Virus record (IMG/VR): IMGVR_UViG_3300029288_001872
Location: 125,633 to 189,632 of that record
Source: a virus
Lineage: Duplodnaviria; Caudoviricetes
Reading direction: 5' to 3' (one strand)
Length of the DNA stretch: 64,000 bases
Shown: positions 1 through 64,000 of the stretch, one piece after another
Numbering within the stretch: position 1 is the stretch's first letter
Layout of the letters: every line of letters starts with the position of its first letter
Made by a program: the position numbers and the translations under genes
The notes under the pieces: model-generated
Database searches by the model: none
What the model saw: the letters and a program-made list of their open reading frames with translations, nothing else
Told to the model about the DNA's origin: nothing

Positions 1-12
1 ATTTGGAAAGGG

Positions 13-309
13 TTGAAAGCCTTGTCTCAGTCTACTAAAACTTTGGTTTTGACAGGGACGCAGACTAGAAGAAGCACTTTGGAAAAAGGTGAGGTTGGAC
101 AAGCTGACATGGCAGAGGACATAAGGAAATTGGCTCATGTGGATGCCATGTGGGGTTTGAGCCAGACGCCTGATGAGAAGAGGTGGGGTCTAGCCAGGAT
201 AGGAATGCTGAAACAGAGGCATGACGAATTTGATGTAGTTTCACAGTGTTACATATTGCAACAGTTGAAATGTGGTCAGTTTTGCTTGGATTCTAGACTC
301 AAAAAATAA
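13..309 (+). CDS. C-terminal part of DnaB-like replicative helicase (gene starts before the window)
   Basis: 'LVLTGTQTRR...DMAEDIRKLAHVDAMWGL...LKQRH' resembles SF4 helicase motifs H3/H4. Confidence 0.7.
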   Translation: MKALSQSTKTLVLTGTQTRRSTLEKGEVGQADMAEDIRKLAHVDAMWGLSQTPDEKRWGLARIGMLKQRHDEFDVVSQCYILQQLKCGQFCLDSRLKK

Positions 310-333
310 TTTCAAGAAATTTGAAAATAATTC

Positions 334-361
334 TTGACAAAGGGTTTTGAGGGTCTATAAT
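334..361 (+). promoter_or_regulatory. sigma70-type promoter
   Basis: TTGACA-16nt-TATAAT, member of a recurring promoter family in the window. Confidence 0.65.
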
Positions 362-943
362 ATAGGAAAACTAAGAAGGGGGAGGAAATTTTTGGATACA
401 ACTCATGAAGAAGAATTAAAAATTCTAGGCAAAGAATTGATGGGTTGGACCCTTTTTGGAATTTCTCCTATAACTGGCGTGTTTGGCGCAAGATGGTTAT
501 TTTACCCCTTTGAAGATTATGGCACTAAATTTGAATTTTTTGATGATAAAAATTGTATTGATTTTATAAAATGGAACCCGTTTGAAAACACTATTCAAAC
601 CTTTGGAATAATAGACAAATTAATTGACAATGGGTGGAAAGTTTTTAGCCTTGAATATGACAATTTATATAATGATGGTAAATGGAAGGCTTTATTTTAT
701 AAACTAGGAAACGCAGTAGGTTATGGAGAAACTAGAGAAGAAGCAATTTGTTTTGCTGCTCTTGAAACTTTGGAAACAATTGAAGAAGAATCTTATGTTT
801 TTCAAGGTTATAGATTTTGGAAATGTTGTCACCAAAATATTGCCTTTGGTCATTTTTCTAATTGTCCGATAGTATTGAAAAAGAAATTAGAATTGGAATT
901 AAAAAAGAAATCTAATGTTATAGATAAAGAGGGAAATCAATGA
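347..943 (+). CDS. hypothetical phage protein (true start probably TTG near 392 after GGAGG)
   Basis: ORF track; 'WNPFEN...IIDKL...GETREEAICFAALE' resembles phage ABA-sandwich-like proteins. Confidence 0.5.
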   Translation: MRVYNIGKLRRGRKFLDTTHEEELKILGKELMGWTLFGISPITGVFGARWLFYPFEDYGTKFEFFDDKNCIDFIKWNPFENTIQTFGIIDKLIDNGWKVFSLEYDNLYNDGKWKALFYKLGNAVGYGETREEAICFAALETLETIEEESYVFQGYRFWKCCHQNIAFGHFSNCPIVLKKKLELELKKKSNVIDKEGNQ

Positions 944-1929
944 GAATCTTAAGACATCTTAAAGTCCCAACTGGTGACATTTTGGTTGCCCAAGGTGAAA
1001 AAGACCAATTAGAAATGCTTTCTTTGGGTGATTATGGCAAAGAAGTAAACCTAAAAGCTGATTTCATGGGACTTTCTAGACCTCTTGACCAAGTTTCTCA
1101 TTGCAATCTTCTTCCTTTGACTGAAAAATGGGTAATTACAATATCTACTCAATACGGTTGCTCAATGAATTGTACTTTTTGTGATGTTCCAAAAGTTGGT
1201 CCTGGCAGAAACGCCACATTTAAAGACCTCATACATCAAGTTCTAACTGGTATTAAATTGCATCCAGAAATTACCCATACAAACCGGCTTAATGTCCACT
1301 TTGCTCGTATGGGCGAACCTACTTGGAACCCAAACGTATTAGATGCAACAAAATGGATGAAAGAACATTTGGATGCAGAATATAAAGTTCATCCTGTAGT
1401 TTCTACAATGATGCCAAAGAATAATATTTGGTTAAAAACTTTTATTCACACTTGGATGAGAATCAAAAATCGCTTATATCTTGGCAATGCTGGTTTGCAA
1501 CTCAGTATCAATTCAACTAATGAAAAAGAACGAAATGAAATGTTTTCTGGTAACGCATTGTCTCTTAAAGACATTTCAAAAATTATGGAAGGTATTATTC
1601 CGGCAGGTCGCAAAATCACTCTTAATTTTGCGATTGCTGACTATGAAATAAATCCAGAAATCCTTTTGGAATATTTTGACCCCGACTACTTTATCATCAA
1701 ACTAACTCCGATGCATAAAACAGAGAAAGCACTTCAATTTAACATTAAAACTAATGGTGATTATACGACTTATCATCCATATCAAGAAATTGAAGAAAAA
1801 TTAAAAGTTGTTGGATATGACGTTCTTGTTTTTATCGCTTCTGAATATGAAGATATGGGTAGAATAACTTGTGGTAATGCTATTTTATCTGGGACTCTTC
1901 CAGAATGTCCTTATGAGGAATTAATATGA
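940..1929 (+). CDS. radical SAM protein, RlmN/Cfr-like
   Basis: ISTQYGCSMNCTFC (CX3CX2C), MGEP motif, C-terminal CG. Confidence 0.85.
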   Translation: MRILRHLKVPTGDILVAQGEKDQLEMLSLGDYGKEVNLKADFMGLSRPLDQVSHCNLLPLTEKWVITISTQYGCSMNCTFCDVPKVGPGRNATFKDLIHQVLTGIKLHPEITHTNRLNVHFARMGEPTWNPNVLDATKWMKEHLDAEYKVHPVVSTMMPKNNIWLKTFIHTWMRIKNRLYLGNAGLQLSINSTNEKERNEMFSGNALSLKDISKIMEGIIPAGRKITLNFAIADYEINPEILLEYFDPDYFIIKLTPMHKTEKALQFNIKTNGDYTTYHPYQEIEEKLKVVGYDVLVFIASEYEDMGRITCGNAILSGTLPECPYEELI

Positions 1930-2234
1930 ATTCATGGATAGATGATTTAATTGTGTTTTTAATGGGAGTTTTCGCTTTGCTTTTATGTGTTGCTATCTTT
2001 GCTTTACCAATAGAATATTATTCGGCCAAAAGTAAAATAGCTGAATACAAATCAGTCCAAACTACTTTGGAAAACGCTCGTGAAAATAAAAATGCTAATC
2101 CTTATGAAATCGCCGCTATCCAACAAAAAGTAGTGGATAGCAATAAATGGTTGGCTAATAAACAATATTGGAATGATACTATTTTAGGTTGGTATATTCC
2201 TGACGAAGTTGATGATTTGAAGCCGATAAGGTAA
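1926..2234 (+). CDS. hypothetical membrane-anchored protein
   Basis: N-terminal hydrophobic segment; start overlaps upstream stop. Confidence 0.55.
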   Translation: MNSWIDDLIVFLMGVFALLLCVAIFALPIEYYSAKSKIAEYKSVQTTLENARENKNANPYEIAAIQQKVVDSNKWLANKQYWNDTILGWYIPDEVDDLKPIR

Positions 2235-2468
2235 ATTATGAACATTCTATGTAAAAGTTGTGGTGATCCCATCAACCATCTTTCCCTTTTGTTGAAAGGA
2301 GAAGAAGTTTTTGGCAATGGTTCTGCAACCAATGAAGGAGATTGCCTATCTTGCTACTTCATCAAGAACCCGATAGGAAGCGAACCCGAGTAGTGCAAGG
2401 ATTTGGAAAGATGGGGTTGTCTTGATTTTATGAACTGAAAATTATTTTCAATTTTCTCAACTTTTCTC

Positions 2469-2497
2469 TTGCGCTATGGGTTTTGAAATTCTATAAT
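2469..2497 (+). promoter_or_regulatory. sigma70-type promoter
   Basis: TTGCGC-17nt-TATAAT upstream of ORF 2554. Confidence 0.6.
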
Positions 2498-2553
2498 ATA
2501 GGTAATGAAAGATTGTGGTAGAAGAATAGAATTTAAACTGTAGAGGAGGGATT

Positions 2554-4584
2554 ATGGACTTTAGGATGGTCAAGATAGCCATAGCAAAACAGTTTGAGAA
2601 ACTTCAAGGTTACAATCTGTTTCGGTCAAGGGTTGGTAAGGAAGAAATGTGGCAGACATATCTTTCCAGTTTTCCAAATGGGTCAAATCCCATCTTTCGT
2701 GAGCGAACAGAACATGATTGCAGTTGTTGTCGGCAATTCATTGGCGCGGTTGGGAACATTGTGGCTGTGGTTGATGGAAAATTGGAAAGTATTTGGGATT
2801 GCAATGTACTTGGCGAACCAGATTATCAAACTGTAACTGATGCTATGGCCACCTTGGTCAAATCAAAGCCGATTGAATGTGAATTTTTTAATCCAGAAAG
2901 AATTGCTGGGACGGACAAAAACTTTGAGCAGTTGACCGAAGGAGTTAAGACTTGGGAACATTTTTTTATCAATATCCCCAATAAATTTGTTAAACCAAAA
3001 GTCGCTATTGGTCCTTTACTCTCAGAATCATGTTCGAACCATGATGTTTTCTTGCGAAGCCTTAATGAGATTACCACAGAATCTATTAACATAGTGCTTG
3101 AACTCATAGGCCAAAATTCCCTCTATCGCGGAGAAGAAAACAAGTTTGCAGTGGATTCATTCCGAGTCCTAAAAAAGAACTTTGATAAGATTGAACTTGA
3201 TTCCGATAAGGATATTTTTGTTTGGGATAATCTTAAAGAAACTCCCTTGTCTGTAACCAAAATCCGCAATACTGCTATTGGCACATTGCTCACTGATCTT
3301 TCAGAAGGAGTTGATATTGAAGTTGCAGTGAGATCATTTGAAGCTAAGGTAGCCCCGGCCAATTATAGGCGTCCTACAGCCCTAATAACTAAAGGGATGA
3401 TCGAACAAGCGAAGATGAAATTAGAGGAATTGGGGCTTACCTCAGCTTTGGAACGCCGCTTTGCCTCCCTTGAAGACATTTCTGTAAACGACATTCTATT
3501 TATTGATCGTCAGATAGAAACACAAGTGAATACTGACATCTTTGATGAATTATCTGCGGGGGTTCAACCCAAGAACAGGAAAAATTTTGATAAGGTTGAA
3601 GAAGTTCCGGTAGAAAAATTTATTAAGGATGTTCTCCCTCAAGCTAAATCAATGGAAATCCTATTTGAAAATCACCAAGCAGGAAGTCTTGTAAGTTTGG
3701 TGGCTCCAGTTGACCCAACTTCAAGAGAACTTTTCAAATGGGGCAATAAATTTAGTTGGACGTATAATGGAGAAGTTGCCGATTCTGTCAAAGAACGGGT
3801 GAAAAAAGCTGGTGGAGTTGTAGAAGGAGACCTATGTTGTCGCCTTTCTTGGTTTAACTTTGACGATCTTGACCTTCACATGAAAGAGCCAAGCGGGTAT
3901 GAAATATTTTATGGAAATCGCAATAAGACTTCCTCTTCTGGTGGTCGTTTGGACGTAGACATGAACGCTGGTCGTGGTCAAACCAGAGAGCCGGTTGAGA
4001 ACATCTTTTATCAAACTAAAAATCGGATGAAAGAAGGGGTTTACACTCTCAAAGTCCATAATTATCATAAACGAGAAGTTGATAATGTCGGTTTTGAAGT
4101 AGAAGTAGACATTGAAGGAATAATCAACCGTTTCTCCTATATTCAACCTGTTGCTAATCAAGCCGTAATTTTTGTTGCTGAAATTAAATACACTAAAAAA
4201 GACGGCTTTGAAATTGTCAAATCATTGCCGAAACAAACCCAAGTTGGAAGGGAAATATGGGGAATTAAGACTAATAGTTTTAATCAAGTCCGTGCTATGA
4301 TGTTATCGCCCAATCATTGGAACGGCCATTCCATAGGGAATAAACACTACTTCTTCATATTGGATGGTTGTGTTAATGATGGCCCTGCTAGGGGTTTTTA
4401 TAATGAATTTTTGAAAGAAGAACTGAATGCTCATAGAAAGGTCTTCGAGATTATAGGCTCCAAGACCAGACTTGCCAATAGTGGTGAACAACTGAGTGGG
4501 CTTGGTTTTTCATCAACCAGAAGAGATAGTTTGGTATGTAAGATCAAGGGAAATTTTACTCGCACTATAAAAATCATTTTCTAA
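2554..4584 (+). CDS. conserved large-phage protein with YfaP/DUF2135-like domain
   Basis: 676 aa; HDCSCC motif; 'LSWFNFDDLDLH...GGRLDVDMNAG...PVENIF'. Confidence 0.65.
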   Translation: MDFRMVKIAIAKQFEKLQGYNLFRSRVGKEEMWQTYLSSFPNGSNPIFRERTEHDCSCCRQFIGAVGNIVAVVDGKLESIWDCNVLGEPDYQTVTDAMATLVKSKPIECEFFNPERIAGTDKNFEQLTEGVKTWEHFFINIPNKFVKPKVAIGPLLSESCSNHDVFLRSLNEITTESINIVLELIGQNSLYRGEENKFAVDSFRVLKKNFDKIELDSDKDIFVWDNLKETPLSVTKIRNTAIGTLLTDLSEGVDIEVAVRSFEAKVAPANYRRPTALITKGMIEQAKMKLEELGLTSALERRFASLEDISVNDILFIDRQIETQVNTDIFDELSAGVQPKNRKNFDKVEEVPVEKFIKDVLPQAKSMEILFENHQAGSLVSLVAPVDPTSRELFKWGNKFSWTYNGEVADSVKERVKKAGGVVEGDLCCRLSWFNFDDLDLHMKEPSGYEIFYGNRNKTSSSGGRLDVDMNAGRGQTREPVENIFYQTKNRMKEGVYTLKVHNYHKREVDNVGFEVEVDIEGIINRFSYIQPVANQAVIFVAEIKYTKKDGFEIVKSLPKQTQVGREIWGIKTNSFNQVRAMMLSPNHWNGHSIGNKHYFFILDGCVNDGPARGFYNEFLKEELNAHRKVFEIIGSKTRLANSGEQLSGLGFSSTRRDSLVCKIKGNFTRTIKIIF

Positions 4585-4602
4585 TCAAAAGGAGGAATTG
4601 CT

Positions 4603-5013
4603 ATGACTGAAATTAACAATTTGTTTGCAGTGGCTTCACGTTTGAAATTTCGTTTTGAAACTCCCAGAGGTTCTTTGACAGTTGAAGACCTTTGGAACTT
4701 GCCTTTAACCAGCAGAACCGGCAAAGTTAATCTTGATGATATTGCTCGCAGCCTCTATCGAGATGTAAAAGATATGGGAGACGAGGTATCTTTTGTTGCT
4801 CCGATTCAAAAAACTGATGAAATCCCTGGACTCAAACTCGAATTGGTTAAGTATATCATTTCAGTTCTTGTTTCTGAGCGCGATACAGCAGCACAAGAGG
4901 CGGTCAGAAGAGAAAAGAAACAGCGGCTCTTGGAACTCATCGTCAGGAAGGAAGATGAAACATTGGCTGGCAAGTCTTTGGATGAACTGAGAGCCATGGT
5001 AGAACAACTGTAA
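4603..5013 (+). CDS. conserved hypothetical phage protein
   Basis: GGAGG RBS; 'ASRLKFRFETPRGSLTVEDLWNLPL'. Confidence 0.65.
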   Translation: MTEINNLFAVASRLKFRFETPRGSLTVEDLWNLPLTSRTGKVNLDDIARSLYRDVKDMGDEVSFVAPIQKTDEIPGLKLELVKYIISVLVSERDTAAQEAVRREKKQRLLELIVRKEDETLAGKSLDELRAMVEQL

Positions 5014-5019
5014 CCGTGT

Positions 5020-5096
5020 CGGCCCTTGGCGCAGTCTGGTAGCGCACTTGCCTTGGGCGCAAGGGGTCCTTGGTTCAAATCCAAGAGGGCCGACCA
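5020..5096 (+). tRNA. tRNA-Pro(TGG)
   Basis: Cloverleaf: CGGCCCT/AGGGCCG acceptor, CTTGC-CTTGGGC-GCAAG anticodon arm, TTCAAAT T-loop, encoded CCA. Confidence 0.95.
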
Positions 5097-5099
5097 TGT

Positions 5100-5455
5100 T
5101 TTGGGTATGGGAAGATTAAACCATCTTGCGAGCAGGTGGGTGGGGTGCAGCCTGAGAAAGAAATAAGGAGTCGCTGACCGTCTTTGAAGTTCTTTCTGAA
5201 TAGTGCCTCTTATATGTTCGGTGCCACTTGTTGGCTTGATATGGGGTAATGCCCAGCCGGACATGACCACAGAAGGGACGCCTTCTGTTTGTAGCCCCAG
5301 GTCTCACCTACCTGTCTGAATAAGAGAATAGGTGGCTCTGGTGTGAGCGTACTGCCTCTGGACAAAATCAGAGGTAGCTTGGCAGAGGCAAGTGTCAGCA
5401 CTAGTCGCAAAGCGTCTGGCAGAGTCGTTAAACGTCTCGAAGCGGCTTGTTTCTG
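5100..5455 (+). ncRNA. candidate structured ncRNA of unknown family
   Basis: GC-enriched tract after tRNA-Pro with no convincing ORF; long-range helix 5133-5144/5303-5314 and hairpins 5269-5288 and 5352-5377. Confidence 0.5.
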
Positions 5456-5624
5456 TTAAGTTTACATTTTTTAGAGAGGAAGTGAGTATGAAAATAATTG
5501 ATGTTTCTGATAACTTACAAAAATTGAATTTACACAATACTTTTTTGTCCATAAAACTTTTGAAACTACTTGCTATAAAGAATAATTACATTTTTATTAC
5601 AGGGAATCAAAAGAAGAAAAACAA

Positions 5625-6134
5625 ATGAATCTTATTTCTAGACAAGACCTTAAAAAAGCAATTAAAGAAGTAAATGAAAAATTCAAGATAAAACAAAGTC
5701 TTGCTGTTTCAACAGAAGATTTATCTAGTTTCTTGCGCTCTGTTTATATCAAACAAAAAGAAGCGATGCCTAAATTTGCAAGACAAGTGGCAGAATTGAT
5801 ACCGGAAGAAGAAACTTGTCCTGAATTTGGTTATGGATACAATCCTAAAGAATGCCAAGGATGCGATGAAGGACAAGAATGTAGGAGATTATCAGACCTG
5901 GCAGCAAAAGGTGATTATGATCCAGTTAAAAGATTTGTGGATAAATATGGAAACGTCCAACCTGTGAATGTCATGTTTGATATTATTTGCAGAGAACCAG
6001 ATATAGACAAGAATGAATTTGAAAAGAGAGTGAAAGCAACTGGAATAGACTATAGTTATCATGGTTTTGATTTGGCATGGAGAATGACGCAAAAGGTTGT
6101 CGCTGGGTTGAGAAGGCACAAATGGATGAAATAA
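5625..6134 (+). CDS. hypothetical protein
   Basis: ORF track; Cys cluster CPEFG..ECQGCD..C. Confidence 0.55.
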   Translation: MNLISRQDLKKAIKEVNEKFKIKQSLAVSTEDLSSFLRSVYIKQKEAMPKFARQVAELIPEEETCPEFGYGYNPKECQGCDEGQECRRLSDLAAKGDYDPVKRFVDKYGNVQPVNVMFDIICREPDIDKNEFEKRVKATGIDYSYHGFDLAWRMTQKVVAGLRRHKWMK

Positions 6135-6511
6135 TGGAAGAATTAATAATTACACAAAAATATCTTCAAGATAATCCAAATTTTATCTTCGTCTTCGGGG
6201 ATAACCATTTGAGGGAAGGAAAGGCTGGCGCAGCAAAATTAAGAGACCTTCCTAATTCCTATGGATTTATCACAAAGAAGTTCCCAAACAATGACATCAA
6301 AAGTTTTTACAAACCAGAAGAATATAAACTCGTCTTTGAAAAAGAATTAGACAAATTGATATTTCAGATTGTAATGCACCAAGATAAGACCTTTCTAATT
6401 AGCAAATTAGGCAGCGGCCTTGCAAACCGCTTTCATATTTGGGAAAAGGTTATCGAGCCAGAATTAAAAACACTGACTAGATATAAGAATGTAAAACTTT
6501 TATGGATGTAA
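6077..6511 (+). CDS. conserved phage protein (FVFGDN family; start probably near 6122-6134)
   Basis: 'IFVFGDNHLREGKAGAAKLR...LGSGLA'. Confidence 0.6.
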   Translation: MENDAKGCRWVEKAQMDEIMEELIITQKYLQDNPNFIFVFGDNHLREGKAGAAKLRDLPNSYGFITKKFPNNDIKSFYKPEEYKLVFEKELDKLIFQIVMHQDKTFLISKLGSGLANRFHIWEKVIEPELKTLTRYKNVKLLWM

Positions 6512-6514
6512 TAA

Positions 6515-6886
6515 ATGAGAAACAATAGTTTAAAAGATGAAAGTTTAAAAGATAAAATAACAAAAGACTTTCCAGAAATTTATTCAGACTGTTTCGATTT
6601 TTCTATTGGAGAAGGATGGTACAAAATTGTTTATAATTTAACAGAATCAATAAGTAAGATTGACAAAAATGTAAAAGTTTTACAAGTGAAGGAAAAACTA
6701 GCCCTATTGAGATTCTACATCTCAATTCCAAACGAAGAAACAGTTGATGAAATTTATGTGTTAATTAGGAAAGCGATGGAAGAATCAAGTAAAACTTGTG
6801 AATTTTGTGGCACCAAAAAGAATGTTACTAAGGAAGGTGAATTTTGGGTAAAAACCTTGTGTAATAAATGTAGAGAAAATTTATGA
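6515..6886 (+). CDS. conserved hypothetical phage protein
   Basis: 'GEGWY...QVKEKLALLRFY...CEFCG...TLCNKC'. Confidence 0.6.
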   Translation: MRNNSLKDESLKDKITKDFPEIYSDCFDFSIGEGWYKIVYNLTESISKIDKNVKVLQVKEKLALLRFYISIPNEETVDEIYVLIRKAMEESSKTCEFCGTKKNVTKEGEFWVKTLCNKCRENL

Positions 6887-7459
6887 AAACTATCTACATT
6901 GTTTTTGGTAGTGAAGGAAGTTATGATGACTATCATGAATGGGATATTAAAGCATTTATTTCTAAAGACAAAGCAGAACAATTTGTTGAATTGTTGAAAG
7001 AAGAAGCAAAAAGAGTAATTGAATATAATAATACTATTGGGAAAAAATATCCTTTTCCAAATAATGATGGAACACTAAAAGACAGGAAAGAAAAGTTATC
7101 AGAATATCAAAGGATAAATGAATTAAGAAGAAGCGAAATAACCGAAAACAAGTATGATTCAATGACATTTGAAGATAATCCTGAATATAACATAAAAGAA
7201 CTTGAATTGGATGAAACACTACCTGTAGAAATAGTAGAATAAAATAAACACTGGAGAATTGAAAGAAAATGACTTTAGACTGTGAATTTAACCCAGAAAA
7301 GAATCGCCCTTTGACCTTAAAGGAATATAGGGATGGTTTGTCTCATGCCAAGGCCGTGTATATGCTAGGTGGAGAAGAACAACTTGCAGTGTGTGAACAC
7401 TGTGCTGAGATTCCTTTGTTGGTGAAGAAGTATAAGATAAAGAAGATGATAGAGGGATA

Positions 7460-8773
7460 ATGGAAGTTTCTTACATTATAGAAAGACTTTGTGGTTGTGG
7501 CTACCAAGTCTATATTGCAGGAGGAAGTGTAAGAGACGCCTTGGCTGGTCTACCATCCAAAGATGAAGATATAGTTACTAATGCCACACCAGAAGAAATT
7601 GAAAAGATGTTTTCTGGCCACGATATAAAATTTGTTGGCAAACAATTTCTTGTAACTCTTGTGGACGGCATAGAAGTAGCCACATATCGCAAGGATGATT
7701 ATGGCGGTTTATCTGATAAGAATTGTGAAGTATCCTTTGTTGAAACTTTGGAAGAAGATTTAGGTAGGCGTGATTTCACTATCAATTCCCTTGCGAGGTG
7801 TGAATTTACAGGAAAAATTCTTGACCCTTATAACGGCCAAGAAGATTTGAAGAAAAGAATAATTCGTTTTGTGAATAATCCAAAAGACAGAATTTATGAA
7901 GACCCAAATAGAATAATCAGAGCTTGCAGATTTCTTGCTAAGATTGATGGTAGTTTTGAATGCAAAACTTTTGAAGCATTATGTGAACATTCTCATTATG
8001 TTCGAGATCATGTTGCTAAGGAAAGAATTAGACTTGAAATATTAAAGGCATTGGAATTACCAAAACCATCTTTGTTTTTCCAAGCATTGTTTGAAATTAA
8101 TGCTTTGCAATATATTTTTCCAAGTATGATTCCATGTGCTGACCACCATCACGGCAAACATCATAGAGAAGATATTTTTACTCATTTAATGATTGTTGGT
8201 GATTCTATTTCTTCTAAATATCCTTTATTAAGACTATCAGGATATTTACATGATGTTGGCAAACCAGAATCATATTCAGATGATGGTAAATTTATAAATC
8301 ATGAAAACGTTGGTGCTAATATAGTTGTAAAAGAACTACAAGACTTGAGATTTTCTATGGATGAGGTTTCTAAAGTATCAAATTTGATAAAATGCCATAT
8401 GTATTCAATTAAAGATATTTCACCAAAATCAATTAGAAAGTTATTGGTTTTTCTCAATGAATTAGGTTTAGATTATTCAGAGTTTTTGAGGTTGAGAATT
8501 GCAGATAGAATTGGTAATTTAGCTAAACCAAATTTTACTTTAAAAGAAATCAAAGAAGTTCTGTTTAAGTTTAAAAATGTTATAGATGAAAAGACTCCGT
8601 TTAATGTTAAAAATCTAATGATAAATGGCGATGATGTCATGAATCTTCTTAATCTTGTTCCTGGAAAAAAAGTAGGAGAAATCTTAAAAATGTTGTTTGA
8701 ATATGTTCTTGAAAATGGACCTGAGTATAATACTAGAGAAAATCTACTTGAGCAATTAAGAGAGATGGAATAA
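7460..8773 (+). CDS. cca: CCA-adding tRNA nucleotidyltransferase with HD domain
   Basis: GGSVRD..DED, DLGRRDFTINS, EDPNRIIRACRF, LHDVGK. Confidence 0.9.
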   Translation: MEVSYIIERLCGCGYQVYIAGGSVRDALAGLPSKDEDIVTNATPEEIEKMFSGHDIKFVGKQFLVTLVDGIEVATYRKDDYGGLSDKNCEVSFVETLEEDLGRRDFTINSLARCEFTGKILDPYNGQEDLKKRIIRFVNNPKDRIYEDPNRIIRACRFLAKIDGSFECKTFEALCEHSHYVRDHVAKERIRLEILKALELPKPSLFFQALFEINALQYIFPSMIPCADHHHGKHHREDIFTHLMIVGDSISSKYPLLRLSGYLHDVGKPESYSDDGKFINHENVGANIVVKELQDLRFSMDEVSKVSNLIKCHMYSIKDISPKSIRKLLVFLNELGLDYSEFLRLRIADRIGNLAKPNFTLKEIKEVLFKFKNVIDEKTPFNVKNLMINGDDVMNLLNLVPGKKVGEILKMLFEYVLENGPEYNTRENLLEQLREME

Positions 8774-9654
8774 TGGCAAGCATTGTAACAAACCTCGCTA
8801 AAAGAGGATTAATCAAACCTCCTTCGTATGCAATTGACACCCAGTATGAAATTATTACTGGTAGTGTTTCATATGGTGTGTCTTCTGGTTCTTCTGACCT
8901 TGATGTTGTTGGATTTTGCATTCCTTCCAAAGAAATTGTATTCCCCCATCTTGCAGGAATAATTCAAGGTTTTGGTTCTCACGGAGAAAAGTTCAATCAG
9001 TTTCAACAACATCACATAGAAGACAAAGAAGGAAGAAAAGAGTATGATTTAACAATTTATAACATTGTAAAATTTTTTCAATTGTGTATGGAAAATAATC
9101 CAAATATGGTGGATTCGCTTTTCGTAAGTCAGAGATGTGTTTTACATATTACCAAAATTGGGCAAATGGTGAGGGACAATAGAAAAGAATTTTTACATAA
9201 AGGTTGCTTTTACAAATTTCGCGGATATTCTTACAGCCAATTGCACAAAGCGAGAATCAAACAACCAACAGGGAAAAGAAAAGAAATTGTAGATAAATTA
9301 GGATTTGACCCAAAATTTCTTTATCATTGTGTAAGATTGTTGGATGAAACAGAACAAATACTCATTGAAGGAGATTTAGACCTTGAAAGAAACAAAGAAT
9401 ATTTAAAAGAAATTAGAAGAGGAGAGGTATCATTAGAAAGAGTTGAAGAATATTTTCAAACAAGAGAAAAATATCTTGAAGAAGTTTATCAAAAATCAAC
9501 CTTGCCTCATTCTCCAGATGAACAAAAAATTAAGAACTTGCTCCTTTCTTGCTTTGAAGAATTTTATGGAAATCTTGATGGTTGTATAAAAACGCTTGGA
9601 ACTACAGAACAGATTATCAACGATTTGAAATTAATTGTAAATAAATATAGTTAA
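8773..9654 (+). CDS. Pol-beta superfamily nucleotidyltransferase (RlaP/YcgL-like)
   Basis: GSVSYG..SDLDVVG, NNPN, FDPKFLYHCVRLL. Confidence 0.8.
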   Translation: MASIVTNLAKRGLIKPPSYAIDTQYEIITGSVSYGVSSGSSDLDVVGFCIPSKEIVFPHLAGIIQGFGSHGEKFNQFQQHHIEDKEGRKEYDLTIYNIVKFFQLCMENNPNMVDSLFVSQRCVLHITKIGQMVRDNRKEFLHKGCFYKFRGYSYSQLHKARIKQPTGKRKEIVDKLGFDPKFLYHCVRLLDETEQILIEGDLDLERNKEYLKEIRRGEVSLERVEEYFQTREKYLEEVYQKSTLPHSPDEQKIKNLLLSCFEEFYGNLDGCIKTLGTTEQIINDLKLIVNKYS

Positions 9655-9678
9655 ACATTTCATAATGGATACATCATA

Positions 9679-10083
9679 ATGGCTATAAAATTCTCTTGGG
9701 AGAAAATTGTTGAAGGTCGTTTTAAAATGTCATTAGATGAGGCATGGGAACTTGAATCAGGTAAAAACAAAAATGATGAAAAAATTTGGTATCAAAGAAT
9801 AGGAATTAGACATGATGGTTACATAATTTTAAAAAGTTTAGACCCAGTATTGTTTGAGGCGTGGACACCTAAACAAAAACAAACATTAAGAATTATAGCT
9901 AATAAATATCCAGAAATTGTAATAGATGAATATTATGAAGGTCAAGAAGGAGCTATTGTTTTTCCACCAAAATATCTACATGAAGTTGCCGAAACATTAG
10001 GCGCTAAGAAAAAAAGGAAGTTGACTGAAATTAAAAAAGATGAACTTGCAGAAAGGATTAGGAAGTATAGATTTAAACCTTAA
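9679..10083 (+). CDS. hypothetical protein
   Basis: ORF track. Confidence 0.5.
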   Translation: MAIKFSWEKIVEGRFKMSLDEAWELESGKNKNDEKIWYQRIGIRHDGYIILKSLDPVLFEAWTPKQKQTLRIIANKYPEIVIDEYYEGQEGAIVFPPKYLHEVAETLGAKKKRKLTEIKKDELAERIRKYRFKP

Positions 10084-10211
10084 TTTCACGCCTGAGAGAG
10101 CGTAGAAAAGGCTCAAAAACAAGAGATAATCTGAAATAGGTAGTTTGACAAGTCTTAGTAAAAATTTATCAAAATAGAGGCTATTTAATTCAAGTTAAAA
10201 AAGGAAAATAA

Positions 10212-11192
10212 ATGAATAAAGTTAATGTTATCAAGGTATTAGACAGTATTTCGCCTATTTTATCTGAGGATTATGACATTATCCACTTCAATCAAGATTC
10301 CATTTATGCCGAAAGCAACATGATAGGAATTTCTTGCAATTTGGATTTTGGCTTCAAGGCTTCAATTAGAGGTATTGAATTAATAAAATTACTTAAAAAG
10401 ATGTCTGGCGATGAAGTAGAGTTTAAACTCACAGACAAAACTTTGTCAGTCAAAGGTGGCGGTTTATCAGCCAAGTTTAAGAAATATGATAAAGAAAAAA
10501 CACCACCAGATTTCACTGAATTAGAATTTAAAGAAGTACCAGACAATTTTATTGAAGCAATAACTGCTTGTTTACCTTCTGTATCAGATAAAGATATTCA
10601 AGGAATTTTAACTGGTTTGCATATTGACAATGCTTTAATGTATGGATGCAATAATGTTTCTGTGACTGAATATGAAATACCAGATATGGATGTAACATTT
10701 ACACTTCCGAAACAAACTGCTTCTTTGCTGACTAAATTTAATCCAAAATACTATTATATTACTGATAACAAGGCCATATTTGCCAATGAAGATAAAACTT
10801 CATATTTGTGGTCTGTGCTTATGGCTGGTGCTTATCCAGTTGAGAATATGGTTAAATTGTTGTCTAAAGAAGGTGATATTTTCTCTTTACCAGAAGAAAT
10901 AGGTAAAAGAGCAGATATTGTAAGTCTGTTTGCCTATGATGCTCAAGACGGCAGTTCTTTTATTGAAGTAGATATACAACCAGATAAGATTGTATTAGGC
11001 GGTAACAAGTCTTTTGGGAATTTGGAAGATGTGATGGAATATAAGTCGGAAGGAAGTGTGAAGTTTCATGTGAATAGTTTGTCTTTGAATCGAGCTTTGT
11101 TGATAGATAACAAATTTACATATTGTGGAAATTTCATTGTTTTTGAAAACAGCCAAGTCCGGCATCTGGTTTGTCTAGTTGACCACGCTTGA
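10212..11192 (+). CDS. dnaN: DNA polymerase III beta-like sliding clamp
   Basis: 326 aa; 'VSDKDIQGILTGLHI', 'LMAGAYP' match beta-clamp signatures; DnaE and DnaX nearby. Confidence 0.7.
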   Translation: MNKVNVIKVLDSISPILSEDYDIIHFNQDSIYAESNMIGISCNLDFGFKASIRGIELIKLLKKMSGDEVEFKLTDKTLSVKGGGLSAKFKKYDKEKTPPDFTELEFKEVPDNFIEAITACLPSVSDKDIQGILTGLHIDNALMYGCNNVSVTEYEIPDMDVTFTLPKQTASLLTKFNPKYYYITDNKAIFANEDKTSYLWSVLMAGAYPVENMVKLLSKEGDIFSLPEEIGKRADIVSLFAYDAQDGSSFIEVDIQPDKIVLGGNKSFGNLEDVMEYKSEGSVKFHVNSLSLNRALLIDNKFTYCGNFIVFENSQVRHLVCLVDHA

Positions 11193-11212
11193 TAACAGAG
11201 TAAATTAGATAA

Positions 11213-11328
11213 GGTATGGTCGGGTCAGGTTTGGTATGGTTGGGTCTGGTGTGGTGAGGTCAGGTAGGGTTAGGTAAGGTGTGGTAAGGTGAGGGTGTAA
11301 GTCTAGAAAATTAGGCTTACACAGTTTT
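11213..11328 (+). ncRNA. guide array A: 16 x GGT-NN plus terminal hairpin
   Basis: Perfect 5-nt periodicity 11213-11292; stem 11295-11305/11312-11322 followed by AGTTTT. Confidence 0.8.
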
Positions 11329-11354
11329 AAAGAAATTAAAAAGGAGAATTCAAA

Positions 11355-11609
11355 ATGCTAATGACACCACAAAATAAAGATTGGGATGACTTTTGCGCCA
11401 TTCTGGAAGGTCCAGAGGGATGCGATTTTAAGAAAGACGAAAAAGGAAAAATCACCTGGAAATGCGACAGTAGTATGAATAGGCCGCTTGCCATTAAAAT
11501 TCTTGCAGAATATTTTCCAGAAATAGATATTGAAGGTTCGTTAGAATATTTCAATGAGCACGGTGGTCTTTGTGATTGTGAAATTCTATTTAATGTAGGT
11601 GAGGAATGA
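11355..11609 (+). CDS. DUF2695-like protein
   Basis: HGGLCDCEILFN motif. Confidence 0.65.
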   Translation: MLMTPQNKDWDDFCAILEGPEGCDFKKDEKGKITWKCDSSMNRPLAIKILAEYFPEIDIEGSLEYFNEHGGLCDCEILFNVGEE

Positions 11610-11992
11610 CAGAAAAGAATTTAGAAGGTTGGACTTGGATTATTGGTACTCCAAAATGGCATTATATGAGAAAAGGTTTTTCTCTATGTGGAAAATGGAT
11701 GTTACTTGGTAATCCAACTTTGGAACAAGGCAAACCTTTTTCTCTAGATAATTGTAAGGCGTGTAAAAAGAAATTGTTTAGTGAATATCCCAAAAAGGAG
11801 AAGAAAACCAATGGGTCCAAAAAGTTGTTATGAATGCAATAATAAAGATTTGTGTGCTATTCTTTTTTGTTTTCAGAAAGCAATGGAAGAGAGTCCTACG
11901 CTTCCCGTAGTGGACAGTGATGATTTTGAACACAGACTATACGAACTGCTTGGCCAAGATTGTTTGTATTATAATTAAAGGAGATAAATAAG

Positions 11993-12274
11993 ATGCCTAC
12001 AATTAAAATTCCAGCAGAATTGGCAAGAGCTATTGTTTATGATGATACAGATGAGGGTGAATTAATTGAAGAAGAGATTTTTGATAGTGGCAGATGGTCT
12101 ATCACCTATAAGGCTATAATTAAATATCAAGATAAATTTTACAAAACATTTTATAGAGTAGGTGCTACTGAAGCACAAGAAGAAAAGCCTTGGGAATATG
12201 ATGATGAAGCAGAATTAGTAGAAGTTAAGCAAGTAGAAAAAATGGTTAAAGTTTGGGAAAAAGTTGTTGATTAA
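11993..12274 (+). CDS. conserved hypothetical phage protein
   Basis: RBS; 'GRWS...GATEAQEEKPWEY'. Confidence 0.6.
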   Translation: MPTIKIPAELARAIVYDDTDEGELIEEEIFDSGRWSITYKAIIKYQDKFYKTFYRVGATEAQEEKPWEYDDEAELVEVKQVEKMVKVWEKVVD

Positions 12275-12400
12275 TGAAAACTAAGAATCAGGATTTAGAT
12301 ATCGGGGAAGATTTTGTTTCTGTTCCCAAAGAAGATTTAGATGTTTTCTTTCCACATATAGAAGGTCAATATCATGCTGTTTGTCTTAATAATGGAATAA

Positions 12401-13012
12401 TTGGGCCATTATGTAAAAATAATAAAGATTCTATTTGTATTATGGGTTCTTTTGAAAGACCAAGGAATTTTTATCATGCTTGGGACGGGAAAAATTGTTG
12501 GAAATGTCCTTGTGGATAACATACCAGAAATTATAAAACCATTCACAATTTTAGTGAAGAAGTTGATCGTTACCAATAAAACTTCTGAATGGTGTAAACT
12601 TCCTTATCCAAATCATCCAAAAGGTTGTCCTAATTATAACAAAAAGTTATTTTGTCCTCCCAATCATATTGACATTAATAAATATTTTGATTTATCAAAA
12701 CCATTATATTTCGTATTTGCAGAATTTGATTTAGAGAAACATTCAAAAAGAATGAAAGTTTTACATCCAAATTGGACAGAAAGACAATGTAAATGTTGTC
12801 TATATTGGCAATCAAAAGTTAGAAAACAATTAACTGAAAATATTAAGTTAGTATCAATGGTTTTAGGAACTGATAGAACAACCAGTTGTCCAGAAGCAAT
12901 GGGAGTAAATGTATTCGCTACTTGTGCTTTATCTGGTCTTAAATTGGAAAGAACAAGAGATTTGAAAATAGATAGACATATAGCTTTAATAGGATATAAA
13001 ATAGGAGAATAG
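12401..13012 (+). CDS. DUF2284-like metal-binding protein (start probably GTG 12512)
   Basis: 'CPNYNKKLFCPP', 'PEAMGVNV'. Confidence 0.55.
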   Translation: MGHYVKIIKILFVLWVLLKDQGIFIMLGTGKIVGNVLVDNIPEIIKPFTILVKKLIVTNKTSEWCKLPYPNHPKGCPNYNKKLFCPPNHIDINKYFDLSKPLYFVFAEFDLEKHSKRMKVLHPNWTERQCKCCLYWQSKVRKQLTENIKLVSMVLGTDRTTSCPEAMGVNVFATCALSGLKLERTRDLKIDRHIALIGYKIGE

Positions 13013-13471
13013 ATGGCAGATTTTGACAATAATAGATTTGCTTCAAAAAATCAAGAATGGGAAACACCAATAGAACTTTTCAACTTCTTGAATGAAGAAT
13101 TTAATTTCACTTTTGATGTATGCGCTGATGAAAATAATAAGAAAACAAATAATTATTTTTCAGAAGAAGATGACGCTTTAAGTAAAGAATGGAATGGCAT
13201 CTGTTGGATGAATCCTCCATACAAAGATTTGAAACTGTGGGTCAAGAAAGCCTATCTCGAAAGCAGACACAAAGATTGCACTGTTGTCTGTCTTGTTCCT
13301 GCTAGAACTAATACTAACTGGTTCCATGAATATTGTATGAAAGGTGAAATAAGATTTATTAAAGGCAGACCTAAATTCAAAGGATGCGAACATGGTCTGC
13401 CACAACCACTTGCAATAATTGTATTTGGATTAGATTATTCAAATAATTATAAATCTGTAAAGTTGAAATAG
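13013..13471 (+). CDS. phage DNA N6-adenine methyltransferase (Dam-like)
   Basis: WETP, DVCA, WMNPPY, LVPART. Confidence 0.9.
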   Translation: MADFDNNRFASKNQEWETPIELFNFLNEEFNFTFDVCADENNKKTNNYFSEEDDALSKEWNGICWMNPPYKDLKLWVKKAYLESRHKDCTVVCLVPARTNTNWFHEYCMKGEIRFIKGRPKFKGCEHGLPQPLAIIVFGLDYSNNYKSVKLK

Positions 13472-13513
13472 ATAATGACTCCACAAAAGGTGGTTATATT
13501 TTGAGAGAGATTA

Positions 13514-14383
13514 ATGAAAATATGTTGGGAGAATTTAGAGAAAGTAAGGCTAAGGGGTGGAAATTTTTATTCTGGGAATATTCCTTTATTTTATATTGAA
13601 GAATGTACAGTTTGTAAAGAGTCTTTTTTAACTAAAAAGTTTGGGTTGTTTTGTTCTAGAGAGTGTGAACATGAGAAAGAAAGACCGCTTTGTAAATGTG
13701 GATGTGGTAAATACACCACTTGGCATAAAATAAAATTAAAATGGAATGAATTTCTTCATGGGCATCAATTTAAAGGGAAGAAACATAAAGAGGAGAGTAT
13801 AAAAAAACAATCGGAATCTAAAAAAGGAAAGAAACATTCAGAAGAACACAATAAAAAGATAGGACTAAGTGGGATTGGGAGAGTACAATCAGAAGAAACT
13901 AGAAAAAAGAGAAGTGAATCATTAAAAAAACACAATTATGCTCCAGAGCGAATAGAAAAATTAAAATTAATAGGGCGTGAAACTTCATTAAAAAGAAGAG
14001 GATATCACCATACAGAAGAATCTAAAAAGAAGATGAGTGAATCACAGAAGGGAAAGATAGGGATGGCTGGAGAAGATAATCCGAATTGGAGAGGAGGAGT
14101 TTCTTTTTTACCATATCCAATTATTTGGGATAATAAACTCAGAAATGAAATAAAAACAAGGGATGATTTTAAGTGTCAAAATCCAGAATGTTATTGCAAT
14201 GCAAAAAGACTTAATGTTCATCATATTGATTATGATAAACAAAATTGTTCCGAATTTAATTTAATAACATTGTGTGTTGGATGTAACAGTAGAGCCAATT
14301 ATAATAGAGAATATTGGCAAGGACTTTACCAATGGATGATTTCGGAGAAATATTTTGAGTTTTTTTCATGCACATGTTCATGA
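13514..14383 (+). CDS. HNH homing endonuclease with NUMOD3 repeats
   Basis: HSEE/HTEE repeats; 'VHHIDYDKQNCSEFNLITLCVGCN'. Confidence 0.85.
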   Translation: MKICWENLEKVRLRGGNFYSGNIPLFYIEECTVCKESFLTKKFGLFCSRECEHEKERPLCKCGCGKYTTWHKIKLKWNEFLHGHQFKGKKHKEESIKKQSESKKGKKHSEEHNKKIGLSGIGRVQSEETRKKRSESLKKHNYAPERIEKLKLIGRETSLKRRGYHHTEESKKKMSESQKGKIGMAGEDNPNWRGGVSFLPYPIIWDNKLRNEIKTRDDFKCQNPECYCNAKRLNVHHIDYDKQNCSEFNLITLCVGCNSRANYNREYWQGLYQWMISEKYFEFFSCTCS

Positions 14384-15800
14384 TGAATTTAGTACTCTCG
14401 ATGGAGAAGGAAAACCGGAGACCTATGTTCAAGAAGCAAGTCGTCTTGGTTTTAAATATCTGGCAGAAACAAATCACGGAAATTGTGATGGCTTCTTAAA
14501 GTTTCAAGAAGCATGTCTCAAAAACAATATTACACCGATTTATGGCGTGGAACTCTACATAGTCCCAGACATTACCAAAAGAGATAAATATGAAAAGAAA
14601 TATCATATCACTGTTTTGATTCAAAACAAGATTGGGTTTACCAATGTCCTAAAAATGCTTACCATAGCTAACCTTGAAGGCCATTATTATAGACCACGAA
14701 TTGATCCATCGGTATTACTTAAACATTATGAAGGTCTGGTCTTTATGACTGCTTGTGTATCTTCTTTCATCAATATGGAAGGAGGAACAGAATTATTATT
14801 AGAATTACACAAGAAAGTTCCAACCTATCTTGAATTGATGCCACATAATTATCCTATCCAGAAAGAAATCAATTTAAAGAAATTAGAATTAGGAAAGAAA
14901 TATAACATTCCATTTAGTGCATCGAACGACTGCCACTACGCAAAACCAGAACACGCCAAGGCACAGGAAATGCTTCTTGCTATTCAGAAAAAAGCTAAAT
15001 GGGATGACCCAAAAAGATGGAAATTTGATTTTGGTGGTCTGTATTTAAAATCTGAACAAGAAATGGAACAAGCGTTCATAGAGCAGAATTGTGTTCCTAA
15101 AGAAATTTGGCGGCCAGCTATGGATAATACTATGGAAATAGCCAAACTTTGCGAAAATTTTAAAATCAGAAAAAGAAAAGTTTCTTTGCCAAAAGTCTAT
15201 GGCTATGAACATAGAGATGAAACCGAATTGATGAGGGAAATAATTGAAAATGGGATGAAAGAAAGAAAAATAGGCAATTATGAAACATATAGAAATAGAG
15301 TAGAAGAAGAATTTGAAATAATTTGTAAACTTAATTTCCAAAGATATTTCCTTATAGTGTGGGAATTGATAGAATATTGTAAGAGAAATAATATTGGTGT
15401 CGGCCCTTGTCGTGGGTCATCAGGTGGGAGTCTAATCTGTTATTTGATGCATATCACAGATATAGACCCAATAAAATATGGCCTTATTTTTGCAAGATTT
15501 ATTTCTATGGAGAGGTGTTTCGTAGAAAATACAAAAATGATAATAAATAATAAGATTGAAGAGATAAAAAATGCAAAAATTGGTGATTTTATTATAAACA
15601 AATATGGAGAATTAGATAAAATAAAAAAAATTCATAAATATCAAGTAAATAAAAAACTTTTAAAAATTTATTTTAATGGAGATTATGTAATTTGTACTAA
15701 AAATCATAAATGGATAGTAGTTGATAAAAATGGAAATACAGTTGAAAAAAAAGCAGATCAAATAATTATGAAGGAGGATAAATTAATAAGAATTAAATAA
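14355..15800 (+). CDS. dnaE: DNA polymerase III alpha, N-terminal half plus N-intein
   Basis: PHP motif HAHVHDEFSTLDG, GPCRGSSGGS; ends in intein N-part starting CFVENT at 15516. Confidence 0.9.
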   Translation: MSFFHAHVHDEFSTLDGEGKPETYVQEASRLGFKYLAETNHGNCDGFLKFQEACLKNNITPIYGVELYIVPDITKRDKYEKKYHITVLIQNKIGFTNVLKMLTIANLEGHYYRPRIDPSVLLKHYEGLVFMTACVSSFINMEGGTELLLELHKKVPTYLELMPHNYPIQKEINLKKLELGKKYNIPFSASNDCHYAKPEHAKAQEMLLAIQKKAKWDDPKRWKFDFGGLYLKSEQEMEQAFIEQNCVPKEIWRPAMDNTMEIAKLCENFKIRKRKVSLPKVYGYEHRDETELMREIIENGMKERKIGNYETYRNRVEEEFEIICKLNFQRYFLIVWELIEYCKRNNIGVGPCRGSSGGSLICYLMHITDIDPIKYGLIFARFISMERCFVENTKMIINNKIEEIKNAKIGDFIINKYGELDKIKKIHKYQVNKKLLKIYFNGDYVICTKNHKWIVVDKNGNTVEKKADQIIMKEDKLIRIK

Positions 15801-15823
15801 TATCAATTAGAGGTAATTAGAAA

Positions 15824-16654
15824 TTGGGAAAGAATAAGAGAAATCCTGGAATATATATTATTAGAAATATAAAAACAAATAAAGCCTATATTGGAAGTTC
15901 TGTCAATCCTACTAATAGATTAAAAGAACATTTTAGTTCTCTATTAAAAGGAAAACATCATAGCGTTTATTTACAACGTAGTTATAATAACCACAAAAAG
16001 GAGTGTTTTGAATTTGGAGTAATTGAAAATATAGATGATGAAAAAGATTTAATAAGTAGAGAGCAATATTGGATCGATTTCTTTGATAGTTATAATAATG
16101 GATATAATGTTTGCCCTAATGCTGGAAATTCTTTAGGAAGAAAGGCTACAGAAGAAGAAAAGAAAAAAGCAAAAGAACGTATGTCTGGTGAGAAAAATCC
16201 CATGTATGGAAAAACACATACAGATGAGGTGAAAAAGAGATTATCTGAAATTCATACAGGATTAGAAGTGACTCAAGAATTTAGAGAGAAAATGTCTGAA
16301 ATTACAAGTGGTGAAAACAATGGGATGTATGGTAAGAACCATACAGAAGAAACTAAAAAGAAACAAAGGGAAATTAAAATTGGTTTATATGAAGGGGAAA
16401 ATAATCCAAATTATGGGAATAAATGGAGTAAAGAAGCAAGAAAAAAGATGAGTGAAAATGTAATAGCTTCTGGGAGAGTAAGTGGTGAAAACAATGGGAT
16501 GTATGGTAATTTTAAAATAAAGAAAGAAGAATGGAATGAAATCATATATGATATTAAAGAAAAGAAAATAAAGGTTTCGATTATCGCTAATAAATATAAT
16601 GTACACGTACAAACAATTTATAGTATTTTAAAGGCAAAATTTGATAATGAATAA
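15824..16654 (+). CDS. GIY-YIG homing endonuclease with NUMOD3 repeats, between the dnaE halves
   Basis: PGIYIIRN..AYIGSS; GENNPMYGK repeats. Confidence 0.9.
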   Translation: MGKNKRNPGIYIIRNIKTNKAYIGSSVNPTNRLKEHFSSLLKGKHHSVYLQRSYNNHKKECFEFGVIENIDDEKDLISREQYWIDFFDSYNNGYNVCPNAGNSLGRKATEEEKKKAKERMSGEKNPMYGKTHTDEVKKRLSEIHTGLEVTQEFREKMSEITSGENNGMYGKNHTEETKKKQREIKIGLYEGENNPNYGNKWSKEARKKMSENVIASGRVSGENNGMYGNFKIKKEEWNEIIYDIKEKKIKVSIIANKYNVHVQTIYSILKAKFDNE

Positions 16655-19100
16655 AAACATAAACATTAAAGAATTAGTAACTATAGATAAAATAGAAGAG
16701 ATTGATTATAATGGTTATGTTTATGGATTGACAATTGAAAATGATCCATCTTATTGTTTAGAAAACAACATTATAACAAAAAATTCCGATCTACCAGATA
16801 TTGATGTTGACTATGAAGATATAAAAAGAGAAGATGTAAAAAAGCATTTAAGAGATTGTTATGGAGAATACAATGTGGCAGGAATATCAACATTTTTAAC
16901 ATTAAAAGGGAGAGGAGCATTACGAGATGTAGCAAGAGTTTTTGATTTACCATTAAGAGAAGTTGATTTAGTTTCAAAAGAAATAGAAACAAAATTAGAC
17001 GGAGACAAACTTTGCGGGCATACAATTGAAGAAGCATGTAAAAAATCTGAAATTGTTGCTTCATTTAAAAAGAAATATCCAGAAACAGTTCAACTTGCAA
17101 TAGATTTGGAAGGACAGACAAAAGCAGTTGGTCAACATGCGGCTGGTATAGTTATTTCTGCTGATGATTTGAGAAAAGGAGAAAGATGCAATCTCTGTGT
17201 TAGAAGCGGAGAAATTGTAGTTAATTGGGATAAAGAAGACGCAGAACAAATGGGTTTAATGAAACTTGATGTTCTTGGTTTAACTTCTTTGACTATTATT
17301 AATTCTACTAAGAAATTTATTAAAGAAAATTACGATGTTGATATAGAATTAGATAAACTTACATTAGATGACAAAGAAATATATGAAGAAATTTCTAAAG
17401 GGAATAATGTAGGTTTGTTTCAATTGAACTCACATGGTTTAACTGGGTTGTGCAAAGAAATGGGAGTAAAAGAATTTAATGACACAGTTCTTGCTACTGC
17501 CATCTTCCGACCAGGAGTATTGGGAAGTGGAATGGCAGATGAGTATATTAAAAGGAGGAAAAATAAAAAGGAAATAAAATATATTCATCCAAAATTAAAA
17601 AAATATACAAAAGACACACTTGGAATTGTTTTATATCAAGAACAAGTAATGTGGGTTATGTATGAACTTGCTGGCTTACCTTGGTCTGTTTGTGATAAAG
17701 TAAGAAAAGTAATGGGTAAATCTCAAGGGGATGCAAAGTTTCAAAAATTTAAACAACAATTCATTGATGGATGTAAAAAGAATAAAACATTATCAGAAAA
17801 AGAAGCAGATAAAGTTTGGGATACATTAGCTTCATTCTCAAAATATGGATTTAACTTAAGCCACGCTACTGCATATTCTATGATAACTTATTATTGTGCT
17901 TATCTAAAATATTACTATCCTAAAGAATTTCTATGTGCTTGTTTGACCTATGGTGGTGAAGATAAGAAAGCAGAATATGTCAATGAAGCAAGAAGATTAG
18001 GTTTAGAAGTAAGTTTACCAAAAATAAACAAATCGCTTGCTGATGTTTGGTATCCCAACAAAGATAGCAATATTATTTATGCGCCATTGACTGAAATAAA
18101 AGGTGTAGGTAAAACACAAGCAGAAAAAATAATTGAGCAGAATACTAACAAGAAAGTTGGTTTTTTCACTATCATGGACCAGTCTGTTGTGCCTGCAAAT
18201 TCTACTGATGAATTATTGAATAAAGTAGGATTTTACAAAAAAACTTCTTTGACGCAAAAAGAATTGATGAAAGCCAGACAATACCTAAATTTTAATCCAT
18301 TGACTGGTATGAACAGATTTAGTAGATTGCCAAAAGATTTGGATTATTCAGATGATGATATTATTAAATGTAATTTGGAAGGATTTAAAGGCAATCTAAT
18401 TGAAATAAAGAAATATGTAAAGAAGATAGAATGTGATAAATGTGAATTAAGAAAAGAAGCAAAGAAGCCTGTTTCATCATCATTTGGTAGATATAATATA
18501 ATGGTTTTGGGCGAAAGTCCATGGATTGATGAGGATCGAGAAGGACTTGGGTTTGTTGGTAAAACTGGCAAGGAAATATTATGGCCAGAGTTTAAAAAAC
18601 ATGGATTACATAGAGATATGTTTCACATCTCGAATGTGATTAAATGTAAAATTAAGAATCCTTCAAAAAAACAAATACCTCCTTGTTCACATCACATCAT
18701 AGAAGAAATAGAAAATTTAAAACCAATTTTAATCTTGGCTTTTGGAAATACCAATGTAAGATTTTTCAAAGAACAAGATGGTGGAATAATGAAATTGAAT
18801 GGTGAAACTGAATGGTCAGATAAATTTCAATGCTGGATTTGTTGGTCAATTCACCCTTCTGCTGTCATCTATCATGATGCTGAAAACAGACCACTATTTG
18901 AAAAAGGAATTAAGAATTTTGCAGATAAAATAAATATGATTGGTGGCAATTGGTTGAGAAAGAATAAAGAACAAATACTTATTAAAAAATGTTCTTATGG
19001 CGGTAAATTTGGAATAGATAATAATGAGTATGAGGAATGCTCCCAATGCAAAATCTGGTTTGATTGTACTAAAATTGCGATGAATGAGGATTTTAAATAA
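16647..19100 (+). CDS. dnaE: C-intein plus DNA polymerase III alpha C-terminal half, fused to family-4 uracil-DNA glycosylase-like domain
   Basis: 'VYGLTIEND..ITKN|SDLPDIDVD', GQHAAG, KLDVLGL, YGFNLSHA; C-terminal 'CDKCEL..LGESPWIDED..GFVGKTG..IHPS'. Confidence 0.9.
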   Translation: MNKNINIKELVTIDKIEEIDYNGYVYGLTIENDPSYCLENNIITKNSDLPDIDVDYEDIKREDVKKHLRDCYGEYNVAGISTFLTLKGRGALRDVARVFDLPLREVDLVSKEIETKLDGDKLCGHTIEEACKKSEIVASFKKKYPETVQLAIDLEGQTKAVGQHAAGIVISADDLRKGERCNLCVRSGEIVVNWDKEDAEQMGLMKLDVLGLTSLTIINSTKKFIKENYDVDIELDKLTLDDKEIYEEISKGNNVGLFQLNSHGLTGLCKEMGVKEFNDTVLATAIFRPGVLGSGMADEYIKRRKNKKEIKYIHPKLKKYTKDTLGIVLYQEQVMWVMYELAGLPWSVCDKVRKVMGKSQGDAKFQKFKQQFIDGCKKNKTLSEKEADKVWDTLASFSKYGFNLSHATAYSMITYYCAYLKYYYPKEFLCACLTYGGEDKKAEYVNEARRLGLEVSLPKINKSLADVWYPNKDSNIIYAPLTEIKGVGKTQAEKIIEQNTNKKVGFFTIMDQSVVPANSTDELLNKVGFYKKTSLTQKELMKARQYLNFNPLTGMNRFSRLPKDLDYSDDDIIKCNLEGFKGNLIEIKKYVKKIECDKCELRKEAKKPVSSSFGRYNIMVLGESPWIDEDREGLGFVGKTGKEILWPEFKKHGLHRDMFHISNVIKCKIKNPSKKQIPPCSHHIIEEIENLKPILILAFGNTNVRFFKEQDGGIMKLNGETEWSDKFQCWICWSIHPSAVIYHDAENRPLFEKGIKNFADKINMIGGNWLRKNKEQILIKKCSYGGKFGIDNNEYEECSQCKIWFDCTKIAMNEDFK

Positions 19101-19457
19101 ATGACTAAATTTATCCTTTCTTTAGAAACTACTGTTGATTATGATAAAGCTATTGAAGTTGGTGGAACAACTAATAAAGAAGAAGCGATTGAAGGTTTGA
19201 AAAAGGTGTTGGAAGAATTAAAAGAATTTATATTGGAAGGACAAGAATTAGAAGATTGGATTGAAGTAAAAACTTCATTTAGAGAGGAAGAATAAATAAT
19301 GGTTGACATATCAATTGAAATAAAATGTACTTGTGGAAATGTTTTGGAAGCAGAAGTTAAAAATGACAGGTTTGGCGTTCAATATGTTCTTATAGAGCCT
19401 TGCGAAAGATGCCTTGAAGAAGAATATTATAGAGGCAAGGATGAAGGAAGATAATTT

Positions 19458-20327
19458 ATGAAGTGTTTTTATCATTCTTCTGATCTTGACGGCTTTTGTT
19501 CGGCAGCCATTGTCAAATATAAATATCCAGATTGTGAATTGTTTCCAATTAATTATGGAGATGAATTTCCATGGGAGAAAATTGCAGATAAAAACGAAGT
19601 AGTTTTTATGGTTGATTTTGGATTACAACCATTCAGTGATATGGTTCTTTTAAACAAAAGATGTTGGTTGATTTGGATTGACCATCATGGAACTGCTATT
19701 CAATCTGCTATTGAAAGTAAAGAAGAAATTAATGGTTGTAGAATTGAAGGACAAGCAGGTTGTGAACTGACTTGGGATTGGATTTTTGGGACTAAAAGAC
19801 CAAAAGCGGTAAGTTTATTGGGGAGGTATGATATATGGCAATATAAAGATAATAATGAAGTTTTACCTTTTCAATATGGTATAAGAATAGAAGAAACAGA
19901 CCCAAGAAATCCAAAAGTAATGAAAAATCTTTGGATACCTTTGTTTAATGGCAATAACTGCAATTCAATAATTCAGGAAGGTCATACCATATTAAAATAT
20001 GAGAATCAAGTTAATGAAAAATTTTGTAAATCATACGCTTTTGAAACAGAATTAAGAATTCCAGAAGGTGTTCTTGGTAAAACATATAATCTAAAGGCAA
20101 TTTGTCTCAATAAAGGTTTCAATAGTTCAAAAGTATTTGAATCTGTTTGGGACAACAATAAATATGATATCATGGTAGGTTTCTGTAGAAGAAATAAAAA
20201 ATGGGATGTAAGTTTGTATTCTGACAAATTAGAAATACATTGTGGTGAAATTGCTAAGATTTTCAAGGGTGGTGGTCATGCAGGAGCGGCTGGATGTCAA
20301 GTTGATGAATTACCTTTTGATTATTAA
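19458..20327 (+). CDS. DHH family phosphoesterase
   Basis: DLDG, IDHH, GGGHAGAAG. Confidence 0.85.
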   Translation: MKCFYHSSDLDGFCSAAIVKYKYPDCELFPINYGDEFPWEKIADKNEVVFMVDFGLQPFSDMVLLNKRCWLIWIDHHGTAIQSAIESKEEINGCRIEGQAGCELTWDWIFGTKRPKAVSLLGRYDIWQYKDNNEVLPFQYGIRIEETDPRNPKVMKNLWIPLFNGNNCNSIIQEGHTILKYENQVNEKFCKSYAFETELRIPEGVLGKTYNLKAICLNKGFNSSKVFESVWDNNKYDIMVGFCRRNKKWDVSLYSDKLEIHCGEIAKIFKGGGHAGAAGCQVDELPFDY

Positions 20328-20547
20328 GGAGTAAAAACTTATGGCTTGTGTTTGTTGGAGTTGCCATGGCAAAGGAAAATTTATTTATCCTATATATGAA
20401 AGATGTTCTGAAAACAATGAAGGCGCAATAAATCTTATGGGAAAATTCATTCATATTGTAGGTGAAAAAGAAGTTGATTGTCCGAATTGTGATGGTACAG
20501 GAATTATTTCTCGCAAACAAATTCCAAATTACTTCTTTGGAGACTAA

Positions 20548-21003
20548 ATGAACATCTACTTTGCAGCACCACTATTCACCATGGCAGAGAAAGAATTCAA
20601 CAAGAGGCTTGCAACTACCATCGAAGAAAAAGACAAAAATATTAATATATTTCTTCCACAAGAAAATTCTGTCTTTGATGAATATGGTGAATTTCTTTCA
20701 AAAGAAACGTTTGATTCTGATTTGAAAGCCATAGACAATTGCGACTTGGTATTGGCGATTTTAGACGGTTCTGACGCTGATTCGGGTACTTGCTATGAAT
20801 GTGGATATGCTTACAACAAAAAGAAAATCCTTGGCATAAGAACTGATTTCAGGTCTGGTGAAGAAGATGGTCTAAATGTGATGTTGAGACACGGGGTTGA
20901 TGACTTGATATTCTATCCTTGTAATGAGAACCCGCCTGATGTTGATTGTTTGGCTTGGATGATAATCGAGAAGATACGAGCAATGTTTGGAGAAGATTTT
21001 TGA
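20548..21003 (+). CDS. nucleoside 2-deoxyribosyltransferase family protein
   Basis: IYFAAPLF, DSGTCYECGYA. Confidence 0.85.
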   Translation: MNIYFAAPLFTMAEKEFNKRLATTIEEKDKNINIFLPQENSVFDEYGEFLSKETFDSDLKAIDNCDLVLAILDGSDADSGTCYECGYAYNKKKILGIRTDFRSGEEDGLNVMLRHGVDDLIFYPCNENPPDVDCLAWMIIEKIRAMFGEDF

Positions 21004-21149
21004 GGTTTAAAAAATGACTTATGATACTGGATTTCAAACTCAATGTCCAGAGTGTGGTTTTTGGACCGATTGTTATCAAATAAGATGTTTTGGAAGATGC
21101 AAAGACTGTCAAGACAAGAAAGACAAAGAAATCATAAAGGAGAAATAAA

Positions 21150-21593
21150 ATGGCTACTACTTACACGGATGCTCCAATTGAAGAAATGGCGAATAAACTA
21201 ATTGAAAAGTATGAAGAACTTGAAGATTGTTTTGATGCAAAAATAAAATATCTTTTCAAAGGAAGCGCGAAGTCTTCCTACATCGGAAAATGCAGTAAAG
21301 CGACAGGTAAGTGGCGGTTCTTGACCGGCGACCTCGACTACGTAGTAGAAGTATGGGAACCTTATTGGACCGTGGCTTCTGACAAACAAAAAGAAGCATT
21401 GCTGTATCATGAACTAAGGCATGTTGAAAAGAAAATAAAAGAAAATGATGATGGTGAAGAAACGGTAACATGGAAAGTCAGGAAGCATCATGAAGAAATT
21501 TTTGTAGATGAGATTGAACATTTTGGTTCATGGAATGACGGCCTCAGCAATCTTATGGGTGCTTTCTTGGCACAAAACATTGGGAAAAGATAA
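21150..21593 (+). CDS. putative phage metallopeptidase
   Basis: ALLYHELRH (HExxH). Confidence 0.7.
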   Translation: MATTYTDAPIEEMANKLIEKYEELEDCFDAKIKYLFKGSAKSSYIGKCSKATGKWRFLTGDLDYVVEVWEPYWTVASDKQKEALLYHELRHVEKKIKENDDGEETVTWKVRKHHEEIFVDEIEHFGSWNDGLSNLMGAFLAQNIGKR

Positions 21594-21960
21594 TGAAAAT
21601 TAAATGGGAAGTTGAGGATGGTTATGTTGGCAAATCAAGACCGCATCATCTTGAGATAGATGATGATGAATTAGAAGGATTGTCAAAAGAAGAAGTTGAA
21701 AGTTATATCAACGATTCTGTTCAAGAAGAATTTGAGCAAAATGTTTATCCTGTGTGGGAAATCGTGAAAGAATAGATGTACATCTACTGGCGCATACAGC
21801 AAGACTTGACTTGCCTTGGCGAAATAATTCAGTTTAAAGACCCAGTTTTCATTAATGCAATTCGCAAATGGGTAAAGAAAAATTTCACCGGAATAATGTT
21901 AGCAGAAGAAATTTCTTCTGGACGTTGTTTCTTCAAAATTGAAAATAAGAAGGTTTATCA

Positions 21961-22584
21961 TTGACCTATAAGATTTTTCCAGAAACAACAGTCCAAGAAT
22001 CTGCCAAGATTATTCAGTCTATAAATTTTGACCAAAACCAGATTTTGGCAGATATAGTTAATCTTCATACTGGATTAATTGAATTAGATGTATGTTATGG
22101 AAGTGGTTGCTTCTACCGTAAGATACCAAAACCAAAATATTGTTTTGATTTAAACCCTAGAAAGCCAGGAATAATTGCAGCAGATGTGAGACATTTACCA
22201 TTGAAAGATAATTCTATATCATCTGCAATTTTTGATCCTCCATTTTTAGCAAGAACTGGTCCTGGTGCAACATTAAAGGCCAGATTTGGAGAATTAGTTG
22301 GGACTATTCAAGTCTTGTGGGAGATTTATTATGATGGTATGGAAGAATTATATAGAGTTTTGAAAACCAAAGGATGGATGGTTGTAAAATGTCAGGATGG
22401 TGTCCTTTCAGGAAAGAATAATAATACTTATGGAAAAATTTGTAACAAGGCAGAAGAATTAGGATTTGTTTGGAAAGATTTATTTATATTGTTAGCCAAA
22501 CATAGAATGCAACATCCGCGCCCACATATTCAACGTCACTCGCGTAAATTTCATTCGTACTTTATTGTATTTTATAAGAAATGA
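21961..22584 (+). CDS. DNA amino-methyltransferase
   Basis: DVCYGSG, FDPPF, KCQD. Confidence 0.75.
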   Translation: MTYKIFPETTVQESAKIIQSINFDQNQILADIVNLHTGLIELDVCYGSGCFYRKIPKPKYCFDLNPRKPGIIAADVRHLPLKDNSISSAIFDPPFLARTGPGATLKARFGELVGTIQVLWEIYYDGMEELYRVLKTKGWMVVKCQDGVLSGKNNNTYGKICNKAEELGFVWKDLFILLAKHRMQHPRPHIQRHSRKFHSYFIVFYKK

Positions 22585-22593
22585 GAGAATATT

Positions 22594-23187
22594 ATGAAAA
22601 CTATTATAATTAATAATAAAGAATACAAACTCATTCCTTATGGATATTGTTATTGTGGTTGTGGGAAGAAAACTAATATTAGTAAAGAAAATGGCAATGG
22701 ATATAAAAAAGGAGAACCAAAACGGTATTTTTATAGGCACCAAGAAAAATTAAAAAATCACCATTTGTGGAAAGGAGGAAGAGTTGTTGATAAAAGTGGT
22801 TACATTTTAATTTATAATCCAGAACATCCAAGAGCAAGTTATGGATATGTTAGAGAACATATTCTTGTAATGGAAGAGGCTATAGGTAGACAACTTAAAA
22901 AAGAAGAAATAGTTCATCATATTGATGAAGATAAAGGGAATAATTACATAGGAAATCTAATCTTATTTGCTAATGGAACAATGCATAAAAAATTTCATAA
23001 TAGATTGCTAGCTTTTAAAATTTGTGGTCATTATGATTGGAGAAAATGTAAATTTTGTAAGAATTATGATGATATAAGCAATATGCATGAGAATTATAAT
23101 AAAAGAACTAATTGTTATAATTATTACCATAAAAAATGTCAGAATTTATACCAACTAAATAAAAGAAGGGATAAGCAATGCCATTAA
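22594..23187 (+). CDS. HNH homing endonuclease
   Basis: 'YVREHILVME..VHHIDEDKGNN..NL'. Confidence 0.8.
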   Translation: MKTIIINNKEYKLIPYGYCYCGCGKKTNISKENGNGYKKGEPKRYFYRHQEKLKNHHLWKGGRVVDKSGYILIYNPEHPRASYGYVREHILVMEEAIGRQLKKEEIVHHIDEDKGNNYIGNLILFANGTMHKKFHNRLLAFKICGHYDWRKCKFCKNYDDISNMHENYNKRTNCYNYYHKKCQNLYQLNKRRDKQCH

Positions 23188-24083
23188 ATCTCACATACCG
23201 TCCCAAATCGTTAGATGAATTTTATGGAAATGTAAATTTAAAAGAATCTATTGCTTCTATTTTTGAAAGAGAAGACAAACCAAGAGCGTGGCTTTTCACA
23301 GGGCCGAGAGGATGTGGCAAGTCATCAATGAGCAGGATTATAGCAGATAATTATGGTTGCAATAAAGAGGATTATCAAGAGTATGATTTAAGCAATACCG
23401 GTGGAATAGAAGAAGCTAGAGAAATTAAACGAACAGTGAATTATAAACCATTAGCAGGTAAATATAAATTCTATTGCTTAGAGGAAATACATCGTTCATC
23501 ACCAAATTTCCAAGATGGATTATTAAGAACAGTAGAAGAAGGACCAGAACACGCTATTTTTATCCTTTGTACTACAGATGCTCAAAAACTTATCCCAGCT
23601 TTAAAATCAAGATGTTTTCAATATGAAGTGAAACCTTTACAAACACCAATAATGATGGGTTTGTTAAGAGATATATTGAAGAAAGAAAACGTAGAAAACT
23701 TTCCCAAGGAAGCATTGGATTTAATAGTTGAATTTTCTAAAGGTATTCCTAGAGAAGCTATAATTTTATTGGATGAAGTCATAGATATACCAACAGATGA
23801 AGGTGTCATAGCATTTCTTAAAGAAAAGAAGGCATCAGAAGAAGCAACTGAAAGTCTTGCTAAACTATTGTTGCAGAAAGCAGATTGGAAAGAAGTGTCC
23901 AAAGCATTGAAAGCGATGAAAGAGCAAGATTCAGAAAAGACAAGAAATGCTGTGTTGGGATATTGCGGCAAGGTGTTGTTGGACAGTGGGAATAAAAGAG
24001 CAGGAATGATTATGGATATTTTTGCTTTGCCGATGTATTCATTTAATCTATTAGTATTAGCAAGTTATAAGGTGGTGTTGTGA
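23178..24083 (+). CDS. dnaX: clamp loader, DNA pol III gamma/tau-like
   Basis: YRPKSL, GPRGCGKS, SRC motif. Confidence 0.85.
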   Translation: MPLNLTYRPKSLDEFYGNVNLKESIASIFEREDKPRAWLFTGPRGCGKSSMSRIIADNYGCNKEDYQEYDLSNTGGIEEAREIKRTVNYKPLAGKYKFYCLEEIHRSSPNFQDGLLRTVEEGPEHAIFILCTTDAQKLIPALKSRCFQYEVKPLQTPIMMGLLRDILKKENVENFPKEALDLIVEFSKGIPREAIILLDEVIDIPTDEGVIAFLKEKKASEEATESLAKLLLQKADWKEVSKALKAMKEQDSEKTRNAVLGYCGKVLLDSGNKRAGMIMDIFALPMYSFNLLVLASYKVVL

Positions 24084-24664
24084 TTAGGGAAGAAATAACA
24101 AAGTTAGAAAAGAAATATAAAACTATCTATATTGACCCACCTTGGCCAGAAAGAGGAGGTGGAAAAATCAAAAGGGGAGCAGATAAACATTACCCTCTTA
24201 TGTCTATCAACGAAATCCTTGAATTAAAAATTCAGTCTTTAGTTCAAGAAGATGGGGCACATCTTTATTTATGGGTGACTAACAATTTTTTACTTACTGG
24301 TTTGAAGGCAATGGACAGATGGGGATTCAGATATGTAACTATAATCACTTGGGCAAAAGATAAAATTGGATTGGGGCAATATTTTAGAGGTCTCAGTGAA
24401 CATCTCCTTTTTGGAGTATGTGGGAAACTTCCTTATCGTTTTAAAGAAAATGGAAAGCGCGCCCAAGGAAAGACTTTAATTTTTAGTCCTAAAACTAAAC
24501 ATTCTGAAAAACCAGAAGAATTTAGAAGAATGATTGAAACAGTAAGTTATCCTCCTTACTTAGAAGTTTTTGGGAGAAATAAATGTATTGGTTGGGATGT
24601 TATTGGGAATGATGTTTCAGAATTTCTAAAAAATAGTTCTAAAACCAATGATTTAGGTTTTTAA
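24080..24664 (+). CDS. MT-A70 family adenine methyltransferase
   Basis: IDPPW, LYLWVTN, HSEKP. Confidence 0.9.
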   Translation: MIREEITKLEKKYKTIYIDPPWPERGGGKIKRGADKHYPLMSINEILELKIQSLVQEDGAHLYLWVTNNFLLTGLKAMDRWGFRYVTIITWAKDKIGLGQYFRGLSEHLLFGVCGKLPYRFKENGKRAQGKTLIFSPKTKHSEKPEEFRRMIETVSYPPYLEVFGRNKCIGWDVIGNDVSEFLKNSSKTNDLGF

Positions 24665-24672
24665 ACCACTAT

Positions 24673-24748
24673 GCGGGGATAGCTCAATTGGTAGAGCGCA
24701 GACCTTCCCGGTCTGAGGTTGAAGGATCATACCCTTCTCCCCGCTCCA
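24673..24748 (+). tRNA. tRNA-Gly(TCC), atypical loops
   Basis: GCGGGGA/TCCCCGC acceptor, T73, CCA; anticodon loop CTTCCCG; T-loop ATCATAC. Confidence 0.8.
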
Positions 24749-24803
24749 ATTCCAAGAGTCCAAAAAATTTTACCTCTAGAGTACAAAAAATTGAACTTTT
24801 CTA

Positions 24804-24832
24804 TTGCGCCCACCTTCCAGAAATTCTATAAT
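24804..24832 (+). promoter_or_regulatory. sigma70-type promoter
   Basis: TTGCGC-17nt-TATAAT. Confidence 0.6.
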
Positions 24833-24836
24833 ATAG

Positions 24837-25136
24837 ATGAGAGAAGAAACCATGAAATTTTTAATTAAGCACTTTCCCCAGATTCCTTGCAAACCTTTTG
24901 AAATTCCAGTAGAAAATGTGGAAGAGGCGGTCAAAATCATGGATATTTTGGCCGACTATGACTTATTTCAATTTTACAATAAAATTAAACCAGATTATGC
25001 AAATACCACCGTTCTTTGTATGTGGGACGAAGAAGAAAAAGATTGGATTGATTGGTATATAGAATTAGAAGATGGCAATTATTTTGATGATCCACAGGAA
25101 TATCTGGAATATTTAGAAAACAAAAAGGAGGAATAA
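24837..25136 (+). CDS. small conserved phage protein (superinfection-exclusion-like)
   Basis: 'HFPQIPCKPF...LADYDLFQFYNKIKPDYAN' recalled family pattern; function uncertain. Confidence 0.45.
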   Translation: MREETMKFLIKHFPQIPCKPFEIPVENVEEAVKIMDILADYDLFQFYNKIKPDYANTTVLCMWDEEEKDWIDWYIELEDGNYFDDPQEYLEYLENKKEE

Positions 25137-25314
25137 ATTGTCAGTTTCTTATTTTGATCCAGAATGTTTTTGTCCATTTTGTGAATGGGTGGGTGATTAT
25201 GATGATACGATTTCAGATTTTATTCAAGAGGTTTATCTATGCCCTATTTGTAGAAAAGAAGTTAGAGATATGAAGACAGACAATAATATAGCCAAAGGGA
25301 GAATAAATGATTAG

Positions 25315-25992
25315 ATGAAAATTTGTTGGGATAACTTAGAGATAATATTTTTAAGTAGAAATGGAACTTTTAGAAACACAAAAAATGGAAATATTTTACA
25401 AGAACACGAGAAATGCAGAGTATGTAAAGAACCATTTTTGGGAACAAAAACTGGACAATATTGTAGCCATAAATGTGCAATGGAATCAGAAGAAAGAAAT
25501 GGAAAAATAGGTGAAATTCACAAAGGAAGAATATTCTCAGAAGAACACAAGTTAAAACTTCACATTGCTCAACAAAATAGAAAACCAATTTCAGAATCAA
25601 CTAGAAAAAAGATGAGTGACGCTAGAAAGAAAAACAATCCGAGTTATGGTGGTCTTTCTGAAGAACACAAAAAGAAAATAGGCGATGCGGGAAGAGGAGA
25701 AAAAAGCCATTTTTGGAAAGGAGGAATTGCTTATGAGCCATATTGTCCTTTATGGGGGAATAAAGAGTATAAAAATTGGATAAAGTTTGAAAGAGATGAG
25801 GGGGAGTGTCAGAACCCATTATGTGAACATAAATCAAATAGATTGACATTGCATCATATTAATTATGTAAAGAAAGATTGTAGGCCAGTAAATTTGATAA
25901 CTTTATGTAATTCTTGTAATAGCAAAGCAAATATAGATAGAGAATGGCATACTGCTTTTTATCAAGAAATTATAAGAAGAAAGTTAATATGA
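25315..25992 (+). CDS. HNH homing endonuclease with NUMOD3, paralog of 13514-14383
   Basis: Same MKICW.NLE start and 'CQNP.C..LHHINY.K..C..NLITLC..CNSKAN' end. Confidence 0.85.
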   Translation: MKICWDNLEIIFLSRNGTFRNTKNGNILQEHEKCRVCKEPFLGTKTGQYCSHKCAMESEERNGKIGEIHKGRIFSEEHKLKLHIAQQNRKPISESTRKKMSDARKKNNPSYGGLSEEHKKKIGDAGRGEKSHFWKGGIAYEPYCPLWGNKEYKNWIKFERDEGECQNPLCEHKSNRLTLHHINYVKKDCRPVNLITLCNSCNSKANIDREWHTAFYQEIIRRKLI

Positions 25993-26010
25993 TGTTCTAA
26001 TGGAGGATAA

Positions 26011-26604
26011 ATGAAACTTTTACATATTACACCACGAAGATGGGGGAAAACAACAAGTTGTATTTCTGAATTTATAAAATATTGTGATTCTGGCGAATTT
26101 GGTTTATTGATTTTTCCAACATATCAGGTGAAAAAGATTTATCTGAATAAAATTCCACTTCAATTAAAAGATTTTGTTGTTTCTCTTGAAACTTACAACG
26201 GATTTGGTCTTGGGATTTCTGTGAATAAATTATTCTTAGATGAATTTGATATGATTTATCAGAAGAATTTGAGAACTTTAATTAACGACTTAGATTTCCC
26301 AGATATAGAAGGGTGGACAACCGCCAATAAAATTTATGATAGAAATTTATTTGAAGCGGCAAAAGAGAATAAGAAAAGTAAAACTTTTTTGAATCGTTAT
26401 CAATATGACTATTTTGTCAAAAATAAAAAATTAGATGAATATATTTATCTTTATGACAGTATTTTGACAGACACAGATTCAAAGATTATTCAACATGATT
26501 ATACAAATAGACATTTAGCTTTAGAAATGATAAATGAAGCGCGTCAAATGTTGGATGAAGAAACTTTTTGTTGTGAATTTGAAGGACAATTTTTAACCAT
26601 ATAA
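26011..26604 (+). CDS. small P-loop protein resembling a terminase-ATPase fragment
   Basis: PRRWGKTT, FLDEFD, 'F..EFEGQF'. Confidence 0.45.
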   Translation: MKLLHITPRRWGKTTSCISEFIKYCDSGEFGLLIFPTYQVKKIYLNKIPLQLKDFVVSLETYNGFGLGISVNKLFLDEFDMIYQKNLRTLINDLDFPDIEGWTTANKIYDRNLFEAAKENKKSKTFLNRYQYDYFVKNKKLDEYIYLYDSILTDTDSKIIQHDYTNRHLALEMINEARQMLDEETFCCEFEGQFLTI

Positions 26605-26621
26605 ACAGGAGAAATTAACTA

Positions 26622-27107
26622 ATGCCTAAGTTTAAAGTACGCCATTTGATGTTTGTGCCTTACTGGGTTTACACGGAAGTTGAAGCAAAAAGTGTAGATG
26701 ATGCCATTGAAGAATGGAACGAATCAGAGGAACCAGGAGAAATTGATTTTGACAACATGCCAGAAGATATTGATTTTGTTTATGACTTTGATGCGGCTGA
26801 AATAGAAATAAATGGTGAATTTTGTCCCATCTATGAATCTGAAGATGACGAAGATGGAATTGTTGGGAATGCATAAATGAAAAAATTTAATATCAGATAT
26901 CCAAAATACATTCCTTACTGGGCATATGCCGAAGTTGAGGCAGAAAACATTGATGATGCGTTGGAACTTCTTGAAGATGAACCTGACAGATATGAATTGG
27001 ACGTTGGAGAAGAAGTTGTTGAAATGCACGAATCAAACGCTATTGAATTTGCTGAACTTGAAGTTGACGGAAAGTATATTTCTGTTGATTTAGTAGGAGA
27101 TGATTAA
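26622..27107 (+). CDS. two tandem paralogous small acidic proteins (26622-26876, 26877-27107)
   Basis: PYWVYTEVEAKSVDDAIE vs PYWAYAEVEAENIDDALE. Confidence 0.6.
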
Positions 27108-27652
27108 TGAATGATTATGCTAAAGATATTTCTATTCAAAAAGATTCATTAGATTCTGAATGGTTGACTCATCCAGATAAAGTTTATCAATATGCTAAAC
27201 TTCATGCCGATGCTACAGATGAAAGAAATCGAACTAAAGAAAAACTCAATGTGGTTGATTCTGAATTGTGGCTTAAAGCAAGAAGCAATCCAAAAGACAA
27301 TCTGCCTGATGTGCCTGAAAATAAAATAAGTGAAGCAGTAATCAAGGCATGGATAATCACTCAGCCAAACTATAAAGAAGCATTGGAAGAATATCTAAAG
27401 GCTTGCCACAAGGTTGATATTCTTAAAAGCGCGGTAAACGCTTTGGATGCCAGAAAAGCAGCATTGGGAAATTTAGTCAGTTTATGGCTTGCGAAATATT
27501 TTTCTACACCAAAAGTGGAAGAAAGTTATAGGGAAGAAGTTGAACAATCAGTTGAAGAAGATTTTAGAAAAGTTCAACTTGAAGGACTTAAAGATATGGA
27601 ACCACAACTAAAAACACTAAAGAGGAAGAAGAAAAATGAAGGATCAGATTAA
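27107..27652 (+). CDS. UvsY-like recombination mediator
   Basis: Helical protein 'ISEAVIKAWII..VDILKSAVNALDARK'; located with SSB and RecA. Confidence 0.5.
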   Translation: MNDYAKDISIQKDSLDSEWLTHPDKVYQYAKLHADATDERNRTKEKLNVVDSELWLKARSNPKDNLPDVPENKISEAVIKAWIITQPNYKEALEEYLKACHKVDILKSAVNALDARKAALGNLVSLWLAKYFSTPKVEESYREEVEQSVEEDFRKVQLEGLKDMEPQLKTLKRKKKNEGSD

Positions 27653-28132
27653 TTCAATAATTAGTCAAATAGTTGATGTGGTTGAAAACATAAGCGAAAA
27701 CGAAAAGCTATGGACTGCGCTTACTAAAATAATGAACCAAGCAAAGAATAGTGCAATTGAAGTTGGTGCTACAAACAAGGAAGCAATTGCTTTTGCTTTA
27801 AGACTCGGCGAACAATTTCAAATCGCAAAACCAACATGAAATACATAGACTTTTCAATTATGCAACAAAATGGTATGGTGGAATATCCAGATGGTCAATG
27901 TTCGCATGGATATCCAGAAGATATTGACTGCCCAGAATGTATAAAAGATAGATATAATGATGAAATTATTATCTTAGAGGAGGAATTAAACAACAGAGAT
28001 GAACTACTTTTGAAAATAAAAGATTTTTTGTTTGGTTTATCTAATTCAACGAAAGCGATAGGTTTATGGGAAGAAATAGAAGAAATTCTTCCAGAAGATG
28101 AAAGAGGATTTTAAATTTTAAGGAGAAGAAGT

Positions 28133-29152
28133 ATGAGTTTATCAGAAGAACAGAGAAAGAAATTGTATGATGAACACGCGATGGATGGAGCACATCAACA
28201 ATCTTACAACAGTAGGGATGCAGGTGGTTTCAAAGGTATCTTTGACAGGGAAAAATGTCAGAAGTATGGAGTTAATTTCTGGAAGGCTCAACCAGGAGAA
28301 CATTTAATTGACATTCTTCCATATTTAGCTGGTGAAAATGCGCCTTATGTAGATGGAGTGAAAGCCAAACCTGACTCTCCGGCTTATGTGGTGGACATCT
28401 ATGTGCATCAGAAAGTTGGGATAAATAACGATCAATACATTTGTTTACAGAAATCATATCGCAAGTATTGTCCGATTTGTGATGAGATGGAAAAAGGAGA
28501 ATATACACCAGAAGAATTGGATGGAATGCGTTCTAAACGTAGGGTTATTTATGCTGTTCTAGATTTAGATGCAACTTCTAAGGGTGTTCAAATTTGGGAA
28601 ACTTCTCATTTCAAAATGGAAAAGAAGTTGCAATATCGAGCAAAACGTCCTCGTGGTGGGGGTTATGTAAACTATTCTCATGCTAAGAATGGGAAGTCTA
28701 TTGCTTTCACTGTTCTAACAGACCAATATAAAAATTATGATGGTCACGATTTCATTGATAGAGACGGACCTATTGATGAAGACCTTTTGGCAAAGGTTCC
28801 TTGTCTGGACGATTTGTTGCATATTCCCGATGCTGATGAAGTTAAACGAGCCTTTTTTGGCCAGGAAGGGGATGAACCAGAACAAGAAATGGTAAAAGAA
28901 AGAGAGCCAGAACTAGAAAGAACAATGAAATATGCGCCTGAACCAGAACATGAATCTGGTGATAAAGAAGAAGTAAAAGAAGTTGCAACAAACAAAAGTA
29001 ATAAATGTCCAATCGGGGTGACATTCGGGGCTGACTTTGATCAATACGAAGATTGTGACGAATGTGTTGTTCGTGTTGAATGTAAGCGAGAAAAAGAAGG
29101 TCCACCCAAAGATAATGTAACACCTATGCCTCGTCGTAGGAAGAAGGAATAA
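28133..29152 (+). CDS. gp32-like single-stranded DNA-binding protein
   Basis: 'FWK...IDILPY...CL..CPICD...KRR', acidic tail. Confidence 0.7.
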   Translation: MSLSEEQRKKLYDEHAMDGAHQQSYNSRDAGGFKGIFDREKCQKYGVNFWKAQPGEHLIDILPYLAGENAPYVDGVKAKPDSPAYVVDIYVHQKVGINNDQYICLQKSYRKYCPICDEMEKGEYTPEELDGMRSKRRVIYAVLDLDATSKGVQIWETSHFKMEKKLQYRAKRPRGGGYVNYSHAKNGKSIAFTVLTDQYKNYDGHDFIDRDGPIDEDLLAKVPCLDDLLHIPDADEVKRAFFGQEGDEPEQEMVKEREPELERTMKYAPEPEHESGDKEEVKEVATNKSNKCPIGVTFGADFDQYEDCDECVVRVECKREKEGPPKDNVTPMPRRRKKE

Positions 29153-29176
29153 ACAGAAACTTTTTCTGCTGACCTA

Positions 29177-29205
29177 TTGACAAACATTGGGAAAAATTCT
29201 ACAAT
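29177..29205 (+). promoter_or_regulatory. promoter of the RAMP/guide-array locus
   Basis: TTGACA-17nt-TACAAT. Confidence 0.65.
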
Positions 29206-29359
29206 AAAGATAGTCAAAATTTTCATTTCCCATCCTCCTAAACCCCTAACCCTGTCCCATCTGAAAATGGTGGGGCAGGAACTTTTGCCAAAAATTAGGC
29301 GCTATGTCCCAGCGTTAAACCAAGGGACTTAAACCATAAAAGAGAGAGGTAAGCAAAAA

Positions 29360-30019
29360 ATGGCAGCAAAGAAAGACGTAACTGGAATTGTTCCAAGAAA
29401 AGATGTGGCAATCCCGCCTCCACAATTTCAAACTGTTGAGTTTACAATTGTTGGTGATGCTCCTTATGTCCAACAAAGATTTTCTCAGAAGGCAATTGAG
29501 CAAATCAAGGCGGTCCAACTGGCAGGTTCCAAGAGCAAGAAAGGAAAGGCTCGCGAACCAAAAGATTTTCAAGAATGTTATGAACAAGCTAAACACATTT
29601 CGACAGAAGGCTGGTGTGGTATTCCTGCATCTTCCTTTCGTGCTGCAATGATTTCTGCTTGTCGTTTGGTTGGGTTTAAGATGACTTTGGCTAAACTTTC
29701 AATTTTCATTCCTGCTGATGGTTTTGATGTGGTTGATGGAACACCATTGATTAAGTTTTCTAAAGGCGAACCGCGCTATGTTGAACACGCTATGAGAATT
29801 CCTGGTATTGGTGGCGGAGGTACAGATATTCGCCCTCGTCCGATGTGGGACCCAGGTTGGGAAGCAAAAGTGCGTGTCACTTTTGATGAGGCGCAATTTT
29901 CCGCGGAAGATGTAACCAATTTGATGATGAGGGTTGGTATGCAAGTTGGTTTGGGTGAAGGTCGCCCCGATTCCAGAAGTAGTGTTGGTATGGGATGGGG
30001 GACTTTCCAACTGAAATAA
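29360..30019 (+). CDS. stand-alone Cas7/RAMP-like protein (candidate guide-binding effector)
   Basis: N-terminal strand 'VEFTIVGDAPY', IPASSFRAAM (RAMP IPgSslKGa-like), C-terminal G-rich loop GLGEGRP..GMGWGTF; directly followed by the arrays. Confidence 0.75.
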   Translation: MAAKKDVTGIVPRKDVAIPPPQFQTVEFTIVGDAPYVQQRFSQKAIEQIKAVQLAGSKSKKGKAREPKDFQECYEQAKHISTEGWCGIPASSFRAAMISACRLVGFKMTLAKLSIFIPADGFDVVDGTPLIKFSKGEPRYVEHAMRIPGIGGGGTDIRPRPMWDPGWEAKVRVTFDEAQFSAEDVTNLMMRVGMQVGLGEGRPDSRSSVGMGWGTFQLK

Positions 30020-30027
30020 AATAAGTG

Positions 30028-30066
30028 TTCTTGAGGGGGTTCTTATAAAGAGAATCTTCTCAAGAA
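30028..30066 (+). other. stem-loop between RAMP gene and first array
   Basis: TTCTTGAGGGGGTTCT pairs with AGAATCTTCTCAAGAA (G-U allowed). Confidence 0.6.
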
Positions 30067-30071
30067 ATTAT

Positions 30072-30740
30072 GGCAGGCGTGACGACACAAGTTCAGATAG
30101 GGAGAGATGCGTTGGGGTGAGTCTTGGACTGTTAAGGCAGGTAAGACATGGCAAGTAAGACATGGCAAGTTGCAACCAGATATGTTATGGCGGTTTAAGT
30201 TATGGTTCGGCAGGCTATGCTAGTCGGGCTGAGGCTGGTTGAGACCCGTTAGGTTATGGCAGGTGTGACATGACAAGTGATATACGATTAGTTGAGTTAG
30301 GTTTTGGTTGATCGTGTTATGGTTTGGCAGGCCAAGAGTGATGAGATATGTCTTGGTAGGTTAAATTATGGCGGGGAGTATCATGACACGGCAGGTATGA
30401 CGAGACGCCACGAGAGAAGACAAGGAGTGTTGCTGTGCGACTTAACAAGGCAGGCAATTCCTCCTCTTGGCTAGTCGGGGCTTGGCAGGCGTGTTGAGAC
30501 TTTACAAGTTGAGTGTAATGAGTTAAGTTCTGTCACGATAGGGTTAGGCAAAGCAGGTACGACGACACAAGTTATGGTAAGTTCTGGGTGTTACAATGTG
30601 TTGGGTTCAGGCAAGGGTGGCAGGCTATGCTAGTCAGGTTGAGATTAGTTGAGATGATTTCTGGCGAGTTAAGACATAGCAGGTAGGATGAGTTACGTCC
30701 TGATAAGGTTTGTTCTGTCCTGATTTGTCAAGGCAGGCAA
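30072..30740 (+). repeat. guide array U: about 11 units delimited by GGCAGG/AGCAGG, each about 9-13 [triplet+NN] pentamers
   Basis: Delimiters at 30072, 30136, 30209, 30258, 30326, 30390, 30449, 30484, 30552, 30619, 30678, 30732; spacing often 4+5n. Confidence 0.8.
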
Positions 30741-30769
30741 GATAAATAATTAACCACAAGGAGAACTAA

Positions 30770-31258
30770 ATGATGGTAAAGAAACATTTGGATGAGTTGA
30801 ACCAAATTATGGAAGAAAATGGTGGATTACTTCGAGCGGAAGATGTTGTTGAATTCGCCAAAAATCCTAAGACAACTTTGCATAATGCGTTTGAGTGGGA
30901 TGATAAGAAGGCTTCTTATAAATGGAGGTTATTTCAAGCCAATCAACTCATCAGAGTTGCAGTTACTATTCTCCCAAGAGAAAACCAAGAACCCATTATG
31001 GTTCGGCCTTTCGTCAGTTTGAAAGAAGACAGATATAATGGTGGAGGTTATCGTTCCACACTGGAAGTAATGGAAAGTCCAATTCTCAGAAAAACGCTAT
31101 TGGATGAAGCTAAAGAGGATATGCAAACTTTCATGGATAAATACAAATCTTTGGAAGAACTTGCGGAAGTCTTTGTTGCAATGGAACCTTTAATTGTTCC
31201 ACCACCCACTAAAGGACAAAGAAAGTATAAAAGGGTTGAACAACAATTATCAGCTTGA
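30770..31258 (+). CDS. conserved phage protein embedded between the two arrays (candidate accessory subunit)
   Basis: RBS AGGAG; 'GGLLRAEDVVEFAKNPKTTLHNAFEWDDKKA..RL.QA.QLIR'. Confidence 0.7.
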   Translation: MMVKKHLDELNQIMEENGGLLRAEDVVEFAKNPKTTLHNAFEWDDKKASYKWRLFQANQLIRVAVTILPRENQEPIMVRPFVSLKEDRYNGGGYRSTLEVMESPILRKTLLDEAKEDMQTFMDKYKSLEELAEVFVAMEPLIVPPPTKGQRKYKRVEQQLSA

Positions 31259-31268
31259 TGTTTTATAT

Positions 31269-31632
31269 GGCAGGTATGGCACGTTTCGATTTGGTAGGAC
31301 ATGGTGTGTTTGGTCGCATTCTGGTACTTCAAGGCAGGTGTAACAAAGACGAGTCGAGATGAGTTCGGTTGTGGTGAGTTTTAATATGGAAAGATACGTT
31401 GAGGTTCGATACGGCAGGTAAGACAAGATAAGACAAGGAGTGGTGCTACTTGCCCCGATTTGTTAGGTTGAGGAGTTATACGGCAGGTCAGACGTGTCCG
31501 GTTGAGACAAGACATGGTGGGATATGACACGGTTTGTCGGGTTGAGATAAGCAAGGCATGGCAGGCGCGGCAGGTTGAGGCATGGCGCAATGTGACGTGG
31601 TGCGCTGGGGCAAGACAAGAAGAGACATAGCA
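31269..31632 (+). repeat. guide array V: 5 GGCAGG-delimited units; V2-V4 decode to recA
   Basis: Delimiters at 31269, 31333, 31413, 31482, 31560, end AGCA 31629. Confidence 0.85.
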
Positions 31633-31655
31633 ATTTTATTTTGAAGGAGAAATAA

Positions 31656-32756
31656 ATGGCAGGACCAAAGAAAAGAGAAATATCAGATACGGTAAGTCAA
31701 ATCAAAGAAGTTGCAAATTCTCCTATTGTTACTGATGATTCACGGGTGGATTTCCTTGATTCTGGAAGTACATTGTTGAATTTGGCGGCAAGTCAATTTG
31801 GTAAGAATGGAGGTTGGGCGCGAGGTCGAATTATCAATATTGTCGGTGATAAAAGTTCAGGTAAATCAATCACTTGCATTGAAGCCTGCGCTAATGCCTT
31901 CTACAATATTGGAAAGGTAAAATCAAAAATTTATCCAGATGTCCAACAAATTAATATAGTTTACAATAATTCAGAAGGGGTTCTTGACTTCCCAATCGAA
32001 ACCATGTACGGTAAAGCATTTAATGAGTCGGTCAATTGGATTCAAACGCCGATTGCAGAATCTTTCGGACGTGACTTTCAACAACGCCTTGCTGCTTTGA
32101 AGAAAGGTGAATTTATGTTATATGTTGTTGATTCAATTGATTCTTTGGTGTCTGAGGCTGCCGCAAAAAGAATGAGTCAAGTGTTGTCAGATAAAAAAGT
32201 AGATGGTAGTTATGGTGTTGAAAAAGCAAAATTTTTTAGTTCTGAATTCTTTAATCATCTTTGTGGAGCAATGAAGGGGAAAGATGCGACATTGATTTGT
32301 GTGTCTCAAGTTAGAGAAAATATCTCCACAATCAGTTTTGGAGAACGATATTATCGCACTGGTGGAAAGGCATTTGATTTTTATAGTCATCAAGTTTGTT
32401 GGCTTGCAGTTGTTGAAAAATTAAAAAAGACATTTCGTGGTCAAGAAAGAGTATACGGTGTAAAAACACGAGCAAGATTTAAGAAATCTAAAGTATCAAA
32501 ACCTTTCAGAGAAGCAGATTTTACAATTTTATTTGACTATGGTTTAGACAATGTTTCATCATTGGTTGATTATTATTTCGGTCCAAAAGCGAAAGAAATT
32601 GAATGGAAAAACGAAAAGTTAAAAACACAAGATTTTCTCCAGCGGCTTGATAATTCACCAGAAGATTTGGAACTTTTGAAAGACTTGGTTGAAAAAGATT
32701 GGCTTGAAATTGAAGAACATGTCAAACCGGAACGCAAACCGAGGTGGACAGATTAA
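31656..32756 (+). CDS. recA: RecA/UvsX recombinase
   Basis: SGSTLLN, GRIINIVGDKSSGKS, VVDSI, SQVRE, KSKVSKPFRE. Confidence 0.9.
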   Translation: MAGPKKREISDTVSQIKEVANSPIVTDDSRVDFLDSGSTLLNLAASQFGKNGGWARGRIINIVGDKSSGKSITCIEACANAFYNIGKVKSKIYPDVQQINIVYNNSEGVLDFPIETMYGKAFNESVNWIQTPIAESFGRDFQQRLAALKKGEFMLYVVDSIDSLVSEAAAKRMSQVLSDKKVDGSYGVEKAKFFSSEFFNHLCGAMKGKDATLICVSQVRENISTISFGERYYRTGGKAFDFYSHQVCWLAVVEKLKKTFRGQERVYGVKTRARFKKSKVSKPFREADFTILFDYGLDNVSSLVDYYFGPKAKEIEWKNEKLKTQDFLQRLDNSPEDLELLKDLVEKDWLEIEEHVKPERKPRWTD

Positions 32757-33022
32757 TGTACAAAATATTAAAATACCCATTCCAAATAACTGATAATTTC
32801 ACCATTGAAATGCCTTATGATTCAAAAATTCTTAATACCTTTTGTCAAAATGATATTCCTTGTATGTGGGCATTAATAAATCCAGATAGAAAAATACAAA
32901 AACGCAAATTTACCATCATAGGCACAGGCCATCCAATAGAAGAAACTTACAATTTAGAACATATATCTACTTTTTCACAATTTGACGGTAAATTCATCTG
33001 GCACCTTTTCGAGATAAAATAA
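32744..33022 (+). CDS. conserved hypothetical phage protein
   Basis: 'PCMWALI..IIGTGH..FIWHLFE'. Confidence 0.6.
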   Translation: MDRLMYKILKYPFQITDNFTIEMPYDSKILNTFCQNDIPCMWALINPDRKIQKRKFTIIGTGHPIEETYNLEHISTFSQFDGKFIWHLFEIK

Positions 33023-33268
33023 TGCCAGATGATGACAAGAAGTTTGAGGCCATAGCGATTTCCGCGGATTTGATAGCTGAACAATTATTAATCGGTTTTG
33101 GAACTATGGATGTTGATGCAGCAAGCAGTTTGCAATTAGGTATGGTCAAGGCTTTGGCTGTAATGTGGGCTGCTTGTTCTAATGGCGATTCTAATGAAAT
33201 ATTTCACAAAATAATGGAAGCGATGCCGCCATTAGCAAATTTAAAACAGGCAGGATGGGTGCAATAAT

Positions 33269-33793
33269 ATGGATTACGAATATTATTTTTCAATATGCGA
33301 TAAAGTAGCAGAAGTGACTAAGTGTTTGAGTGTTAAAAGAGGTTCCATAATTATCACACCAGATAAAACCATTGTCAGCATGGGTTATAATGGCCCACCA
33401 CGCAATGTAGCTCATTGTAATAGTGAAGAAAGGTTAGATTGGTTATGTAAACAATTAAAAAACACACACGTTGGCGATATCAAAGAATATTTATTAGATA
33501 ATGGTTGGGGTCAAAGTTGTCCACGAAGGATTTTAAAATTTAAATCTGGGGAAGGTTTACAATTTTGTCCTGCTGGACACTCAGAAGCTAATGCCATTTT
33601 TAATGCAGCAAGACATGGAATTAATCTTAAAGGTTGTTATTTAATTCATAATACTTGTCTTCCATGTCAAGAATGCAGTAAGGCGATAATTAATTCTGGT
33701 ATTGTAAAAGTTATCACTAGAAACCTACCAGATTATGATACAGGAAGTAGATGGCTTCTTGAGAAAGCTAATGTTGAAATTGTTCAAGTATAA
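33269..33793 (+). CDS. dCMP deaminase
   Basis: GYNG, HSEANAI, PCQECSKAIINSGI. Confidence 0.9.
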   Translation: MDYEYYFSICDKVAEVTKCLSVKRGSIIITPDKTIVSMGYNGPPRNVAHCNSEERLDWLCKQLKNTHVGDIKEYLLDNGWGQSCPRRILKFKSGEGLQFCPAGHSEANAIFNAARHGINLKGCYLIHNTCLPCQECSKAIINSGIVKVITRNLPDYDTGSRWLLEKANVEIVQV

Positions 33794-34175
33794 AAACAAA
33801 TAATTCAAATTAAAAGAGAGGAATAAACAAAATGAATTTCACACCTGAAGAAATTAAAGAATTGCAAGAAATGGTTGGTGTTTATCTTGAGATGGCTGAA
33901 GTTGTCAAACCAGTAGCAGAAGATATTGTTAAAAGCATTTTGCAATATGGTCCTGTTCTAAGAAAATTATTTGATGCCATCATAGATTACCAAAATGAAA
34001 GAACTATTGCAACTATCAAACAATTTAAAAAAGCTGGTCTTGAACTTAACAACGATCAGGTTCTTGCTTTGGTTCTTGGGAATAAAATGAGTTTTACAGA
34101 TGTGTTGAAAAATATTAGTATAAATAAATAACAAGGAGGGAAGCCAAAATCTTACTATGAAAGTTAAGTTTGATA

Positions 34176-34418
34176 GTCAACCACCCTATAACTATTAAAA
34201 TGTTATGAACTTTAAGTTCGAGGTTGACCAGACTCAGCTAGAGTCACAAGACTATCGGGCTACGTTAATTGAATCATGACACCTTGGGATGCGCGCCAGT
34301 CCCATGCTCTGTCAACTAACATTAAACAGACATACGGGGTTGAAGTCAGTGTGTTGGTTGTAAAAAGTTTAATTAACCTTGTCGAGGCAAACATTACCCT
34401 AGAAATAGGAGGCTCATT
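34176..34418 (+). ncRNA. omegaRNA (HEARO-like) scaffold of IscB
   Basis: GTCAACC...GGTTGACCAGACTCAG, CTACGTT, GACACCTTGGGATGC..CCAGTCCCATGCTCTGTC, TTGTCGAGG; directly 5' of iscB. Confidence 0.8.
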
Positions 34419-35666
34419 TTGAGTAAGGTTTTTGTTTTAGATACTAATAAAAGACCGTTAAATATGGTTCATCCAGGAAGAGCAAGAAAATTGCTTTCTT
34501 CTGGTCAAGCAGCAGTATTCAAAAGATATCCTTTTACAATTATTCTGAAGAAGGAAGTTAATTCGCTTATTAAACCATTGAGAATCAAAATTGATCCGGG
34601 AAGTAGATTTACAGGGTTGGCTTTGGTTGAAGAGAAAGAAGTGGTTTTTGCTGCTGAGATTGAACACAGAGGACATAGGATTAAGAAATTATTGGATTCA
34701 AGAAGAATGATTCGTCAGCATCGTAGAAGTAGAAAAACTAGATATCGTCAAGCAAGATTTTTAAATAGAAAGAAACCAAAAGGTTGGATTCCACCATCTT
34801 TGGAAAGCAGGGTACAAAATATCAAAACATGGGTAAGTCGTTTAAGCAAATTGGCACCAATAAATTCAATTTCTTTAGAATTGGTTAAGTTTGATTTACA
34901 GAAACTTCAAAATCCAGAAATTTCTGGAATAGAATATCAACAAGGAGAATTATTTGGCTATGAAGTTAGAGAATATTTGTTAGAGAAATGGAAAAGAAAA
35001 TGTGCTTATTGTGAATGTGTAGATAAACCATTACAAGTTGAACATATCGTTCCAAAATCTCGTAGTGGTTCAAATAGGGTATCAAATTTGACTTTGGCTT
35101 GTGAAAAGTGTAATCAAAAGAAGGGAAATCTTACCGCTGAAGAATTTGGTTTTCCTGATATTCAAAAACAAGCTAAGAAACCACTTAAAGATGCGACAAT
35201 AGTCAATGCAACAAGATGGAGATTATTCAATTTGTTAAAAGAATTTAACTTTCCATTAGAAATAGGAAGCGGAGGAAGAACCAAATTTAATAGAACAAAC
35301 CAAAATTATCCTAAAACCCATTGGATTGATGCGGCTTGTGTTGGCAAATCTGGAAAGGAAATTGAAATACCTTATTGGATAAAACCTTTATATATTAAAG
35401 CATTTGGTCATGGTTCTCGCCAGAAATGTAGGACAGATAAATATGGTTTTCCTAAATCTTATGTTCCTAAAGAGAAGTCTTTTATGGGATATAAGACTGG
35501 AGATATTGTAAAAGCAAATGTTTTAAAAGGAAAGTATAGAGGACATTATATTGGAAGAATAGCTATTAGACATAGACCAAATTTTATATTAAATAACTTT
35601 GATGTCAATCCGAAGTATTTAAAGATTGTGCAAAAAATGGATGGGTATGGATATTTGTTAAATTAA
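34419..35666 (+). mobile_element. iscB: IscB RNA-guided endonuclease (IS200/IS605 family, no tnpA seen)
   Basis: PLMP-like N-terminus, IDPGS (RuvC-I), RRSRKTRYRQARFLNR, CAYC..VEHIVPKSRSGSNRVSNL (HNH), HWIDA. Confidence 0.95.
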
Positions 35667-35691
35667 AATTTTAAATAAAGATTAAAGGACA

Positions 35692-36081
35692 ATGAATATG
35701 CTTATGGAAAAAACTGATTGGCAAAGAGTTTTTACAGAAACAGAAAAGAGGTCTCCTAAATTCTTTCAAATGTTGGTTAAGGCGGCTGACCTCCACAACA
35801 GAAAAAATCTGAACTATGCCGGTCAAGGGACAGACCCATTTGCTAATTTCAGAGAAGCGGAAAAATACGCTTGTCCTTCTTGCGGTGAAAAAATTCCAGC
35901 ATGGCTTGGAGTAGCAATCAGGATAAGTGACAAAACCAGTAGGATTAATAACTTACTTGGTGGAATTCCAGATATGGTTGGGGAAAGCCTTCTTGACACC
36001 TACACAGATTTAGGGGTTTATTCCAAAATTTTCTGTATTCTTTATGAAGAATGGGAAGAGAAAAAGAAGAAAAAACTCTAA
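35692..36081 (+). CDS. DUF1599-like (nucleotide-modification-associated) protein
   Basis: 'RKNLNYA..DPFANF..IRISDKTSRI..ESLLDTYTDL'. Confidence 0.65.
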   Translation: MNMLMEKTDWQRVFTETEKRSPKFFQMLVKAADLHNRKNLNYAGQGTDPFANFREAEKYACPSCGEKIPAWLGVAIRISDKTSRINNLLGGIPDMVGESLLDTYTDLGVYSKIFCILYEEWEEKKKKKL

Positions 36082-36088
36082 AAATTTC

Positions 36089-36116
36089 TTGACAAGCCGA
36101 TTCTAGTCTATATAAT
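36089..36116 (+). promoter_or_regulatory. sigma70-type promoter
   Basis: TTGACA-16nt-TATAAT. Confidence 0.6.
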
Positions 36117-36145
36117 AGAGGCAAAATCTTGGAGGAGGAACCAAA

Positions 36146-36397
36146 ATGAAAACCTTATTTTTGATTTTGCTTCTGTGTCTACTTGCAAGTCCTGCATGGT
36201 CCAAAGACCACAACAATTATGTAATCAGAGACAAGAATTATACTGTCAAAAATTATGTCAAAGATGGAAAAATTTATGATAAGAATTACCGTCTTGAGGG
36301 CTATGTGACTAATGGGACTATCAGAGACAGAGATTACAAAACCAAAGGGTATCTTGACAGGAACGGGAGTAGCGGTCGCAAAGGACGAAACAAATGA
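36146..36397 (+). CDS. small secreted protein with internal repeats
   Basis: Signal peptide; I(R/Y)D(K/R)(N/D)Y repeated three times. Confidence 0.6.
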   Translation: MKTLFLILLLCLLASPAWSKDHNNYVIRDKNYTVKNYVKDGKIYDKNYRLEGYVTNGTIRDRDYKTKGYLDRNGSSGRKGRNK

Positions 36398-36618
36398 GAA
36401 TTTCTGTTTATGTTCTTATCATGGGATTTACCCTTCTTGTGTGTGGATTGATTTGGTTGGTAAATGATGTTAATTCCAATAAACCACAAGGTTTAAGTCC
36501 AAACCAACAAGTGATGATTGATAATGAAATTTCAATCAAGAAAAAGATTTATGGAAACAGGAGGTAATTAAATTATGATTAATTCTTACATGAGGTTGGC
36601 CTATAATAGACGATTAGA

Positions 36619-37122
36619 GTGACATGGACACTAAAGCTGACGGCCTTCTTATGGCTGATTTTAACAATAACCCTTTACCCGATGGCAACCTCCAGCCAAC
36701 CTTTAAAAGAAACGACTATGTTGTCAACTCGGAAGTATCAAAAACAGGAACCTTCAATCATCGTGATTAAGGCTTTGATTTGCGCTTATGCAATTAAACA
36801 TAAAGTTAAACCGGAAGAATTAATGGCATTGGCTCATATTGAATCTCGCAAAGGCAAGAAAGAATTTCGTGTGGGATTAACTGGTAGATACTATTTGCCA
36901 ATGGGGATACACAAAGGGTGTAAGACTGAAGATGATAAATCAACTTTAAGTGGCAATATTGAAATTGGCGCAAAAACATTGTCTAGACTTATCCATAGGA
37001 GAGGAAGTCTAAGAAAAGCGCTTCAAAAATACAATGCTAGTTTTAATTCTAGTTATTGGAATCAAGTGAAGAAAGCTAGCAAGAAGTATGAATATGAACT
37101 TAAACATGGGTTTGATGGTTAA
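36619..37122 (+). CDS. lytic transglycosylase (SLT-like)
   Basis: ALAHIES, NIEIGAKTL, ALQKYN; N-terminal hydrophobic segment. Confidence 0.7.
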   Translation: MTWTLKLTAFLWLILTITLYPMATSSQPLKETTMLSTRKYQKQEPSIIVIKALICAYAIKHKVKPEELMALAHIESRKGKKEFRVGLTGRYYLPMGIHKGCKTEDDKSTLSGNIEIGAKTLSRLIHRRGSLRKALQKYNASFNSSYWNQVKKASKKYEYELKHGFDG

Positions 37123-37464
37123 AATTATAAGGAGGAATAAGAAATGAAGAAAATGGTTGAGGGTCTTTTGGTGGAGACTTTTCCTAATGAGCAAATTAGA
37201 GTTTGGCATACAAGAAGTCGTCTGTGTGGTCAAGGGTTGGATGGTCATTGTTTTGAATATGACGACCCAGACAAAAAAGATTTGTCTAAAAATGCTAAAT
37301 CTTTGATAAAAGAACTCCGCCTTATCAATGGAATCAAAAAAGCGAATTGTTGGCCTTATGAAATAAATATTGAAAAGGCTAAAACCTATACTTGGGAAGA
37401 ACTTGAATCAACCATCTTATATCTGATGGTTAAATATGAAGTTTATACCGGAAGGTAATTAAAC

Positions 37465-37548
37465 ATCGGTGTGGCGGAACGGAATACGCAGTTGCCTCAA
37501 GAGCAACCGGAGAAATCCATAGGAGTTCGAATCTCCTCACCGATACCA
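37465..37548 (+). tRNA. tRNA-Leu(CAA)
   Basis: ATCGGTG/CACCGAT acceptor, GTTGC-CTCAAGA-GCAAC arm, long variable arm, TTCGAAT, CCA. Confidence 0.92.
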
Positions 37549-37558
37549 AAACAAGAAT

Positions 37559-37634
37559 GGACTCGTAATTCAGTTGGTAGAAGCCTCAACTCATAATTGA
37601 GTAGTCTCCCGTTCGAGTCGGGACGAGTCCACCA
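37559..37634 (+). tRNA. tRNA-CAT (elongator Met or Ile2)
   Basis: GGACTCG/CGAGTCC acceptor, CTCAA-CTCATAA-TTGAG arm, TTCGAGT, CCA. Confidence 0.9.
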
Positions 37635-38474
37635 ATCTTTAATTCATGTCTTATTAAGGAGGACTTAACACAAAGGAGATTTCCATGATCGGTGAACGAC
37701 TATTCATGGCGAATAAAATTGCTGAAAAAGTATGGTGGAAATATCACGGAGAAGATTATCAGCGTTGGGAATATGGAGACCCTTGGTTTTGTAATCACAT
37801 AATTGATACTTTTACATTTCCACCTGTTGGAATATATAGAAAAACTAGAGTATTTTGCAGTAATCCTATATGTTGTGGCAATCCGAGAAGAAAAAAGAAA
37901 GGTAAAGATAGATTGACTTTGCAGGAGAGGAGGGTGATATGAATACAGAAGAAAAACTTGAATTGATTAAAGAATGGCCATTAGGAGTCGGAGATCATTT
38001 TACTTTTATTCCAACAGAAAAACAACAAAATGACCATAAATTTTTATCACTTAAAAAAGAAATAGAAAAAAGTAGAATAGATGATATTTAATAGCAAAGG
38101 GGAAGATTAAATGGAATCAGAAGAAAAGTTGGAATTAATTAAAGAAGCATTAAAAGATTGGAGTAATGGTAGTTTACATGAAACTTCTTGCCTTATTGCT
38201 ATTGATGAAATAGTTAATGGCCTTGGAAAAATTACAAAAAAAGATATTGAATGGGGCAAGAAATCTATTAAAGAAATGGAAGAAAGAGGTGAAATATGAG
38301 TGAAAATAATTGTTTAATTAATAAACATAGATTAAGTCCAGTTGCCTATCACTATGTAAACAAAAATACTATGGTGCCAATTGTTGTTTGTTATGATTGC
38401 AATAGTTTACTTCCACATAAAGATATAATAATTTCTGGAATTTTGAAAACAAATCAAGATTAAAGGAGATAAAG

Positions 38475-39125
38475 ATGCAAATCGTTGAACAATCATGGTC
38501 TTGGGTGAAAAAACCTGACAATCCGCTACAGCTTATTGAAATGGCAGGAAAAACCTGTTATAAGAGTGAAAAAACAATAACACCAGAATCAGCGGCAAAA
38601 TTCTGCAAAAAACTTCTTGATTCTGGCCATCATTCAGTGATTGAACATGCTCATTGTGTTGTAAAATTCATTACTGACCGTGGCATATTGGCAGAACTAA
38701 CAAGGCACCGTTTGGCATCTTATTCGGTCGAGAGTACCCGCTACTGCAATTACGGAAATGATCATATCACTTTTATAAGACCAGTATGGATGGATTATGT
38801 GCCTGTTGGAATTTATGGTTGGGAAGATTTGGATACATGGCCTTATGATACTGCTTCTTTCATTTGGACGCGCTCTATGATGACAATTGAACAAGATTAT
38901 AAAGGATTGTTAAAAGAAGGGTGGAGACCAGAACAAGCGAGACAAGTTTTACCCAACAGCTTAAAGACAGAAATTGTTATGGGAGCAAACTTGCGTGAAT
39001 TTCTTCATGTCTTTAAACTTAGAACATCTAAAGCGGCACATCCACAAATTCGCGCTTTGATGTTTGATTGTCTTGATGGTTTTAAGAATGAAATTCCTGT
39101 GTTGTTTGATAATATAGGAGGATGA
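38475..39125 (+). CDS. thyX: flavin-dependent thymidylate synthase
   Basis: GHHSVIEH, RHRLASYSVESTRY, ARQVLP, AHPQIR. Confidence 0.95.
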   Translation: MQIVEQSWSWVKKPDNPLQLIEMAGKTCYKSEKTITPESAAKFCKKLLDSGHHSVIEHAHCVVKFITDRGILAELTRHRLASYSVESTRYCNYGNDHITFIRPVWMDYVPVGIYGWEDLDTWPYDTASFIWTRSMMTIEQDYKGLLKEGWRPEQARQVLPNSLKTEIVMGANLREFLHVFKLRTSKAAHPQIRALMFDCLDGFKNEIPVLFDNIGG

Positions 39126-39825
39126 ATGCTTTCTTTCCAATGTGATAAATGCAAGAAACTTAGCAATAATATATTTGGCGGTCAATGCGTCATTGAAAAA
39201 GATGGTGTTCAACTTGAAGTTTGTGTAAAATGTTCTGAAAAACTTCAAAAGAAGGATTGGAAAGAAATTTCCAGAGCCAGATAAGGAGGAATCAATGCCA
39301 AAAATAACTTGCAATCAATGTAGAAAAAATGTAGTTAAAGACTTGGAATATGCAGCTTGGTTGTCTTTGATGAATTTCCTTTCATTTCTTTATTATGAGG
39401 AGCAGATTACTAAATTGACCTATGAAACTATGCAGAATGATTTGATGATTCTAAAGCCTTGGAGAACTTCACAAGAGGAGGAGTTGGAAGGCATTATAGA
39501 AAATCTTGAAAAGAGAGATATTACTATTGAGGATGTAATTAAAAAACTAAGGAAAGATTATTATGAAGAAGATTAATCCTGTTGTTATTGATAAAGTGAA
39601 ATTTTTCTTAGATTATGATGGTTGCGCTTTCTTTCTTATGTGCAGGGACGAATATCGAACCGTATCACCAACTTGGGTTGAAGGCAAAGGCAGAAACAAA
39701 ACTACTCATTCAGTACAACTTAAAGAAGGGATGGAAGTGAAAAATTTCATGCGCGGCCTTGGCCTTTTGAATGATTGGACAGATAAAGATTTTGATAAAG
39801 GATGGATAAAAGTTATTGAAATGAT

Positions 39826-39898
39826 ATTGGAAGATATATGCAAATAACATTGGAAGATATATGCAAATAACATTGGAAGATATATGCAAATAACATTG
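39826..39898 (+). repeat. three perfect 23-bp tandem repeats (ATTGGAAGATATATGCAAATAAC)
   Basis: Copies at 39826, 39849, 39872. Confidence 0.9.
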
Positions 39899-40515
39899 AA
39901 AGGTAGACAATGTGGAAAAACACACGATATGGTCAGGAAGGTTATGGCAGTTGGGGAAGACGCTATTATGGTAGTGTTTTCCAAGGAGGAAAAAGACAGA
40001 ATTATAAAAGTATATAAAATGAATTATCCAAATATTGGAGATAGAGTATTAACATTTTCAGATAGAAAAGAATTGATTAAAGAGCACCCAAGCACTTGGA
40101 ATTTATATGTTGATAATGCTGATATTATATTACAAATGTTATTAGGATGGGGAATAAGTGAAATAACTATGACAAAAGGAAAAGAAGATGTGTAGAGTAG
40201 ACCCAGAAACAAAATGTGATGAATGTGGTGGAAGGATGTATTTAAACGATTGGGCTGAAAAAGATAAAGAAAAATGGGTGTGTATGAATTGTAAGAAAGA
40301 AATTAAAATTAAATGAAATTATAAAGGAGGATTAAAAATGTCTTTTCAATGTGAACGCTGTGGCAAGGTAACTGACAAAATCACTTACAAAATTGTTAAG
40401 GAAGAACCAAAGGAAGTCAAAGGTTTGTGTTCATATTGCGAGATGGGCATTAAAATCAAAGACGATTCTCTTTTAGACGCCAATCCATACAGATACGCCC
40501 TTGGAACAATAGATA

Positions 40516-40818
40516 ATGAATAAACCTCATTTCAATAAATTGTCAAACGCTGAATTAGAACGTCTTGCTTGTCTTGCAGAAGAATGCGGAGAAGTAATTC
40601 AAGTAATCGGGAAAGTGATACGACATGGTTACGCAGATTCGCACCCAAAATATGGCAATAAACCAACTAGAGCAATGTTGGAACAAGAAATTGCTGATTT
40701 GCAATTAATAATTGATTTAATGATTAGAGAAAAAGATATAGATAGTTTTAAAATGTTTGATTACTATAAGCTCAAAAGTGATAAAATAAACAAAAGTTTA
40801 AGATATAATGAGGTTTGA
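40516..40818 (+). CDS. MazG-like NTP pyrophosphatase
   Basis: LAEECGEVIQ..EQEIADL. Confidence 0.75.
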   Translation: MNKPHFNKLSNAELERLACLAEECGEVIQVIGKVIRHGYADSHPKYGNKPTRAMLEQEIADLQLIIDLMIREKDIDSFKMFDYYKLKSDKINKSLRYNEV

Positions 40819-42044
40819 ATATGTCACTTAAACAAGTTTACAATATTGTAGAATCAATAGCAGTTACACCTTCTTTGAATGAAAAAGAAAAAATCATTCG
40901 AGATTCCTTAGATATTCCATACTTCAGAAAAGTAGTCTATTATGCTTTAAATACTTTGATGAAATATAAAATCACAGAAGTTGGGTATGCTACCTCAATG
41001 ATAGCAGAAGATGAAGATAAGGCAACTAACAATATATTTGAATTTCTTTATTACCTTTCTAATAAGTCTGGCGCTACAGATGAAGATAGGCTGAAATTAT
41101 CATTCATGTCATCTTTGGACCAACCGACTAATATTATTGTAAACAGAATTTTAAAAGGAGACTTGCGTTGTGGCGCTGGAATAAAACTATTTCGCAAATA
41201 TATTCCAGAAATTCCTATTCACGAACCAATGCTTTGTGGCAAAGATTTTAATAAATTTATGAAGTTGGCTGGCTCTTTTGATAATGTAGTAACTTCAATC
41301 AAACTTGATGGTATCAGAGTTTGGTGTATCGTTACAGAATCGAATGTTAAGTATTTGTCACGTAACGGTAAAGAATATTCTAATTTTAACATATTTAATA
41401 ATGATTTAATTGAAATATGCAAAGAAACGAACTTGCCTTATCCAATCATATTGGATGGTGAAATAACCACTAAAGACAAGAAATTCCAGAAACTTTTAAC
41501 TCAATTCAGAAGAATAACAGAAGTTGATGAAGATTCATTCGAATTGACATTGTTTGATATAGTTTTAGATAAACCATTTTATGAAAGATATGAAAAACTA
41601 AAAGAACATTTCACTTTGGATTATGAAAAGATAAATAGAATTTCTTTATTATATCATTCAACTGATTTTAATACAGAACAAAAGATATTTGATTTCTTGA
41701 ATCAAGTTGCTAAAGAAGGAAAAGAAGGATTAGTTCTTAAAACCTTAAATGGTCCTTATGAGTTTAAGAGGTCTAACCATTGGTGCAAGATGAAAAAATT
41801 TTATGAGGAAGATTTGCCTGTTATCGGTTTTGAAATGGGAACTGGCAAATATTCTGATATGCTCGGTGCTTTGATATGTGATTATAATGGTGTTGAAGTT
41901 AAAGTTGGGTCTGGTTTTACAGATAAAGAAAGAATAGAATTTTTGGAAAATGTACCGGAATTAATAGAAGTCAGATATTGGGAGATCACAGAAGATAAAT
42001 CATTGAGATTTCCAGTCTTTATCAGAATTCGCGAGGACAAATAA
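40815..42044 (+). CDS. ATP-dependent DNA ligase
   Basis: KLDGIR, LDGEI, EGLVLK, KVGSGF, SLRFPVF. Confidence 0.95.
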   Translation: MNMSLKQVYNIVESIAVTPSLNEKEKIIRDSLDIPYFRKVVYYALNTLMKYKITEVGYATSMIAEDEDKATNNIFEFLYYLSNKSGATDEDRLKLSFMSSLDQPTNIIVNRILKGDLRCGAGIKLFRKYIPEIPIHEPMLCGKDFNKFMKLAGSFDNVVTSIKLDGIRVWCIVTESNVKYLSRNGKEYSNFNIFNNDLIEICKETNLPYPIILDGEITTKDKKFQKLLTQFRRITEVDEDSFELTLFDIVLDKPFYERYEKLKEHFTLDYEKINRISLLYHSTDFNTEQKIFDFLNQVAKEGKEGLVLKTLNGPYEFKRSNHWCKMKKFYEEDLPVIGFEMGTGKYSDMLGALICDYNGVEVKVGSGFTDKERIEFLENVPELIEVRYWEITEDKSLRFPVFIRIREDK

Positions 42045-42338
42045 TGCTAATAACTAAAGAATGGATAGATAAAGTTTGCCCTAAACATGGAAGAACTTCC
42101 TGCGGTGATGAGAAAATGTACAATGGTTTTGGTGGATGGAATGGAAAATATAATGCGGATACTGGAGCTAAAATAATCAAATATCCTAGATGCAATAGGT
42201 GTTACTTGTTGGATAATATTGGGATGGATACTGAAAATTTGGAATTTGAAATTGTTGATTTGGGGATTGGTTTAAATTACAAGGGAAAATTACATTCTTA
42301 AATTGAAGTTTGTTTAGATTATAAAAGGAGAAATAAGT

Positions 42339-43241
42339 GTGTTTGTAGATGATTTTATAGAAATAAATCCTACTCTCCAAATGAGCGGTAAACTATTAAA
42401 AGATGCTATTTTTTTTAAATTCCCAAATGAATTTATAACAAAACAAGATACTGATTATATAATTAATATCTATAGTGAATATTTTAAAGATTATTGCGCT
42501 CACTATAAAAAAGATGGCAAGAACTATCTTCCATCTAATTTTAAGATTGATTCTGATTTATCCTTTCCTCCGTATGATAATGTCGTTTATTTTTATAATC
42601 AAACAGATAAACTTTATATGTATTGGTTGGTAGTTATTCCATTTATGGGGAATAAAGTATATTCTATAGTTCCAATGATCGTAGAAAAGAATAAATTACT
42701 TAATTGGGTAAAACCACCAGAAGAAGAAATAGACTTTAAACTATATCCAACTACTAATCAACTTTATAGAATAAATTATAATTATTATAATGACACCTTT
42801 GCAGTAAATCTATCTCATATTATGCTTTCTCGCTTAGATAGAACTAAAATATTACATGATAATCACACCCTAATACAAGCTTTTGTGTTTACACATTTTG
42901 TTTTAAAGATGAGTTCTATATTAAATTGTAAAAATATTGAAACTGTAAAAATAAAACCAACAGAAAGATTACAGAAAAGGAGACAAAAGAAGGGTAAGTT
43001 GCCAATACAATCTTATAATGTATTAAAATTAAAAGGCGTGTCTAAAAAATATGAAACTATAACTGATAAAATAGACCCACAGTGGAAAAATAGAATCCAT
43101 TTATGTAGAGGGCATTTTAAATCATATACTGCTGAAAAACCCTTACTTGGAAAATATATTGGCCTTTGGTGGTGGCAGCCAATTGTTAGAGGAAAAAATA
43201 AAAAAGGAGTTATCTTTAAAGATTATGAAAAAGAAATTTAA
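42339..43241 (+). CDS. hypothetical phage protein
   Basis: C-terminal 'HLCRGHF..WWQP..RG' motif common in phages. Confidence 0.55.
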   Translation: MFVDDFIEINPTLQMSGKLLKDAIFFKFPNEFITKQDTDYIINIYSEYFKDYCAHYKKDGKNYLPSNFKIDSDLSFPPYDNVVYFYNQTDKLYMYWLVVIPFMGNKVYSIVPMIVEKNKLLNWVKPPEEEIDFKLYPTTNQLYRINYNYYNDTFAVNLSHIMLSRLDRTKILHDNHTLIQAFVFTHFVLKMSSILNCKNIETVKIKPTERLQKRRQKKGKLPIQSYNVLKLKGVSKKYETITDKIDPQWKNRIHLCRGHFKSYTAEKPLLGKYIGLWWWQPIVRGKNKKGVIFKDYEKEI

Positions 43242-43242
43242 T

Positions 43243-45597
43243 ATGAAAATTGGCAATAATGCGATAGAAATATTACAAAAAAGATACCTTGTCGGAGAAG
43301 AAACTCCAGATGAGATGTGCGATAGGGTTTCAGATAAAGTATCTTCTGCTGAAGAAACAGAGGAACTAAAGAAATTTTGGTGTGAAAAATTTAAAAGAGT
43401 ATTAATGGAATCATTATTTTCTCCAAATTCTCCAACATGGAGGAATGCCGGAGCCAATCAAGGTAGTTTTAGTGCTTGCTTTTATCTTGATATAGAAGAC
43501 AGTAGAGAATCTATCTTCACAATTTTAAAACAAGCTGTTGAAATTCAAGCTTTTGGGGGTGGTACTGGACACAATTTTTCTAAATTAAGACCAGAAGGCT
43601 CCTTAATTAAAACTACAATGGGCAAATCAAGTGGTCCTATTGGATTTATGAAAGTATTTGATTTTGTTGTAGGAGAAGTAATTCAGCAAGGCGGAGTGAG
43701 ACATGGTGCTCAAATGGCTCTGCTTAATATTGATCATCCAGATATTGAAAAGTTTATCACTTGCAAACAAACAGAGGGTCAACTTAGTAATTTTAATATA
43801 AGTGTAGTTATATCTGATGAATTTATGCAGGATAAATTGTTAAGTAGATATCCTTTCTTATATTGGGATTTACAATTTAATGGCGATCATTATAAAACGA
43901 TAAATGGTCAAGAACTTTGGAATAAAATAGTTGAAGGAGCTTGGAAAAACGGTGAGCCTGGAGTTCTATTTATAGATACTATTAATAGGTTGTCTTCTAC
44001 TTTTCCTTATCAAGTTATGAATGGATGCAATCCATGTGCTGAACAGGTTTTAGGAAATCTAGAAAGTTGCAATCTTGGTAGTATTAATTTAAGTAATTTT
44101 ATATTTGATGATTGTTCTGATGGATTTGAATTCCCAAATCCATCTATTGATTGGAAGCAATTAAGAGAAACAATTAGAATAGCAGTCAGGTTTCTAGATA
44201 ATGTAATTGATGTTAATAATTATCCTATTCCAGAAATTGAAAAAGAAACTAAGAAATTTCGCAAAATTGGTCTTGGAGTTATGGGATGGGCAGATATGCT
44301 CATCAAATTAAAAATTGTTTATGGAAGTCAAGAATCACTTGAATTAGCTGAAAAAGTTATGAAGTTTATTAATGAAGAAGCAGTTAGATATTCAGAAGAA
44401 CTTGCTAAAGAAAAGGGATTTGGAACTTGGGATGGATTTTTAGACCCGGCAATATATGCTCATGATAGAACTAATCCATTATTTAAACGTAGAAATGCCA
44501 CGCTAACTACAATCGCACCTACTGGCACCCTAAGTCTTATTGCTGGATGTTCTGCTGGAATTGAACCAGTTTTTTCTTTTGAATTTAAAAAGAAATGTCT
44601 TGATGGAGAAATGATAGTAATACATCCATTGTTGTTAGGTTGGTTATCAAATCATGATGCTACAATTGAAGATACTCCAGATTACTTTATTGAATCAAAA
44701 GATATTCCTCCTGAACAACATGTAAAAATGCAAGCTGCTTGGCAAAAATACACCGACAACGCTGTTTCGAAGACAGTCAATTTGCCTAATAATGCAACAA
44801 TCAAAGATGTTGATAAAATTTATAGACTTGCATATGAGTTAAATTGTAAGGGAATTACTGTGTATCGTCAAGGCAGTAGAGAATATGAAGCTCAAACCGC
44901 GGTTGTTAAAGAGCCTATCAAACCCAAAGAACTTCCTCCAGAAAAAGTTGAACAAGCCAGAGCAGCTATCGGAAGATTAGCCAAAAATTATCGCAAAAAC
45001 TCAGACCCAGACATAGAGACCCCTGAATGGCTCCCAGGTTGGCGTGAGAAGATTAAAACCGGAGATGGGACATTATGGGTGCATGTCTTTACCGACCCTT
45101 CTACGGGCTTTAGAGAGGTCTGGACGGCTGTTTCTAAACCAGGAAGAACTTTAGCTGCTGCTGCTGATTCAACCGGCAGATTAATCACATTGGCTTTGAA
45201 AAAAGGTGCTTCTTGGGATGAAATTGTTAAACAATTACAAGGACATATCGGAGAAAAGACTGCTTGGAATAATGGTGTTCAAGTTCTGTCGATTCAAGAT
45301 GGGACCGCACAAGTATTGAGAAGAAGATGCATTGAGAAAAATATTCCAATGGTTGAATGTCCATTTGAATATAGTTGTCATAAAGATGAATTAGAAATTG
45401 TTGAAGCAATAGAAGATAAGTCTAGAATTATTTATCAATCCCAAGAAGAAATTAATACTCTTCATGGTTTTGGAGAAAGAGTTGCAGAAGAATTTGTGAA
45501 TACAGATTTATGCCCTGATTGCGGTTCTGCTCTTTTACATGATGAAGGATGTAAAGGTGGACGTTGTGGGACTTGCGGATTTTCACATTGTAGTTAA
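43243..45597 (+). CDS. nrdJ: class II (B12-dependent) ribonucleotide reductase with C-terminal TSCPD/Zn domain
   Basis: PNSP, SACF, NPCAEQ, CNLGSINL, TIAPTGT, KGITVYR. Confidence 0.92.
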   Translation: MKIGNNAIEILQKRYLVGEETPDEMCDRVSDKVSSAEETEELKKFWCEKFKRVLMESLFSPNSPTWRNAGANQGSFSACFYLDIEDSRESIFTILKQAVEIQAFGGGTGHNFSKLRPEGSLIKTTMGKSSGPIGFMKVFDFVVGEVIQQGGVRHGAQMALLNIDHPDIEKFITCKQTEGQLSNFNISVVISDEFMQDKLLSRYPFLYWDLQFNGDHYKTINGQELWNKIVEGAWKNGEPGVLFIDTINRLSSTFPYQVMNGCNPCAEQVLGNLESCNLGSINLSNFIFDDCSDGFEFPNPSIDWKQLRETIRIAVRFLDNVIDVNNYPIPEIEKETKKFRKIGLGVMGWADMLIKLKIVYGSQESLELAEKVMKFINEEAVRYSEELAKEKGFGTWDGFLDPAIYAHDRTNPLFKRRNATLTTIAPTGTLSLIAGCSAGIEPVFSFEFKKKCLDGEMIVIHPLLLGWLSNHDATIEDTPDYFIESKDIPPEQHVKMQAAWQKYTDNAVSKTVNLPNNATIKDVDKIYRLAYELNCKGITVYRQGSREYEAQTAVVKEPIKPKELPPEKVEQARAAIGRLAKNYRKNSDPDIETPEWLPGWREKIKTGDGTLWVHVFTDPSTGFREVWTAVSKPGRTLAAAADSTGRLITLALKKGASWDEIVKQLQGHIGEKTAWNNGVQVLSIQDGTAQVLRRRCIEKNIPMVECPFEYSCHKDELEIVEAIEDKSRIIYQSQEEINTLHGFGERVAEEFVNTDLCPDCGSALLHDEGCKGGRCGTCGFSHCS

Positions 45598-47123
45598 ATC
45601 ATATCAAGGAAATTAGTTATGCATCAGGAAGACTTTAAAACTATGGATGACAAAAACAGAAAATCAATCATTAAACAAGTCAAGAAGTACAAAAACACAT
45701 TAGTTTTGTTTTCTTTTGAAGTTAACGAACTGCTTGATTGGGTTGATGGAGAAGATGACTATTATTGGGTAGTAAACACCAACAGAGAAATAATTTGGCA
45801 TAGTTGTGTTGGTGGTTTTATCCCATTGATAGATTATCTTCCTAAAAATTTATATGATGGTTTGAAGAAAACTTGGGATTACAATGATTCTTTTAAATGG
45901 GATGGGGGTGAGAGACTTAAACAAATAAAAACTAATGGTTGGGTTGATGAAGAATATAGAAGTAGAATTAATGAAGAATATATGAAAGATGGTCTATTAG
46001 AAAAGATATTTAATAAGGAGGATTGATGAAAAAGGAGAAGTGGAAAGAAGATATAATCAAAAAATCCTTTTGCCCGAGTTGTAAAATTCAATTAGAATTA
46101 ATTGATGCTCTTTGTGAGGTTATTGAAAACAAATGTCTAATTATAGGTAATTCATTTTGTCCAATTTGCAGTGAAAAATTTCAAATAATTTTTAATGGAA
46201 AACATCTTAATGGTTAAAATCATATGAAAATACATTATATAAAAGATGGGATTAAACATTCAATCATATCCAACAATACAAAACAGAGTAGTTGCGGTTG
46301 CTTAACTTTAACTGGTACTTGGTTATTGCCAGAATACCAATATCTTGAATATATCACTGATGATATTAATGAAGTTACATGCAAATTGTGTATGAAGATT
46401 ATAAAAGAAAAAGAGGTTGATTGATGAAAGAAGACAGCAATTTAAAAGAACGCCCAATTTGGTTTAAATGTGAATCTTGTTTATTTGGTGAAGAATTAAA
46501 ACTTGAATTTAGCACTCAAATTATCAATTGCTGTGTTGAAAACAAAAGTGTTACCAAACCATTGAATGGATATTGTAGCAAATGGAAATGTAATAATTGT
46601 TGGAAGAGTTGGAACGTCCAACCTCCTTTGGAATTAGGACCAAACATCTATATTTCTAAAAAACAAATGTTAGAAGTTAGATATATTGACCATACCAAAT
46701 GCATCAAAGTGGGGTTTGAATAAATGAAAGGTTTGTGGAACAAATTAAAGAATTCAATTCCAATTAAGATTGTCAAAAAAGAAAATCTGAAATCAATAAG
46801 TGATGAAATTGATAAACAAATTAAAAGAAATTATAATTTGCAATATAATAATGAAAGTTTAAAAAAGGAGATTAAACTTCTTGAAGAAAAAATAATTCCA
46901 GCGATGCCTATGATTTATGGTTTAAAATCACAATTAGACTATAAAGACAGGTTGCTTTATTTTACTATAACTTTAGATTCTGAAATATTTTATCGAATGC
47001 CACAAGTAAATGGAGGGATTGATTATATTGCAGATTACATCTGTTATTCAATTAAGAAAGAACTATCTATGATAAATATTTCCAGATTGCCAGATTATTG
47101 TAGAAAAATAAAAAGGGATATAT

Positions 47124-47669
47124 ATGACCAGAAAGAAATCAAAGCAAACTTCTACACAAGTGGTAAAATTGAAGAAAGATGATTTATTAGATGAATTATT
47201 AGAGTCTTTGAATGACAAACATTGGAATATTATTTGTAAATTATTGGGAAGAGAAATATCTGAATCAAAGACGACCAGGAAGAATCTGCTTGGCAAATTA
47301 TTTAAAAAGACCATAAAAGTATCTTCAAGAAAGGGCAAGGCTAGAATGTTACAAGATTGGTCTTGTGAACAGATTAGCAGATTAGTTGATATTCCTTGGG
47401 GAACAGAAGACGACTTTGAAATACGTCCGAGACCCATGGGGCAAAACGGGCCAGATGTTATAATGACACCAAGAGTTAGGAAGAAGTTTCCTTTAACACC
47501 AGAATGCAAGAATCAAGAATCATGGAATTTGACATCATATATCCAACAAGCAAAAACGAATTGTTATCCAGATACAGATTGGTTATTGATTTTAAGTAAA
47601 AATAACCACGAAGAGATTGTAGTATTAAATGGGCTAACTTTATTTAAGTTGTTGAAAATATATGAATAA
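47124..47669 (+). CDS. Holliday-junction-resolvase-like PD-(D/E)XK nuclease
   Basis: 'SSRKGKARMLQ..MGQNGPDV..ECKNQE'. Confidence 0.7.
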   Translation: MTRKKSKQTSTQVVKLKKDDLLDELLESLNDKHWNIICKLLGREISESKTTRKNLLGKLFKKTIKVSSRKGKARMLQDWSCEQISRLVDIPWGTEDDFEIRPRPMGQNGPDVIMTPRVRKKFPLTPECKNQESWNLTSYIQQAKTNCYPDTDWLLILSKNNHEEIVVLNGLTLFKLLKIYE

Positions 47670-48498
47670 ATATTATATTTATGGTTTGTTAAGACCAGAT
47701 TATCCTGATCCATTTTATGTATGGCAAGATCAACCATTCTATTTTGGTAAAGGTAAGTGTAAAAGAATATATTATCATAGACGAGAAGCAAAAAAGAAAA
47801 TTATTGAGCCAGGAAAGAAATCTATTAAAATAAACATAATTCATAAATTGTGGGAACAAAATTTAGATTTCAAAGAAGTTATATTATTTGATAATCTGAC
47901 TGAACAAGAGGCATTTGAAATAGAAAATAAATTAATCAAGAAGTATGGTAGAATTAATAATAATACGGGATGTCTTGCAAATCTTACAGATGGTGGAGAA
48001 GGACCATCTGGTATGGTTCATACAAAAAAGACGCGGATAAGAATGAAAGAAGCGCAACTTGGAGAGAAGAATCATTTTTATGGAAAACATCATACAAAAG
48101 AATCATTAAATAAAATGAGTGAAAATGGGATGAAAGGAAAACATCATACAGAAGAAACTAAAAAGTTAATAAGTGAAAAAATTAGTGGGGAAAACAATGG
48201 TTTTTATGGCAAACATCATACAGAAGAAACAAGAAATAAATTGAGTGAATCAAAAACAGGGAAGCAAATTGGAGAAGACAATCCAAATTATGGTCATTAT
48301 TGGACAGATGAAATGAAACAGAGAGCGAGAGAATTAAAACTTGGAAAAATTAAAATTAATAAGGAAGGTAAGACTAAAGTTATTGATAGAAAAAATTTAG
48401 AACAATATTTAAATAGTGGCTGGGAATTAGGAACTCACCAAAAACATAATAATAAAACAAAATTAAAAATTAAAAATTCACAATCAGGTAGGAAGTAG
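47662..48498 (+). CDS. GIY-YIG-type homing endonuclease with NUMOD3 repeats (C-terminus apparently clipped by TAG)
   Basis: YYIYGL..PFYFGKG, NLTDGGEG, GKHHTEE repeats. Confidence 0.8.
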   Translation: MNKYYIYGLLRPDYPDPFYVWQDQPFYFGKGKCKRIYYHRREAKKKIIEPGKKSIKINIIHKLWEQNLDFKEVILFDNLTEQEAFEIENKLIKKYGRINNNTGCLANLTDGGEGPSGMVHTKKTRIRMKEAQLGEKNHFYGKHHTKESLNKMSENGMKGKHHTEETKKLISEKISGENNGFYGKHHTEETRNKLSESKTGKQIGEDNPNYGHYWTDEMKQRARELKLGKIKINKEGKTKVIDRKNLEQYLNSGWELGTHQKHNNKTKLKIKNSQSGRK

Positions 48499-48998
48499 AT
48501 TTATAATTTAGAATTAAATATATTTAAAAGAGTAAAGTTAATAGAAATAGAACAATATCTGAACAATGGATGGGAAATAGGTTATTTGAGATTTAAAAAA
48601 TAATGAAAAAGGCCATTGGAAAATGAGCAAACTTCTTTTTCTTCATATTAAAAATTGTGGAGAATGTCCTTATCTGGAAGATTATGATAGAAATTCTGTA
48701 TATTGTAATCATCCAGAATCTCCAAGATATTCCGAAGCAATTATAGATAATGTTTATAAATTTCCAAATTGGTGTCCATTAACAAACAACGAACCACACG
48801 ATGTAGATGAATTTTATAAGGATTAGAAATGACAAGAAAGTATGAATTAGAAATAGTTAAAGATGGAAAAGTGGTTCATATAATAGAAGAATCCAACCAT
48901 AATTCACAACGCATTAGAGAAATGGAGTGGGATGGTCATAAATTTGACATGACTGAATTATATAAAAAAGTAAAAAAGAAAAATGAATAGGTGTTAAA

Positions 48999-49382
48999 AT
49001 GTCTAGACAATTTCTTTTCTCAGTTACTAAGAACGATTTGATAGTTGAAACTCTCGCTAGAGGAGGACCAGGAGGGCAAAATCAAAACAAAATTTCATCA
49101 TTTGTCCGTATCCGTCATCCAGAATCTGGTGCAGTTGGCGAATCAAGAGAGGAAAGAAGTCAGTGGCAAAACAAGAAAATAGCTTTAAGAAGATTAGCAG
49201 AACATCCAAAATTCAAAGTGTGGCTTAATAAGAAATATTATGAATTAAAAACAGGAAAAACTATTGACCAAATTATTGACGAAATGATGGATTTGAAAAA
49301 TATTAAAATGGAAATCAGGGATGAAAAAGGAAGGTGGGTTATCTACGAGGAGAGAGAAGATGCCGCGACTTTATTGTCTTAA
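48999..49382 (+). CDS. RF-1 domain peptidyl-tRNA hydrolase (ArfB/PrfH-like)
   Basis: GGPGGQNQNK, ERSQWQNK. Confidence 0.85.
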   Translation: MSRQFLFSVTKNDLIVETLARGGPGGQNQNKISSFVRIRHPESGAVGESREERSQWQNKKIALRRLAEHPKFKVWLNKKYYELKTGKTIDQIIDEMMDLKNIKMEIRDEKGRWVIYEEREDAATLLS

Positions 49383-49565
49383 ATGTAAATCTGAATGGAA
49401 GTCAACCAACCCATTGTCAACTTGTGAATTTTGTGGAACCAAAGGTCGTATCTTAGAAGAAAAGACTTCTTTTGAGAAATTTACAGATAAACTAATTAAA
49501 AATCAAGAAGATTTAAAACCAGAAATTGTTAAAATGGTTGATGAAAAATTTTGGGAATTAATTTA

Positions 49566-50663
49566 ATGACCATCAATTCGGTAGAACTTTCTTATTTTCA
49601 AAGTCATCAAAAAACAACATTAGAATTAAATTCTAATGTAAACGCGATCATTGGTATTAGTGATAGTGGAAAATCAGCAATAAAAAGAGCAATAAAATGG
49701 AATGTTGAAAATCGACCTAGTGGTGAAGATTTTAAATCTGATTTTGCTCCAGATGAAGAAACCAGAGTTTCATTATTTGTAGAAACAGAAGTCAGAAGAG
49801 GACGTTCTAAAGACTCTAATTATTATTGGATGGATGGAATAAGATATGAAGCATTTGGTCAAGATATACCACAACCTATAAAAGATAAATTGAATCTAGG
49901 TAATCTCAATATTCAAAACCAATTTGACCCACCTTTTCTTCTTTCAGAATCTCCAGGTGCAGTTGCCAGATATCTCAATCAAGTAGTTGATTTAGATGAC
50001 ATAGACGAATCAATAAAAAATGTCAATACACTTTTGAAAAAGACAGAAGGACAATTATCTAATAATAAAGAAAGACTAGAAAAACTTGATTCTGAAATTT
50101 TAACCTATCCAGATTTTACTAAATTAGATAAATTCATCATTGAAGCCGAAAAACTAAATAAGACGCTGCAAGAAAATGAATATACTTCACAACTTCTTCT
50201 ACAAAACATATCTGAAATAAAAGAATCTAAAAAAACACTTAATTCTATAATAATTCCAAAAATTAATATTATAGAAATTGAATTTCTTTTAAAATCATAT
50301 GAAGAAAAATCTGATGTTGTGAATAAATTAGAATTTACTATAAATAAGGTTAATGAATCAGAAAAAATAATAAAATTAATTAACATACCAAATATAAATG
50401 CTTTGGAATTGGGAAAACTTATTGATGAATATGAATTCTTAAACCAAAAAATCAAAGGATTACAATCTTTAATCAAATCAATTGACGATATTGAAAAAAC
50501 CATACTTGAGATTGGAAAGGAGATAATTGAATGGGGGAAGAAATTACAGGAACAGATGGGGGATCGTTGCAAACTGTGCGGACAATCGGTGTCGCAGCAC
50601 TCTCTATCATCGGAAAGTGTTCATGGTGTGGCAAGGAGAAAGAAGAAGGCGATAAGTGGGTAA
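49566..50663 (+). CDS. SbcC/Rad50-like ATPase, N-terminal half
   Basis: FQSH, GISDSGKS Walker A, Q-loop QNQ, coiled coil, CKLC hook. Confidence 0.85.
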   Translation: MTINSVELSYFQSHQKTTLELNSNVNAIIGISDSGKSAIKRAIKWNVENRPSGEDFKSDFAPDEETRVSLFVETEVRRGRSKDSNYYWMDGIRYEAFGQDIPQPIKDKLNLGNLNIQNQFDPPFLLSESPGAVARYLNQVVDLDDIDESIKNVNTLLKKTEGQLSNNKERLEKLDSEILTYPDFTKLDKFIIEAEKLNKTLQENEYTSQLLLQNISEIKESKKTLNSIIIPKINIIEIEFLLKSYEEKSDVVNKLEFTINKVNESEKIIKLINIPNINALELGKLIDEYEFLNQKIKGLQSLIKSIDDIEKTILEIGKEIIEWGKKLQEQMGDRCKLCGQSVSQHSLSSESVHGVARRKKKAISG

Positions 50664-51213
50664 CATGGTGTTGTAAGGGGCATTGTTATTTAGGGAATAG
50701 AGAACTTAAAAAACAGAAAGAAAAAGAAGAAGAAAGATTAAGACCTAAACCTAAACGACATTGTTTAATGTGCGGAAAGAAAGATATTGAAGAATGGTTT
50801 TGTCCAATTTGTAAACCAATTAAAAACAATCTAAGTAGTATTTATGCAGATGAAGCATTAGGTATTGCAAGTTTTGGTTTTTCAATTATTGAAATGAATC
50901 GGGAATGGGGAAGTGGGAATAAACTATAAAAAAGGAATAAAAATGGAAAATCTTGAAGAAATTTTGAAAGATGAAGATGACGAAATCCAAGAAGAACTTT
51001 CTGTAATTCTTACTAAAAAAGGGAAAGTTTATTTCATAACACCAGAGACTACCAAGGATGGAATCAACAACACGGCCAAACTTATAGCCCACTTGATTAT
51101 AAATTGGGCGCACGGAATTGGAGAAAAACTAGGCACTTTTGAAAACTCTTCTATTGTAGTCCCAACCTTGGAACTTGGACTACCAAAAAAATTCAAATAG
51201 GGGTACTTTTCTA

Positions 51214-51242
51214 TTGCGGGACCAGTCTAAAAATTCTATAAT
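51214..51242 (+). promoter_or_regulatory. sigma70-type promoter
   Basis: TTGCGG-17nt-TATAAT, same CTATTGCG..AAATTCTATAAT frame as 24804. Confidence 0.55.
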
Positions 51243-51418
51243 AAAGACATGATGGGCTGGCGCATAAAACTCAAGAATGGCTACGAATGGGATGTCACTT
51301 CAAGAAAATGGCGTCACTGGCTTTGTTACATGGGTCGGGCTGGAGTTTCTTCCGCAATTAAAAGACAGATGAGAAAAAGATTGAGAAGATTGAATAGGAA
51401 AATTTGCAGGAAGGAAAT

Positions 51419-52327
51419 ATGATTTTCAGCGCGGATATTCATGCAAGGGCATCAAAACCTAAATCAAGAAAGGATAATTATCTTGAATCTCAAGATAGAA
51501 AACTAAGATTTCTCTGTCAATTAGCTCAAGAATCACCCCCTTGGTTTGTTTCTGGAGATTTACTTGATAAAGCAAATTCTAACCAATGGCTTGAACAATA
51601 CCTTATAAATTTGTTCAAGGAGTATCAAGTTAAACCAATAATATGTTTGGGACAACACGATCTTGTAAATCATAGTATAGAATTGTTTAATGAAAGTAGT
51701 ATAGCTGTTCTCCAATCTGCTGGTGTTGTTGAGGTCTTAAAAAATGATTATTGGTCAGATGATAGATATTCTGTGTTTGGAGTTTCTTATGGAATAGAAG
51801 AATATTCTGGAAGTTTTCTTAAAAGCGACAAGAAACTCAAAATCCTTTTGTGGCATAAGATGGTAATAAAAGATGACACGCTTTGGAATAAACAAATTGC
51901 AAATACTGGAGAGAAGATATTAAGAAAATATCCAATGTTTGATATTATTTGTACAGGCGACAACCATAATACTTTTCTTTGTCAAAATAAAAATAGATTT
52001 CTTGTAAACCCTGGGTCTATGATGCGTTTAAAAACCAACCAAAAAGACCATAAGCCTTGTGTTTTTAGATGGGATAAAGGGAATTTAGAACAAATTTTTC
52101 TTCCTATAGAAGAAGATGTTTTTGATGATAGTCATATAACAGAGAAAGAAGAAAAGGAAAGCAGATTGGACGGGTTCATAACCAAGTTGAATGAGATACG
52201 TCCAGAACTTAATGAAAATTCATCAGTTTCGTTCAAAGGAAATTTGAAGAACTTTTTTCAAGCGAATCCAGAAACAAGGGAAGTGGAAGAAATTACATGG
52301 CAATGTGTCCCAAAGGATAGGAAATGA
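51419..52327 (+). CDS. SbcD/Mre11-like metallophosphoesterase nuclease
   Basis: ADIH, GDLLD, GQHD, GDNH, NPGS. Confidence 0.85.
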   Translation: MIFSADIHARASKPKSRKDNYLESQDRKLRFLCQLAQESPPWFVSGDLLDKANSNQWLEQYLINLFKEYQVKPIICLGQHDLVNHSIELFNESSIAVLQSAGVVEVLKNDYWSDDRYSVFGVSYGIEEYSGSFLKSDKKLKILLWHKMVIKDDTLWNKQIANTGEKILRKYPMFDIICTGDNHNTFLCQNKNRFLVNPGSMMRLKTNQKDHKPCVFRWDKGNLEQIFLPIEEDVFDDSHITEKEEKESRLDGFITKLNEIRPELNENSSVSFKGNLKNFFQANPETREVEEITWQCVPKDRK

Positions 52328-53121
52328 CTCAAACATATGAACAAGACATATTTAGTATTAAAAACAATCTTGATGAAAGAATAAATAAAAAAGCTAGGGC
52401 TGAAGGCGAACTTGCGGCCCAAACAAAGAGATTGAACGAAGAATTCAATTGTAAGAGTATAGAAGAAGCAATTGAATTTTTAGAAGAACTTCAAGAAGAG
52501 AGAAATGAAATTAAAATTAAACTTGAAAATAAATTGAAAGAAGCTAAAGATTTATTGGGAGAATAAATATGACAATAGAAGAAGCCAAAAATGAAATAGA
52601 AAAAGCAGGCGGTTCTTGGAAAACCTTTTCTGAGTGGATATACGGCCAAACTTGTGGTATTGATAAAGAAGGGAATATTGATATGTATGAATATGATGTT
52701 AAAAGATTTATAGAATATAACTGCAATCCTAAAAACGAACCTCTGACTGAATGGGATTAATATGATTACCGTATCAATTCTTATAAATGGTCAACCTGTT
52801 TATACAAGGTCGGCAGTTAATGTTACTGAAGAAGCTGGTGGTAAATATGGGAAAGGCAAACAAGTTTATCGAATGGATACTGGTGAAATTTTAATAAATC
52901 ATAAAACAGAAGATGGCGCAATCAAACTTGCTTGTCGGATGTTAGAAACAATAAAAGAAATATGAAATTCACAATATCTAAAATAGTTTGTGATTGTGGA
53001 AGTAGATTGTTTTGGTCTCAAAAAGAAATTGAGACAGGGGAATGGATTCAAGTTTATTGCCCAAATTGTGAAAAAGAAGAGAATTACTATATAGATTTTG
53101 TTTATGGAATTGGGTATAAAA

Positions 53122-53739
53122 ATGGACCTAAAACAATTAAAAATATCAATTGAACAAAAGCGTGGTCGTTTTCAACAATTACAATCAGATAAAAAAGAAA
53201 CAGAATTAAATATTTCTGATTTAGAAGAAGAAAGAAATAAAATTGAAAAGTCTAGAAATATAATAAATATAGTTGCTAAACAAACACAAGAACAATTCTC
53301 TTTGAAAATATCAGACTTGGTAAGTTCTGCTTTAGAATCAGTTTTTGATAATCCATACACTTTCCATGCGGAATTTATAAATCGCCGCAATAGAACTGAA
53401 TGTGATTTATATTTCATTAGAGATGGTTATAAAAGAAGTCCTATGGATGCCTCTGGTGGAGGAGTAGTAAATGTAGCTTCATCGGCATTAAGAATTGGAT
53501 TGTTGATGTTGTCCAGATATAGAAAGGTTTTAATTTTAGATGAACCGACAAAAGATTTGCATAGCAAGAAGTTGAAAAAAAGAATGTCTAATTTTTTAAA
53601 AGAAGTGACAAAGAAAGCAGGAATTCAGCTTTTGGTCTTTTCGGGTGATGAGGATGCAGAATTGATTTCTGGTGCAGACAAAGTGTTCATGATTACGCAA
53701 GAAGATGGCATCTCTAAAGTTGAGGAAATGGAAACGTAA
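53122..53739 (+). CDS. SbcC/Rad50-like ATPase, C-terminal half
   Basis: Coiled coil, SGGG signature, LILDEP Walker B. Confidence 0.85.
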   Translation: MDLKQLKISIEQKRGRFQQLQSDKKETELNISDLEEERNKIEKSRNIINIVAKQTQEQFSLKISDLVSSALESVFDNPYTFHAEFINRRNRTECDLYFIRDGYKRSPMDASGGGVVNVASSALRIGLLMLSRYRKVLILDEPTKDLHSKKLKKRMSNFLKEVTKKAGIQLLVFSGDEDAELISGADKVFMITQEDGISKVEEMET

Positions 53740-54189
53740 ATAATAAAAGGAGGAATAATTATGAATCAACTAGATTGGTCTGATGAATGGGATAAAGAAG
53801 TTCAATATCGACATTTCTACAATCGCAAAGCAGAAAGACCCAAAGGAGCGATAACATTTGCCTATCTTGTTGACAAAGAAAATAGGCAAATGCAGTTGGG
53901 CATTTCCTTTTGCAGCAAAAAGGATTATTTCAGCAAGAAAACTGGCAGAATTGGTTCTAAAACTTGTGAAGGCGCTTTGCCCCGTTTGAAAAGAGAACCA
54001 TTAATTGTTGATATGGTTTATCTTGGTGATAAACCATTAATTAAAAGAACATTAAATGATTTGGTCGGATGGCTTTTTTCTTGTGAATTTTCTACCAAAT
54101 GGTTTCTTGTGAAATTAAACAATAATCCTTCTTGGTTTGCTTCTGTTCCCGAAGAAGACATTCCCAACGACTGGTGGGATTGGAATTAA

Positions 54190-55494
54190 ATGTTTAAGTT
54201 CAATATTTATAACTATCTTCTTGAAGATAAAAAAGGGCCTTATGGGATCACTTTGCGTCAAAAGAAAACCAAAAGTGGTCATCCAAGGAGGCTGATTTAT
54301 CGCCCAGACAAGATAGAAAGAATGAATTGGAATGGAGGCGCTTTGTTCCATACCGTTCCAACCCATTGGCACCCAAGAACATTTGAAGAAGAATTTCTGC
54401 GTTATATTAGAAGGATTAAACAAACAAGAGTTATCAAAAAATGTGGGGATGGAGTTTTATCTAATGAACAGAAAAGTTATATTGGTAGAAATTTCAATGT
54501 GATGATAAAACAATGTTTGAAATATGCAGATATTGATTCATTACATACTGTTTACAGATTTCATTTTTCATTAAGAAAAGATTTGTATTACGCTATTTGT
54601 AAACATGGAATAAGAGCAAAACAATTAATGGAATCGTTTCCATATCTTGCAATAAGAATTTATACTGGTATTTATAAAGATGAAGCAAGAATTTGTGATG
54701 TTGAAAATGGGTTGAAATTGAAAAATATTTCTGATTGGATGCAATACCCTTTGATACTAAAGAAATTAAAACCGCAATCTGCTTTTTTCTATCATTACAG
54801 AAATGGCAATTCAATGGATTTAATTTCCATGTTATCAAATAAAACTTGGGAACAATTAAAACAAGTTATAGCATTACAAGCGAGTGGTGAGACTTCTATA
54901 GAATTTAAGAAGTGGTGTATAAAAAATATAAACAATTTTACTACTGCTGAAAATCTTAGAAACAGAATCCAAGATTTTGCTGATTGGTCAAGAACTGTTG
55001 ATTTTAATCAAAATATGTCATTTAGAAGAGTTGAACAATTATCCAATGAATGGCATAGAGGTGGTGGTGGAGGGAGAAATTACACTTGGAATCCAGATGT
55101 GGAAGAAGATTTTTCCGTAAAATCTTGGTTTGATGAAATTGTTATAGATGGATATAAATTTACTCCATTGATTAGTAGGCAAGACTTAGTAAATGAAAGT
55201 GCAGAAATGGGACATTGTGTTGCAACCTATTGTAAAAAAGTTAGAGATGGCAGGTCTGGTATTTTTTCTGTGAGTAATGGTAAAAAATTAGCAACTTTGG
55301 AATTAATTAAAGAAACAAAATGGTCTGATGAAGGTTATACTCCAGAAGCGACAGGTAGTGTTAGATTAAATCAATTAAGAGGGCCAAAAAATATTGACGT
55401 AGAAAATGAAATTAAAATGGCAACATATAAATTTATAGGGATAATAAATAGTCATAATGAATTTAATGATTACAAAAAAGAAGCATTTAGATAG
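54190..55494 (+). CDS. PcfJ-like domain protein
   Basis: 'ESAEMGHCVATY..ATLEL..QLRGPKN'. Confidence 0.75.
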   Translation: MFKFNIYNYLLEDKKGPYGITLRQKKTKSGHPRRLIYRPDKIERMNWNGGALFHTVPTHWHPRTFEEEFLRYIRRIKQTRVIKKCGDGVLSNEQKSYIGRNFNVMIKQCLKYADIDSLHTVYRFHFSLRKDLYYAICKHGIRAKQLMESFPYLAIRIYTGIYKDEARICDVENGLKLKNISDWMQYPLILKKLKPQSAFFYHYRNGNSMDLISMLSNKTWEQLKQVIALQASGETSIEFKKWCIKNINNFTTAENLRNRIQDFADWSRTVDFNQNMSFRRVEQLSNEWHRGGGGGRNYTWNPDVEEDFSVKSWFDEIVIDGYKFTPLISRQDLVNESAEMGHCVATYCKKVRDGRSGIFSVSNGKKLATLELIKETKWSDEGYTPEATGSVRLNQLRGPKNIDVENEIKMATYKFIGIINSHNEFNDYKKEAFR

Positions 55495-55732
55495 GAGAAT
55501 AATATGATTAATAAAGAGCCAGAATATGTCAAATTGTGTACTTTGCCAAGAAATTATATTATACCAAAAGATAATGATGTTGAAAAAGAAGTAATTGCAG
55601 GACAATGTGGTAGAAAATTAACTCAAGCCATGATAAATAGAAATAAATGCCCTTCTTGTCATAGAAGTTTTAGACCAGAAGAGCCAAAAAATAAAGACAA
55701 TGAAAACAAACGTAGGTTGAAAAGAATGAATA

Positions 55733-56296
55733 ATGGTTAGGATTGGTTTTGACATGGATGGAGTTATAGCAGAGTCTAACGAACTTCTATGTCAAGTTAT
55801 AAATGAATATCTTGACATGAATGTTGTTCCAAATGATTTCATAGAATATGGAATAGAAAAATGCTTGGGGTTGTCTCAAGAACAAGTTCAAACAATTGTA
55901 GATGAATTTTGCACAGTAGAACAAACTTGCAAATTAAAACCAATATCAGGAGCAATTGAATTTCTTCAAGATTGGTATGAATTAGGGCATGAAATTCATG
56001 TCATTACCAATAGAAAAAACGAAGAACCATTATATCTATTCTTTGAAAAGTATTTGCCTGAGATTTGTATTAATATACATCATGCAAATCCAAAGACATG
56101 GTTAATAAAAGAATTAGGAATTACGCATTTTATTGATGATTGTCCAGCAGTAATTCTATCTTTGGCAAATGCGGGAATTTGTCCCATAATCTATTCTCAT
56201 CTGTATAATTTAAATTTAGGAAGAAGGTTGGAAAAGTTGGTGTTAAGAGTGTTTTCTTGGGATGATATGAGGAGAAATTTCATTGAAGGAAAATAA
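55733..56296 (+). CDS. HAD-family 5'(3')-deoxyribonucleotidase
   Basis: DMDGV, ITNR, FIDD. Confidence 0.8.
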   Translation: MVRIGFDMDGVIAESNELLCQVINEYLDMNVVPNDFIEYGIEKCLGLSQEQVQTIVDEFCTVEQTCKLKPISGAIEFLQDWYELGHEIHVITNRKNEEPLYLFFEKYLPEICINIHHANPKTWLIKELGITHFIDDCPAVILSLANAGICPIIYSHLYNLNLGRRLEKLVLRVFSWDDMRRNFIEGK

Positions 56297-56647
56297 GATT
56301 GAAAGAAAAAAAGAATGTCCAAACTGTTTTGGGTACTTAGAATACAAAGGGAAGTTAGATAATGATGGAATTAGAAAACTATACCAATGTTCATCATGCA
56401 AAAACGTAGAGATAATTTATGAATAAATTAATCAAGAAATCTAGCGAAGAATGGTTTAAAGAATTGTACGAAGGTAGAATAGAAATTATGGACCCGGATG
56501 GTTGGGATAGATATAACTTTGACTATTCTTGGTATGATGAAAAAATAGATATTATAGAATTTGAGAAAAGATTAATGGTATCAACCTTAAGGATTATGGA
56601 TGAATCTTTAATTAATTTGACTATGGCTTTAGGAATAGGAAAAGATA

Positions 56648-57349
56648 ATGTCTAAAGACAGCCTTGGCGATAGAATGAAACATAATTATGAAGATAGATA
56701 TCGTCATTATTTGACAAGAAGAGTTCCTATCATAATTAGATTAGATGGTAAAGGATTTACCAAATTAACTAAAAAATGTGACAAACCTTTTGATATGAAT
56801 TTTAATTCTTGTATGGTTTATACGATGATAGAACTATGTCAAGAATTGCAAGGAGCAAAATGCGCTTACACCCAAAGTGATGAAATAAGTATTTTACTTA
56901 CAGATTTTGATAATTTAACTACGGAAGCATGGTTTGACTATAATCTTCAAAAAATCGTTTCTGTTTCTGCCGCAATTGCTTCAACTTATTTTACTAAAAT
57001 TTATATTGATAGAGAAAATTTAACAACTGCTTGTTTTGATTCACGAACATTTAACATTCCTCAAGAAGAAGTGACAAATTATTTTGTTTGGAGACAAAAA
57101 GATTGGATCAGGAATTCTGTTTCGATGTTGGCAAGGGCGCATTTTTCTCATAAAGAATGTATGAATAAAAAACAAAACCAACTACATGATATGTTACATA
57201 ATATTGGAATAAATTGGGCTGAACTTGAACCTAAATGGAAAAATGGAACTTTCATTCATAAAGTTGATAGAAATTGGATTGTCAAAGATGATGTTATCTT
57301 TACAGAAAAACGAGAATTAATTGATAATTTGTTGATTGTAAATGAATAA
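56648..57349 (+). CDS. tRNA(His) guanylyltransferase, Thg1-like
   Basis: IRLDGKGF, YTQSDEIS, FDSR, WRQKD. Confidence 0.92.
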   Translation: MSKDSLGDRMKHNYEDRYRHYLTRRVPIIIRLDGKGFTKLTKKCDKPFDMNFNSCMVYTMIELCQELQGAKCAYTQSDEISILLTDFDNLTTEAWFDYNLQKIVSVSAAIASTYFTKIYIDRENLTTACFDSRTFNIPQEEVTNYFVWRQKDWIRNSVSMLARAHFSHKECMNKKQNQLHDMLHNIGINWAELEPKWKNGTFIHKVDRNWIVKDDVIFTEKRELIDNLLIVNE

Positions 57350-57523
57350 AAAGGAGGTAAATTATGCTTAAAAAACAATATATAAAGGATGAAAATTGTA
57401 AACATACATTTCTTCGTTGTTTAGATGGAAAATTTACTTGTGAAAAATGTGGTATTAGATGGTCTAATGAACAGCTAATAGAATGGGAAAGACAAAGTTG
57501 GCCTACAATTTTAAAGGAGAATC

Positions 57524-57970
57524 ATGCCTAAAAAAACAGATTTAGAGAATATTAAAGAAGAAAATCTAGATGAACCTAAAAAAGAAAATCATACAACAGA
57601 AGAACATTTTAAGTTGTTCAAATTAGAATGTAAAAAATGGATAAAAGAATTTGGCCTTATTGGATGGGATGTATCTTTCAAACATGATGGAGAAGAAAAT
57701 GACAGAAATTGGTTAGGATGGTGCAGTACAAATTGTGTGGGTAGAAGTGCAACTATAGGTCTTTGTAAAGATTGGGGAAAGACGGAATCTGATAATTATG
57801 AAATCAAAAGAACAGCGTTTCATGAAGTGTGTGAATTATTAATGAGCAGATTTGACACAATAGCTAGAACAAGAATCATAGGGCCAGACGAAATTGACGA
57901 AGAAAGACACAATATTATTAGAACTATGGAAAATGTAATTTGGGATAAAGAACAGACTAATGAAAGATAA
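57524..57970 (+). CDS. hypothetical protein, possible metalloprotease-like
   Basis: TAFHEVCEL. Confidence 0.45.
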   Translation: MPKKTDLENIKEENLDEPKKENHTTEEHFKLFKLECKKWIKEFGLIGWDVSFKHDGEENDRNWLGWCSTNCVGRSATIGLCKDWGKTESDNYEIKRTAFHEVCELLMSRFDTIARTRIIGPDEIDEERHNIIRTMENVIWDKEQTNER

Positions 57971-58452
57971 ATCTGTAATACCAATTGGTCCATATTGTTA
58001 TACAATGGTTAATGTTGAAATGACTTCAAAAGGTCCAGTTATAAAGGTAAAACAATGTCCGTATTGGTCTGATGGTTATTGTGAATTTCTTGATTCTAAT
58101 GAAGGGCTTCTTTTCGACCAATGTAAAGAATGTGGTGAAAATTTAGGGGATGAGGAATAAGGAAAATTAAAATGATGCCTTGGAATACATCAATATTTGA
58201 GGAATGGTCAATTATCGGCATGAATCACTACGGGCAAGGAACTTTGCGCCATCTTTTTGTGGCTATGGGTCATCCAAGTGGCATGTTTGTTAAAGCAGAA
58301 GGGCCAGATGAAGATCAAGTTTTTGAAGAATTAGCTAAACAAGTAAGGCAATCAGCTTGTTTTACAAGTGAGGGTTGATACAAATAAATCCTTTGAGCAG
58401 ACTTACAATTCATTCAGTCTTATGCTATAATAAAGAAAGAGGATAAAAATTT

Positions 58453-59391
58453 ATGAACATACTGGTGACTGGCGGGGCCGGCTTTCTCGGAAGTGTTCTT
58501 ATTGGAAAATTATTACAAGAAGGGCATGTAATTACAGTAATAGATAATCTGATGTATAGCCAATCGTCATTGTTACAATATTGTAACAATCTGAATTTCA
58601 AATTTGTGTGGGGAGATGTAAATGAAAATGAATTTGTTGATGATTACATAACTGATTGTGATATTTTTATTCCGTTGGCCAGTATTGTTGGCGCTCCAGC
58701 TTGTTCAAGATTTCCTCAATCTGGATTAGTTGATAAATCAATAACAAGATATAAATTACGAAACAAAATGGTAATTTTTCCCATGAGCAATTCTGGCTAT
58801 GGAACACAAAGCGGCGAATTATATTGTACAGAAGAAACGCCATTAACTCCAGTTTCTAGATATGGTTTGCAAAAAGTTGAAGTAGAAAATTATTTATTTA
58901 AACACCATCCCAATACTATTAGTTTACGTCTTGCCACTGTATTTGGTGTCAGTCCTCGTATGAGAACAGACTTGCTGGTGAATTTTACTGTCAACGAATG
59001 CGTCACTAAAAAAGTAATTTTATTGCCAGAAGATGTTATGAACAACAGTCGCAATTTTGTTCATGTTCTGGATGTGGTAAATTGTTTTGTTCATTGCATA
59101 AATAATTTTGACAATATGAAAGGACAATCATACAACTTAGGGAATGATAATTTAAATATGACACTAGGAGAAATGACATATCAAATTGCTGAAAATTTAG
59201 GAAGTGAAGTAGTTCTTTCTCATCATTATAAAGACCCAGATAAAAGAAATTATATTGTTTCAAATGAGAAATTAAGAAAGGCAGGATTTGAAGCAAAGAG
59301 GACAATTTTAGAAGAATTGCCAAACTTAATTGAAGTGTGTCGTATGATCCAAATGATGAATTATGGGAGAAATCAATTTAAAAATGCTTAA
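58453..59391 (+). CDS. NAD-dependent epimerase/dehydratase
   Basis: TGGAGFLG, YGLQK, RLATVFG. Confidence 0.9.
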   Translation: MNILVTGGAGFLGSVLIGKLLQEGHVITVIDNLMYSQSSLLQYCNNLNFKFVWGDVNENEFVDDYITDCDIFIPLASIVGAPACSRFPQSGLVDKSITRYKLRNKMVIFPMSNSGYGTQSGELYCTEETPLTPVSRYGLQKVEVENYLFKHHPNTISLRLATVFGVSPRMRTDLLVNFTVNECVTKKVILLPEDVMNNSRNFVHVLDVVNCFVHCINNFDNMKGQSYNLGNDNLNMTLGEMTYQIAENLGSEVVLSHHYKDPDKRNYIVSNEKLRKAGFEAKRTILEELPNLIEVCRMIQMMNYGRNQFKNA

Positions 59392-59394
59392 TGT

Positions 59395-59542
59395 GGTAAG
59401 GTGCGGTTGGGTGAGGTATGGTATGGTCAGGTATGGTCTGGTAAGGTTAGGTGGGGTCGTGTAGGGTGAGGTTTGGTAAGGTATGGTAAGGGTTTGGTTG
59501 TCATTTTCCAATTAAATCTTATTGGAAAATGACAACAATTTT
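59395..59542 (+). ncRNA. guide array B: 19 x GGT-NN plus 16-bp hairpin
   Basis: Pentamers 59395-59489; stem 59497-59512/59521-59536 then AATTTT. Confidence 0.8.
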
Positions 59543-59573
59543 GAATATAAAAACTGAATTTAGGAATGCTTAA

Positions 59574-60260
59574 ATGCAAATACCAGATACATTAATTCTT
59601 TGTGGCGGTCTTGGTGAAAGACTAAGACCTCTTACCGACAATCATCAAAAATGTATGTTGCCAGTACAAGGAAGGCCATTTCTTGAATACACAGTGGATA
59701 AAATTAAACAATTGGAATTAAAACCACCTATTTTCTGTTGTGGTCATAAATCAGATGAAATAATCAATCATTTTGGAAACGGATATAAATTTTCATATCG
59801 CGACAATATAAATACTGGAGCAAGGATTAAAGAAGCATTATCTTTAATTCACTCAGAACATTCTATCGTCTTTAATGGAGATTCATATTGCAACATAGAC
59901 TATAATTATTTTTGGTACACATATAAGGAATTTATCAATTTAGGAAAAGATGTTTGCAAAATATTGGTTCACAAAAAGAACTCTTTATTAGCTTCATATA
60001 TTTCCAGTTCTGTATATGATTATTATGGTGCTGGAATTTATTTCTTCAAAAAGAATTATATAGAAAGTTTAGAGAAGAATGACAACCTTTCTATAGAAGA
60101 TGATATTTTACCAAATTGTAAAAAGATTTATAATTGTGCCATTCCAGAAGAATTTTTTGTAATTGATATTGGTACTAAAGAAAATTATGAGATGGTAAAT
60201 AGCAAGGAGAATAAATATGGACAATTTTTTACCGACGCAAATAAATGGGTTGTTGAGTAA
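59574..60260 (+). CDS. sugar-phosphate nucleotidyltransferase (HddC-like)
   Basis: LCGGLGERLRPLT..K, NGDS, DIGT. Confidence 0.85.
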   Translation: MQIPDTLILCGGLGERLRPLTDNHQKCMLPVQGRPFLEYTVDKIKQLELKPPIFCCGHKSDEIINHFGNGYKFSYRDNINTGARIKEALSLIHSEHSIVFNGDSYCNIDYNYFWYTYKEFINLGKDVCKILVHKKNSLLASYISSSVYDYYGAGIYFFKKNYIESLEKNDNLSIEDDILPNCKKIYNCAIPEEFFVIDIGTKENYEMVNSKENKYGQFFTDANKWVVE

Positions 60261-60720
60261 ACCATTAAAAGTAATTCCAGACTTTAGGGGAGAATTTCAA
60301 AAAATTAGTTTAAATAGCCCTTTTGTAGAACAAGACATGGCTGTCTCGTATAATAATGTTCTTCGCGGGTTTCATTATGTAACTGAAGGACGACGAATAT
60401 TCTCTCTTGTTCATGGTAGATTATATTGTGTATTTTTGGATATTCAAGAGGAGTCTGATACTAAAAATGACTGGTTTGGTATAACTCTTGATAGTAGTAA
60501 TAGACAAAGATTTTTGATTCCATCATATGTGGCTTGTTCTTATCTTGTTCTTTCTCCTGTTGCTATAGTCCATTATGAATTAGAATTTGAGTATGATGAA
60601 TCCAAGCAGAAGACAATAAGATTTGATGATGAAAGATTCAATGTATATTTCCCAGGCGATCATAAAGGCTATATACTTAGCGAAAGAGATTATTTTATAG
60701 ACGAATCATTAATTAGATAA
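60217..60720 (+). CDS. rmlC: dTDP-4-dehydrorhamnose 3,5-epimerase family
   Basis: DFRGEF, VLRGFH, ILSERD. Confidence 0.8.
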   Translation: MDNFLPTQINGLLSKPLKVIPDFRGEFQKISLNSPFVEQDMAVSYNNVLRGFHYVTEGRRIFSLVHGRLYCVFLDIQEESDTKNDWFGITLDSSNRQRFLIPSYVACSYLVLSPVAIVHYELEFEYDESKQKTIRFDDERFNVYFPGDHKGYILSERDYFIDESLIR

Positions 60721-60737
60721 ATTTTAAACATGTTTGT

Positions 60738-60881
60738 GGTACGGTGAGGTGGGGTAAGGTAGGGTATGGTTTGGTACTGTCCAGTATGGTTTGGTGGGGT
60801 AAGGTTTGGTAAGGTTGGGTGTGGTAAGGTGAGGGTTGCTTCTTTTGTTTTAACAATTTGATAGAAAGAAGCAACAGTTTT
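60738..60881 (+). ncRNA. guide array C: 19 x (G)GT-NN plus hairpin
   Basis: Pentamers 60738-60832; stem GTTGCTTCTTT/AAAGAAGCAAC then AGTTTT. Confidence 0.8.
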
Positions 60882-60915
60882 AACAAATAAAGTTCACAAT
60901 AAGGTAAAAAATCAA

Positions 60916-61896
60916 GTGATTATCGCAAGGTCGCCCTATCGAATTTCATTCCTAGGTGGAAATTCAGATCAAGCTGATTGGTTTAATCTGCATGGCGGTT
61001 GTGTTCTATCTACTACGATAGATAAATATTGCTATATAATGGTTAAGCCAATTACAAACTTTTTTGGGTATAATTATAAAATTGTTTATCGAAAAATAGA
61101 AAATGTTAATACTTTGGATGAAATAGAACATTATACAGCAAGAGAATGTATAAGATATTCTGGAATTAAGACGGGACTAGAAGTGCATCACTCTGGAGAC
61201 CTACCTGCCCGGAGCGGGATGGCTTCTTCAAGTGCTTATGCCACTGCGTTATTATTGGCTCTTTATACTTTAGATGGCAAATATGTAGATAAAGGCCAAT
61301 TAGCAAAAGATGCTATCTATATAGAAAGAAATGTATTGCAAGAAGTAGGCGGAGTGCAAGACCAACTGGCATGTTCTTTCGGGGGATTTAATAAAATAGA
61401 ATTTCTTGATAATAATTTATATCATACTTTTCCAATTCCTATAAGTAGAGAACGATCAGAATTATTTCAAAATCACCTATTGCTATTTTATTTAGGCACG
61501 ACTAGAGCCGCATCAGAAATTTCCAAAACTTTTGTTCCAAACATAGATAGTAAGAGAAGACAACTTAGAGTTTCAAAAGAATTGGTTGAAGAAGGAATTA
61601 ACATACTGTGTTCAAATTCTGATATCAGATTATTTGGCGATTTGTTGCATGAATACTGGATGTTGAAACGTTCATTAAGTGATAAAGTTAGTGATGAAAA
61701 TATAGATAATTATTATGAATTGGCAATGAAAAACGAAGCCATAGGCGGGAAGGTCTTGGGAGCAGGGGGCGGAGGTTTTCTATTATTATTTGCAGAACCA
61801 GATAAACACAATAAAATTATAGAAGGATTTAATGATTTACTTCATGTTCCATTTAAGTTTGAAAAAACAGGTTCAACAATTATCTTTAAAGGTTGA
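60916..61896 (+). CDS. GHMP sugar kinase (HddA heptose-7-phosphate kinase-like)
   Basis: PYRISFLGG, PARSGMASSS, GGVQDQ, GGKVLGAGGGG. Confidence 0.9.
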   Translation: MIIARSPYRISFLGGNSDQADWFNLHGGCVLSTTIDKYCYIMVKPITNFFGYNYKIVYRKIENVNTLDEIEHYTARECIRYSGIKTGLEVHHSGDLPARSGMASSSAYATALLLALYTLDGKYVDKGQLAKDAIYIERNVLQEVGGVQDQLACSFGGFNKIEFLDNNLYHTFPIPISRERSELFQNHLLLFYLGTTRAASEISKTFVPNIDSKRRQLRVSKELVEEGINILCSNSDIRLFGDLLHEYWMLKRSLSDKVSDENIDNYYELAMKNEAIGGKVLGAGGGGFLLLFAEPDKHNKIIEGFNDLLHVPFKFEKTGSTIIFKG

Positions 61897-61951
61897 TAAA
61901 TGCTTAGAGAATTTGAAATTCAAAACCTTTTGCACCAAAAGGATTAAATGA

Positions 61952-62068
61952 GGTCCGGTTCGGTACGGTATGGTTAGGTATGGTCAGGTCCGGTTTGGTA
62001 AGGTTTGGTCGGGTAGGGTAAGGTGAGGGTACTAATCCTACTACACTCGGTAGGATTAGTACAATTTT
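61952..62068 (+). ncRNA. guide array D: 15 x GGT-NN plus hairpin
   Basis: Pentamers 61952-62026; stem 62029-62042/62049-62062 then AATTTT. Confidence 0.8.
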
Positions 62069-62083
62069 TAAGGATTTAAAAAT

Positions 62084-64000: not shown

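What the first reader, a model, noticed from the sequence alone, without database searches (positions are those of the whole stretch)
11157..11328. Orphan (GGT-NN)16 array spells the 3' end of the upstream sliding-clamp gene, including its stop codon
NN = at cg ca tt at tg ct gt ga ca ag ta aligns to codons 11157-11192 (gtc cgg cat ctg gtt tgt cta gtt gac cac gct tga). In the first 10 units 7 are identical and 17/20 nt match. It decodes as I-R-H-L-I-C-L-V-D-H-S/R-stop vs own VRHLVCLVDHA-stop, with differences V>I, synonymous Leu and TA(x) for TGA. The array sits 20 bp downstream of the homologous site, about 18 kb from the RAMP gene, and ends in its own hairpin.
Basis: partly seen in the sequence, partly recalled or inferred. 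Interest (0 to 1): 0.9.

Follow-up and report, generated by a model that had tools for sequence, protein, structure and literature searches.

The report
Phage VIPR guide RNA beside clamp gene
The five-base repeat after the sliding-clamp gene is a guide-RNA gene of a phage VIPR system (a CRISPR-related DNA-silencing system first described in 2026). Its two-letter code spells the end of the clamp gene as sister phages carry it, and matches the phage's own copy less well.

Summary
Window 11213-11292 holds 16 perfect GGT-NN units, followed by GGG and an 11-bp hairpin.

- **Self match:** the NN of units 1-12 equal codon positions 1-2 of the last 12 codons of the upstream clamp ORF in 18 of 24 letters. 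This is the best site in the whole 189.6-kb genome.
- **Not an orphan:** the genome has nine such arrays, all on the + strand.
- **Known kind:** the array fits a vrRNA of a VIPR system (bioRxiv 10.64898/2026.04.26.720920, .720927 and 10.64898/2026.10.15.759431). These are GGY-NN repeats bound by a Cas7-like Vipr protein, and the NN read target DNA while skipping each codon's wobble base.
- **Protein partner:** a Vipr candidate lies 18 kb away (window 29360-30019; RAMP fold).
- **Target:** clamp alleles of three metagenomic relatives match the guide better (21-22 of 24) than the phage's own allele does.
- **Reciprocal guide:** the sister phage G001 has no vipr match, yet its clamp-linked vrRNA matches this phage's clamp gene 18 of 18 and its own copy only 14 of 18.

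The array is therefore most likely a weapon against sibling phages, placed next to a poorer-matching copy of its own target. It is a new member of a known kind. This scan has already logged VIPR arrays in at least 15 other genomes, one with the same guide-beside-target layout. No expression data exist.

The parts
10212..11192 (+). Sliding-clamp (DNA pol III beta-like) ORF, 326 aa; the gene whose 3' end the guide mirrors
   Evidence: ORF list. tblastn hits features annotated as DNA pol III beta subunit in phages at 23% identity. No Pfam hit. Relatives at 93-96% aa identity.
11106..11131 (+). Site in this phage's clamp gene (codons D-N-K-F-T-Y-C-G-N) matched 18/18 by the clamp-linked vrRNA of sister phage G001
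   Evidence: It is the unique perfect hit in the genome (next best 15/18), and none of 200 shuffled guides reached 18. G001's own allele scores 14/18.
11157..11192 (+). Last 11 codons plus stop of the clamp ORF: the self copy of the A1 guide's target, with 6 of 24 read positions mismatched
   Evidence: 18/24 in frame, with every skipped base a wobble base.
11213..11272 (+). vrRNA guide part: GGT-NN units 1-12
   Evidence: NN match non-self clamp alleles at 21-22/24. NN differ from the G001 array while GGT and the flanks are conserved.
11273..11292 (+). Four semi-constant GGT-NN units (AA GT AA GA) that match no allele
   Evidence: The same or similar last units end arrays B1, A3, A4 and the G001 clamp array. 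They are unmatched in self and in relatives.
11293..11328 (+). 3' tail: GGG, an 11-bp hairpin, then AGUUUU; probably the vrRNA tail and transcript end
   Evidence: Fold -14.7 kcal/mol, z = -4.7. Eight of the nine arrays in the genome end in such a hairpin, each with a different sequence.
29360..30019 (+). Vipr candidate, 219 aa, RAMP/Cas7-like
   Evidence: AF2 model pLDDT 84.5. Foldseek hits Csm3/Cmr4/Cas7 chains at probability 1.0. hhalign to the putative Vipr of Felixounavirus HY02 gives P = 1.8e-4 over the thumb and G-loop part. A 61%-identical homologue (L139) is flanked by GGC-NN arrays.
30770..31258 (+). Candidate vipr-accessory (vap) gene, 162 aa
   Evidence: Assigned by position only. 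No Pfam hit; phrog_15946, function unknown.
30072..30770 (+). vipr-adjacent guide array 1: GNY-NN pentamers in units separated by GGCA
   Evidence: Parsed. The architecture resembles the 'staggered' arrays named in the VIPR paper.
31269..31620 (+). vipr-adjacent guide array 2, just upstream of the phage's own recA/uvsX gene
   Evidence: The unit at 31333 matches G001 recA 25/30 in frame (8 units perfect), against about 18/26 for self. The unit at 31482 matches G001 recA 23/26.
59395..59552 (+). Dispersed vrRNA A2 plus hairpin, after an epimerase gene
   Evidence: 28/40 to the last 20 codons of ORF 58453-59391, in frame. Nearly identical in G001.
60738..60876 (+). Dispersed vrRNA A3 plus hairpin
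   Evidence: target not found.
61952..62066 (+). Dispersed vrRNA A4 plus hairpin
   Evidence: target not found.
63104..63335 (+). Dispersed vrRNAs A5 and A6 in tandem, with one hairpin after A6
   Evidence: targets not found.

Best explanation
The array is a vrRNA gene of a VIPR system.

**The RNA.** It is transcribed on the + strand, behind the clamp gene or from a weak promoter-like site at 11179-11206. The product would be about 115 nt: 12 guide units, 4 semi-constant units, GGG and a terminator-like hairpin.

**Mechanism, taken from the published work.** One Vipr protomer binds each pentamer and hides the GGU. The two free bases of each unit pair with one DNA strand while every third target base is flipped out. 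The complex then blocks transcription.

**Target, shown here by sequence.** The guide is written for the last 11 codons plus stop of the clamp gene as sibling phages carry it. The phage's own allele, 20 nt upstream, differs at 6 of the 24 read positions. Three of those six lie in guide units 11-12, the ones nearest the tail.

**Function, inferred.** During co-infection the guide loads onto Vipr and silences the rival's clamp operon, including any vrRNA transcribed behind it. The phage's own poorer-matching copy would be bound less well. Tight linkage keeps guide and mismatched allele together through recombination. The sister phage G001 does the same in reverse without a vipr of its own, presumably borrowing its rival's protein.
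For: **vrRNA anatomy.**
- 16 perfect GGT-NN units plus a hairpin tail. The published definition is 9-16 GGY-NN repeats plus a structured tail.
- GGT and the flanks are conserved against G001, while the NN differ.
- In other metagenomes the stretch from about 11075-11147 to about 11342-11354 is replaced by other sequence (joints).

**Code.**
- Local hits appear only with the one-base-skip reading. Periods 2, 4, 5 and 6 give none.
- All local hits are in frame, with the skipped base at the wobble position.

**Targets.**
- A1 guide: self 18/24, L132 17/24, G001 21/24, L136 21/24, L138 22/24.
- G001's clamp-linked guide: 18/18 on G000, L132 and L138, against 14/18 on itself. No shuffled guide reaches 18.

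**Protein.**
- One Vipr-like RAMP gene in the genome.
- A homologue's locus carries GGC-NN arrays.
- The vipr-adjacent guides hit G001 recA at 25/30 and 23/26, better than self.
- G001 is a complete genome with no match to the Vipr profile, and the vipr-vap block is absent at the syntenic site.

**Independent sample.** The identical array occurs on a contig from a groundwater run of another study (record 11).
Against: - No RNA data exist for this phage, so the transcript, its ends and its loading onto Vipr are all inferred.
- The arrays next to vipr have a different build: GNY rather than GGT, GGCA separators and no hairpin. That this Vipr uses the dispersed GGT-NN RNAs therefore rests on indirect evidence, namely G001's guide aimed at the Vipr-bearing phage.
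- No allele matches perfectly; the best is 22/24.
- The mismatch tolerance of this VIPR type is unknown, so 75% self identity might still allow binding.
- The 3' end of a gene is an odd place for silencing.
- Array B3 matches its own primase gene in 9 consecutive units, so self-avoidance is not a rule in this genome.
- 284 arrays from other viral contigs show no such upstream match.
Confidence: 0.75

Rival explanations
1. Self-regulation. The guide is meant for the phage's own clamp gene. Partial binding at the gene's 3' end tunes clamp or downstream expression, or feeds back on the vrRNA's own synthesis.
For: The best site in the phage's own genome is the adjacent gene. Array B3 matches its own primase gene in 9 consecutive perfect units. 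A2 matches its own upstream gene 28/40, and both guide and gene are the same in G001.
Against: Three non-self alleles match better than self. G001's guide is perfect on rivals and 14/18 on itself. The published surveys found no self hits at 80% or more, and found lower self than non-self scores. For A1, the mismatches to self include guide units 11-12 near the tail; in SUSP1, R-loop formation starts at the tail end.
Confidence: 0.1
2. Fossil or captured cassette. The array was written against, or arrived by recombination from, an older allele and is now inert. The match only records ancestry.
For: No perfect target was found. Every guide dinucleotide occurs in some natural allele, as expected from an ancestral mosaic. 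Cassettes come and go between relatives.
Against: All 16 GGT triplets and the hairpin are intact. The identical array is present in a second study's sample. Matches of 21-22/24 exceed the 80% line the authors use for natural targets.
Confidence: 0.08
3. Guide for someone else's protein. The dispersed GGT-NN RNAs are not used by the 219-aa Vipr of this phage. They are used by a Vipr of a third element (prophage, satellite or other phage) met in the host.
For: The vipr-adjacent arrays have a different repeat and no hairpin tail. Solo vrRNAs that redirect a foreign VIPR are published. G001 carries such arrays with no vipr at all.
Against: G001's guide is aimed at the phage that does carry this Vipr. 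A homologue of this Vipr sits among strict GGC-NN arrays. No second Vipr was found in the genome.
Confidence: 0.05
4. No guide at all. The array is a G-rich 3' UTR element that stabilises the mRNA end (two-layer G-quadruplexes, or a TRAP-like protein platform), and the NN match is chance.
For: Every array sits between a stop codon and a hairpin. GG-N3 spacing could form weak quadruplexes (own knowledge).
Against: Fixed-site p <= 1e-5. The relation is replicated in three arrays. A sister phage's array is a perfect 18/18 reciprocal hit. Neither chance nor a structural role predicts codon-phased matches.
Confidence: 0.02

Closest known systems
VIPR systems (Vipr + vap + vrRNA), e.g. type II of Escherichia phage SUSP1; bioRxiv 10.64898/2026.04.26.720920 and 10.64898/2026.04.26.720927
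   Same: GGY-NN pentamers within the 9-16 unit range. NN read target DNA with one skipped base that falls on the codon wobble. Structured 3' tail. Small RAMP protein and small accessory gene. Phage-borne, with targets in rival elements.
   Different: The tail is a plain hairpin of non-conserved sequence that also looks like a terminator, not the SUSP1 pseudoknot. The last four units are semi-constant and unpaired with any allele. The array lies 18 kb from vipr, directly behind a replication gene. The Vipr is only remotely similar to the SUSP1-type protein (P = 1.8e-4, C-terminal part). Its own adjacent arrays use GNY with GGCA separators.
Solo (orphan) vrRNAs of VIPR-null phages and satellites; bioRxiv 10.64898/2026.10.15.759431
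   Same: vrRNAs away from, or without, a vipr gene. Lower match to self than to relatives. Use of a rival's Vipr ('guns for hire') fits G001, which has guides but no vipr.
   Different: The published solo guides aim at vipr, other vrRNAs, satellites or host repeats, and their targets were reported as not covered by the carrier's own homology. Here the targets are alleles of core replication genes (clamp, recA), and the guide sits next to the carrier's own copy.
Class 1 CRISPR crRNA with Cas7 backbone (Csm3/Cmr4)
   Same: RAMP fold of the protein (Foldseek probability 1.0). One protomer per RNA repeat, with periodic base flipping.
   Different: No repeat-spacer array and no cas1/cas2. Period 5 with 2 read bases instead of period 6 with 5 read bases.
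Free-standing homing endonucleases of T-even phages (marker exclusion); own knowledge, not tested
   Same: A weapon against a sibling phage's allele, encoded right beside the carrier's own variant allele, so that both are inherited together.
   Different: An RNA guide with a silencing protein, not a nuclease. No evidence of cleavage or of copying into the rival.

Membership tests
VIPR vrRNA | Tandem GGY-NN (YNNGG) pentamers, 9-16 units | tested here: met
   16 perfect GGT-NN units at 11213-11292.
VIPR vrRNA | GGY conserved and NN hypervariable between relatives | tested here: met
   In the alignment with G001, GGT columns are invariant, most NN differ, and flanks are 84-93% identical. The cassette is replaced in other samples.
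VIPR vrRNA | Structured 3' tail after the repeats | tested here: met
   Hairpin with z = -4.7, as in 8 of the 9 arrays. It is a simple hairpin, and no pseudoknot like SUSP1's was seen.
VIPR vrRNA | Targets follow the 1-nt skip rule, with the skip at the codon wobble | tested here: met
   Only period 3 gives local or homologous hits. All hits are in frame.
VIPR vrRNA | Natural target at 80% NN match or more, with self below 80% | tested here: met
   L138 92%, G001 and L136 87.5%, self 75% over the 12 guide units. Over all 16 units every allele is lower (self 21/32).
VIPR vrRNA | Expressed as a roughly 100-nt RNA that co-purifies with Vipr | not testable with these tools
   No RNA run holds the stretch.
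VIPR system | Vipr: a small RAMP protein (RRM core, thumb, G-loop) encoded in the same genome | tested here: met
   219 aa; AF2 pLDDT 84.5; Csm3/Cmr4/Cas7 hits. hhalign to the Felixounavirus protein aligns RP...G.G(D/E)xRP. Sequence similarity alone is weak.
VIPR system | vipr flanked by intergenic guide arrays and a small vap gene | tested here: met
   Arrays at 30072-30770 and 31269-31620 with a 162-aa ORF between them. Two of their guides hit G001 recA.
[quoted passage not shown] | Distance to the nearest vipr over 20 kb, or none | tested here: not met
   A1 ends 18.07 kb before vipr (11292 to 29360). The other eight arrays in this genome, and all arrays found in G001, do meet the definition.
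CRISPR array | Repeats of 20-40 nt separated by spacers; cas1/cas2 | tested here: not met
   The period is 5 nt. No such repeat array appears in the tandem-repeat scan. cas genes were not searched for.

The most novel reading that the evidence does not exclude
Guide and mismatched target allele form one tightly linked cassette, a weapon with its own immunity, that behaves as a selfish allele-exclusion module among sibling phages. Each lineage places a vrRNA directly behind the gene it attacks in its rivals. The two phages seen here target each other's clamp gene at sites 51 nt apart, and the vipr-less one fights with its opponent's protein. The linkage might also reflect how new guides are made, that is, written from neighbouring sequence. 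No acquisition mechanism for vrRNAs is described in the VIPR papers read here.
Probability: 0.3. Interest if true: 0.7.

Novelty: new member of a known kind. Interest (0 to 1): 0.45.

Why it matters
This is a natural case of two nearly complete sibling phage genomes caught aiming VIPR guides at each other's sliding-clamp gene. One carries the protein and the other carries guides only. It extends the published picture (targets in satellites, prophages and vipr itself) to allelic variants of core replication genes. It also shows guides scattered through a 190-kb genome as gene-end cassettes, each next to the carrier's own copy of its target. That layout offers a simple testable idea for how guide and self-protection stay together, and a set of natural target variants (75%, 87.5%, 92% and 100% match) for measuring the mismatch tolerance of a VIPR system.

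Tried and rejected
**Ideas dropped once the VIPR papers were found.**
- A TRAP-like ring-protein platform.
- Two-layer G-quadruplexes.
- Runs of Shine-Dalgarno-like sites.
- Five-base 'codons' read by the ribosome. NN+G decoding gives M-R-Q-L-M-W..., not the clamp peptide.
- A DGR-like template/variable-region pair.
- Primase sites and Chi-like sites.

**Searches that gave nothing useful.**
- Rfam has no family for the arrays.
- A full-text search for 'GGTNN' found only unrelated papers.
- blastn of the clamp region against 50,697 phage records found nothing.
- The sugar-gene region hit only the arrays of Felixounavirus phages. SUSP1, the published VIPR model phage, appears to belong to this group (genus from my own knowledge).
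- A scan of 284 arrays on other viral contigs for the same upstream match gave only one low-complexity hit.
- Viral-contig and metagenome scans for further clamp alleles returned only G001. The protein search gave four more alleles.
- No allele matching the guide perfectly was found.
- No RNA holder was listed for the stretch.
- The simple terminator scan does not call the hairpin, because its U-run is short. The promoter-like site at 11179-11206 scores 9/12, which is chance level.
- The SUSP1-type Vipr protein finds nothing in this genome by direct search.
- Targets of arrays B1, B2 and A3-A6 were not found in the DNA held.

Full report
**What is there.** Window 11213-11292 is an uninterrupted run of 16 GGT-NN pentamers. 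It begins 20 nt after the stop codon of ORF 10212-11192. That ORF is a 326-aa sliding-clamp-like protein: tblastn hits features annotated as DNA pol III beta subunit in phages at 23% identity. The run is followed by GGG and an 11-bp hairpin at 11295-11322 (-14.7 kcal/mol, z = -4.7), then AGUUUU. The window is the last 64 kb of a 189,632-bp, 34% GC virus record.

The array is not an orphan. The genome has nine such arrays, all on the + strand, each just after a stop codon. Eight of them are followed by a strong hairpin of different sequence.

**The match.**
- Read as codon positions 1-2, units 1-12 equal the last 12 codons of the clamp ORF in 18 of 24 letters. The first ten units give 17 of 20.
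- This is the single best site for the guide in the whole genome, on either strand.
- The score alone is not significant: 23.5% of shuffled guides reach 18 somewhere.
- Other spacings (2, 4, 5 or 6 bases) give equally high scores at unrelated places.
- The position is what counts. At the fixed homologous site, shuffled guides give p <= 1e-5, and only 0.14% of genome windows of that size score as high.
- The relation is repeated. Array A2 (window 59395) matches the last 20 codons of its upstream epimerase gene 28/40 in frame. Array B3 (genome 115703) matches nine consecutive codons of its upstream primase gene exactly.
- The other six arrays show nothing of the kind. Nor do 284 arrays on other viral contigs.

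**What it is.** I first considered RNA-binding-protein platforms, quadruplexes and recoding. A literature search then showed that this grammar was published in 2026 as the VIPR system.
- vrRNAs consist of 9-16 GGY-NN repeats and a structured tail.
- A small RAMP protein, Vipr, binds one repeat per protomer and hides the GGY.
- The NN pair with one DNA strand while every third target base is flipped out. In natural targets that base is the codon wobble.
- Binding represses transcription on either strand.
- A later preprint describes solo vrRNAs without a nearby vipr. It also describes guides whose match to self is lower than to rivals.

The blastn hits of my arrays in Felixounavirus phages are VIPR arrays of the kind described for SUSP1, which I take to be a Felixounavirus (own knowledge).

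**The protein partner.**
- A note from this scan pointed me to window 29.2-31.6 kb.
- The 219-aa ORF at 29360-30019 has no Pfam family and about 7,000 unnamed homologues.
- It folds confidently (pLDDT 84.5) into a RAMP fold that hits Csm3, Cmr4 and Cas7 chains at probability 1.0.
- It aligns weakly with the 195-aa protein HY02_089 of Felixounavirus HY02, which I take to be its Vipr from its size and its place beside the arrays. The alignment covers the thumb and G-loop part (P = 1.8e-4). A profile search against solved structures gave a weak hit (E = 0.57) to the SUSP1 Vipr chain.
- A 61%-identical homologue on another contig is flanked by strict GGC-NN arrays.
- In this phage the gene is followed by pentamer arrays, a 162-aa ORF and more arrays.
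- Those arrays use GNY rather than GGT and are cut into units by GGCA. This resembles the 'staggered' architecture the authors mention.
- Two of their guides match the recA gene of the sister phage G001 in frame, at 25/30 and 23/26, both better than the phage's own recA.
- So the locus appears to follow the published code.

**The target of this array.** I collected five further clamp alleles.

| Clamp allele | A1 guide, units 1-12 (of 24) | G001 clamp-linked guide, units 1-9 (of 18) |
|---|---|---|
| G000 (this phage) | 18 | 18 |
| L132 | 17 | 18 |
| G001 | 21 | 14 |
| L136 | 21 | 16 |
| L138 | 22 | 18 |

- Each guide dinucleotide occurs in at least one natural allele.
- Where the self allele differs from the guide, the changes are V for I (twice), A for S, a synonymous Leu and a different stop codon.
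- L132, L136 and L138 have no array behind the clamp. G001 has one with a different guide.
- The G001 guide's site in this phage is window 11106-11131. It is the only perfect hit in the genome, and none of 200 shuffled guides reached 18.
- G001 is a complete genome with terminal repeats and has no match to the Vipr profile. At the syntenic place the vipr-vap block is simply missing.
- The two phages therefore aim at each other's clamp gene, and one of them has guides only.

**How it probably works.** Steps taken from the papers: Vipr filament on the RNA, gapped pairing, transcriptional block. Steps shown here by sequence: the guide grammar, the better match to rival alleles, the reciprocal guide, and the presence of one Vipr gene.

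Steps inferred:
- The RNA is made and loaded.
- It blocks the rival's clamp operon, and with it the rival's own guide, which lies directly behind the target.
- Six mismatches protect self. Three of them lie in guide units 11-12 near the tail; in SUSP1, R-loop formation starts at the tail end.
- The last four units (AA GT AA GA) match no allele and recur at the end of other arrays. I read them as part of the constant handle.

**Weak points.**
- There are no RNA data.
- The dispersed arrays and the vipr-adjacent arrays differ in build, so their sharing one protein is not proven.
- No perfect target was found.
- Array B3 matches its own gene in nine perfect units, which looks like self-targeting or a recently captured cassette. 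G001 lacks that cassette altogether.
- In contigs from other studies the stretch from the clamp's last codons to the end of the tail is replaced by other sequence. The identical array occurs in a groundwater run.

**Verdict.** The mechanism is already published, so this is a new member of a known kind. The worthwhile twist is allelic targeting of core replication genes, with the guide placed next to the carrier's own poorer-matching copy. This scan has already recorded VIPR arrays in at least 15 other genomes, one with the same guide-beside-target layout.

Noticed in passing
genome 115593-115772 (9.8 kb before the window; locus L125:994-1173): Array B3 matches nine consecutive codons (E-I-I-N-L-N-G-V-K) of its own upstream primase gene exactly; only its first three units differ. 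The sister phage G001 has no array there: the primase stop is followed directly by the next gene. This may be self-targeting, feedback control or a freshly captured cassette.
   Followed up: partly
window 31333-31413 and 31482-31555: Two guides of the vipr-adjacent array, which lies just upstream of the phage's own recA/uvsX gene, match the recA of sister phage G001 in frame (25/30 and 23/26) and match the phage's own recA less well. This is the same guide-next-to-own-copy layout as at the clamp.
   Followed up: yes
G001 (IMGVR_UViG_3300014204_000113) 81482-81525: The sister phage lacks the whole vipr-vap-array block at the syntenic site and has no Vipr-profile match anywhere. It still carries at least eight GGT-NN arrays, one of them on the opposite strand.
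   Followed up: yes
window 30072-30770 and 31269-31620: The vipr-adjacent arrays use G-N-Y triplets (GGT, GAC, GTC, GTT, GAT) instead of strict GGY, with GGCA separators and occasional one-base register shifts. In the alignment with the SUSP1 Vipr, the tryptophan that stacks on the second G is a glycine here. That might explain the relaxed second position.
   Followed up: partly
window 59395-59552: Array A2 (about 20 units with one degenerate unit) mirrors the last 20 codons of the epimerase gene before it (28/40). It is nearly identical, gene end included, in G001, which has one extra unit.
   Followed up: partly
window 34176-34397: Rfam HEARO RNA (135 bits), the RNA partner of IscB-type HNH nucleases. 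This is a second RNA-guided element in the same phage.
   Followed up: no
window 5020-5093, 24673-24745, 37465-37545: Three tRNA genes (Rfam).
   Followed up: no
window 39819-39902: A 23-bp tandem repeat, 3.7 copies, 95% identical; not explained.
   Followed up: no
window 11179-11206: A promoter-like site (TTGACC, 16 nt, TAAATT) ends 7 nt before the array. Its first hexamer lies inside the guide's target region, and TTGACC is conserved in G001. If real, the guide would sit on the promoter of the rival's own vrRNA. The score is at chance level.
   Followed up: partly
window 11075-11354, from contigs of other runs: In contigs of two other studies the clamp's last codons, the array and its tail are replaced by 240-270 nt of other sequence between conserved flanks. 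This stretch behaves as a swappable cassette.
   Followed up: partly

What the first reader, a model, noticed from the sequence alone, without database searches (positions are those of the whole stretch)
29177..31632. Candidate RNA-guided system: stand-alone Cas7/RAMP-like gene, partner gene and arrays of pentameric gapped-code guides
Seen: promoter, then a 219-aa protein with RAMP hallmarks (IPASSFRAAM and a terminal Gly-rich loop), a hairpin, about 11 units, a 162-aa gene and 5 more units. Each unit starts GGCA and then runs 9-15 pentamers of a semi-constant triplet (GGY/GAY/GTY) plus a variable NN. No cas1/2/3/6/10 and no conventional CRISPR repeat-spacer array was seen in the window. Established: Cas7-family RAMPs polymerise along guide RNAs with a fixed step. 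Inference: one subunit binds per 5 nt and holds the triplet, so only NN is presented to the target, and GGCA marks guide boundaries. From memory this resembles the recently reported viral VIPR systems (RAMP plus GGY/NN RNAs), which I cannot verify here. The degenerate-triplet, GGCA-delimited polycistronic form with an embedded partner gene may be a distinct subtype.
Basis: partly seen in the sequence, partly recalled or inferred. Interest (0 to 1): 0.97.

Follow-up and report, generated by a model that had tools for sequence, protein, structure and literature searches.

The report
Phage VIPR locus targeting rival recombinases
This is a genuine new example of the recently described phage VIPR system (a lone Cas7-like protein, a small partner protein and guide RNAs built from five-letter repeats), and at least one guide exactly spells a conserved stretch of the recombinase gene of other phages but not of this phage's own copy.

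Summary
It is a VIPR locus, a kind described in 2026 preprints, and this scan has already noted VIPR-type loci in at least 225 other genomes.

- **Protein:** the 219-aa protein folds as a Cas7-type RAMP (pLDDT 93.5; Z up to 12.4 to Cmr/Csm3). It falls in the same PHROG family as the founding Vipr of phage SUSP1.
- **Arrays:** both are 5-nt periodic, with G at position 1 (87-90%), A/G/T at position 2 and Y at position 3 (84-85%). GGCAGGY occurs 16 times against 0.04 expected.
- **Relatives:** six related loci show vipr, vap and GCAGGY-delimited units of 5n-1 nt, which fits the published "staggered" arrays.
- **Decoded guide:** unit 31486-31550 reads QVREKIGITFGEK. Only the published 1-nt-skip rule gives matches: 25/26 and 49 sites at 80% or more in related uvsX loci, and five exact 26/26 matches in IMG/VR, all inside recA/uvsX-like genes. 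There are none in 596 Gb of cellular genomes, and the phage's own uvsX scores 15/26.
- **Insertion:** the 2.36-kb cassette sits between a conserved promoter and uvsX. 86 related loci lack it.
- **Solo guides:** nine canonical GGT/NN guides lie elsewhere in the genome.
- **Open:** the targets of the upstream array are unknown, and the VIPR type could not be assigned.

The parts
29177..29205 (+). Sigma-70-type promoter TTGACA-17-TACAAT. In sister phages the same promoter directly precedes uvsX.
   Evidence: 11/12 match. Conserved in L019 and L020.
29251..29282 (+). Conserved leader hairpin ending in GGGGCAGGAAC. The left junction of the cassette lies just after it, at about 29283-29286.
   Evidence: Alignment of the window with L019 and L020, read directly from the sequence.
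29360..30019 (+). vipr: 219-aa stand-alone Cas7-like RAMP.
   Evidence: AF2 pLDDT 93.5. VIA Z 12.4/11.6/10.8 to Cmr-beta, Csm3 and Csm3. Foldseek top hits are Csm3. phrog_4652 at 1.5e-10, the same family as SUSP1 Vipr at 2.1e-98. hhalign 93.4% probability.
30028..30066 (+). 17-bp hairpin between vipr and the first guide unit. It has no T-run, and its role (processing or attenuation) is unknown.
   Evidence: dG -21.7, z -5.5.
30072..30745 (+). Array A: about 13-14 guide units of G-D-Y/NN pentamers delimited by GGCA(G/A)G. Includes two 14-nt 'empty' units at 30136-30163. Targets unknown.
   Evidence: Target searches were negative.
30770..31258 (+). vap: 162-aa accessory protein (phrog_15946) with a winged-helix-like N-terminal half. 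It follows vipr in 6 of 6 related loci.
31269..31625 (+). Array C: 5-6 guide units of the same G-D-Y/NN type, directly upstream of uvsX.
31333..31412 (+). Guide C2 (16 pentamers). It matches the N-terminal region of rival uvsX genes in frame: up to 25/32, own copy 20/32.
31417..31481 (+). Guide C3 (13 pentamers, decodes KKNKVALPFREVT). It matches the homologous uvsX site in frame: 21/26 in L020, own copy 18/26. This is weak evidence, because the Lys-rich start raises chance matches.
   Evidence: No exact match in IMG/VR.
31486..31550 (+). Guide C4 (13 pentamers starting right after GGCA, decodes QVREKIGITFGEK). It matches phage uvsX/recA-like genes exactly.
31656..32756 (+). The phage's own uvsX/RecA-like recombinase. 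Its allele is mismatched to guides C2-C4, with a one-codon insertion at the C4 site.
   Evidence: Pfam RecA 4.8e-20.

Best explanation
The stretch is a VIPR (Viral Interference Programmable Repeat) cassette of about 2.36 kb. It lies in an uncultured 189.6-kb phage, inserted between the promoter/leader and the coding sequence of the uvsX recombinase gene.

Proposed mechanism:
1. One promoter most likely transcribes vipr, array A, vap, array C and uvsX as a single RNA.
2. The transcript is cut into guide RNAs at or near the GGCA(G)G boundaries. Units are 5n-1 nt, the 'staggered' form.
3. Vipr, a Cas7-like RAMP, polymerises on each guide with one protomer per pentamer. It holds the scaffold triplet, here G, then A/G/T, then C/T, and exposes positions 4-5.
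4. The exposed dinucleotides pair with double-stranded DNA while skipping every third base, the codon wobble position.
5. The complex binds, and most likely silences, genes of other phages that infect the same cell.

At least guide C4, and probably C2 and C3, are aimed at uvsX alleles of other phages. The phage's own uvsX is mismatched and so escapes.

Shown here: the anatomy, the RAMP fold, the family link to SUSP1 Vipr, the insertion, the 1-nt-skip decoding and the exact non-self matches.

Inferred from the published SUSP1 work: filament assembly, DNA binding, transcriptional silencing and processing of the array.
For: Fold and family:
- RAMP fold.
- Same PHROG family as SUSP1 Vipr and hhalign 93.4% probability.

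Conserved architecture:
- vipr, array, vap, array in Cy-LDV1 and five IMG/VR loci.
- Period-5 G-D-Y/NN arrays, z 15-19.
- GGCAGGY enriched about 400-fold.

Guide C4:
- 25/26 at best and 49 sites at 80% or more under the 1-nt skip.
- No sites under skip 0, 2 or 3, and at most 19-22/26 when other pentamer positions are read.
- Five exact 26/26 matches in IMG/VR, all inside uvsX/recA-like genes.
- None in 596 Gb of cellular genomes.
- The equivalent exact patterns of A1, A8, A13 and C3 gave no hits.

Orientation and frame:
- C2, C3 and C4 all fall in frame 0 at homologous uvsX sites.
- All are sense to the gene. They cannot pair with its mRNA and must read the template DNA strand.

Self versus non-self:
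- The own uvsX scores 15/26, 18/26 and 20/32.

Insertion:
- Sister phages L019 and L020, and 86 related SSB (single-strand DNA-binding protein gene)-uvsX loci in all, lack the cassette.

Published mechanism: bioRxiv 10.64898/2026.04.26.720920 and .720927.
Against: - Only one unit (C4) has an unambiguous target. C2 is marginal (25/32 against a null maximum of 24), and C3 does no better under the 1-nt skip than under the 2-nt skip.
- C1, C5 and all of the roughly 13 units of array A have no identified target.
- C4 spells a very conserved RecA-family motif, so its breadth of matches partly reflects motif conservation rather than a specific rival.
- No single locus in hand matches C2, C3 and C4 all at 80% or more. 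The best, L036, gives 75%, 73% and 85%.
- The closest sister, L019, carries the same mismatched uvsX allele without the cassette, so the 'escape' allele is not tied to the cassette.
- Transcription, processing, RNA binding and silencing were not tested.
Confidence: 0.85

Rival explanations
1. The vipr-flanking G-D-Y arrays are decaying relics of former GGY guides. The working guides of this phage are only the nine clean GGT/NN solo vrRNAs elsewhere in the genome, and the C4 match is a leftover.
For: Position 2 of the scaffold is relaxed, whereas the solo guides and the arrays of related high-GC loci keep GG. About 15 of 18 units have no identifiable target. Some units have internal phase shifts, and two are 14-nt 'empty' units.
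Against: G1 stays at 87-90% and Y3 at 84-85% in a 34% GC genome, which is hard to keep without selection. A 13-pentamer guide keeps 26 of 26 informative bases identical to real phage genes. Non-canonical scaffolds including GAC/NN next to Vipr-like proteins are in print.
Confidence: 0.1
2. The arrays serve the phage's own gene regulation or act as decoys. Because they sit in the 5' untranslated region of uvsX, Vipr binding to the nascent RNA could tune uvsX expression. Alternatively they could soak up a rival's Vipr, as satellite solo vrRNAs are reported to redirect it.
For: The cassette lies between the uvsX promoter and uvsX, with no intrinsic terminator on the + strand in between. Decoy and redirecting vrRNAs are described in bioRxiv 10.64898/2026.10.15.759431.
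Against: The own uvsX gene matches the guides poorly, at 58-69%, and no self-target passes the null. A decoy role does not explain why a guide spells a foreign uvsX allele exactly.
Confidence: 0.07
3. It is an orphan CRISPR type III/IV-like Cas7 that targets RNA, not a VIPR DNA binder.
For: The nearest solved folds are RNA-targeting Csm3, Cmr4, Cmr6 and gRAMP.
Against: There is no Cas1, no CRISPR array and no other cas gene. The repeats are pentamers, not repeat-spacer units. The matched guides have the same sense as the target mRNA and so cannot pair with it. The protein shares a sequence family with SUSP1 Vipr.
Confidence: 0.02

Closest known systems
VIPR systems with 'staggered' vrRNA arrays (bioRxiv 10.64898/2026.04.26.720920, fig. 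S18 legend). Nearest sequenced relative here: Cyanophage Cy-LDV1 g34/g33 (BK059895.1).
   Same: Stand-alone Vipr RAMP (58.6% identical to Cy-LDV1 g34) and the same vap family, phrog_15946. Arrays lie on both sides of vap, with units delimited by GGC-A-GGC and lengths of 5n-1 nt. The locus is phage-borne with no cas genes.
   Different: The scaffold triplet here is G, then A/G/T, then C/T, instead of GGC. The host phage is a 34% GC, 189.6-kb lytic-looking phage rather than a high-GC temperate one. The cassette sits inside the uvsX 5' leader. The type number could not be assigned, because the figures and data tables are not held.
Type II VIPR of Escherichia phage SUSP1 (Vipr YP_009199429.1, vap1 YP_009199428.1), the experimentally characterised exemplar
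   Same: Same PHROG family for Vipr (phrog_4652). Two-gene locus with flanking pentamer guides. The 1-nt-skip code with the skip on the wobble base. Non-self targets in competing mobile elements.
   Different: Direct identity is confined to the G-loop region (30% over 44 aa). SUSP1's W178, which stacks on G2, aligns with a Gly that is invariant in the 71-sequence alignment of this family. vap belongs to another family (phrog_5926 against phrog_15946). SUSP1 guides are about 100 nt with a pseudoknot tail and strict GGY. Here the locus guides have no tail, and the solo guides end in a plain hairpin. SUSP1 targets a satellite; here the target is a phage recombinase.
Non-canonical VIPR repeat patterns (GAC/NN, CAC/NN, WGT/NN, TGH/NN), bioRxiv 10.64898/2026.10.21.760802
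   Same: Period-5 arrays beside a Vipr-like fold whose fixed triplet departs from GGY. GAC is the commonest single triplet at the second pentamer of units here.
   Different: Those clusters are described as having one dominant triplet or one degenerate position per cluster. Here GAC, GAT, GTT, GTC, GGT and GGC are mixed within a single unit, and the same genome also carries strict GGT/NN guides.
Solo (orphan) vrRNAs of satellites and VIPR-null phages (bioRxiv 10.64898/2026.10.15.759431)
   Same: Stand-alone GGY/NN guide genes far from any vipr.
   Different: Here the nine solo guides lie in a phage that does carry vipr. Four of them best match the 3' end of the gene immediately upstream.
CRISPR class 1 Cas7 backbone subunits (Csm3, Cmr4, Cas7)
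   Same: RRM core, thumb hairpin and glycine-rich loop, with Z 9-12.
   Different: No partner cas genes, no repeat-spacer array, a 5-nt rather than 6-nt register, and a gapped code.

Membership tests
VIPR system | Vipr protein: a small stand-alone RAMP with RRM core, thumb and G-loop | tested here: met
   AF2 pLDDT 93.5, pTM 0.87. The top 36 VIA hits are all CRISPR RAMPs, Z 12.4 to 6.9, rmsd 2.5-4.8 A over 113-157 residues. The C-terminal loop GEGRP...GMGWG is Gly-rich, with G193, G201, R202 and G214 invariant.
VIPR system | Sequence homology to described Vipr proteins | tested here: met
   phrog_4652 matches this protein at 1.5e-10 over residues 24-217. It matches the SUSP1 vipr ORF at 2.1e-98 and 7.9e-96. 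hhalign of the family profile against SUSP1 Vipr gives 93.4% probability, C-terminal 56 columns only. UniProt X1U2U4 itself could not be fetched.
VIPR system | Flanking non-coding arrays of tandem pentamers: conserved triplet (GGY or a related consensus) alternating with variable NN, 9-16 repeats | tested here: met
   Period 5 with z 15-19. G1 87-90% and Y3 84-85%. Position 2 is relaxed to A/G/T, so this is a 'related consensus', not strict GGY. Units run from 2 to 16 pentamers.
VIPR system | Noncontiguous code: NN read with a 1-nt skip, the skip falling on the codon wobble position | tested here: met
   Guide C4 gives matches only under skip 1: 49 sites at 80% or more against none under other skips. 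All are in frame 0, and there are five exact 26/26 matches. This was shown clearly for one guide, and less clearly for two more.
VIPR system | vap accessory gene next to vipr | tested here: met
   The 162-aa ORF belongs to phrog_15946 and follows vipr in 6 of 6 related loci. Its fold is winged-helix-like at only Z 5-6.2. Which of vap1-6 it is cannot be told, except that it is not SUSP1 vap1.
VIPR system | Viral context, no CRISPR array, no other cas genes | tested here: met
   The record is a 189.6-kb IMG/VR virus with a CheckV completeness estimate of 100%. No Cas1 and no repeat-spacer array. Cas2, Cas3, Cas6 and Cas10 were not searched individually.
VIPR system | vrRNAs are expressed, bound by Vipr, and direct dsDNA binding and transcriptional silencing | not testable with these tools
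   Needs small-RNA sequencing, pull-down and reporter assays.
VIPR type II (SUSP1 / P. fulva) | vap1 accessory gene and about 100-nt guides with an invariant pseudoknot tail | tested here: not met
   vap is phrog_15946, not phrog_5926, and BLASTP gives E = 8. Locus guides have no tail, and solo guides end in plain hairpins of unrelated sequence.
VIPR with staggered arrays (fig. S18) | Adjacent vrRNAs overlap by 1 nt, so unit length is 5n-1 | tested here: met
   GCAGGY spacing in related loci is 39, 44, 49, 54, 59 or 64 nt. In the window, 10 of about 18 spacings are 4 mod 5. Only the figure legend could be read, not the figure.
CRISPR-Cas class 1 effector | Cas7 accompanied by other cas genes and a repeat-spacer array | tested here: not met
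   The neighbours are a gp32-like SSB gene and uvsX.

The most novel reading that the evidence does not exclude
In this phage, guides sit next to the gene whose foreign alleles they spell, and always in the sense orientation.

- Array C lies directly upstream of uvsX.
- Four solo guides lie directly downstream of their cognate genes.
- The resident copy of each such gene is mismatched to its guide.

This would mean that VIPR guides are born from, or travel with, the neighbouring gene. Guide plus immune allele would then form a linked unit that excludes rival alleles and spreads by recombination between co-infecting phages. That would be a primitive, Cas1-free route to new guides.

It would also mean that a single Vipr serves two guide dialects: strict GGT with a hairpin tail, and staggered G-D-Y.
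Probability: 0.25. Interest if true: 0.8.

Novelty: new member of a known kind. Interest (0 to 1): 0.5.

Why it matters
VIPR was described only in 2026, and its natural targets are known for few clades: satellites, prophage regulators and other VIPR systems. This locus adds three things.

- A core replication and recombination gene (uvsX/RecA) of rival phages is a target, with the phage's own allele mismatched.
- The 1-nt-skip code still holds when the second scaffold base is free. That bears on what Vipr really needs to recognise, and therefore on guide design.
- There is a clear case of cassette insertion into a conserved SSB (single-strand DNA-binding protein gene)-uvsX module.

Together with nine solo guides spread over the genome, this makes the phage a good natural model for asking how guides arise and whether one Vipr serves several guide forms.

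Tried and rejected
- **Self-targeting:** none of the 18 locus guides or 9 solo guides has a match in the phage's own genome above the shuffled-guide null under the 1-nt skip.
- **Targets of array A, C1 and C5:** no significant match in 750 kb of related SSB-uvsX loci, in three larger rival contigs (83, 31 and 45 kb), or in the five exact-match contigs. None in 270 Vipr and 120 Vap homologue proteins read as codon sets, nor in the phage's own proteome. Exact patterns of A1, A8 and A13 found nothing in IMG/VR. A12 gives 16/18 in frame in a coiled-coil ATPase-like ORF of G002, but this equals the null maximum.
- **Does scaffold position 2 encode the skipped wobble base?** Agreement with the best targets was 2-8 of 12, which is not consistent.
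- **Host recA as the C4 target:** no exact match in 185,579 species genomes.
- **Second vipr in the genome to serve the GGT solo guides:** none found with the protein, the family profile or phrog_4652.
- **Relatives of the solo-guide 3' handle GGTAAGGTGAGGG in IMG/VR:** none.
- **PDB sequence search with Vipr:** no hit, so the VIPR cryo-EM entries are not in the copy searched.
- **Pfam:** no family for Vipr or vap.
- The 6-kb ENA contig carrying an 89%-identical vap (P0272), the best candidate for a close relative of the arrays, could not be read.
- **VIPR type I-VII:** could not be assigned, because the figures and data tables of the paper are not held.
Full report
**What is there**

The window is the last 64 kb of a 189,632-bp IMG/VR virus record, 34% GC, with a CheckV completeness estimate of 100%. 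The finding's stretch contains, in order:
- a near-consensus promoter, TTGACA-17-TACAAT, at 29177-29205;
- a 219-aa ORF at 29360-30019;
- a 17-bp hairpin at 30028-30066 (dG -21.7, z -5.5);
- a 674-nt non-coding array, A, at 30072-30745;
- a 162-aa ORF at 30770-31258;
- a 357-nt array, C, at 31269-31625;
- the uvsX/RecA-like gene at 31656-32756.

A gp32-like SSB (single-strand DNA-binding protein) gene lies upstream.

**The arrays**

Both arrays are 5-nt periodic well beyond chance, with z = 19 and 15 against shuffles. A tracker that rewards only G at position 1 gives:
- G1 at 87-90%;
- position 2 as A/G/T in near-equal shares, with C at 7-8%;
- Y3 at 84-85%;
- variable positions 4-5.

GGCAGGY occurs 16 times in the 1049 nt of array, against 0.04 expected. 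Ten of about 18 spacings are 4 mod 5, that is 5n-1. So the boundary is a four-letter 'GGC-A' unit followed in phase by the next pentamers.

The arrays show no codon periodicity. There is no Rfam match, no CRISPR-like repeat and no Cas1 in the genome.

**The protein**

- The family is large: 6,954 hits in one database and 2,105 clusters at 50% identity in another. It has no Pfam family.
- An AlphaFold model built from 71 sequences is confident (pLDDT 93.5, pTM 0.87).
- A search over 48,161 PDB representatives returns only CRISPR RAMPs in the first 36 rows. The top hits are Cmr-beta 6s6b_I (Z 12.4, 152 aa, 3.4 A), Csm3 9g9a_D (Z 11.6), Csm3 6ae2_B (Z 10.8) and gRAMP (Z 10.7). Foldseek agrees.
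- phrog_4652 matches this protein at 1.5e-10 over nearly its whole length. In Escherichia phage SUSP1 it matches, at 2.1e-98, the ORF that lies between the GGY/NN tracts, which is the published vipr.
- Profile comparison with SUSP1 Vipr gives 93.4% probability over the thumb-to-G-loop part.

It is therefore a Vipr, distant from the SUSP1 type II protein.

**The partner gene**

The 162-aa protein belongs to phrog_15946, not the SUSP1 vap1 family phrog_5926. It has 416 homologues, all unnamed, and its nearest ESM Atlas clusters are virus-only hypothetical proteins. Its first 100 residues give only winged-helix matches at modest Z of 5.0-6.2. That fits, weakly, the 'WH-like' DNA-binding Vaps mentioned in the paper.

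**Relatives**

Cyanophage Cy-LDV1 (Vipr 58.6% identical) and five IMG/VR contigs (55-60%) all have vipr followed by this vap. Their GGC/NN arrays have GCAGGY boundaries spaced 39, 44, 49, 54, 59 or 64 nt apart. This 5n-1 rule fits the 'staggered arrays ... 1 nt overlapping' in the legend of fig. S18 of bioRxiv 10.64898/2026.04.26.720920.

The GGCA-delimited layout with an embedded partner gene is therefore a property of the clade, not a new subtype. What is particular to this low-GC phage is the free second scaffold base. Scaffolds such as GAC/NN have since been reported next to Vipr-like folds (bioRxiv 10.64898/2026.10.21.760802).

**An insertion**

The closest sister fragment, L019 (UvsX 97% identical), and L020 (66%) carry the same SSB gene, the same promoter and the same leader hairpin. 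In both, uvsX follows directly. The cassette, about 29286-31644, is absent from them and from all 86 related SSB-uvsX loci collected. A conserved SSB-uvsX module has therefore gained a 2.36-kb VIPR cassette inside the uvsX leader.

No + strand intrinsic terminator separates the promoter from uvsX. One transcript covering vipr, array A, vap, array C and uvsX is the simplest reading. This is an inference.

**What the guides read**

An earlier first-reader note of this scan (e1-5823467) suggested that array C spells RecA motifs, and I tested that. Positions 4-5 were read with the published 1-nt skip and scanned against 750 kb of related loci.

Guide C4 (31486-31550, 13 pentamers beginning right after GGCA) decodes to QVREKIGITFGEK.
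- It reaches 25/26 under the 1-nt skip, with 49 sites at 80% or more.
- It gives no such site under skips of 0, 2 or 3.
- It gives at most 19-22/26 if other pentamer positions are taken as informative.
- All its matches are in frame, with the skip on the wobble base, at the homologous uvsX site.
- The exact 26-base pattern occurs in five IMG/VR contigs, each time inside a recA/uvsX-like gene. It does not occur in 596 Gb of bacterial and archaeal genomes.
- The exact patterns of four other units found nothing.
- The phage's own uvsX has a one-codon insertion there (QVRENISTISFGER) and scores 15/26.

C2 reaches 25/32 against a null maximum of 24. C3 reaches 21/26 and also falls in frame at homologous uvsX sites, but it is not significant on its own.

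The matched guides have the same sense as the gene. They cannot pair with its mRNA, so the target must be the template DNA strand, as expected for VIPR.

**Cautions**

- C4 spells one of the most conserved RecA-family motifs, so its breadth of matches is partly motif conservation.
- No single locus in hand matches C2, C3 and C4 together at 80% or more. The best is L036, at 75%, 73% and 85%.
- The sister L019 has the same mismatched allele without the cassette.
- An earlier checked finding of this scan (e1-5205340) warns against over-reading guides that match conserved motifs.
- Array A, C1 and C5 have no identified target.

**Outside the given coordinates**

The genome holds nine canonical GGT/NN tracts of 12-21 repeats. 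All are on the + strand, and six lie in this window. Most are followed by GGG and a perfect 11-16 bp hairpin whose sequence differs in every copy, then (C)A(A/G)TTTT.

Only one vipr exists in the genome. For four of these solo guides, the best match in the phage's own proteome is the C-terminus of the gene immediately upstream, in sense. This agrees with other notes of this scan (e1-5823485, e1-5823468). Solo vrRNAs are in print for satellites and vipr-less phages. Here they accompany a resident vipr.

**Verdict**

This is a real VIPR locus, a known kind described in four 2026 preprints, and this scan has already noted VIPR-type loci in at least 225 genomes. It is a new, low-GC member of the staggered-array clade.

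Three points are worth recording:
- a scaffold with a free second base that still obeys the 1-nt-skip code;
- insertion into the uvsX leader;
- a guide that exactly spells the recombinase gene of other phages.

Expression, binding and silencing remain untested.

Noticed in passing
window 11213-11327, 59395-59540, 60738-60880, 61952-62070, 63104-63173, 63207-63340; also genome 1116-1195, 12072-12146, 115703-115762: Nine canonical solo vrRNA genes (GGT/NN x12-21), all on the + strand and in intergenic gaps. Most end in GGG plus a perfect 11-16 bp hairpin of unrelated sequence plus (C)A(A/G)TTTT. For four of them, the best match in the phage's own proteome is the C-terminus of the gene immediately upstream, in sense.
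   Followed up: partly
window 29275-29285 and 31656-31666: The cassette is bracketed by GGGGCAGGAAC (end of the leader hairpin) and ATGGCAGGACC (start of uvsX). Both contain the array's own boundary word GGCAGG. Similar words exist in the cassette-free sister L019 (GCAGGAAC and ATGGCAGGACC), so they are not target-site duplications. They could be microhomology used for insertion, or coincidence.
   Followed up: no
window 30136-30170: A 14-nt unit, GGCA(G/A)GTAAGACAT, is repeated 2.5 times (TRF, 95% matches). These look like 'empty' guide units consisting only of the boundary and the first two pentamers. Many full units start in a similar way (GGCAGGYNNGACNN), which suggests a semi-conserved 5' end.
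   Followed up: no
window 39819-39902: A 23-nt direct repeat AAATAACATTGGAAGATATATGC, 3.7 copies, 95% identical. It looks like an iteron and is unrelated to VIPR.
   Followed up: no
loci L003, L019, L021: A vipr-homologue locus (L003), the closest cassette-free sister phage (L019) and a rival whose uvsX matches guide C4 at 24/26 (L021) all come from the same metagenome, IMG 3300009285.
   Followed up: no
window 5020-5096, 24673-24748, 37465-37548, 37559-37634: Four phage tRNA genes: Pro-TGG, Gly-TCC, Leu-CAA, Met-CAT.
   Followed up: no
SUSP1 Vipr G-loop versus this clade, residues 197-214: SUSP1's GVGDWRP aligns with GLGEGRP here. The Trp that stacks on scaffold base G2 in the cryo-EM structure is replaced by Gly201, invariant in the 71-sequence family alignment. 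An 8-residue insertion follows, ending in GMGWG. This may relate to the relaxed position 2, but high-GC clade members with the same motif keep GG.
   Followed up: partly

What the first reader, a model, noticed from the sequence alone, without database searches (positions are those of the whole stretch)
31333..31559. Three guides in array V decode (NN, skip one base) to a diverged allele of the adjacent recA gene
V3 NN = aa aa aa aa gt gc tt cc tt ag ga gt ac reads as codon positions 1+2 of K-K-N-K-V-A-L-P-F-R-E-V-T, the RecA KNKVAxPFR motif. The own gene has KKSKVSKPFREAD at 32481-32519 (8/13 dinucleotides identical). V4 NN = ca gt cg ga aa at gg at ac tt gg ga aa reads QVRENIGITFGEK vs own QVRENISTISFGER at 32307-32348, which has one extra codon. 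V2 NN = gt aa ga ga ga cg gt ga tt at aa ac ga tc ac reads V-K/N-D-D-D/E-R-V-D-F-I-N-T-D/E-S-T vs own VTDDSRVDFLDSGST at 31728-31772 (8/15). Amino acids were chosen where NN is ambiguous. Several mismatches are synonymous (CG/AG Arg, TC/AG Ser) or conservative, so the guides look copied from another recA allele and not from self. Inference: the targets are related, competing phages, and self escapes by mismatch.
Basis: partly seen in the sequence, partly recalled or inferred. Interest (0 to 1): 0.95.

Follow-up and report, generated by a model that had tools for sequence, protein, structure and literature searches.

The report
Phage VIPR guide RNAs targeting recA

Summary
Units V2, V3 and V4 of the array at 31333-31559 are tracts of 13-15 pentamers, each a variable dinucleotide NN followed by G-N-Y. 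Read as "NN, skip one base", they align in frame with three conserved motifs of RecA-like genes.

- **Specificity:** only period 3, only the NN phase and only the coding-sense strand give a signal. Shuffled guides do not.
- **Non-self targets:** V4 matches 13/13 NN in five IMG/VR contigs. V2 reaches 0.83 and V3 0.81 nucleotide identity in relatives.
- **Self:** no site in the phage's own genome exceeds 0.69.

This is a VIPR system (Vipr RAMP protein, accessory gene, GGY/NN vrRNAs, 1-nt skip rule), described in bioRxiv 10.64898/2026.04.26.720920, .720927 and 2026.10.15.759431. The 219-aa gene at 29360-30019 folds as a Cas7-like RAMP. The 2.36-kb cassette is missing from two close relatives. This scan has met VIPR before on other DNA.

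Extras at this locus:
- a G-D-Y scaffold instead of GGY;
- a RecA-like target;
- nine solo GGTNN guides, each placed just after a gene.

Three of the solo guides match a sister phage's allele of that gene at 0.88-1.00, against at most 0.75 for the phage's own allele. One sister-phage guide reciprocally best-matches this phage's clamp gene, but at 0.77, below the published 0.8 threshold.

Verdict: a new member of a known kind.

The parts
29286..31648 (+). VIPR cassette as an indel: vipr, array 1, accessory gene and array V
   Evidence: blastn: L001 3986->3994 and L002 3676->3713 bridge window 29285->31649/31686, so the relatives lack this stretch. The junction is shown.
29177..29205 (+). Promoter-like site (TTGACA-17-TACAAT, 11/12) in the segment shared with L001. 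It probably drives vipr, the arrays and recA.
   Evidence: conserved in L001. This is a consensus match only.
29360..30019 (+). vipr: a 219-aa Cas7-like RAMP protein
   Evidence: AF2 pLDDT 85.8. The top 50 Foldseek PDB hits are all CRISPR RAMPs (Cmr4, Csm3, Cas7-11, type VII Cas7), prob 1.0, TM about 0.45. About 6,950 homologues, none with a Pfam family. hhalign to SUSP1 Vipr gives E 9.4e-5 over the G-loop region.
30072..30760 (+). Array 1: about 11 degenerate, phase-shifting pentamer units delimited by GGCAGG. Targets not found.
30770..31258 (+). Accessory (vap-like) gene, 162 aa
   Evidence: Conserved partner directly downstream of vipr homologues. 8,799 relatives. Model pLDDT 89.9. N-terminal 100 aa weakly winged-helix-like, Z 5.3-6.8. 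No similarity to SUSP1 vap1.
31269..31332 (+). Unit V1 (12 pentamers). No target found.
   Evidence: best identity 0.71, which is background.
31333..31412 (+). Unit V2 (NN tract 31341-31415). Guide to the RecA N-terminal motif (K)DDERVEF(I/L)N(T/S)GST.
   Evidence: 11/15 NN and 25/30 nt on L021/L022. It is the only 11-NN window of the whole locus that reaches 20/22 on the sister phage G001.
31413..31481 (+). Unit V3 (NN tract 31420-31484). Guide to the RecA motif KKNK(V/T)ALPFRE.
   Evidence: 10/13 NN and 21/26 nt on L002/L023. The top hit in every RecA locus is at the homologous site.
31482..31559 (+). Unit V4 (NN tract 31489-31553). Guide to the RecA motif QVRE(K/N)IGITFG(D/E)K.
   Evidence: 13/13 NN in L012, L013, L015, L016 and L017. 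Identity of 0.80 or more in 50 of 94 loci.
31560..31640 (+). Degenerate terminal segment of array V (two GGCAGG, irregular pentamers, then a T-rich stretch before the recA ribosome-binding site)
   Evidence: No target found.
31656..32756 (+). Own RecA-like gene (366 aa). Sub-threshold self sites at 31728-31772 (V2, 0.63), 32307-32348 (V4, 0.57 ungapped; one extra codon) and 32481-32519 (V3, 0.69).
   Evidence: Pfam RecA 4.8e-20.
11213..11297 (+). Solo GGTNN vrRNA 20 nt after the sliding-clamp gene (10212-11192). Its 12-NN guide spells IRHLICLVDHS-stop.
   Evidence: 21/24 = 0.88 on the sister phage's clamp C-terminus versus 0.75 on self.
11106..11144 (+). Site in the own clamp gene that best matches the sister phage's clamp-adjacent guide (9 consecutive NN, 20/26 = 0.77, below the published 0.8 threshold)
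   Evidence: unique best site on the + strand of this genome.
59395..59494 (+). Solo GGTNN vrRNA 3 nt after the epimerase gene. It mirrors that gene's last 16-20 codons at 0.70-0.75.
   Evidence: The same array is conserved in G001.
60738..60837 (+). Solo GGTNN vrRNA 17 nt after the dTDP-sugar epimerase gene
   Evidence: 28/32 = 0.88 on the G001 homologue; own allele 9/16 NN.
61952..62031 (+). Solo GGTNN vrRNA after the GHMP-kinase gene. No target found.
63104..63311 (+). Two solo GGTNN vrRNAs (63104-63178 and 63207-63311) after the glycosyltransferase gene. No targets found.

Best explanation
Array V is a staggered array of VIPR guide RNAs (vrRNAs). It belongs to a phage-borne VIPR cassette: the vipr RAMP gene at 29360-30019, array 1, a 162-aa accessory gene, then array V. 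The cassette sits in the leader of the phage's own recA-like gene.

From the published mechanism, one Vipr protomer binds each pentamer. It sequesters the G-N-Y triplet and presents the NN dinucleotide. The NN pair with double-stranded DNA while every third target base is skipped (5 RNA nt to 3 DNA nt, an R-loop triplex). Binding represses transcription.

V2, V3 and V4 are aimed at three conserved coding motifs of RecA-like recombinase genes of other phages. The skipped base falls on the wobble position, so synonymous changes do not give escape. The phage's own recA scores 0.57-0.69 at these sites, below the 0.8 identity used for natural targets, and is presumably spared.

Shown here:
- the repeat anatomy and the RAMP fold;
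- that the cassette is an indel relative to close relatives;
- that the signal is specific to period 3, one phase and one strand;
- that non-self matches exceed self matches.

Inferred from the literature, not tested here: expression and processing of the RNAs, loading on Vipr, DNA binding, silencing, and any benefit in co-infection.
For: - **Anatomy:** tracts of 12-15 pentamers NN+G-N-Y between GGCAGG delimiters.
- **Vipr:** AF2 model pLDDT 85.8, and every one of the top 50 PDB matches is a Cas7-family RAMP. hhalign to the experimentally studied SUSP1 Vipr gives E 9.4e-5 across the G-loop.
- **Conserved gene-array association:** homologues in L008, L009 and L011 are followed by a roughly 150-aa partner and by (NN GGC)n arrays with ACGGCAGGC delimiters.
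- **Skip rule:** only period 3 stands out. The other phases, the other strand and shuffled guides do not.
- **Targets:** V4 13/13 NN in five contigs, in frame in a RecA-like gene. V2 0.83, V3 0.81, and V4 at 0.8 or more in 50 of 94 RecA loci. Own-genome maximum 0.67-0.69.
- **Accessory status:** the cassette is absent from relatives L001 and L002 at exactly this site.
- **Published mechanism:** bioRxiv 10.64898/2026.04.26.720920, 10.64898/2026.04.26.720927 and 10.64898/2026.10.15.759431.
- **Independent support in the same genome:** solo GGTNN guides match the sister phage G001 at 1.00, 0.88 and 0.88 in the homologue of the gene next to each guide.
Against: - The scaffold is G-D-Y, not GGY. 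The second G, which SUSP1 Vipr holds between R138 and W178, is variable here, and the Trp position aligns to Gly. Binding by this Vipr is therefore assumed.
- Sequence similarity to the characterised Vipr is weak (hhalign probability 59%), and there is none to vap1.
- V2 and V3 have no perfect target. Exact 10-11-NN scans of viral contigs, metagenomes (V3 only) and prokaryote genomes (V2 only) found none, and their best identities only just pass 0.8.
- V1, the terminal segment and all of array 1 have no identified target.
- The 0.8 threshold comes from other VIPR clades. The mismatch tolerance of this one is unknown.
Confidence: 0.9

Rival explanations
1. Self-regulation. The guides act mainly on the phage's own recA, immediately downstream, through their partial matches, and tune its expression rather than attacking rivals.
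For: The array lies in the recA leader, downstream of the one strong promoter-like site. V3's best site in the whole own genome is in recA.
Against: Self identity of 0.57-0.69 is no higher than the best unrelated sites elsewhere in the own genome. V4 is out of register with self by one codon. Foreign alleles match better, up to 13/13. The published systems found no self hits at or above 0.8.
Confidence: 0.04
2. Decoy or anti-VIPR role. The tracts are RNAs that soak up or redirect a competitor's Vipr, as satellite solo vrRNAs do, and are not used by the phage's own effector.
For: Solo vrRNAs that redirect foreign Vipr are documented. The sister phage G001 carries GGTNN solos but no Vipr of this clade.
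Against: Array V sits inside a cassette with its own vipr and accessory gene. Homologous cassettes elsewhere carry the same kind of array. The targets are conserved coding motifs of a phage gene, not repetitive decoy sites.
Confidence: 0.04
3. Chance, or a different repeat function. The period-5 G tracts would be protein-binding sites of the TRAP (G/U)AG type or G-quadruplex repeats, and the resemblance to recA would be accidental.
For: My first impression was of GAG/GGT triplets spaced by 2 nt. Individual self scores of 7-8 are near the genome-wide background for other phases.
Against: The phase, period, strand and shuffle controls all single out the NNx reading. Seven exact 22-base gapped matches were found in IMG/VR against an expectation of roughly 0.01, my own estimate. 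All best hits fall at homologous, in-frame RecA motifs.
Confidence: 0.01

Closest known systems
VIPR systems: type II exemplars of Escherichia phage SUSP1 and the Pseudomonas fulva prophage (bioRxiv 10.64898/2026.04.26.720920; structures in 10.64898/2026.04.26.720927)
   Same: A small RAMP protein, an adjacent accessory gene and flanking arrays of tandem pentamers with variable NN. NNx (1-nt skip) matches, aligned on the wobble position, to coding genes of other mobile elements. No self hit at or above 0.8. The solo GGTNN arrays here end in GGGT + hairpin + T-run, like SUSP1 vrRNAs.
   Different: The Vipr is from another clade: tblastn to SUSP1 gives only E 0.012, and hhalign probability is 59%. 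The accessory protein is unrelated to vap1. The cassette arrays use G-D-Y instead of GGY and have only a GGCAGG junction, with no hairpin or pseudoknot tail. The target is a RecA-like recombinase of other phages, which the preprints do not mention.
Staggered vrRNA arrays and 'related consensus' repeats (NNNGG, YNNNG, NNNNG) of other VIPR types (same preprint, fig. S17-S18)
   Same: Units abut one another, so the end of one marks the start of the next. The scaffold is degenerate and there are internal phase slips.
   Different: I could not assign a type because the supplementary tables are not held. The consensus here, YNNGN, is not one of the three listed.
Solo (orphan) vrRNAs of satellites and VIPR-null phages (bioRxiv 10.64898/2026.10.15.759431)
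   Same: Stand-alone GGYNN guides outside a vipr locus, with self-match lower than non-self match. G001 is a VIPR-null phage, at least for this clade, that carries solos.
   Different: The published solos sit where vipr-vap1 was deleted, or in satellites, and they target vipr, vrRNAs, satellites or host REP decoys. Here each solo sits 0-136 nt after an ordinary gene. Where a target was found (3 of 9), it is the sister phage's allele of that same gene.
Class 1 CRISPR Cas7 backbone (Csm3/Cmr4)
   Same: RAMP fold, one subunit per guide segment, periodic base flipping (for Vipr).
   Different: The periodicity is 5 nt guide to 3 nt target instead of 6:6. There are no repeat-spacer array, cas1/cas2 or nuclease genes in the cassette, and the system is carried by a virus.

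Membership tests
VIPR system | Vipr protein: a small (~20 kDa) single-RRM RAMP with G-loop and thumb | tested here: met
   The 219-aa model has pLDDT 85.8. All top 50 PDB matches are Cas7-type RAMPs, prob 1.0. It has a C-terminal Gly-rich loop GLGEGRPDS..GMGWG.
VIPR system | Sequence homology to an experimentally characterised Vipr (SUSP1) | tested here: inconclusive
   hhalign probability 58.8%, E 9.4e-5 over 64 C-terminal columns including the G-loop. tblastn E 0.012.
VIPR system | vrRNAs made of 9-16 tandem pentamers with an invariant GGY (or related) scaffold and hypervariable NN | tested here: met
   V1-V4 have 12-15 pentamers with G 89% / N / Y 89% and variable NN, a variant scaffold. 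The solo arrays have GG 97-99% and T 93%.
VIPR system | 1-nt skip rule: NNx matches, not NN, NNxx or NNxxx | tested here: met
   Period 3 gives 11/15, 10/13 and 11-13/14. Periods 2, 4 and 5 give 7-8.
VIPR system | Skipped base aligned with the codon wobble position in coding targets | tested here: met
   All best hits of V2-V4 are in frame in RecA-like ORFs.
VIPR system | Natural targets at 80% identity or more in other mobile elements, and none in the source genome | tested here: met
   V4 1.00, V2 0.83, V3 0.81; own-genome maxima 0.67-0.69.
VIPR system | Adjacent accessory (vap) gene with a DNA-interaction domain | tested here: inconclusive
   A conserved 147-162-aa partner gene is present. 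Winged-helix-like matches reach only Z 5.3-6.8. No similarity to SUSP1 vap1.
VIPR system | Structured invariant 3' tail on each vrRNA | tested here: not met
   Units of array V are separated only by (AC)GGCAGG(T). This fits the published 'staggered' architecture rather than type II. The solo arrays do carry GGGT + hairpin + T-run.
VIPR system | vrRNA expression, Vipr-vrRNA complex formation, dsDNA binding and silencing | not testable with these tools
No wet-lab data exist for this phage.
CRISPR-Cas (class 1) | Repeat-spacer array with contiguous spacers, plus cas1/cas2 or other cas genes | tested here: not met
   No CRISPR repeat family in Rfam. Tandem and period analysis shows only pentamer tracts. 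The cassette holds two genes only, and neither matches PADLOC.

The most novel reading that the evidence does not exclude
In this phage lineage vrRNA genes are physically linked to the resistant self allele of the gene whose foreign alleles they silence.

- Array V sits in the leader of the phage's own recA.
- Each solo GGTNN guide sits 0-136 nt after a gene. Three of the nine match the complete sister phage G001 at 1.00, 0.88 and 0.88, exactly in the homologue of that neighbouring gene, while the own allele scores 0.75 or less.
- G001 carries, at the same place after its clamp gene, a different guide whose best site in this genome is this phage's clamp allele (9 consecutive NN, 0.77).
- G001's recA-adjacent guide matches a third phage's recA at 0.81.

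Guide and immune allele would then travel together through recombination as a killer-plus-antidote module, a gapped-code analogue of homing-endonuclease marker exclusion. That would drive allele replacement among co-infecting sibling phages. The three preprints do not mention allele linkage. This scan noted the same pattern once before on another genome (e1-5700458).
Probability: 0.45. Interest if true: 0.6.

Novelty: new member of a known kind. Interest (0 to 1): 0.35.

Why it matters
The gapped 'NN, skip the wobble base' guide code is real, and a tool-less reader recovered it from raw sequence. It was, however, published in 2026 as VIPR, so the mechanism is not new.

What this locus adds:
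- **A Vipr clade with about 7,000 relatives.** It has no Pfam family. I could not check whether the published survey of 664-667 loci includes it.
- **A relaxed G-D-Y scaffold.** This bears on how Vipr recognises its repeats.
- **A core recombination gene as a natural target.** Three guides cover three conserved RecA motifs. That suggests phages use VIPR against the replication and recombination machinery of related phages, not only against satellites and prophage switches.
- **A testable population-genetic idea.** Guides sit beside the resistant self allele, and two complete sister phages carry guides whose best matches lie in each other's clamp gene (0.88 and 0.77).

Tried and rejected
- **First idea:** a TRAP-like (G/U)AG protein-binding site, or G-quadruplex repeats. 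Dropped once the NNx signal proved specific to one phase and one period.
- **Rfam:** no family covers the arrays. The only hits are HEARO and tRNAs.
- **Pfam and PADLOC:** nothing for either cassette protein. PHROGs gives families of unknown function only.
- **Exact gapped-pattern scans that found nothing:** V3 in viral contigs and twice in metagenomes. V2 in viral contigs and in prokaryote genomes. Solo guides A115703 and A136845 in viral contigs. One array-1 unit in viral contigs.
- **V4 pattern in prokaryote genomes:** one hit, in Polaribacter marinus. It is out of frame inside a 418-aa ORF and only 11/13, so it is probably chance. No bacterial recA is hit.
- **Guides of homologous cassettes (L008, L009, L011):** no matches within their own +/-5 kb.
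- **Array 1 and V1:** no target in the own genome, in G001 or in 94 RecA loci.
- **Escape test:** I asked whether the own RecA differs from the family consensus mainly inside the guide windows. It does not (p = 0.43).
- **Second Vipr gene for the GGTNN solos:** none found by tblastn with either Vipr or by a G-loop motif scan. G001 has no match to the Vipr profile.
- **Accessory protein fold:** no Foldseek match, and only middling winged-helix rows with VIA-align.
- **VIPR type:** could not be assigned because the supplementary tables are not held.

Full report
**What is there.**

The window is the last 64 kb of a 189,632-bp, 34% G+C virus record. Between a gp32-like gene and a RecA-like gene (31656-32756; Pfam RecA 4.8e-20) lies a run of sequence with a strong 5-nt G periodicity, all on the + strand. 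It holds, in order:
- a 219-aa ORF (29360-30019);
- about 11 irregular repeat units (array 1, 30072-30760);
- a 162-aa ORF (30770-31258);
- array V (31269-31640).

Units are delimited by GGCAGG. Within V1-V4 the pentamers are NN + G(89%) - N - Y(89%).

The genome also holds nine very clean (GGTNN)13-21 arrays. Each lies 0-136 nt after the stop codon of a + strand gene. Each ends in a shared block, (GGTAA) GGTGT GGTAA GGTGA GGGT, followed by a hairpin and a T-run.

**Checking the observation.**

Against the phage's own recA:
- V3 gives 8/13 at 32481. This is the only position of 379,264 in the own genome that reaches 8.
- V2 gives 7/15 at 31728, one of 18 such positions.
- V4 gives 5 of its first 6 NN at 32307, then resumes after one extra own codon.

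On their own these scores are modest, because other phases reach 7-8 elsewhere.

The decisive test was against RecA-like genes fetched by protein homology: 7 loci and then 80 more.
- In the NN phase, at period 3 and on the coding-sense strand, V2 reaches 11/15, V3 10/13 and V4 11/14.
- Periods 2, 4 and 5, the four other phases, the minus strand and unit V1 stay at background.
- In 200 order-shuffles per guide the mean maximum is 7.4-8.0. The observed value is reached 1, 1 and 0 times.
- All top hits sit in frame at three homologous motifs: (K)DDERVEFI.TGST, QVREKIG..FGEK and K.NKVA.PFRE.

An exact gapped-pattern scan of IMG/VR with the first 11 NN of V4 (22 specified bases) found seven contigs. 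By my own estimate from base count the expectation is roughly 0.01.

By the nucleotide-identity score used in the literature:

| Guide | Best non-self | Best anywhere in own genome |
|---|---|---|
| V4 | 1.00 (0.80 or more in 50 of 94 loci) | 0.69 |
| V2 | 0.83 | 0.67 |
| V3 | 0.81 | 0.69 |

Shuffles do not score as well, and non-self homologues match better than self.

**What it is.**

[quoted passage not shown] It describes VIPR systems as follows:
- a roughly 20-kDa ancestral RAMP protein (Vipr);
- an accessory gene (vap);
- vrRNAs of 9-16 GGY/NN pentamers;
- NN that pair with dsDNA by a '1-nt skip rule', with the skipped base on the codon wobble position;
- natural targets in competing phages and satellites, and no self hits at or above 80%.

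A companion preprint gives the structures: one protomer per repeat, GGY sequestered, 5 RNA nt per 3 DNA nt, an R-loop triplex. A third describes solo vrRNAs and reports self-match lower than non-self match.

I tested the defining features here.
- **Fold.** The 219-aa protein folds with pLDDT 85.8. Its 50 best PDB matches are all Cas7-type RAMPs.
- **Homology.** A profile of its family aligns to the SUSP1 Vipr over the G-loop region with E 9.4e-5, but probability is only 59%.
- **Family size and context.** The family is large (about 6,950 hits, no Pfam family). In three unrelated contigs the gene is followed by a roughly 150-aa partner and by (NN GGC)n arrays with the same ACGGCAGGC junction.
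- **Partner protein.** The 162-aa partner is only weakly winged-helix-like (Z 5.3-6.8) and is unrelated to SUSP1 vap1.
- **Array architecture.** Array V has no hairpin tails and resembles the 'staggered' arrays mentioned in the preprint.

The whole 2,363-bp cassette (29286-31648) is missing from two close relatives. Their gp32-like and recA genes flank the same junction at about 80-90% nucleotide identity. The promoter-like site at 29177-29205 lies in the shared leader. The cassette is therefore accessory and sits between the recA promoter and recA.

**How it most likely works.**

Shown: the anatomy, the fold, the code and the self/non-self asymmetry.

Inferred from the preprints:
- The array is transcribed and cut at or near the GGCAGG junctions.
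- Vipr polymerises on each tract.
- The filaments bind the RecA-like genes of co-infecting or resident phages and block their transcription.
- The own allele escapes through 4-6 mismatched dinucleotides per guide, plus a one-codon register shift at the V4 site.

I looked for a signature of selection for escape and did not find one. The own RecA differs from the family consensus no more inside the guide windows than outside (p = 0.43).

Open points:
- The variable second scaffold base. The residue aligned with SUSP1 W178, which stacks on G2, is Gly here.
- V2 and V3 have no perfect target.
- Array 1 and V1 have no identified target.
- Bacterial recA is not a target. Neither exact scan of one genome per prokaryote species (V2, V4) hit a recA gene; the V4 scan gave one out-of-frame hit that looks like chance.

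**Beyond the finding: the solo arrays.**

After trimming their shared 3' block, the nine GGTNN arrays give guides of 10-17 NN. A complete sister phage was fetched whole for comparison: G001, 187,988 bp with terminal repeats, clamp 93%, epimerase 82% and RecA 62% identical to this phage.

Three of this phage's solo guides match G001 far above shuffled guides. In each case the match lies in the homologue of the gene directly upstream of the guide:

| Guide | Match in G001 | G001 peptide | Own allele |
|---|---|---|---|
| A1116 | 24/24 | LCIHDCRLPKRP | VCIHDCKISGRN |
| A136845 (clamp) | 21/24 | IRHLICLVDHS-stop | 18/24 |
| A186370 | 28/32 | dTDP-sugar epimerase homologue | 9/16 NN |

For the clamp guide, all three mismatches are synonymous: Leu CTN/TTR twice, and the stop codon.

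In the other direction:
- G001 carries a different guide at the same spot after its clamp gene. That guide's unique best site on the + strand of this genome is the clamp gene here: 9 consecutive NN, 0.77. This is below the 0.8 threshold, so the reciprocity is suggestive rather than established.
- G001's array directly after its recA matches a third phage's recA with 15 consecutive NN, 0.81 overall.

G001 has no Vipr of this clade, so its arrays are solo vrRNAs in the sense of the third preprint. The three preprints do not mention linkage of a guide to the self allele of its target. I rate the killer-guide-plus-immune-allele reading as plausible but unproven. Five of the nine solos have no good match in G001 or self. 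One (A115703) has a borderline self hit of 18/20, shared with G001.

**Verdict.**

The system is a VIPR locus, known since April 2026, so this is a new member of a known kind. It has three variant features: the G-D-Y scaffold, RecA-like targets, and guides linked to the self allele. Interest is moderate to low for the finding itself and higher for the linkage idea.

Noticed in passing
window 34176-35666: HEARO (IscB omega-RNA) at 34176-34397 (135 bits, full length), followed by a 415-aa IscB-like ORF (RRXRR + HNH) at 34419-35666. This is a second RNA-guided system, about 2.5 kb downstream of the VIPR cassette.
   Followed up: no
window 11213-11297, 59395-59494, 60738-60837, 61952-62031, 63104-63178, 63207-63311; also G000:C1:1116-1200, 12072-12151, 115703-115767: Nine solo (GGTNN)13-21 arrays, each 0-136 nt after a gene. 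They share a 3' block (GGTGT GGTAA GGTGA GGGT), a hairpin and a T-run, and look like SUSP1-type vrRNAs. Three have targets of 0.88-1.00 in the sister phage's allele of the neighbouring gene.
   Followed up: partly
L103:2508-2572 (G001) versus window 11106-11144: The sister phage's clamp-adjacent guide has its unique best match in this genome's clamp gene (DNKFTYCGN, 9 consecutive NN, 0.77). Its own allele (NNKFVCCGN) scores below 0.65. Together with this phage's own clamp-adjacent guide, which matches G001's clamp at 0.88, the pair suggests reciprocal, allele-specific targeting.
   Followed up: partly
G000:C1:116999-117028 (about 8.6 kb before the window): The trimmed guide of solo array A115703 (10 NN) hits a self site at 18/20 = 0.90 (IDVDRRNLNG). 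The site is identical in G001. Shuffles reach 0.85, so this is borderline. The same guide also has 7 consecutive NN of its trimmed 10 (9 of the untrimmed 13) on the adjacent upstream gene (EIINLNGVK).
   Followed up: partly
window 29270-29290 and L001:3975-3994: The cassette junction lies just after a GCAGGAAC motif that is conserved in the cassette-free relative and resembles the GGCAGG unit delimiter. The recA start (ATGGCAGGA) also contains GGCAGG. This could be a deletion or insertion hot spot. No target-site duplication was seen.
   Followed up: no
window 30136-30170: A 14-nt tandem repeat, GGCAAGTAAGACAT x 2.5, inside array 1. These are three miniature 'units' of two pentamers each.
   Followed up: no
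window 63355-63999 and G000:C1:50-1105: An ORF runs off the end of the record and continues at its start. The G001 homologue is one 536-aa ORF. The record is therefore circularly permuted or terminally redundant, and the cluster of solo arrays spans the record ends.
   Followed up: partly
window 58453-63103: A block of nucleotide-sugar genes: NAD-dependent epimerase, nucleotidyl transferase, dTDP-sugar 3,5-epimerase, GHMP kinase and family-2 glycosyltransferase. A solo vrRNA follows the epimerase, dTDP-sugar epimerase, GHMP-kinase and glycosyltransferase genes; none was found after the nucleotidyl transferase.
   Followed up: no
L106:5122-5153 (Polaribacter marinus MSW13): The only prokaryote-genome match to the first 11 NN of V4. 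It is out of frame inside a 418-aa ORF and is probably chance. Low-G+C marine Flavobacteriia would be a conceivable host group.
   Followed up: partly
window 32325-32333: At the V4 site the own RecA carries one more codon (ISTISFG) than about 70% of homologues (IG..FG). This shifts the guide register.
   Followed up: partly

Follow-up and report, generated by a model that had tools for sequence, protein, structure and literature searches.

A solo VIPR guide-RNA gene paired with a recoded epimerase gene end in a phage nucleotide-sugar operon: a candidate RNA-guided mobile unit

The closest described relatives of the locus analysed here are VIPR systems, which combine a RAMP protein, Vipr, and vap accessory genes with vrRNAs made of GGY/NN repeats that read their targets with a 1-nt skip (2026 preprint, bioRxiv 10.64898/2026.04.26.720920); structures are given in bioRxiv 10.64898/2026.04.26.720927. 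Solo or orphan vrRNAs are known from SUSP1-family phages and F5 satellites (bioRxiv 10.64898/2026.10.15.759431). Another point of reference is provided by the free-standing homing endonucleases SegE, SegF, SegG and MobE of T4, which carry out intronless homing, with co-conversion from target to insertion, and bring about marker exclusion; defective elements of this kind can home in trans (PMC2988022).

The window, a 64,000-nt stretch forming the end part of a 189.6-kb virus record, contains an array of pentamers (array B) behind the first gene of a nucleotide-sugar operon, an epimerase gene of the family that the array reads (Table 1). Judged from its sequence, array B is a solo vrRNA, that is, a stand-alone guide-RNA gene of the CRISPR-like VIPR system, and it is a vrRNA by each feature examined; the code itself is already published. 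The pentamers (59395-59494) begin 3 nt past the epimerase stop (59391), as originally predicted, and GGT opens 18 of the 20 units. The intervening 3 nt make up one further YNNGG unit, the GT of which spells Val, the residue found there in five array-free alleles, the allele of this phage having Ile. The hairpin proper spans 59497-59536, and its architecture recurs with different sequence at other solo guides; the assessment of a structured tail refers to hairpin folding (z -4.9).

Within the available portions of the VIPR preprint (bioRxiv 10.64898/2026.04.26.720920), array B resembles the described systems in repeat grammar, structured 3′ tail, wobble-base skip and a self-match under 80%, and in sharing its phage with vipr and vap genes and staggered arrays. 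It differs in its position, within an operon, next to its own target family and some 30 kb away from vipr, in having 17-20 units rather than 9-16 and a simple hairpin as its tail, and in apparent targets that are allelic genes of sister phages rather than satellites or prophage switches. With the solo vrRNAs of bioRxiv 10.64898/2026.10.15.759431, as far as the accessible text of that preprint goes, it shares a stand-alone arrangement, a putative action in trans against related phages, wobble alignment and a lower self-match. Those RNAs, unlike array B, were left by vipr-vap deletion or are satellite-borne, and their targets are vipr, other vrRNAs, satellites or REP decoys.

Table 1. Features of the window (positions in the window; scores are bases matched under a one-base skip)
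Feature	Position	Strand	Evidence or remark
NAD-dependent sugar epimerase gene, 312 aa	58453..59391	+	Pfam Epimerase, E 1.7e-24
Recoded epimerase 3′ end apparently travelling with the guide (left part of putative mobile unit)	59303..59391	+	identity drop; match to G001
Own mismatched ("escape") copy of the array B target, 26/34	59332..59382	+	skip-1 match
Array B vrRNA repeat tract, 20 GGT-NN units, about 17-18 informative	59392..59494	+	fits GGY/NN definition
Array B vrRNA 3′ tail: 16-pair hairpin, then T-rich run	59497..59542	+	-22.3 kcal/mol, z -4.9; terminator-like
Leftover original epimerase 3′ end, 22 nt including stop	59552..59573	+	22/22 to L002 and L003 gene ends
Nucleotidyltransferase gene	59574..60260	+	abuts epimerase stop in array-free sisters
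Second solo vrRNA, reads upstream dTDP-sugar epimerase at 60382	60738..60842	+	own 24/36, array-free alleles 27-32/36
Third solo vrRNA, reads minus strand of downstream glycosyltransferase, 62160-62199	61952..62031	+	own 17/26, L003 22/26, L004 23/26
Solo vrRNA, no target found	63104..63178	+	different guide at same site in G001
Solo vrRNA, reads minus strand of downstream glycosyltransferase, 63517-63569	63207..63311	+	own 23/36, L004 26/36
Solo vrRNA after sliding-clamp gene (phrog_947)	11213..11297	+	own 18/24, G001 allele 21/24
vipr gene, 219 aa, RAMP fold, glycine loop	29360..30019	+	alignment to SUSP1 Vipr; structure model
Staggered degenerate vrRNA array of vipr locus	30072..30740	+	second one at 31269-31640
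vap accessory gene, 162 aa, winged-helix-like	30770..31258	+	between arrays; best Z about 6 to winged-helix proteins

When one base is skipped per dinucleotide, the leading 17 dinucleotides of array B agree with 59332-59382 at 26 of 34 bases and 10 of 17 dinucleotides, reproducing the counts of the original prediction, which had taken the array for a skip-one-encoded variant of the C-terminus of the upstream epimerase. The alignment is in frame, the bases read being codon positions 1 and 2, and it is the top skip-1 match of the array in the 189.6-kb genome (runner-up, 23/34). The best of 1000 shuffled guides scores 25 across the genome, short of the observed 26 (local p=0.001), so that the match is significant in the permutation test that had been proposed for it, and skips of 0, 2 and 3 yield no match (p=0.14-0.89). 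The skip-one code that the array was said to replicate holds, being already the published VIPR rule. A synonymous Arg swap (CG/AG) is present as described, the CGN codon read by the guide occurring in several array-free alleles; peptide decoding is ambiguous per dinucleotide (AT = Ile or Met). Rfam returned nothing for array B, and a promoter scan there found no excess over shuffles, so no promoter of its own is claimed. Reading array B as a CRISPR array was rejected on its period-5 repeat, the null match at skip 0 and the lack of an Rfam hit.

Comparison with homologous epimerase genes of related phages, also foreseen in the original prediction, locates real alleles nearer to the encoded variant than the gene beside it. 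Array B is absent from L002-L006, L010 and L160, which have empty sites, and in L002-L006 and L010 the epimerase stop abuts the nucleotidyltransferase start. The guide scores 31 of 34 against L148, 30 against L004 and L005, 29 against L002 and 28 against L003, compared with 26 for the own allele (shuffles, p<=0.001); the more distant array-free alleles L006 and L160 score 27 and 23. The five closest empty alleles (82-91%) lie above the target cut-off of the discovery paper, at least 80% under a 1-nt skip on the wobble base, and the own site (76%) lies below it, only 2-5 bases short of those five. Differences between the own allele and L002 fall on read and unread positions at 7:4 in the target versus 4:16 in control codons (Fisher p=0.02), with a similar enrichment in two further alleles and a non-significant one in L004, the alleles not being independent of one another. 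The search for array B targets gave none that was perfect, the best match being 31/34; an exact search of viral contigs for the central 10 target units returned 0, and protein scans of viral contigs, one with the epimerase and one with the clamp, brought up only G001, a sister phage of 188 kb.

Identity to four array-free alleles is 57-68% in the 59293-59352 bin versus 82-97% just before it, and the drop coincides with the start of the array B target. Since the stretch behind the hairpin matches the gene ends of L002 and L003 at all 22 positions and the epimerase's own coding end at these positions at only 18, the 182-nt insertion landed inside the gene end and brought a replacement with it, leaving the old 22-nt end downstream, an arrangement that the original prediction did not include. 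That remnant contains an AGGA Shine-Dalgarno-like motif for the nucleotidyltransferase gene, which would account for its retention. The insertion has no sense-strand ORF and is therefore not a homing endonuclease gene. The unit as a whole (59303-59573) is present in G001 with 269 of 271 positions identical (99.3%), whereas flanks of equal length reach 88.2% and 90.4% and the first 580 nt of the epimerase gene 74%; a scan of metagenomes for the junction at the gene end retrieved G001 and nothing else. Guide and mismatched gene end together have the look of a single mobile unit directed against close relatives.

This anatomy recalls the T4 free-standing elements, which are likewise intergenic, patchy and often promoterless, and which are aimed at the conserved gene next to their site in relatives, over distances of as much as hundreds of bases (PMC2988022). 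Array B, too, is present or absent at an intergenic site among close relatives, and its putative target lies in the neighbouring gene of element-free relatives, the own allele being altered at the sequence level. Unlike the T4 elements, the unit carries no endonuclease gene; its specificity would be RNA-borne, with cutting and biased inheritance as putative properties. Homing-endonuclease-type genes do occur within the same operon in sisters (a NUMOD3 gene at L003:11783-12709 and an HNH_3 gene at L004:3919-4458), the former occupying the gap that holds guide 60738 in this phage. Cleave-and-rescue synthetic gene drives link a guide against a gene to a recoded, resistant copy of that gene. The array B unit differs from these in being natural, in residing in a phage, in using a noncontiguous code and in having its effector elsewhere. 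Term searches of the available text of bioRxiv 10.64898/2026.10.15.759431 find no description of a recoded neighbour gene or a displaced gene end (the word "allele" is absent), and the VIPR preprints return neither a cassette of guide and recoded neighbour nor the word "homing"; as far as such searches show, the anatomy has not been described in them, solo guides against relatives' vipr genes being the nearest published case.

Distant phages carry independent guides at the same gene end. In L159, the epimerase of which is 53% identical, a different GGT guide lies past the epimerase stop, with 16 nt of the old gene end kept behind its hairpin, and reads a site 288 nt upstream. It matches its own allele at 19/26, the empty sister L160 at 23/26 and the allele of the present phage at 22/26, and it fits the peptide of a homologue, P0016, exactly (13/13). 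At L158:1832-1921 a non-canonical NGY-NN vrRNA-like array follows the epimerase stop, the old gene end lying on its far side, and its first 12 units, a length chosen after the fact, score 22/24 against L148 and 18/24 against its own gene. Because the L158 and L159 targets are about 290-345 nt from the right junction, the idea that this junction marks a cut site was dropped. The P0009 locus has a 130-nt gap between epimerase and nucleotidyltransferase genes (10957-11087), comparable in length to a guide cassette.

This genome contains nine strict-GGT solo guides, array B among them, dispersed through the spaces between its genes. In a uniform test (first 12 units; 600 nt), seven of the nine reach p<=0.053 against a neighbouring gene (Fisher 1e-6 when array B is left out), and other skips are null. 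In six of them a sister allele outscores the own allele (20-24/24 versus 16-19/24), one match being perfect at 24/24, and in five genes a tract of divergence starts at the target and reaches the guide. Traces of displaced ends recur as well, with a short leftover gene end at 60899-60909 beside guide 60738..60842 and a leftover original gene start at 61900-61910 beside guide 61952..62031; G001 lacks both guides. At the clamp site the two phages hold different guides with related tails, each of which fits the other's allele, the guide of G001 matching the clamp gene of this phage over its first 9 units without mismatch (18/18). The primase guide departs from the pattern, fitting the empty allele of G001 worse than its own (14 versus 19 of 24); at its site a further 18/20 match 1.2 kb downstream, present in G001 too, competes with the adjacent primase match.

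The guides at 63104 and genome position 12072 match nothing in their neighbours or in vipr loci. The latter (genome 12072-12151) has a counterpart at the corresponding site in G001 (G001:C1:128190-128264), a guide that is related and has the same tail yet differs from it; no target was found for either. A solo guide on the minus strand of G001 (G001:C1:167541-167630) lies 25 nt before a small gene that it matches at 20/24, the empty site in this phage scoring 21/24. A strict polarity rule, with the tail end of the target facing the cassette, was set aside: it holds for seven solo guides here only and is broken by that minus-strand guide and by the recA guide at 31482. Among 139 arrays of other viruses, six have a local skip-1 match at p<=0.02, the control skips giving 0 and 0; the six include two solo guides from a record without vipr, together with vipr cassettes that have HNH or DUF559-like genes and in which the final guide reads the gene alongside. 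G001, G006 and G007 have vipr cassettes that combine DUF559 or HNH nuclease genes with guides reading a flanking gene. The record G005 (105 kb), in which no vipr is detectable, has three solo guides directly past stop codons (L149:569-643, 1244-1323 and 6863-6932), two of which match the upstream gene.

The vipr gene in the window is the only copy in the genome by HMM search. Its product aligns with SUSP1 Vipr at the thumb Arg and the G-loop, and its structure model (pLDDT 88) returns in Foldseek only Cmr/Csm/Cas7 RAMPs (E 1e-4 to 2e-3); a PDB sequence search with Vipr gave none. Gly occupies the position of SUSP1 Trp178, the residue that stacks on the second G, and the sequence Gly-Glu-Gly-Arg, in place of the Gly-Asp-aromatic-Arg of the SUSP1 and G001 Viprs, parallels the relaxed repeat consensus of this locus. 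In Vap no nuclease motif was seen, Foldseek found nothing at E<=0.001, and no sequence similarity to SUSP1 vap1 was detected; no DUF559 homologue was found in the genome, and no nuclease was recognised in its VIPR locus. Most of its degenerate array units have no target in this phage or in G001, and the unit at 31482 reads recA alleles, matching that of G001 at 23/28, a phage in which the whole vipr cassette upstream of recA is missing. G001 instead has, after recA (G001:C1:82587-83700; L012:6761-7827), an inserted guide, a DUF559 nuclease gene, a second guide and a vipr, and the first of these guides fits the recA of this phage better than its own (20 versus 16 of 24). In all, G001 carries three unrelated vipr genes at three sites, none of them present in this phage. 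In L157 (2083-3900) the recA site used in this phage is occupied by a sister vipr-vap cassette, which has mostly different guides and a vipr call of only 158 aa.

The sequence pattern is plain: the guide fits array-free alleles better than its own, the unit took the place of the gene end, the old end now lying downstream, the unit is nearly unchanged in two otherwise diverged phages, and the design recurs at this gene end in two distant phages and also at further genes. The reading that probably accounts for this pattern is that a Vipr-loaded array B guide binds the rival allele in co-infection and thereby biases inheritance toward the recoded end and guide as a block. Array B would be co-transcribed with the sugar operon and loaded on Vipr, either the phage's own or that of a co-infecting phage, and the loaded guide would then bind the epimerase allele of the rival. 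DNA so bound, or damaged by a nuclease Vap supplied in trans or by a replication or transcription roadblock, could be lost or repaired from the cassette-bearing genome, and the stretch from target to guide would be copied or selected as a block. The outcome would be an RNA-programmed marker exclusion, with the guide as a non-autonomous element comparable to a free-standing homing endonuclease. Because the resistant copy would make up in trans for a silenced rival copy, tight linkage would pay best if the effect acts on DNA in cis. Several observations weigh against parts of this scheme. The VIPRs tested so far silence without cutting, and the Vap here is winged-helix-like; the cognate arrays of the resident Vipr are degenerate, its Gly replaces the SUSP1 Trp and the guide is strict GGT, which makes loading on the phage's own protein less than certain; array B has no perfect target among the alleles found and its own site scores little below the empty ones, the distant empty alleles no better or worse than marginally above it; the primase guide and the two targetless guides depart from the rule; the leftover end is also accounted for by the start signals of the next gene; and islands of identity can be common to phage mosaics without drive.

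The most serious competitor is plain VIPR competition without drive, in which the guide silences the sugar operon of relatives to the benefit of the whole phage, binding near the epimerase end being polar on downstream genes. It is an unlikely account on balance, yet it would explain a good part of what is observed: silencing is the sole activity shown for VIPR in the available text of the preprints, solo vrRNAs against relatives with a lower self-match are already published there, and the nuclease-free locus of this phage is in keeping with it. Selection for linkage likewise predicts tracts running from target to guide, since recombinants that separate the guide from the resistant allele would silence themselves. 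Against it stand the pooling of gene products that would be expected in a co-infected cell, and the patchiness, near-identical islands in diverged phages and repeated, independent invasion of a single gene end, which are the traces of selfish elements.

Far less probable is the idea that the matches record how guides are born, vrRNAs being templated from neighbouring DNA and then drifting, so that the match reflects origin and not function. That 7 of the 9 solo guides adjoin a matching gene suits this idea, as does the absence of any explanation for the origin of vrRNAs in the accessible parts of the VIPR preprints, but guides fit the alleles of other phages better, once perfectly and at the clamp gene reciprocally, differences concentrate at read positions, and the leftover ancestral end mismatches the guide at two units. 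Slightly more improbable still is self-regulation, a dampening of the phage's own operon by a partly matched guide. The own site does retain 26/34, or 19/24 over the first 12 units, yet it ranks below the five closest empty alleles, and the published VIPR systems, as far as the available text describes them, have no self-match above 80%. A chance match of a simple GT-rich repeat can practically be dismissed: dinucleotides and genome are both AT-rich, but 0 of 1000 genome-wide shuffles reached the observed score, other skips are null and orthologues match better, so this explanation is already refuted.

Extending the preferred reading, in which the guide biases inheritance in co-infection, to solo vrRNA cassettes at large is more tentative, a proposal of slightly less than even probability. 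Such cassettes may be natural RNA-guided phage gene drives, minimal non-autonomous homing elements of about 180-270 nt that consist of a guide plus a recoded gene end and that borrow Vipr, and perhaps a DUF559 or HNH Vap, in trans, convert rival housekeeping alleles in co-infection, are re-aimed at fixed sites and drive allelic turnover of core genes. If so, the role of VIPR would reach past the silencing of satellites and prophages to an allele-specific bias of inheritance among sister phages, with homing programmed by RNA in place of protein. The wobble-base skip would find an explanation in that escape requires amino-acid changes, as seen here, and so would the sharply bounded divergent ends of phage core genes and the source of lone guides. 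Natural pairs, comprising the guide, its own allele and rivals at 23-31 of 34 together with the reciprocal clamp guides, make the mismatch tolerance of VIPR and its discrimination of self from non-self testable.

The start and end of the contig overlap by about 125 nt, so the sugar cluster, together with a further guide (genome 1116-1200), continues across the end. Over window positions 58453-64000 and genome positions 1-9500 this long nucleotide-sugar cluster comprises epimerases, a nucleotidyltransferase, a GHMP kinase and several glycosyltransferases, and sister versions include B12 radical-SAM and transketolase-like genes. The GHMP kinase of L004 (6541-7520) is called in two pieces, perhaps through a frameshift or an assembly error. 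Upstream of the cluster, a Thg1 tRNA-His guanylyltransferase gene is located at window positions 56648-57349.
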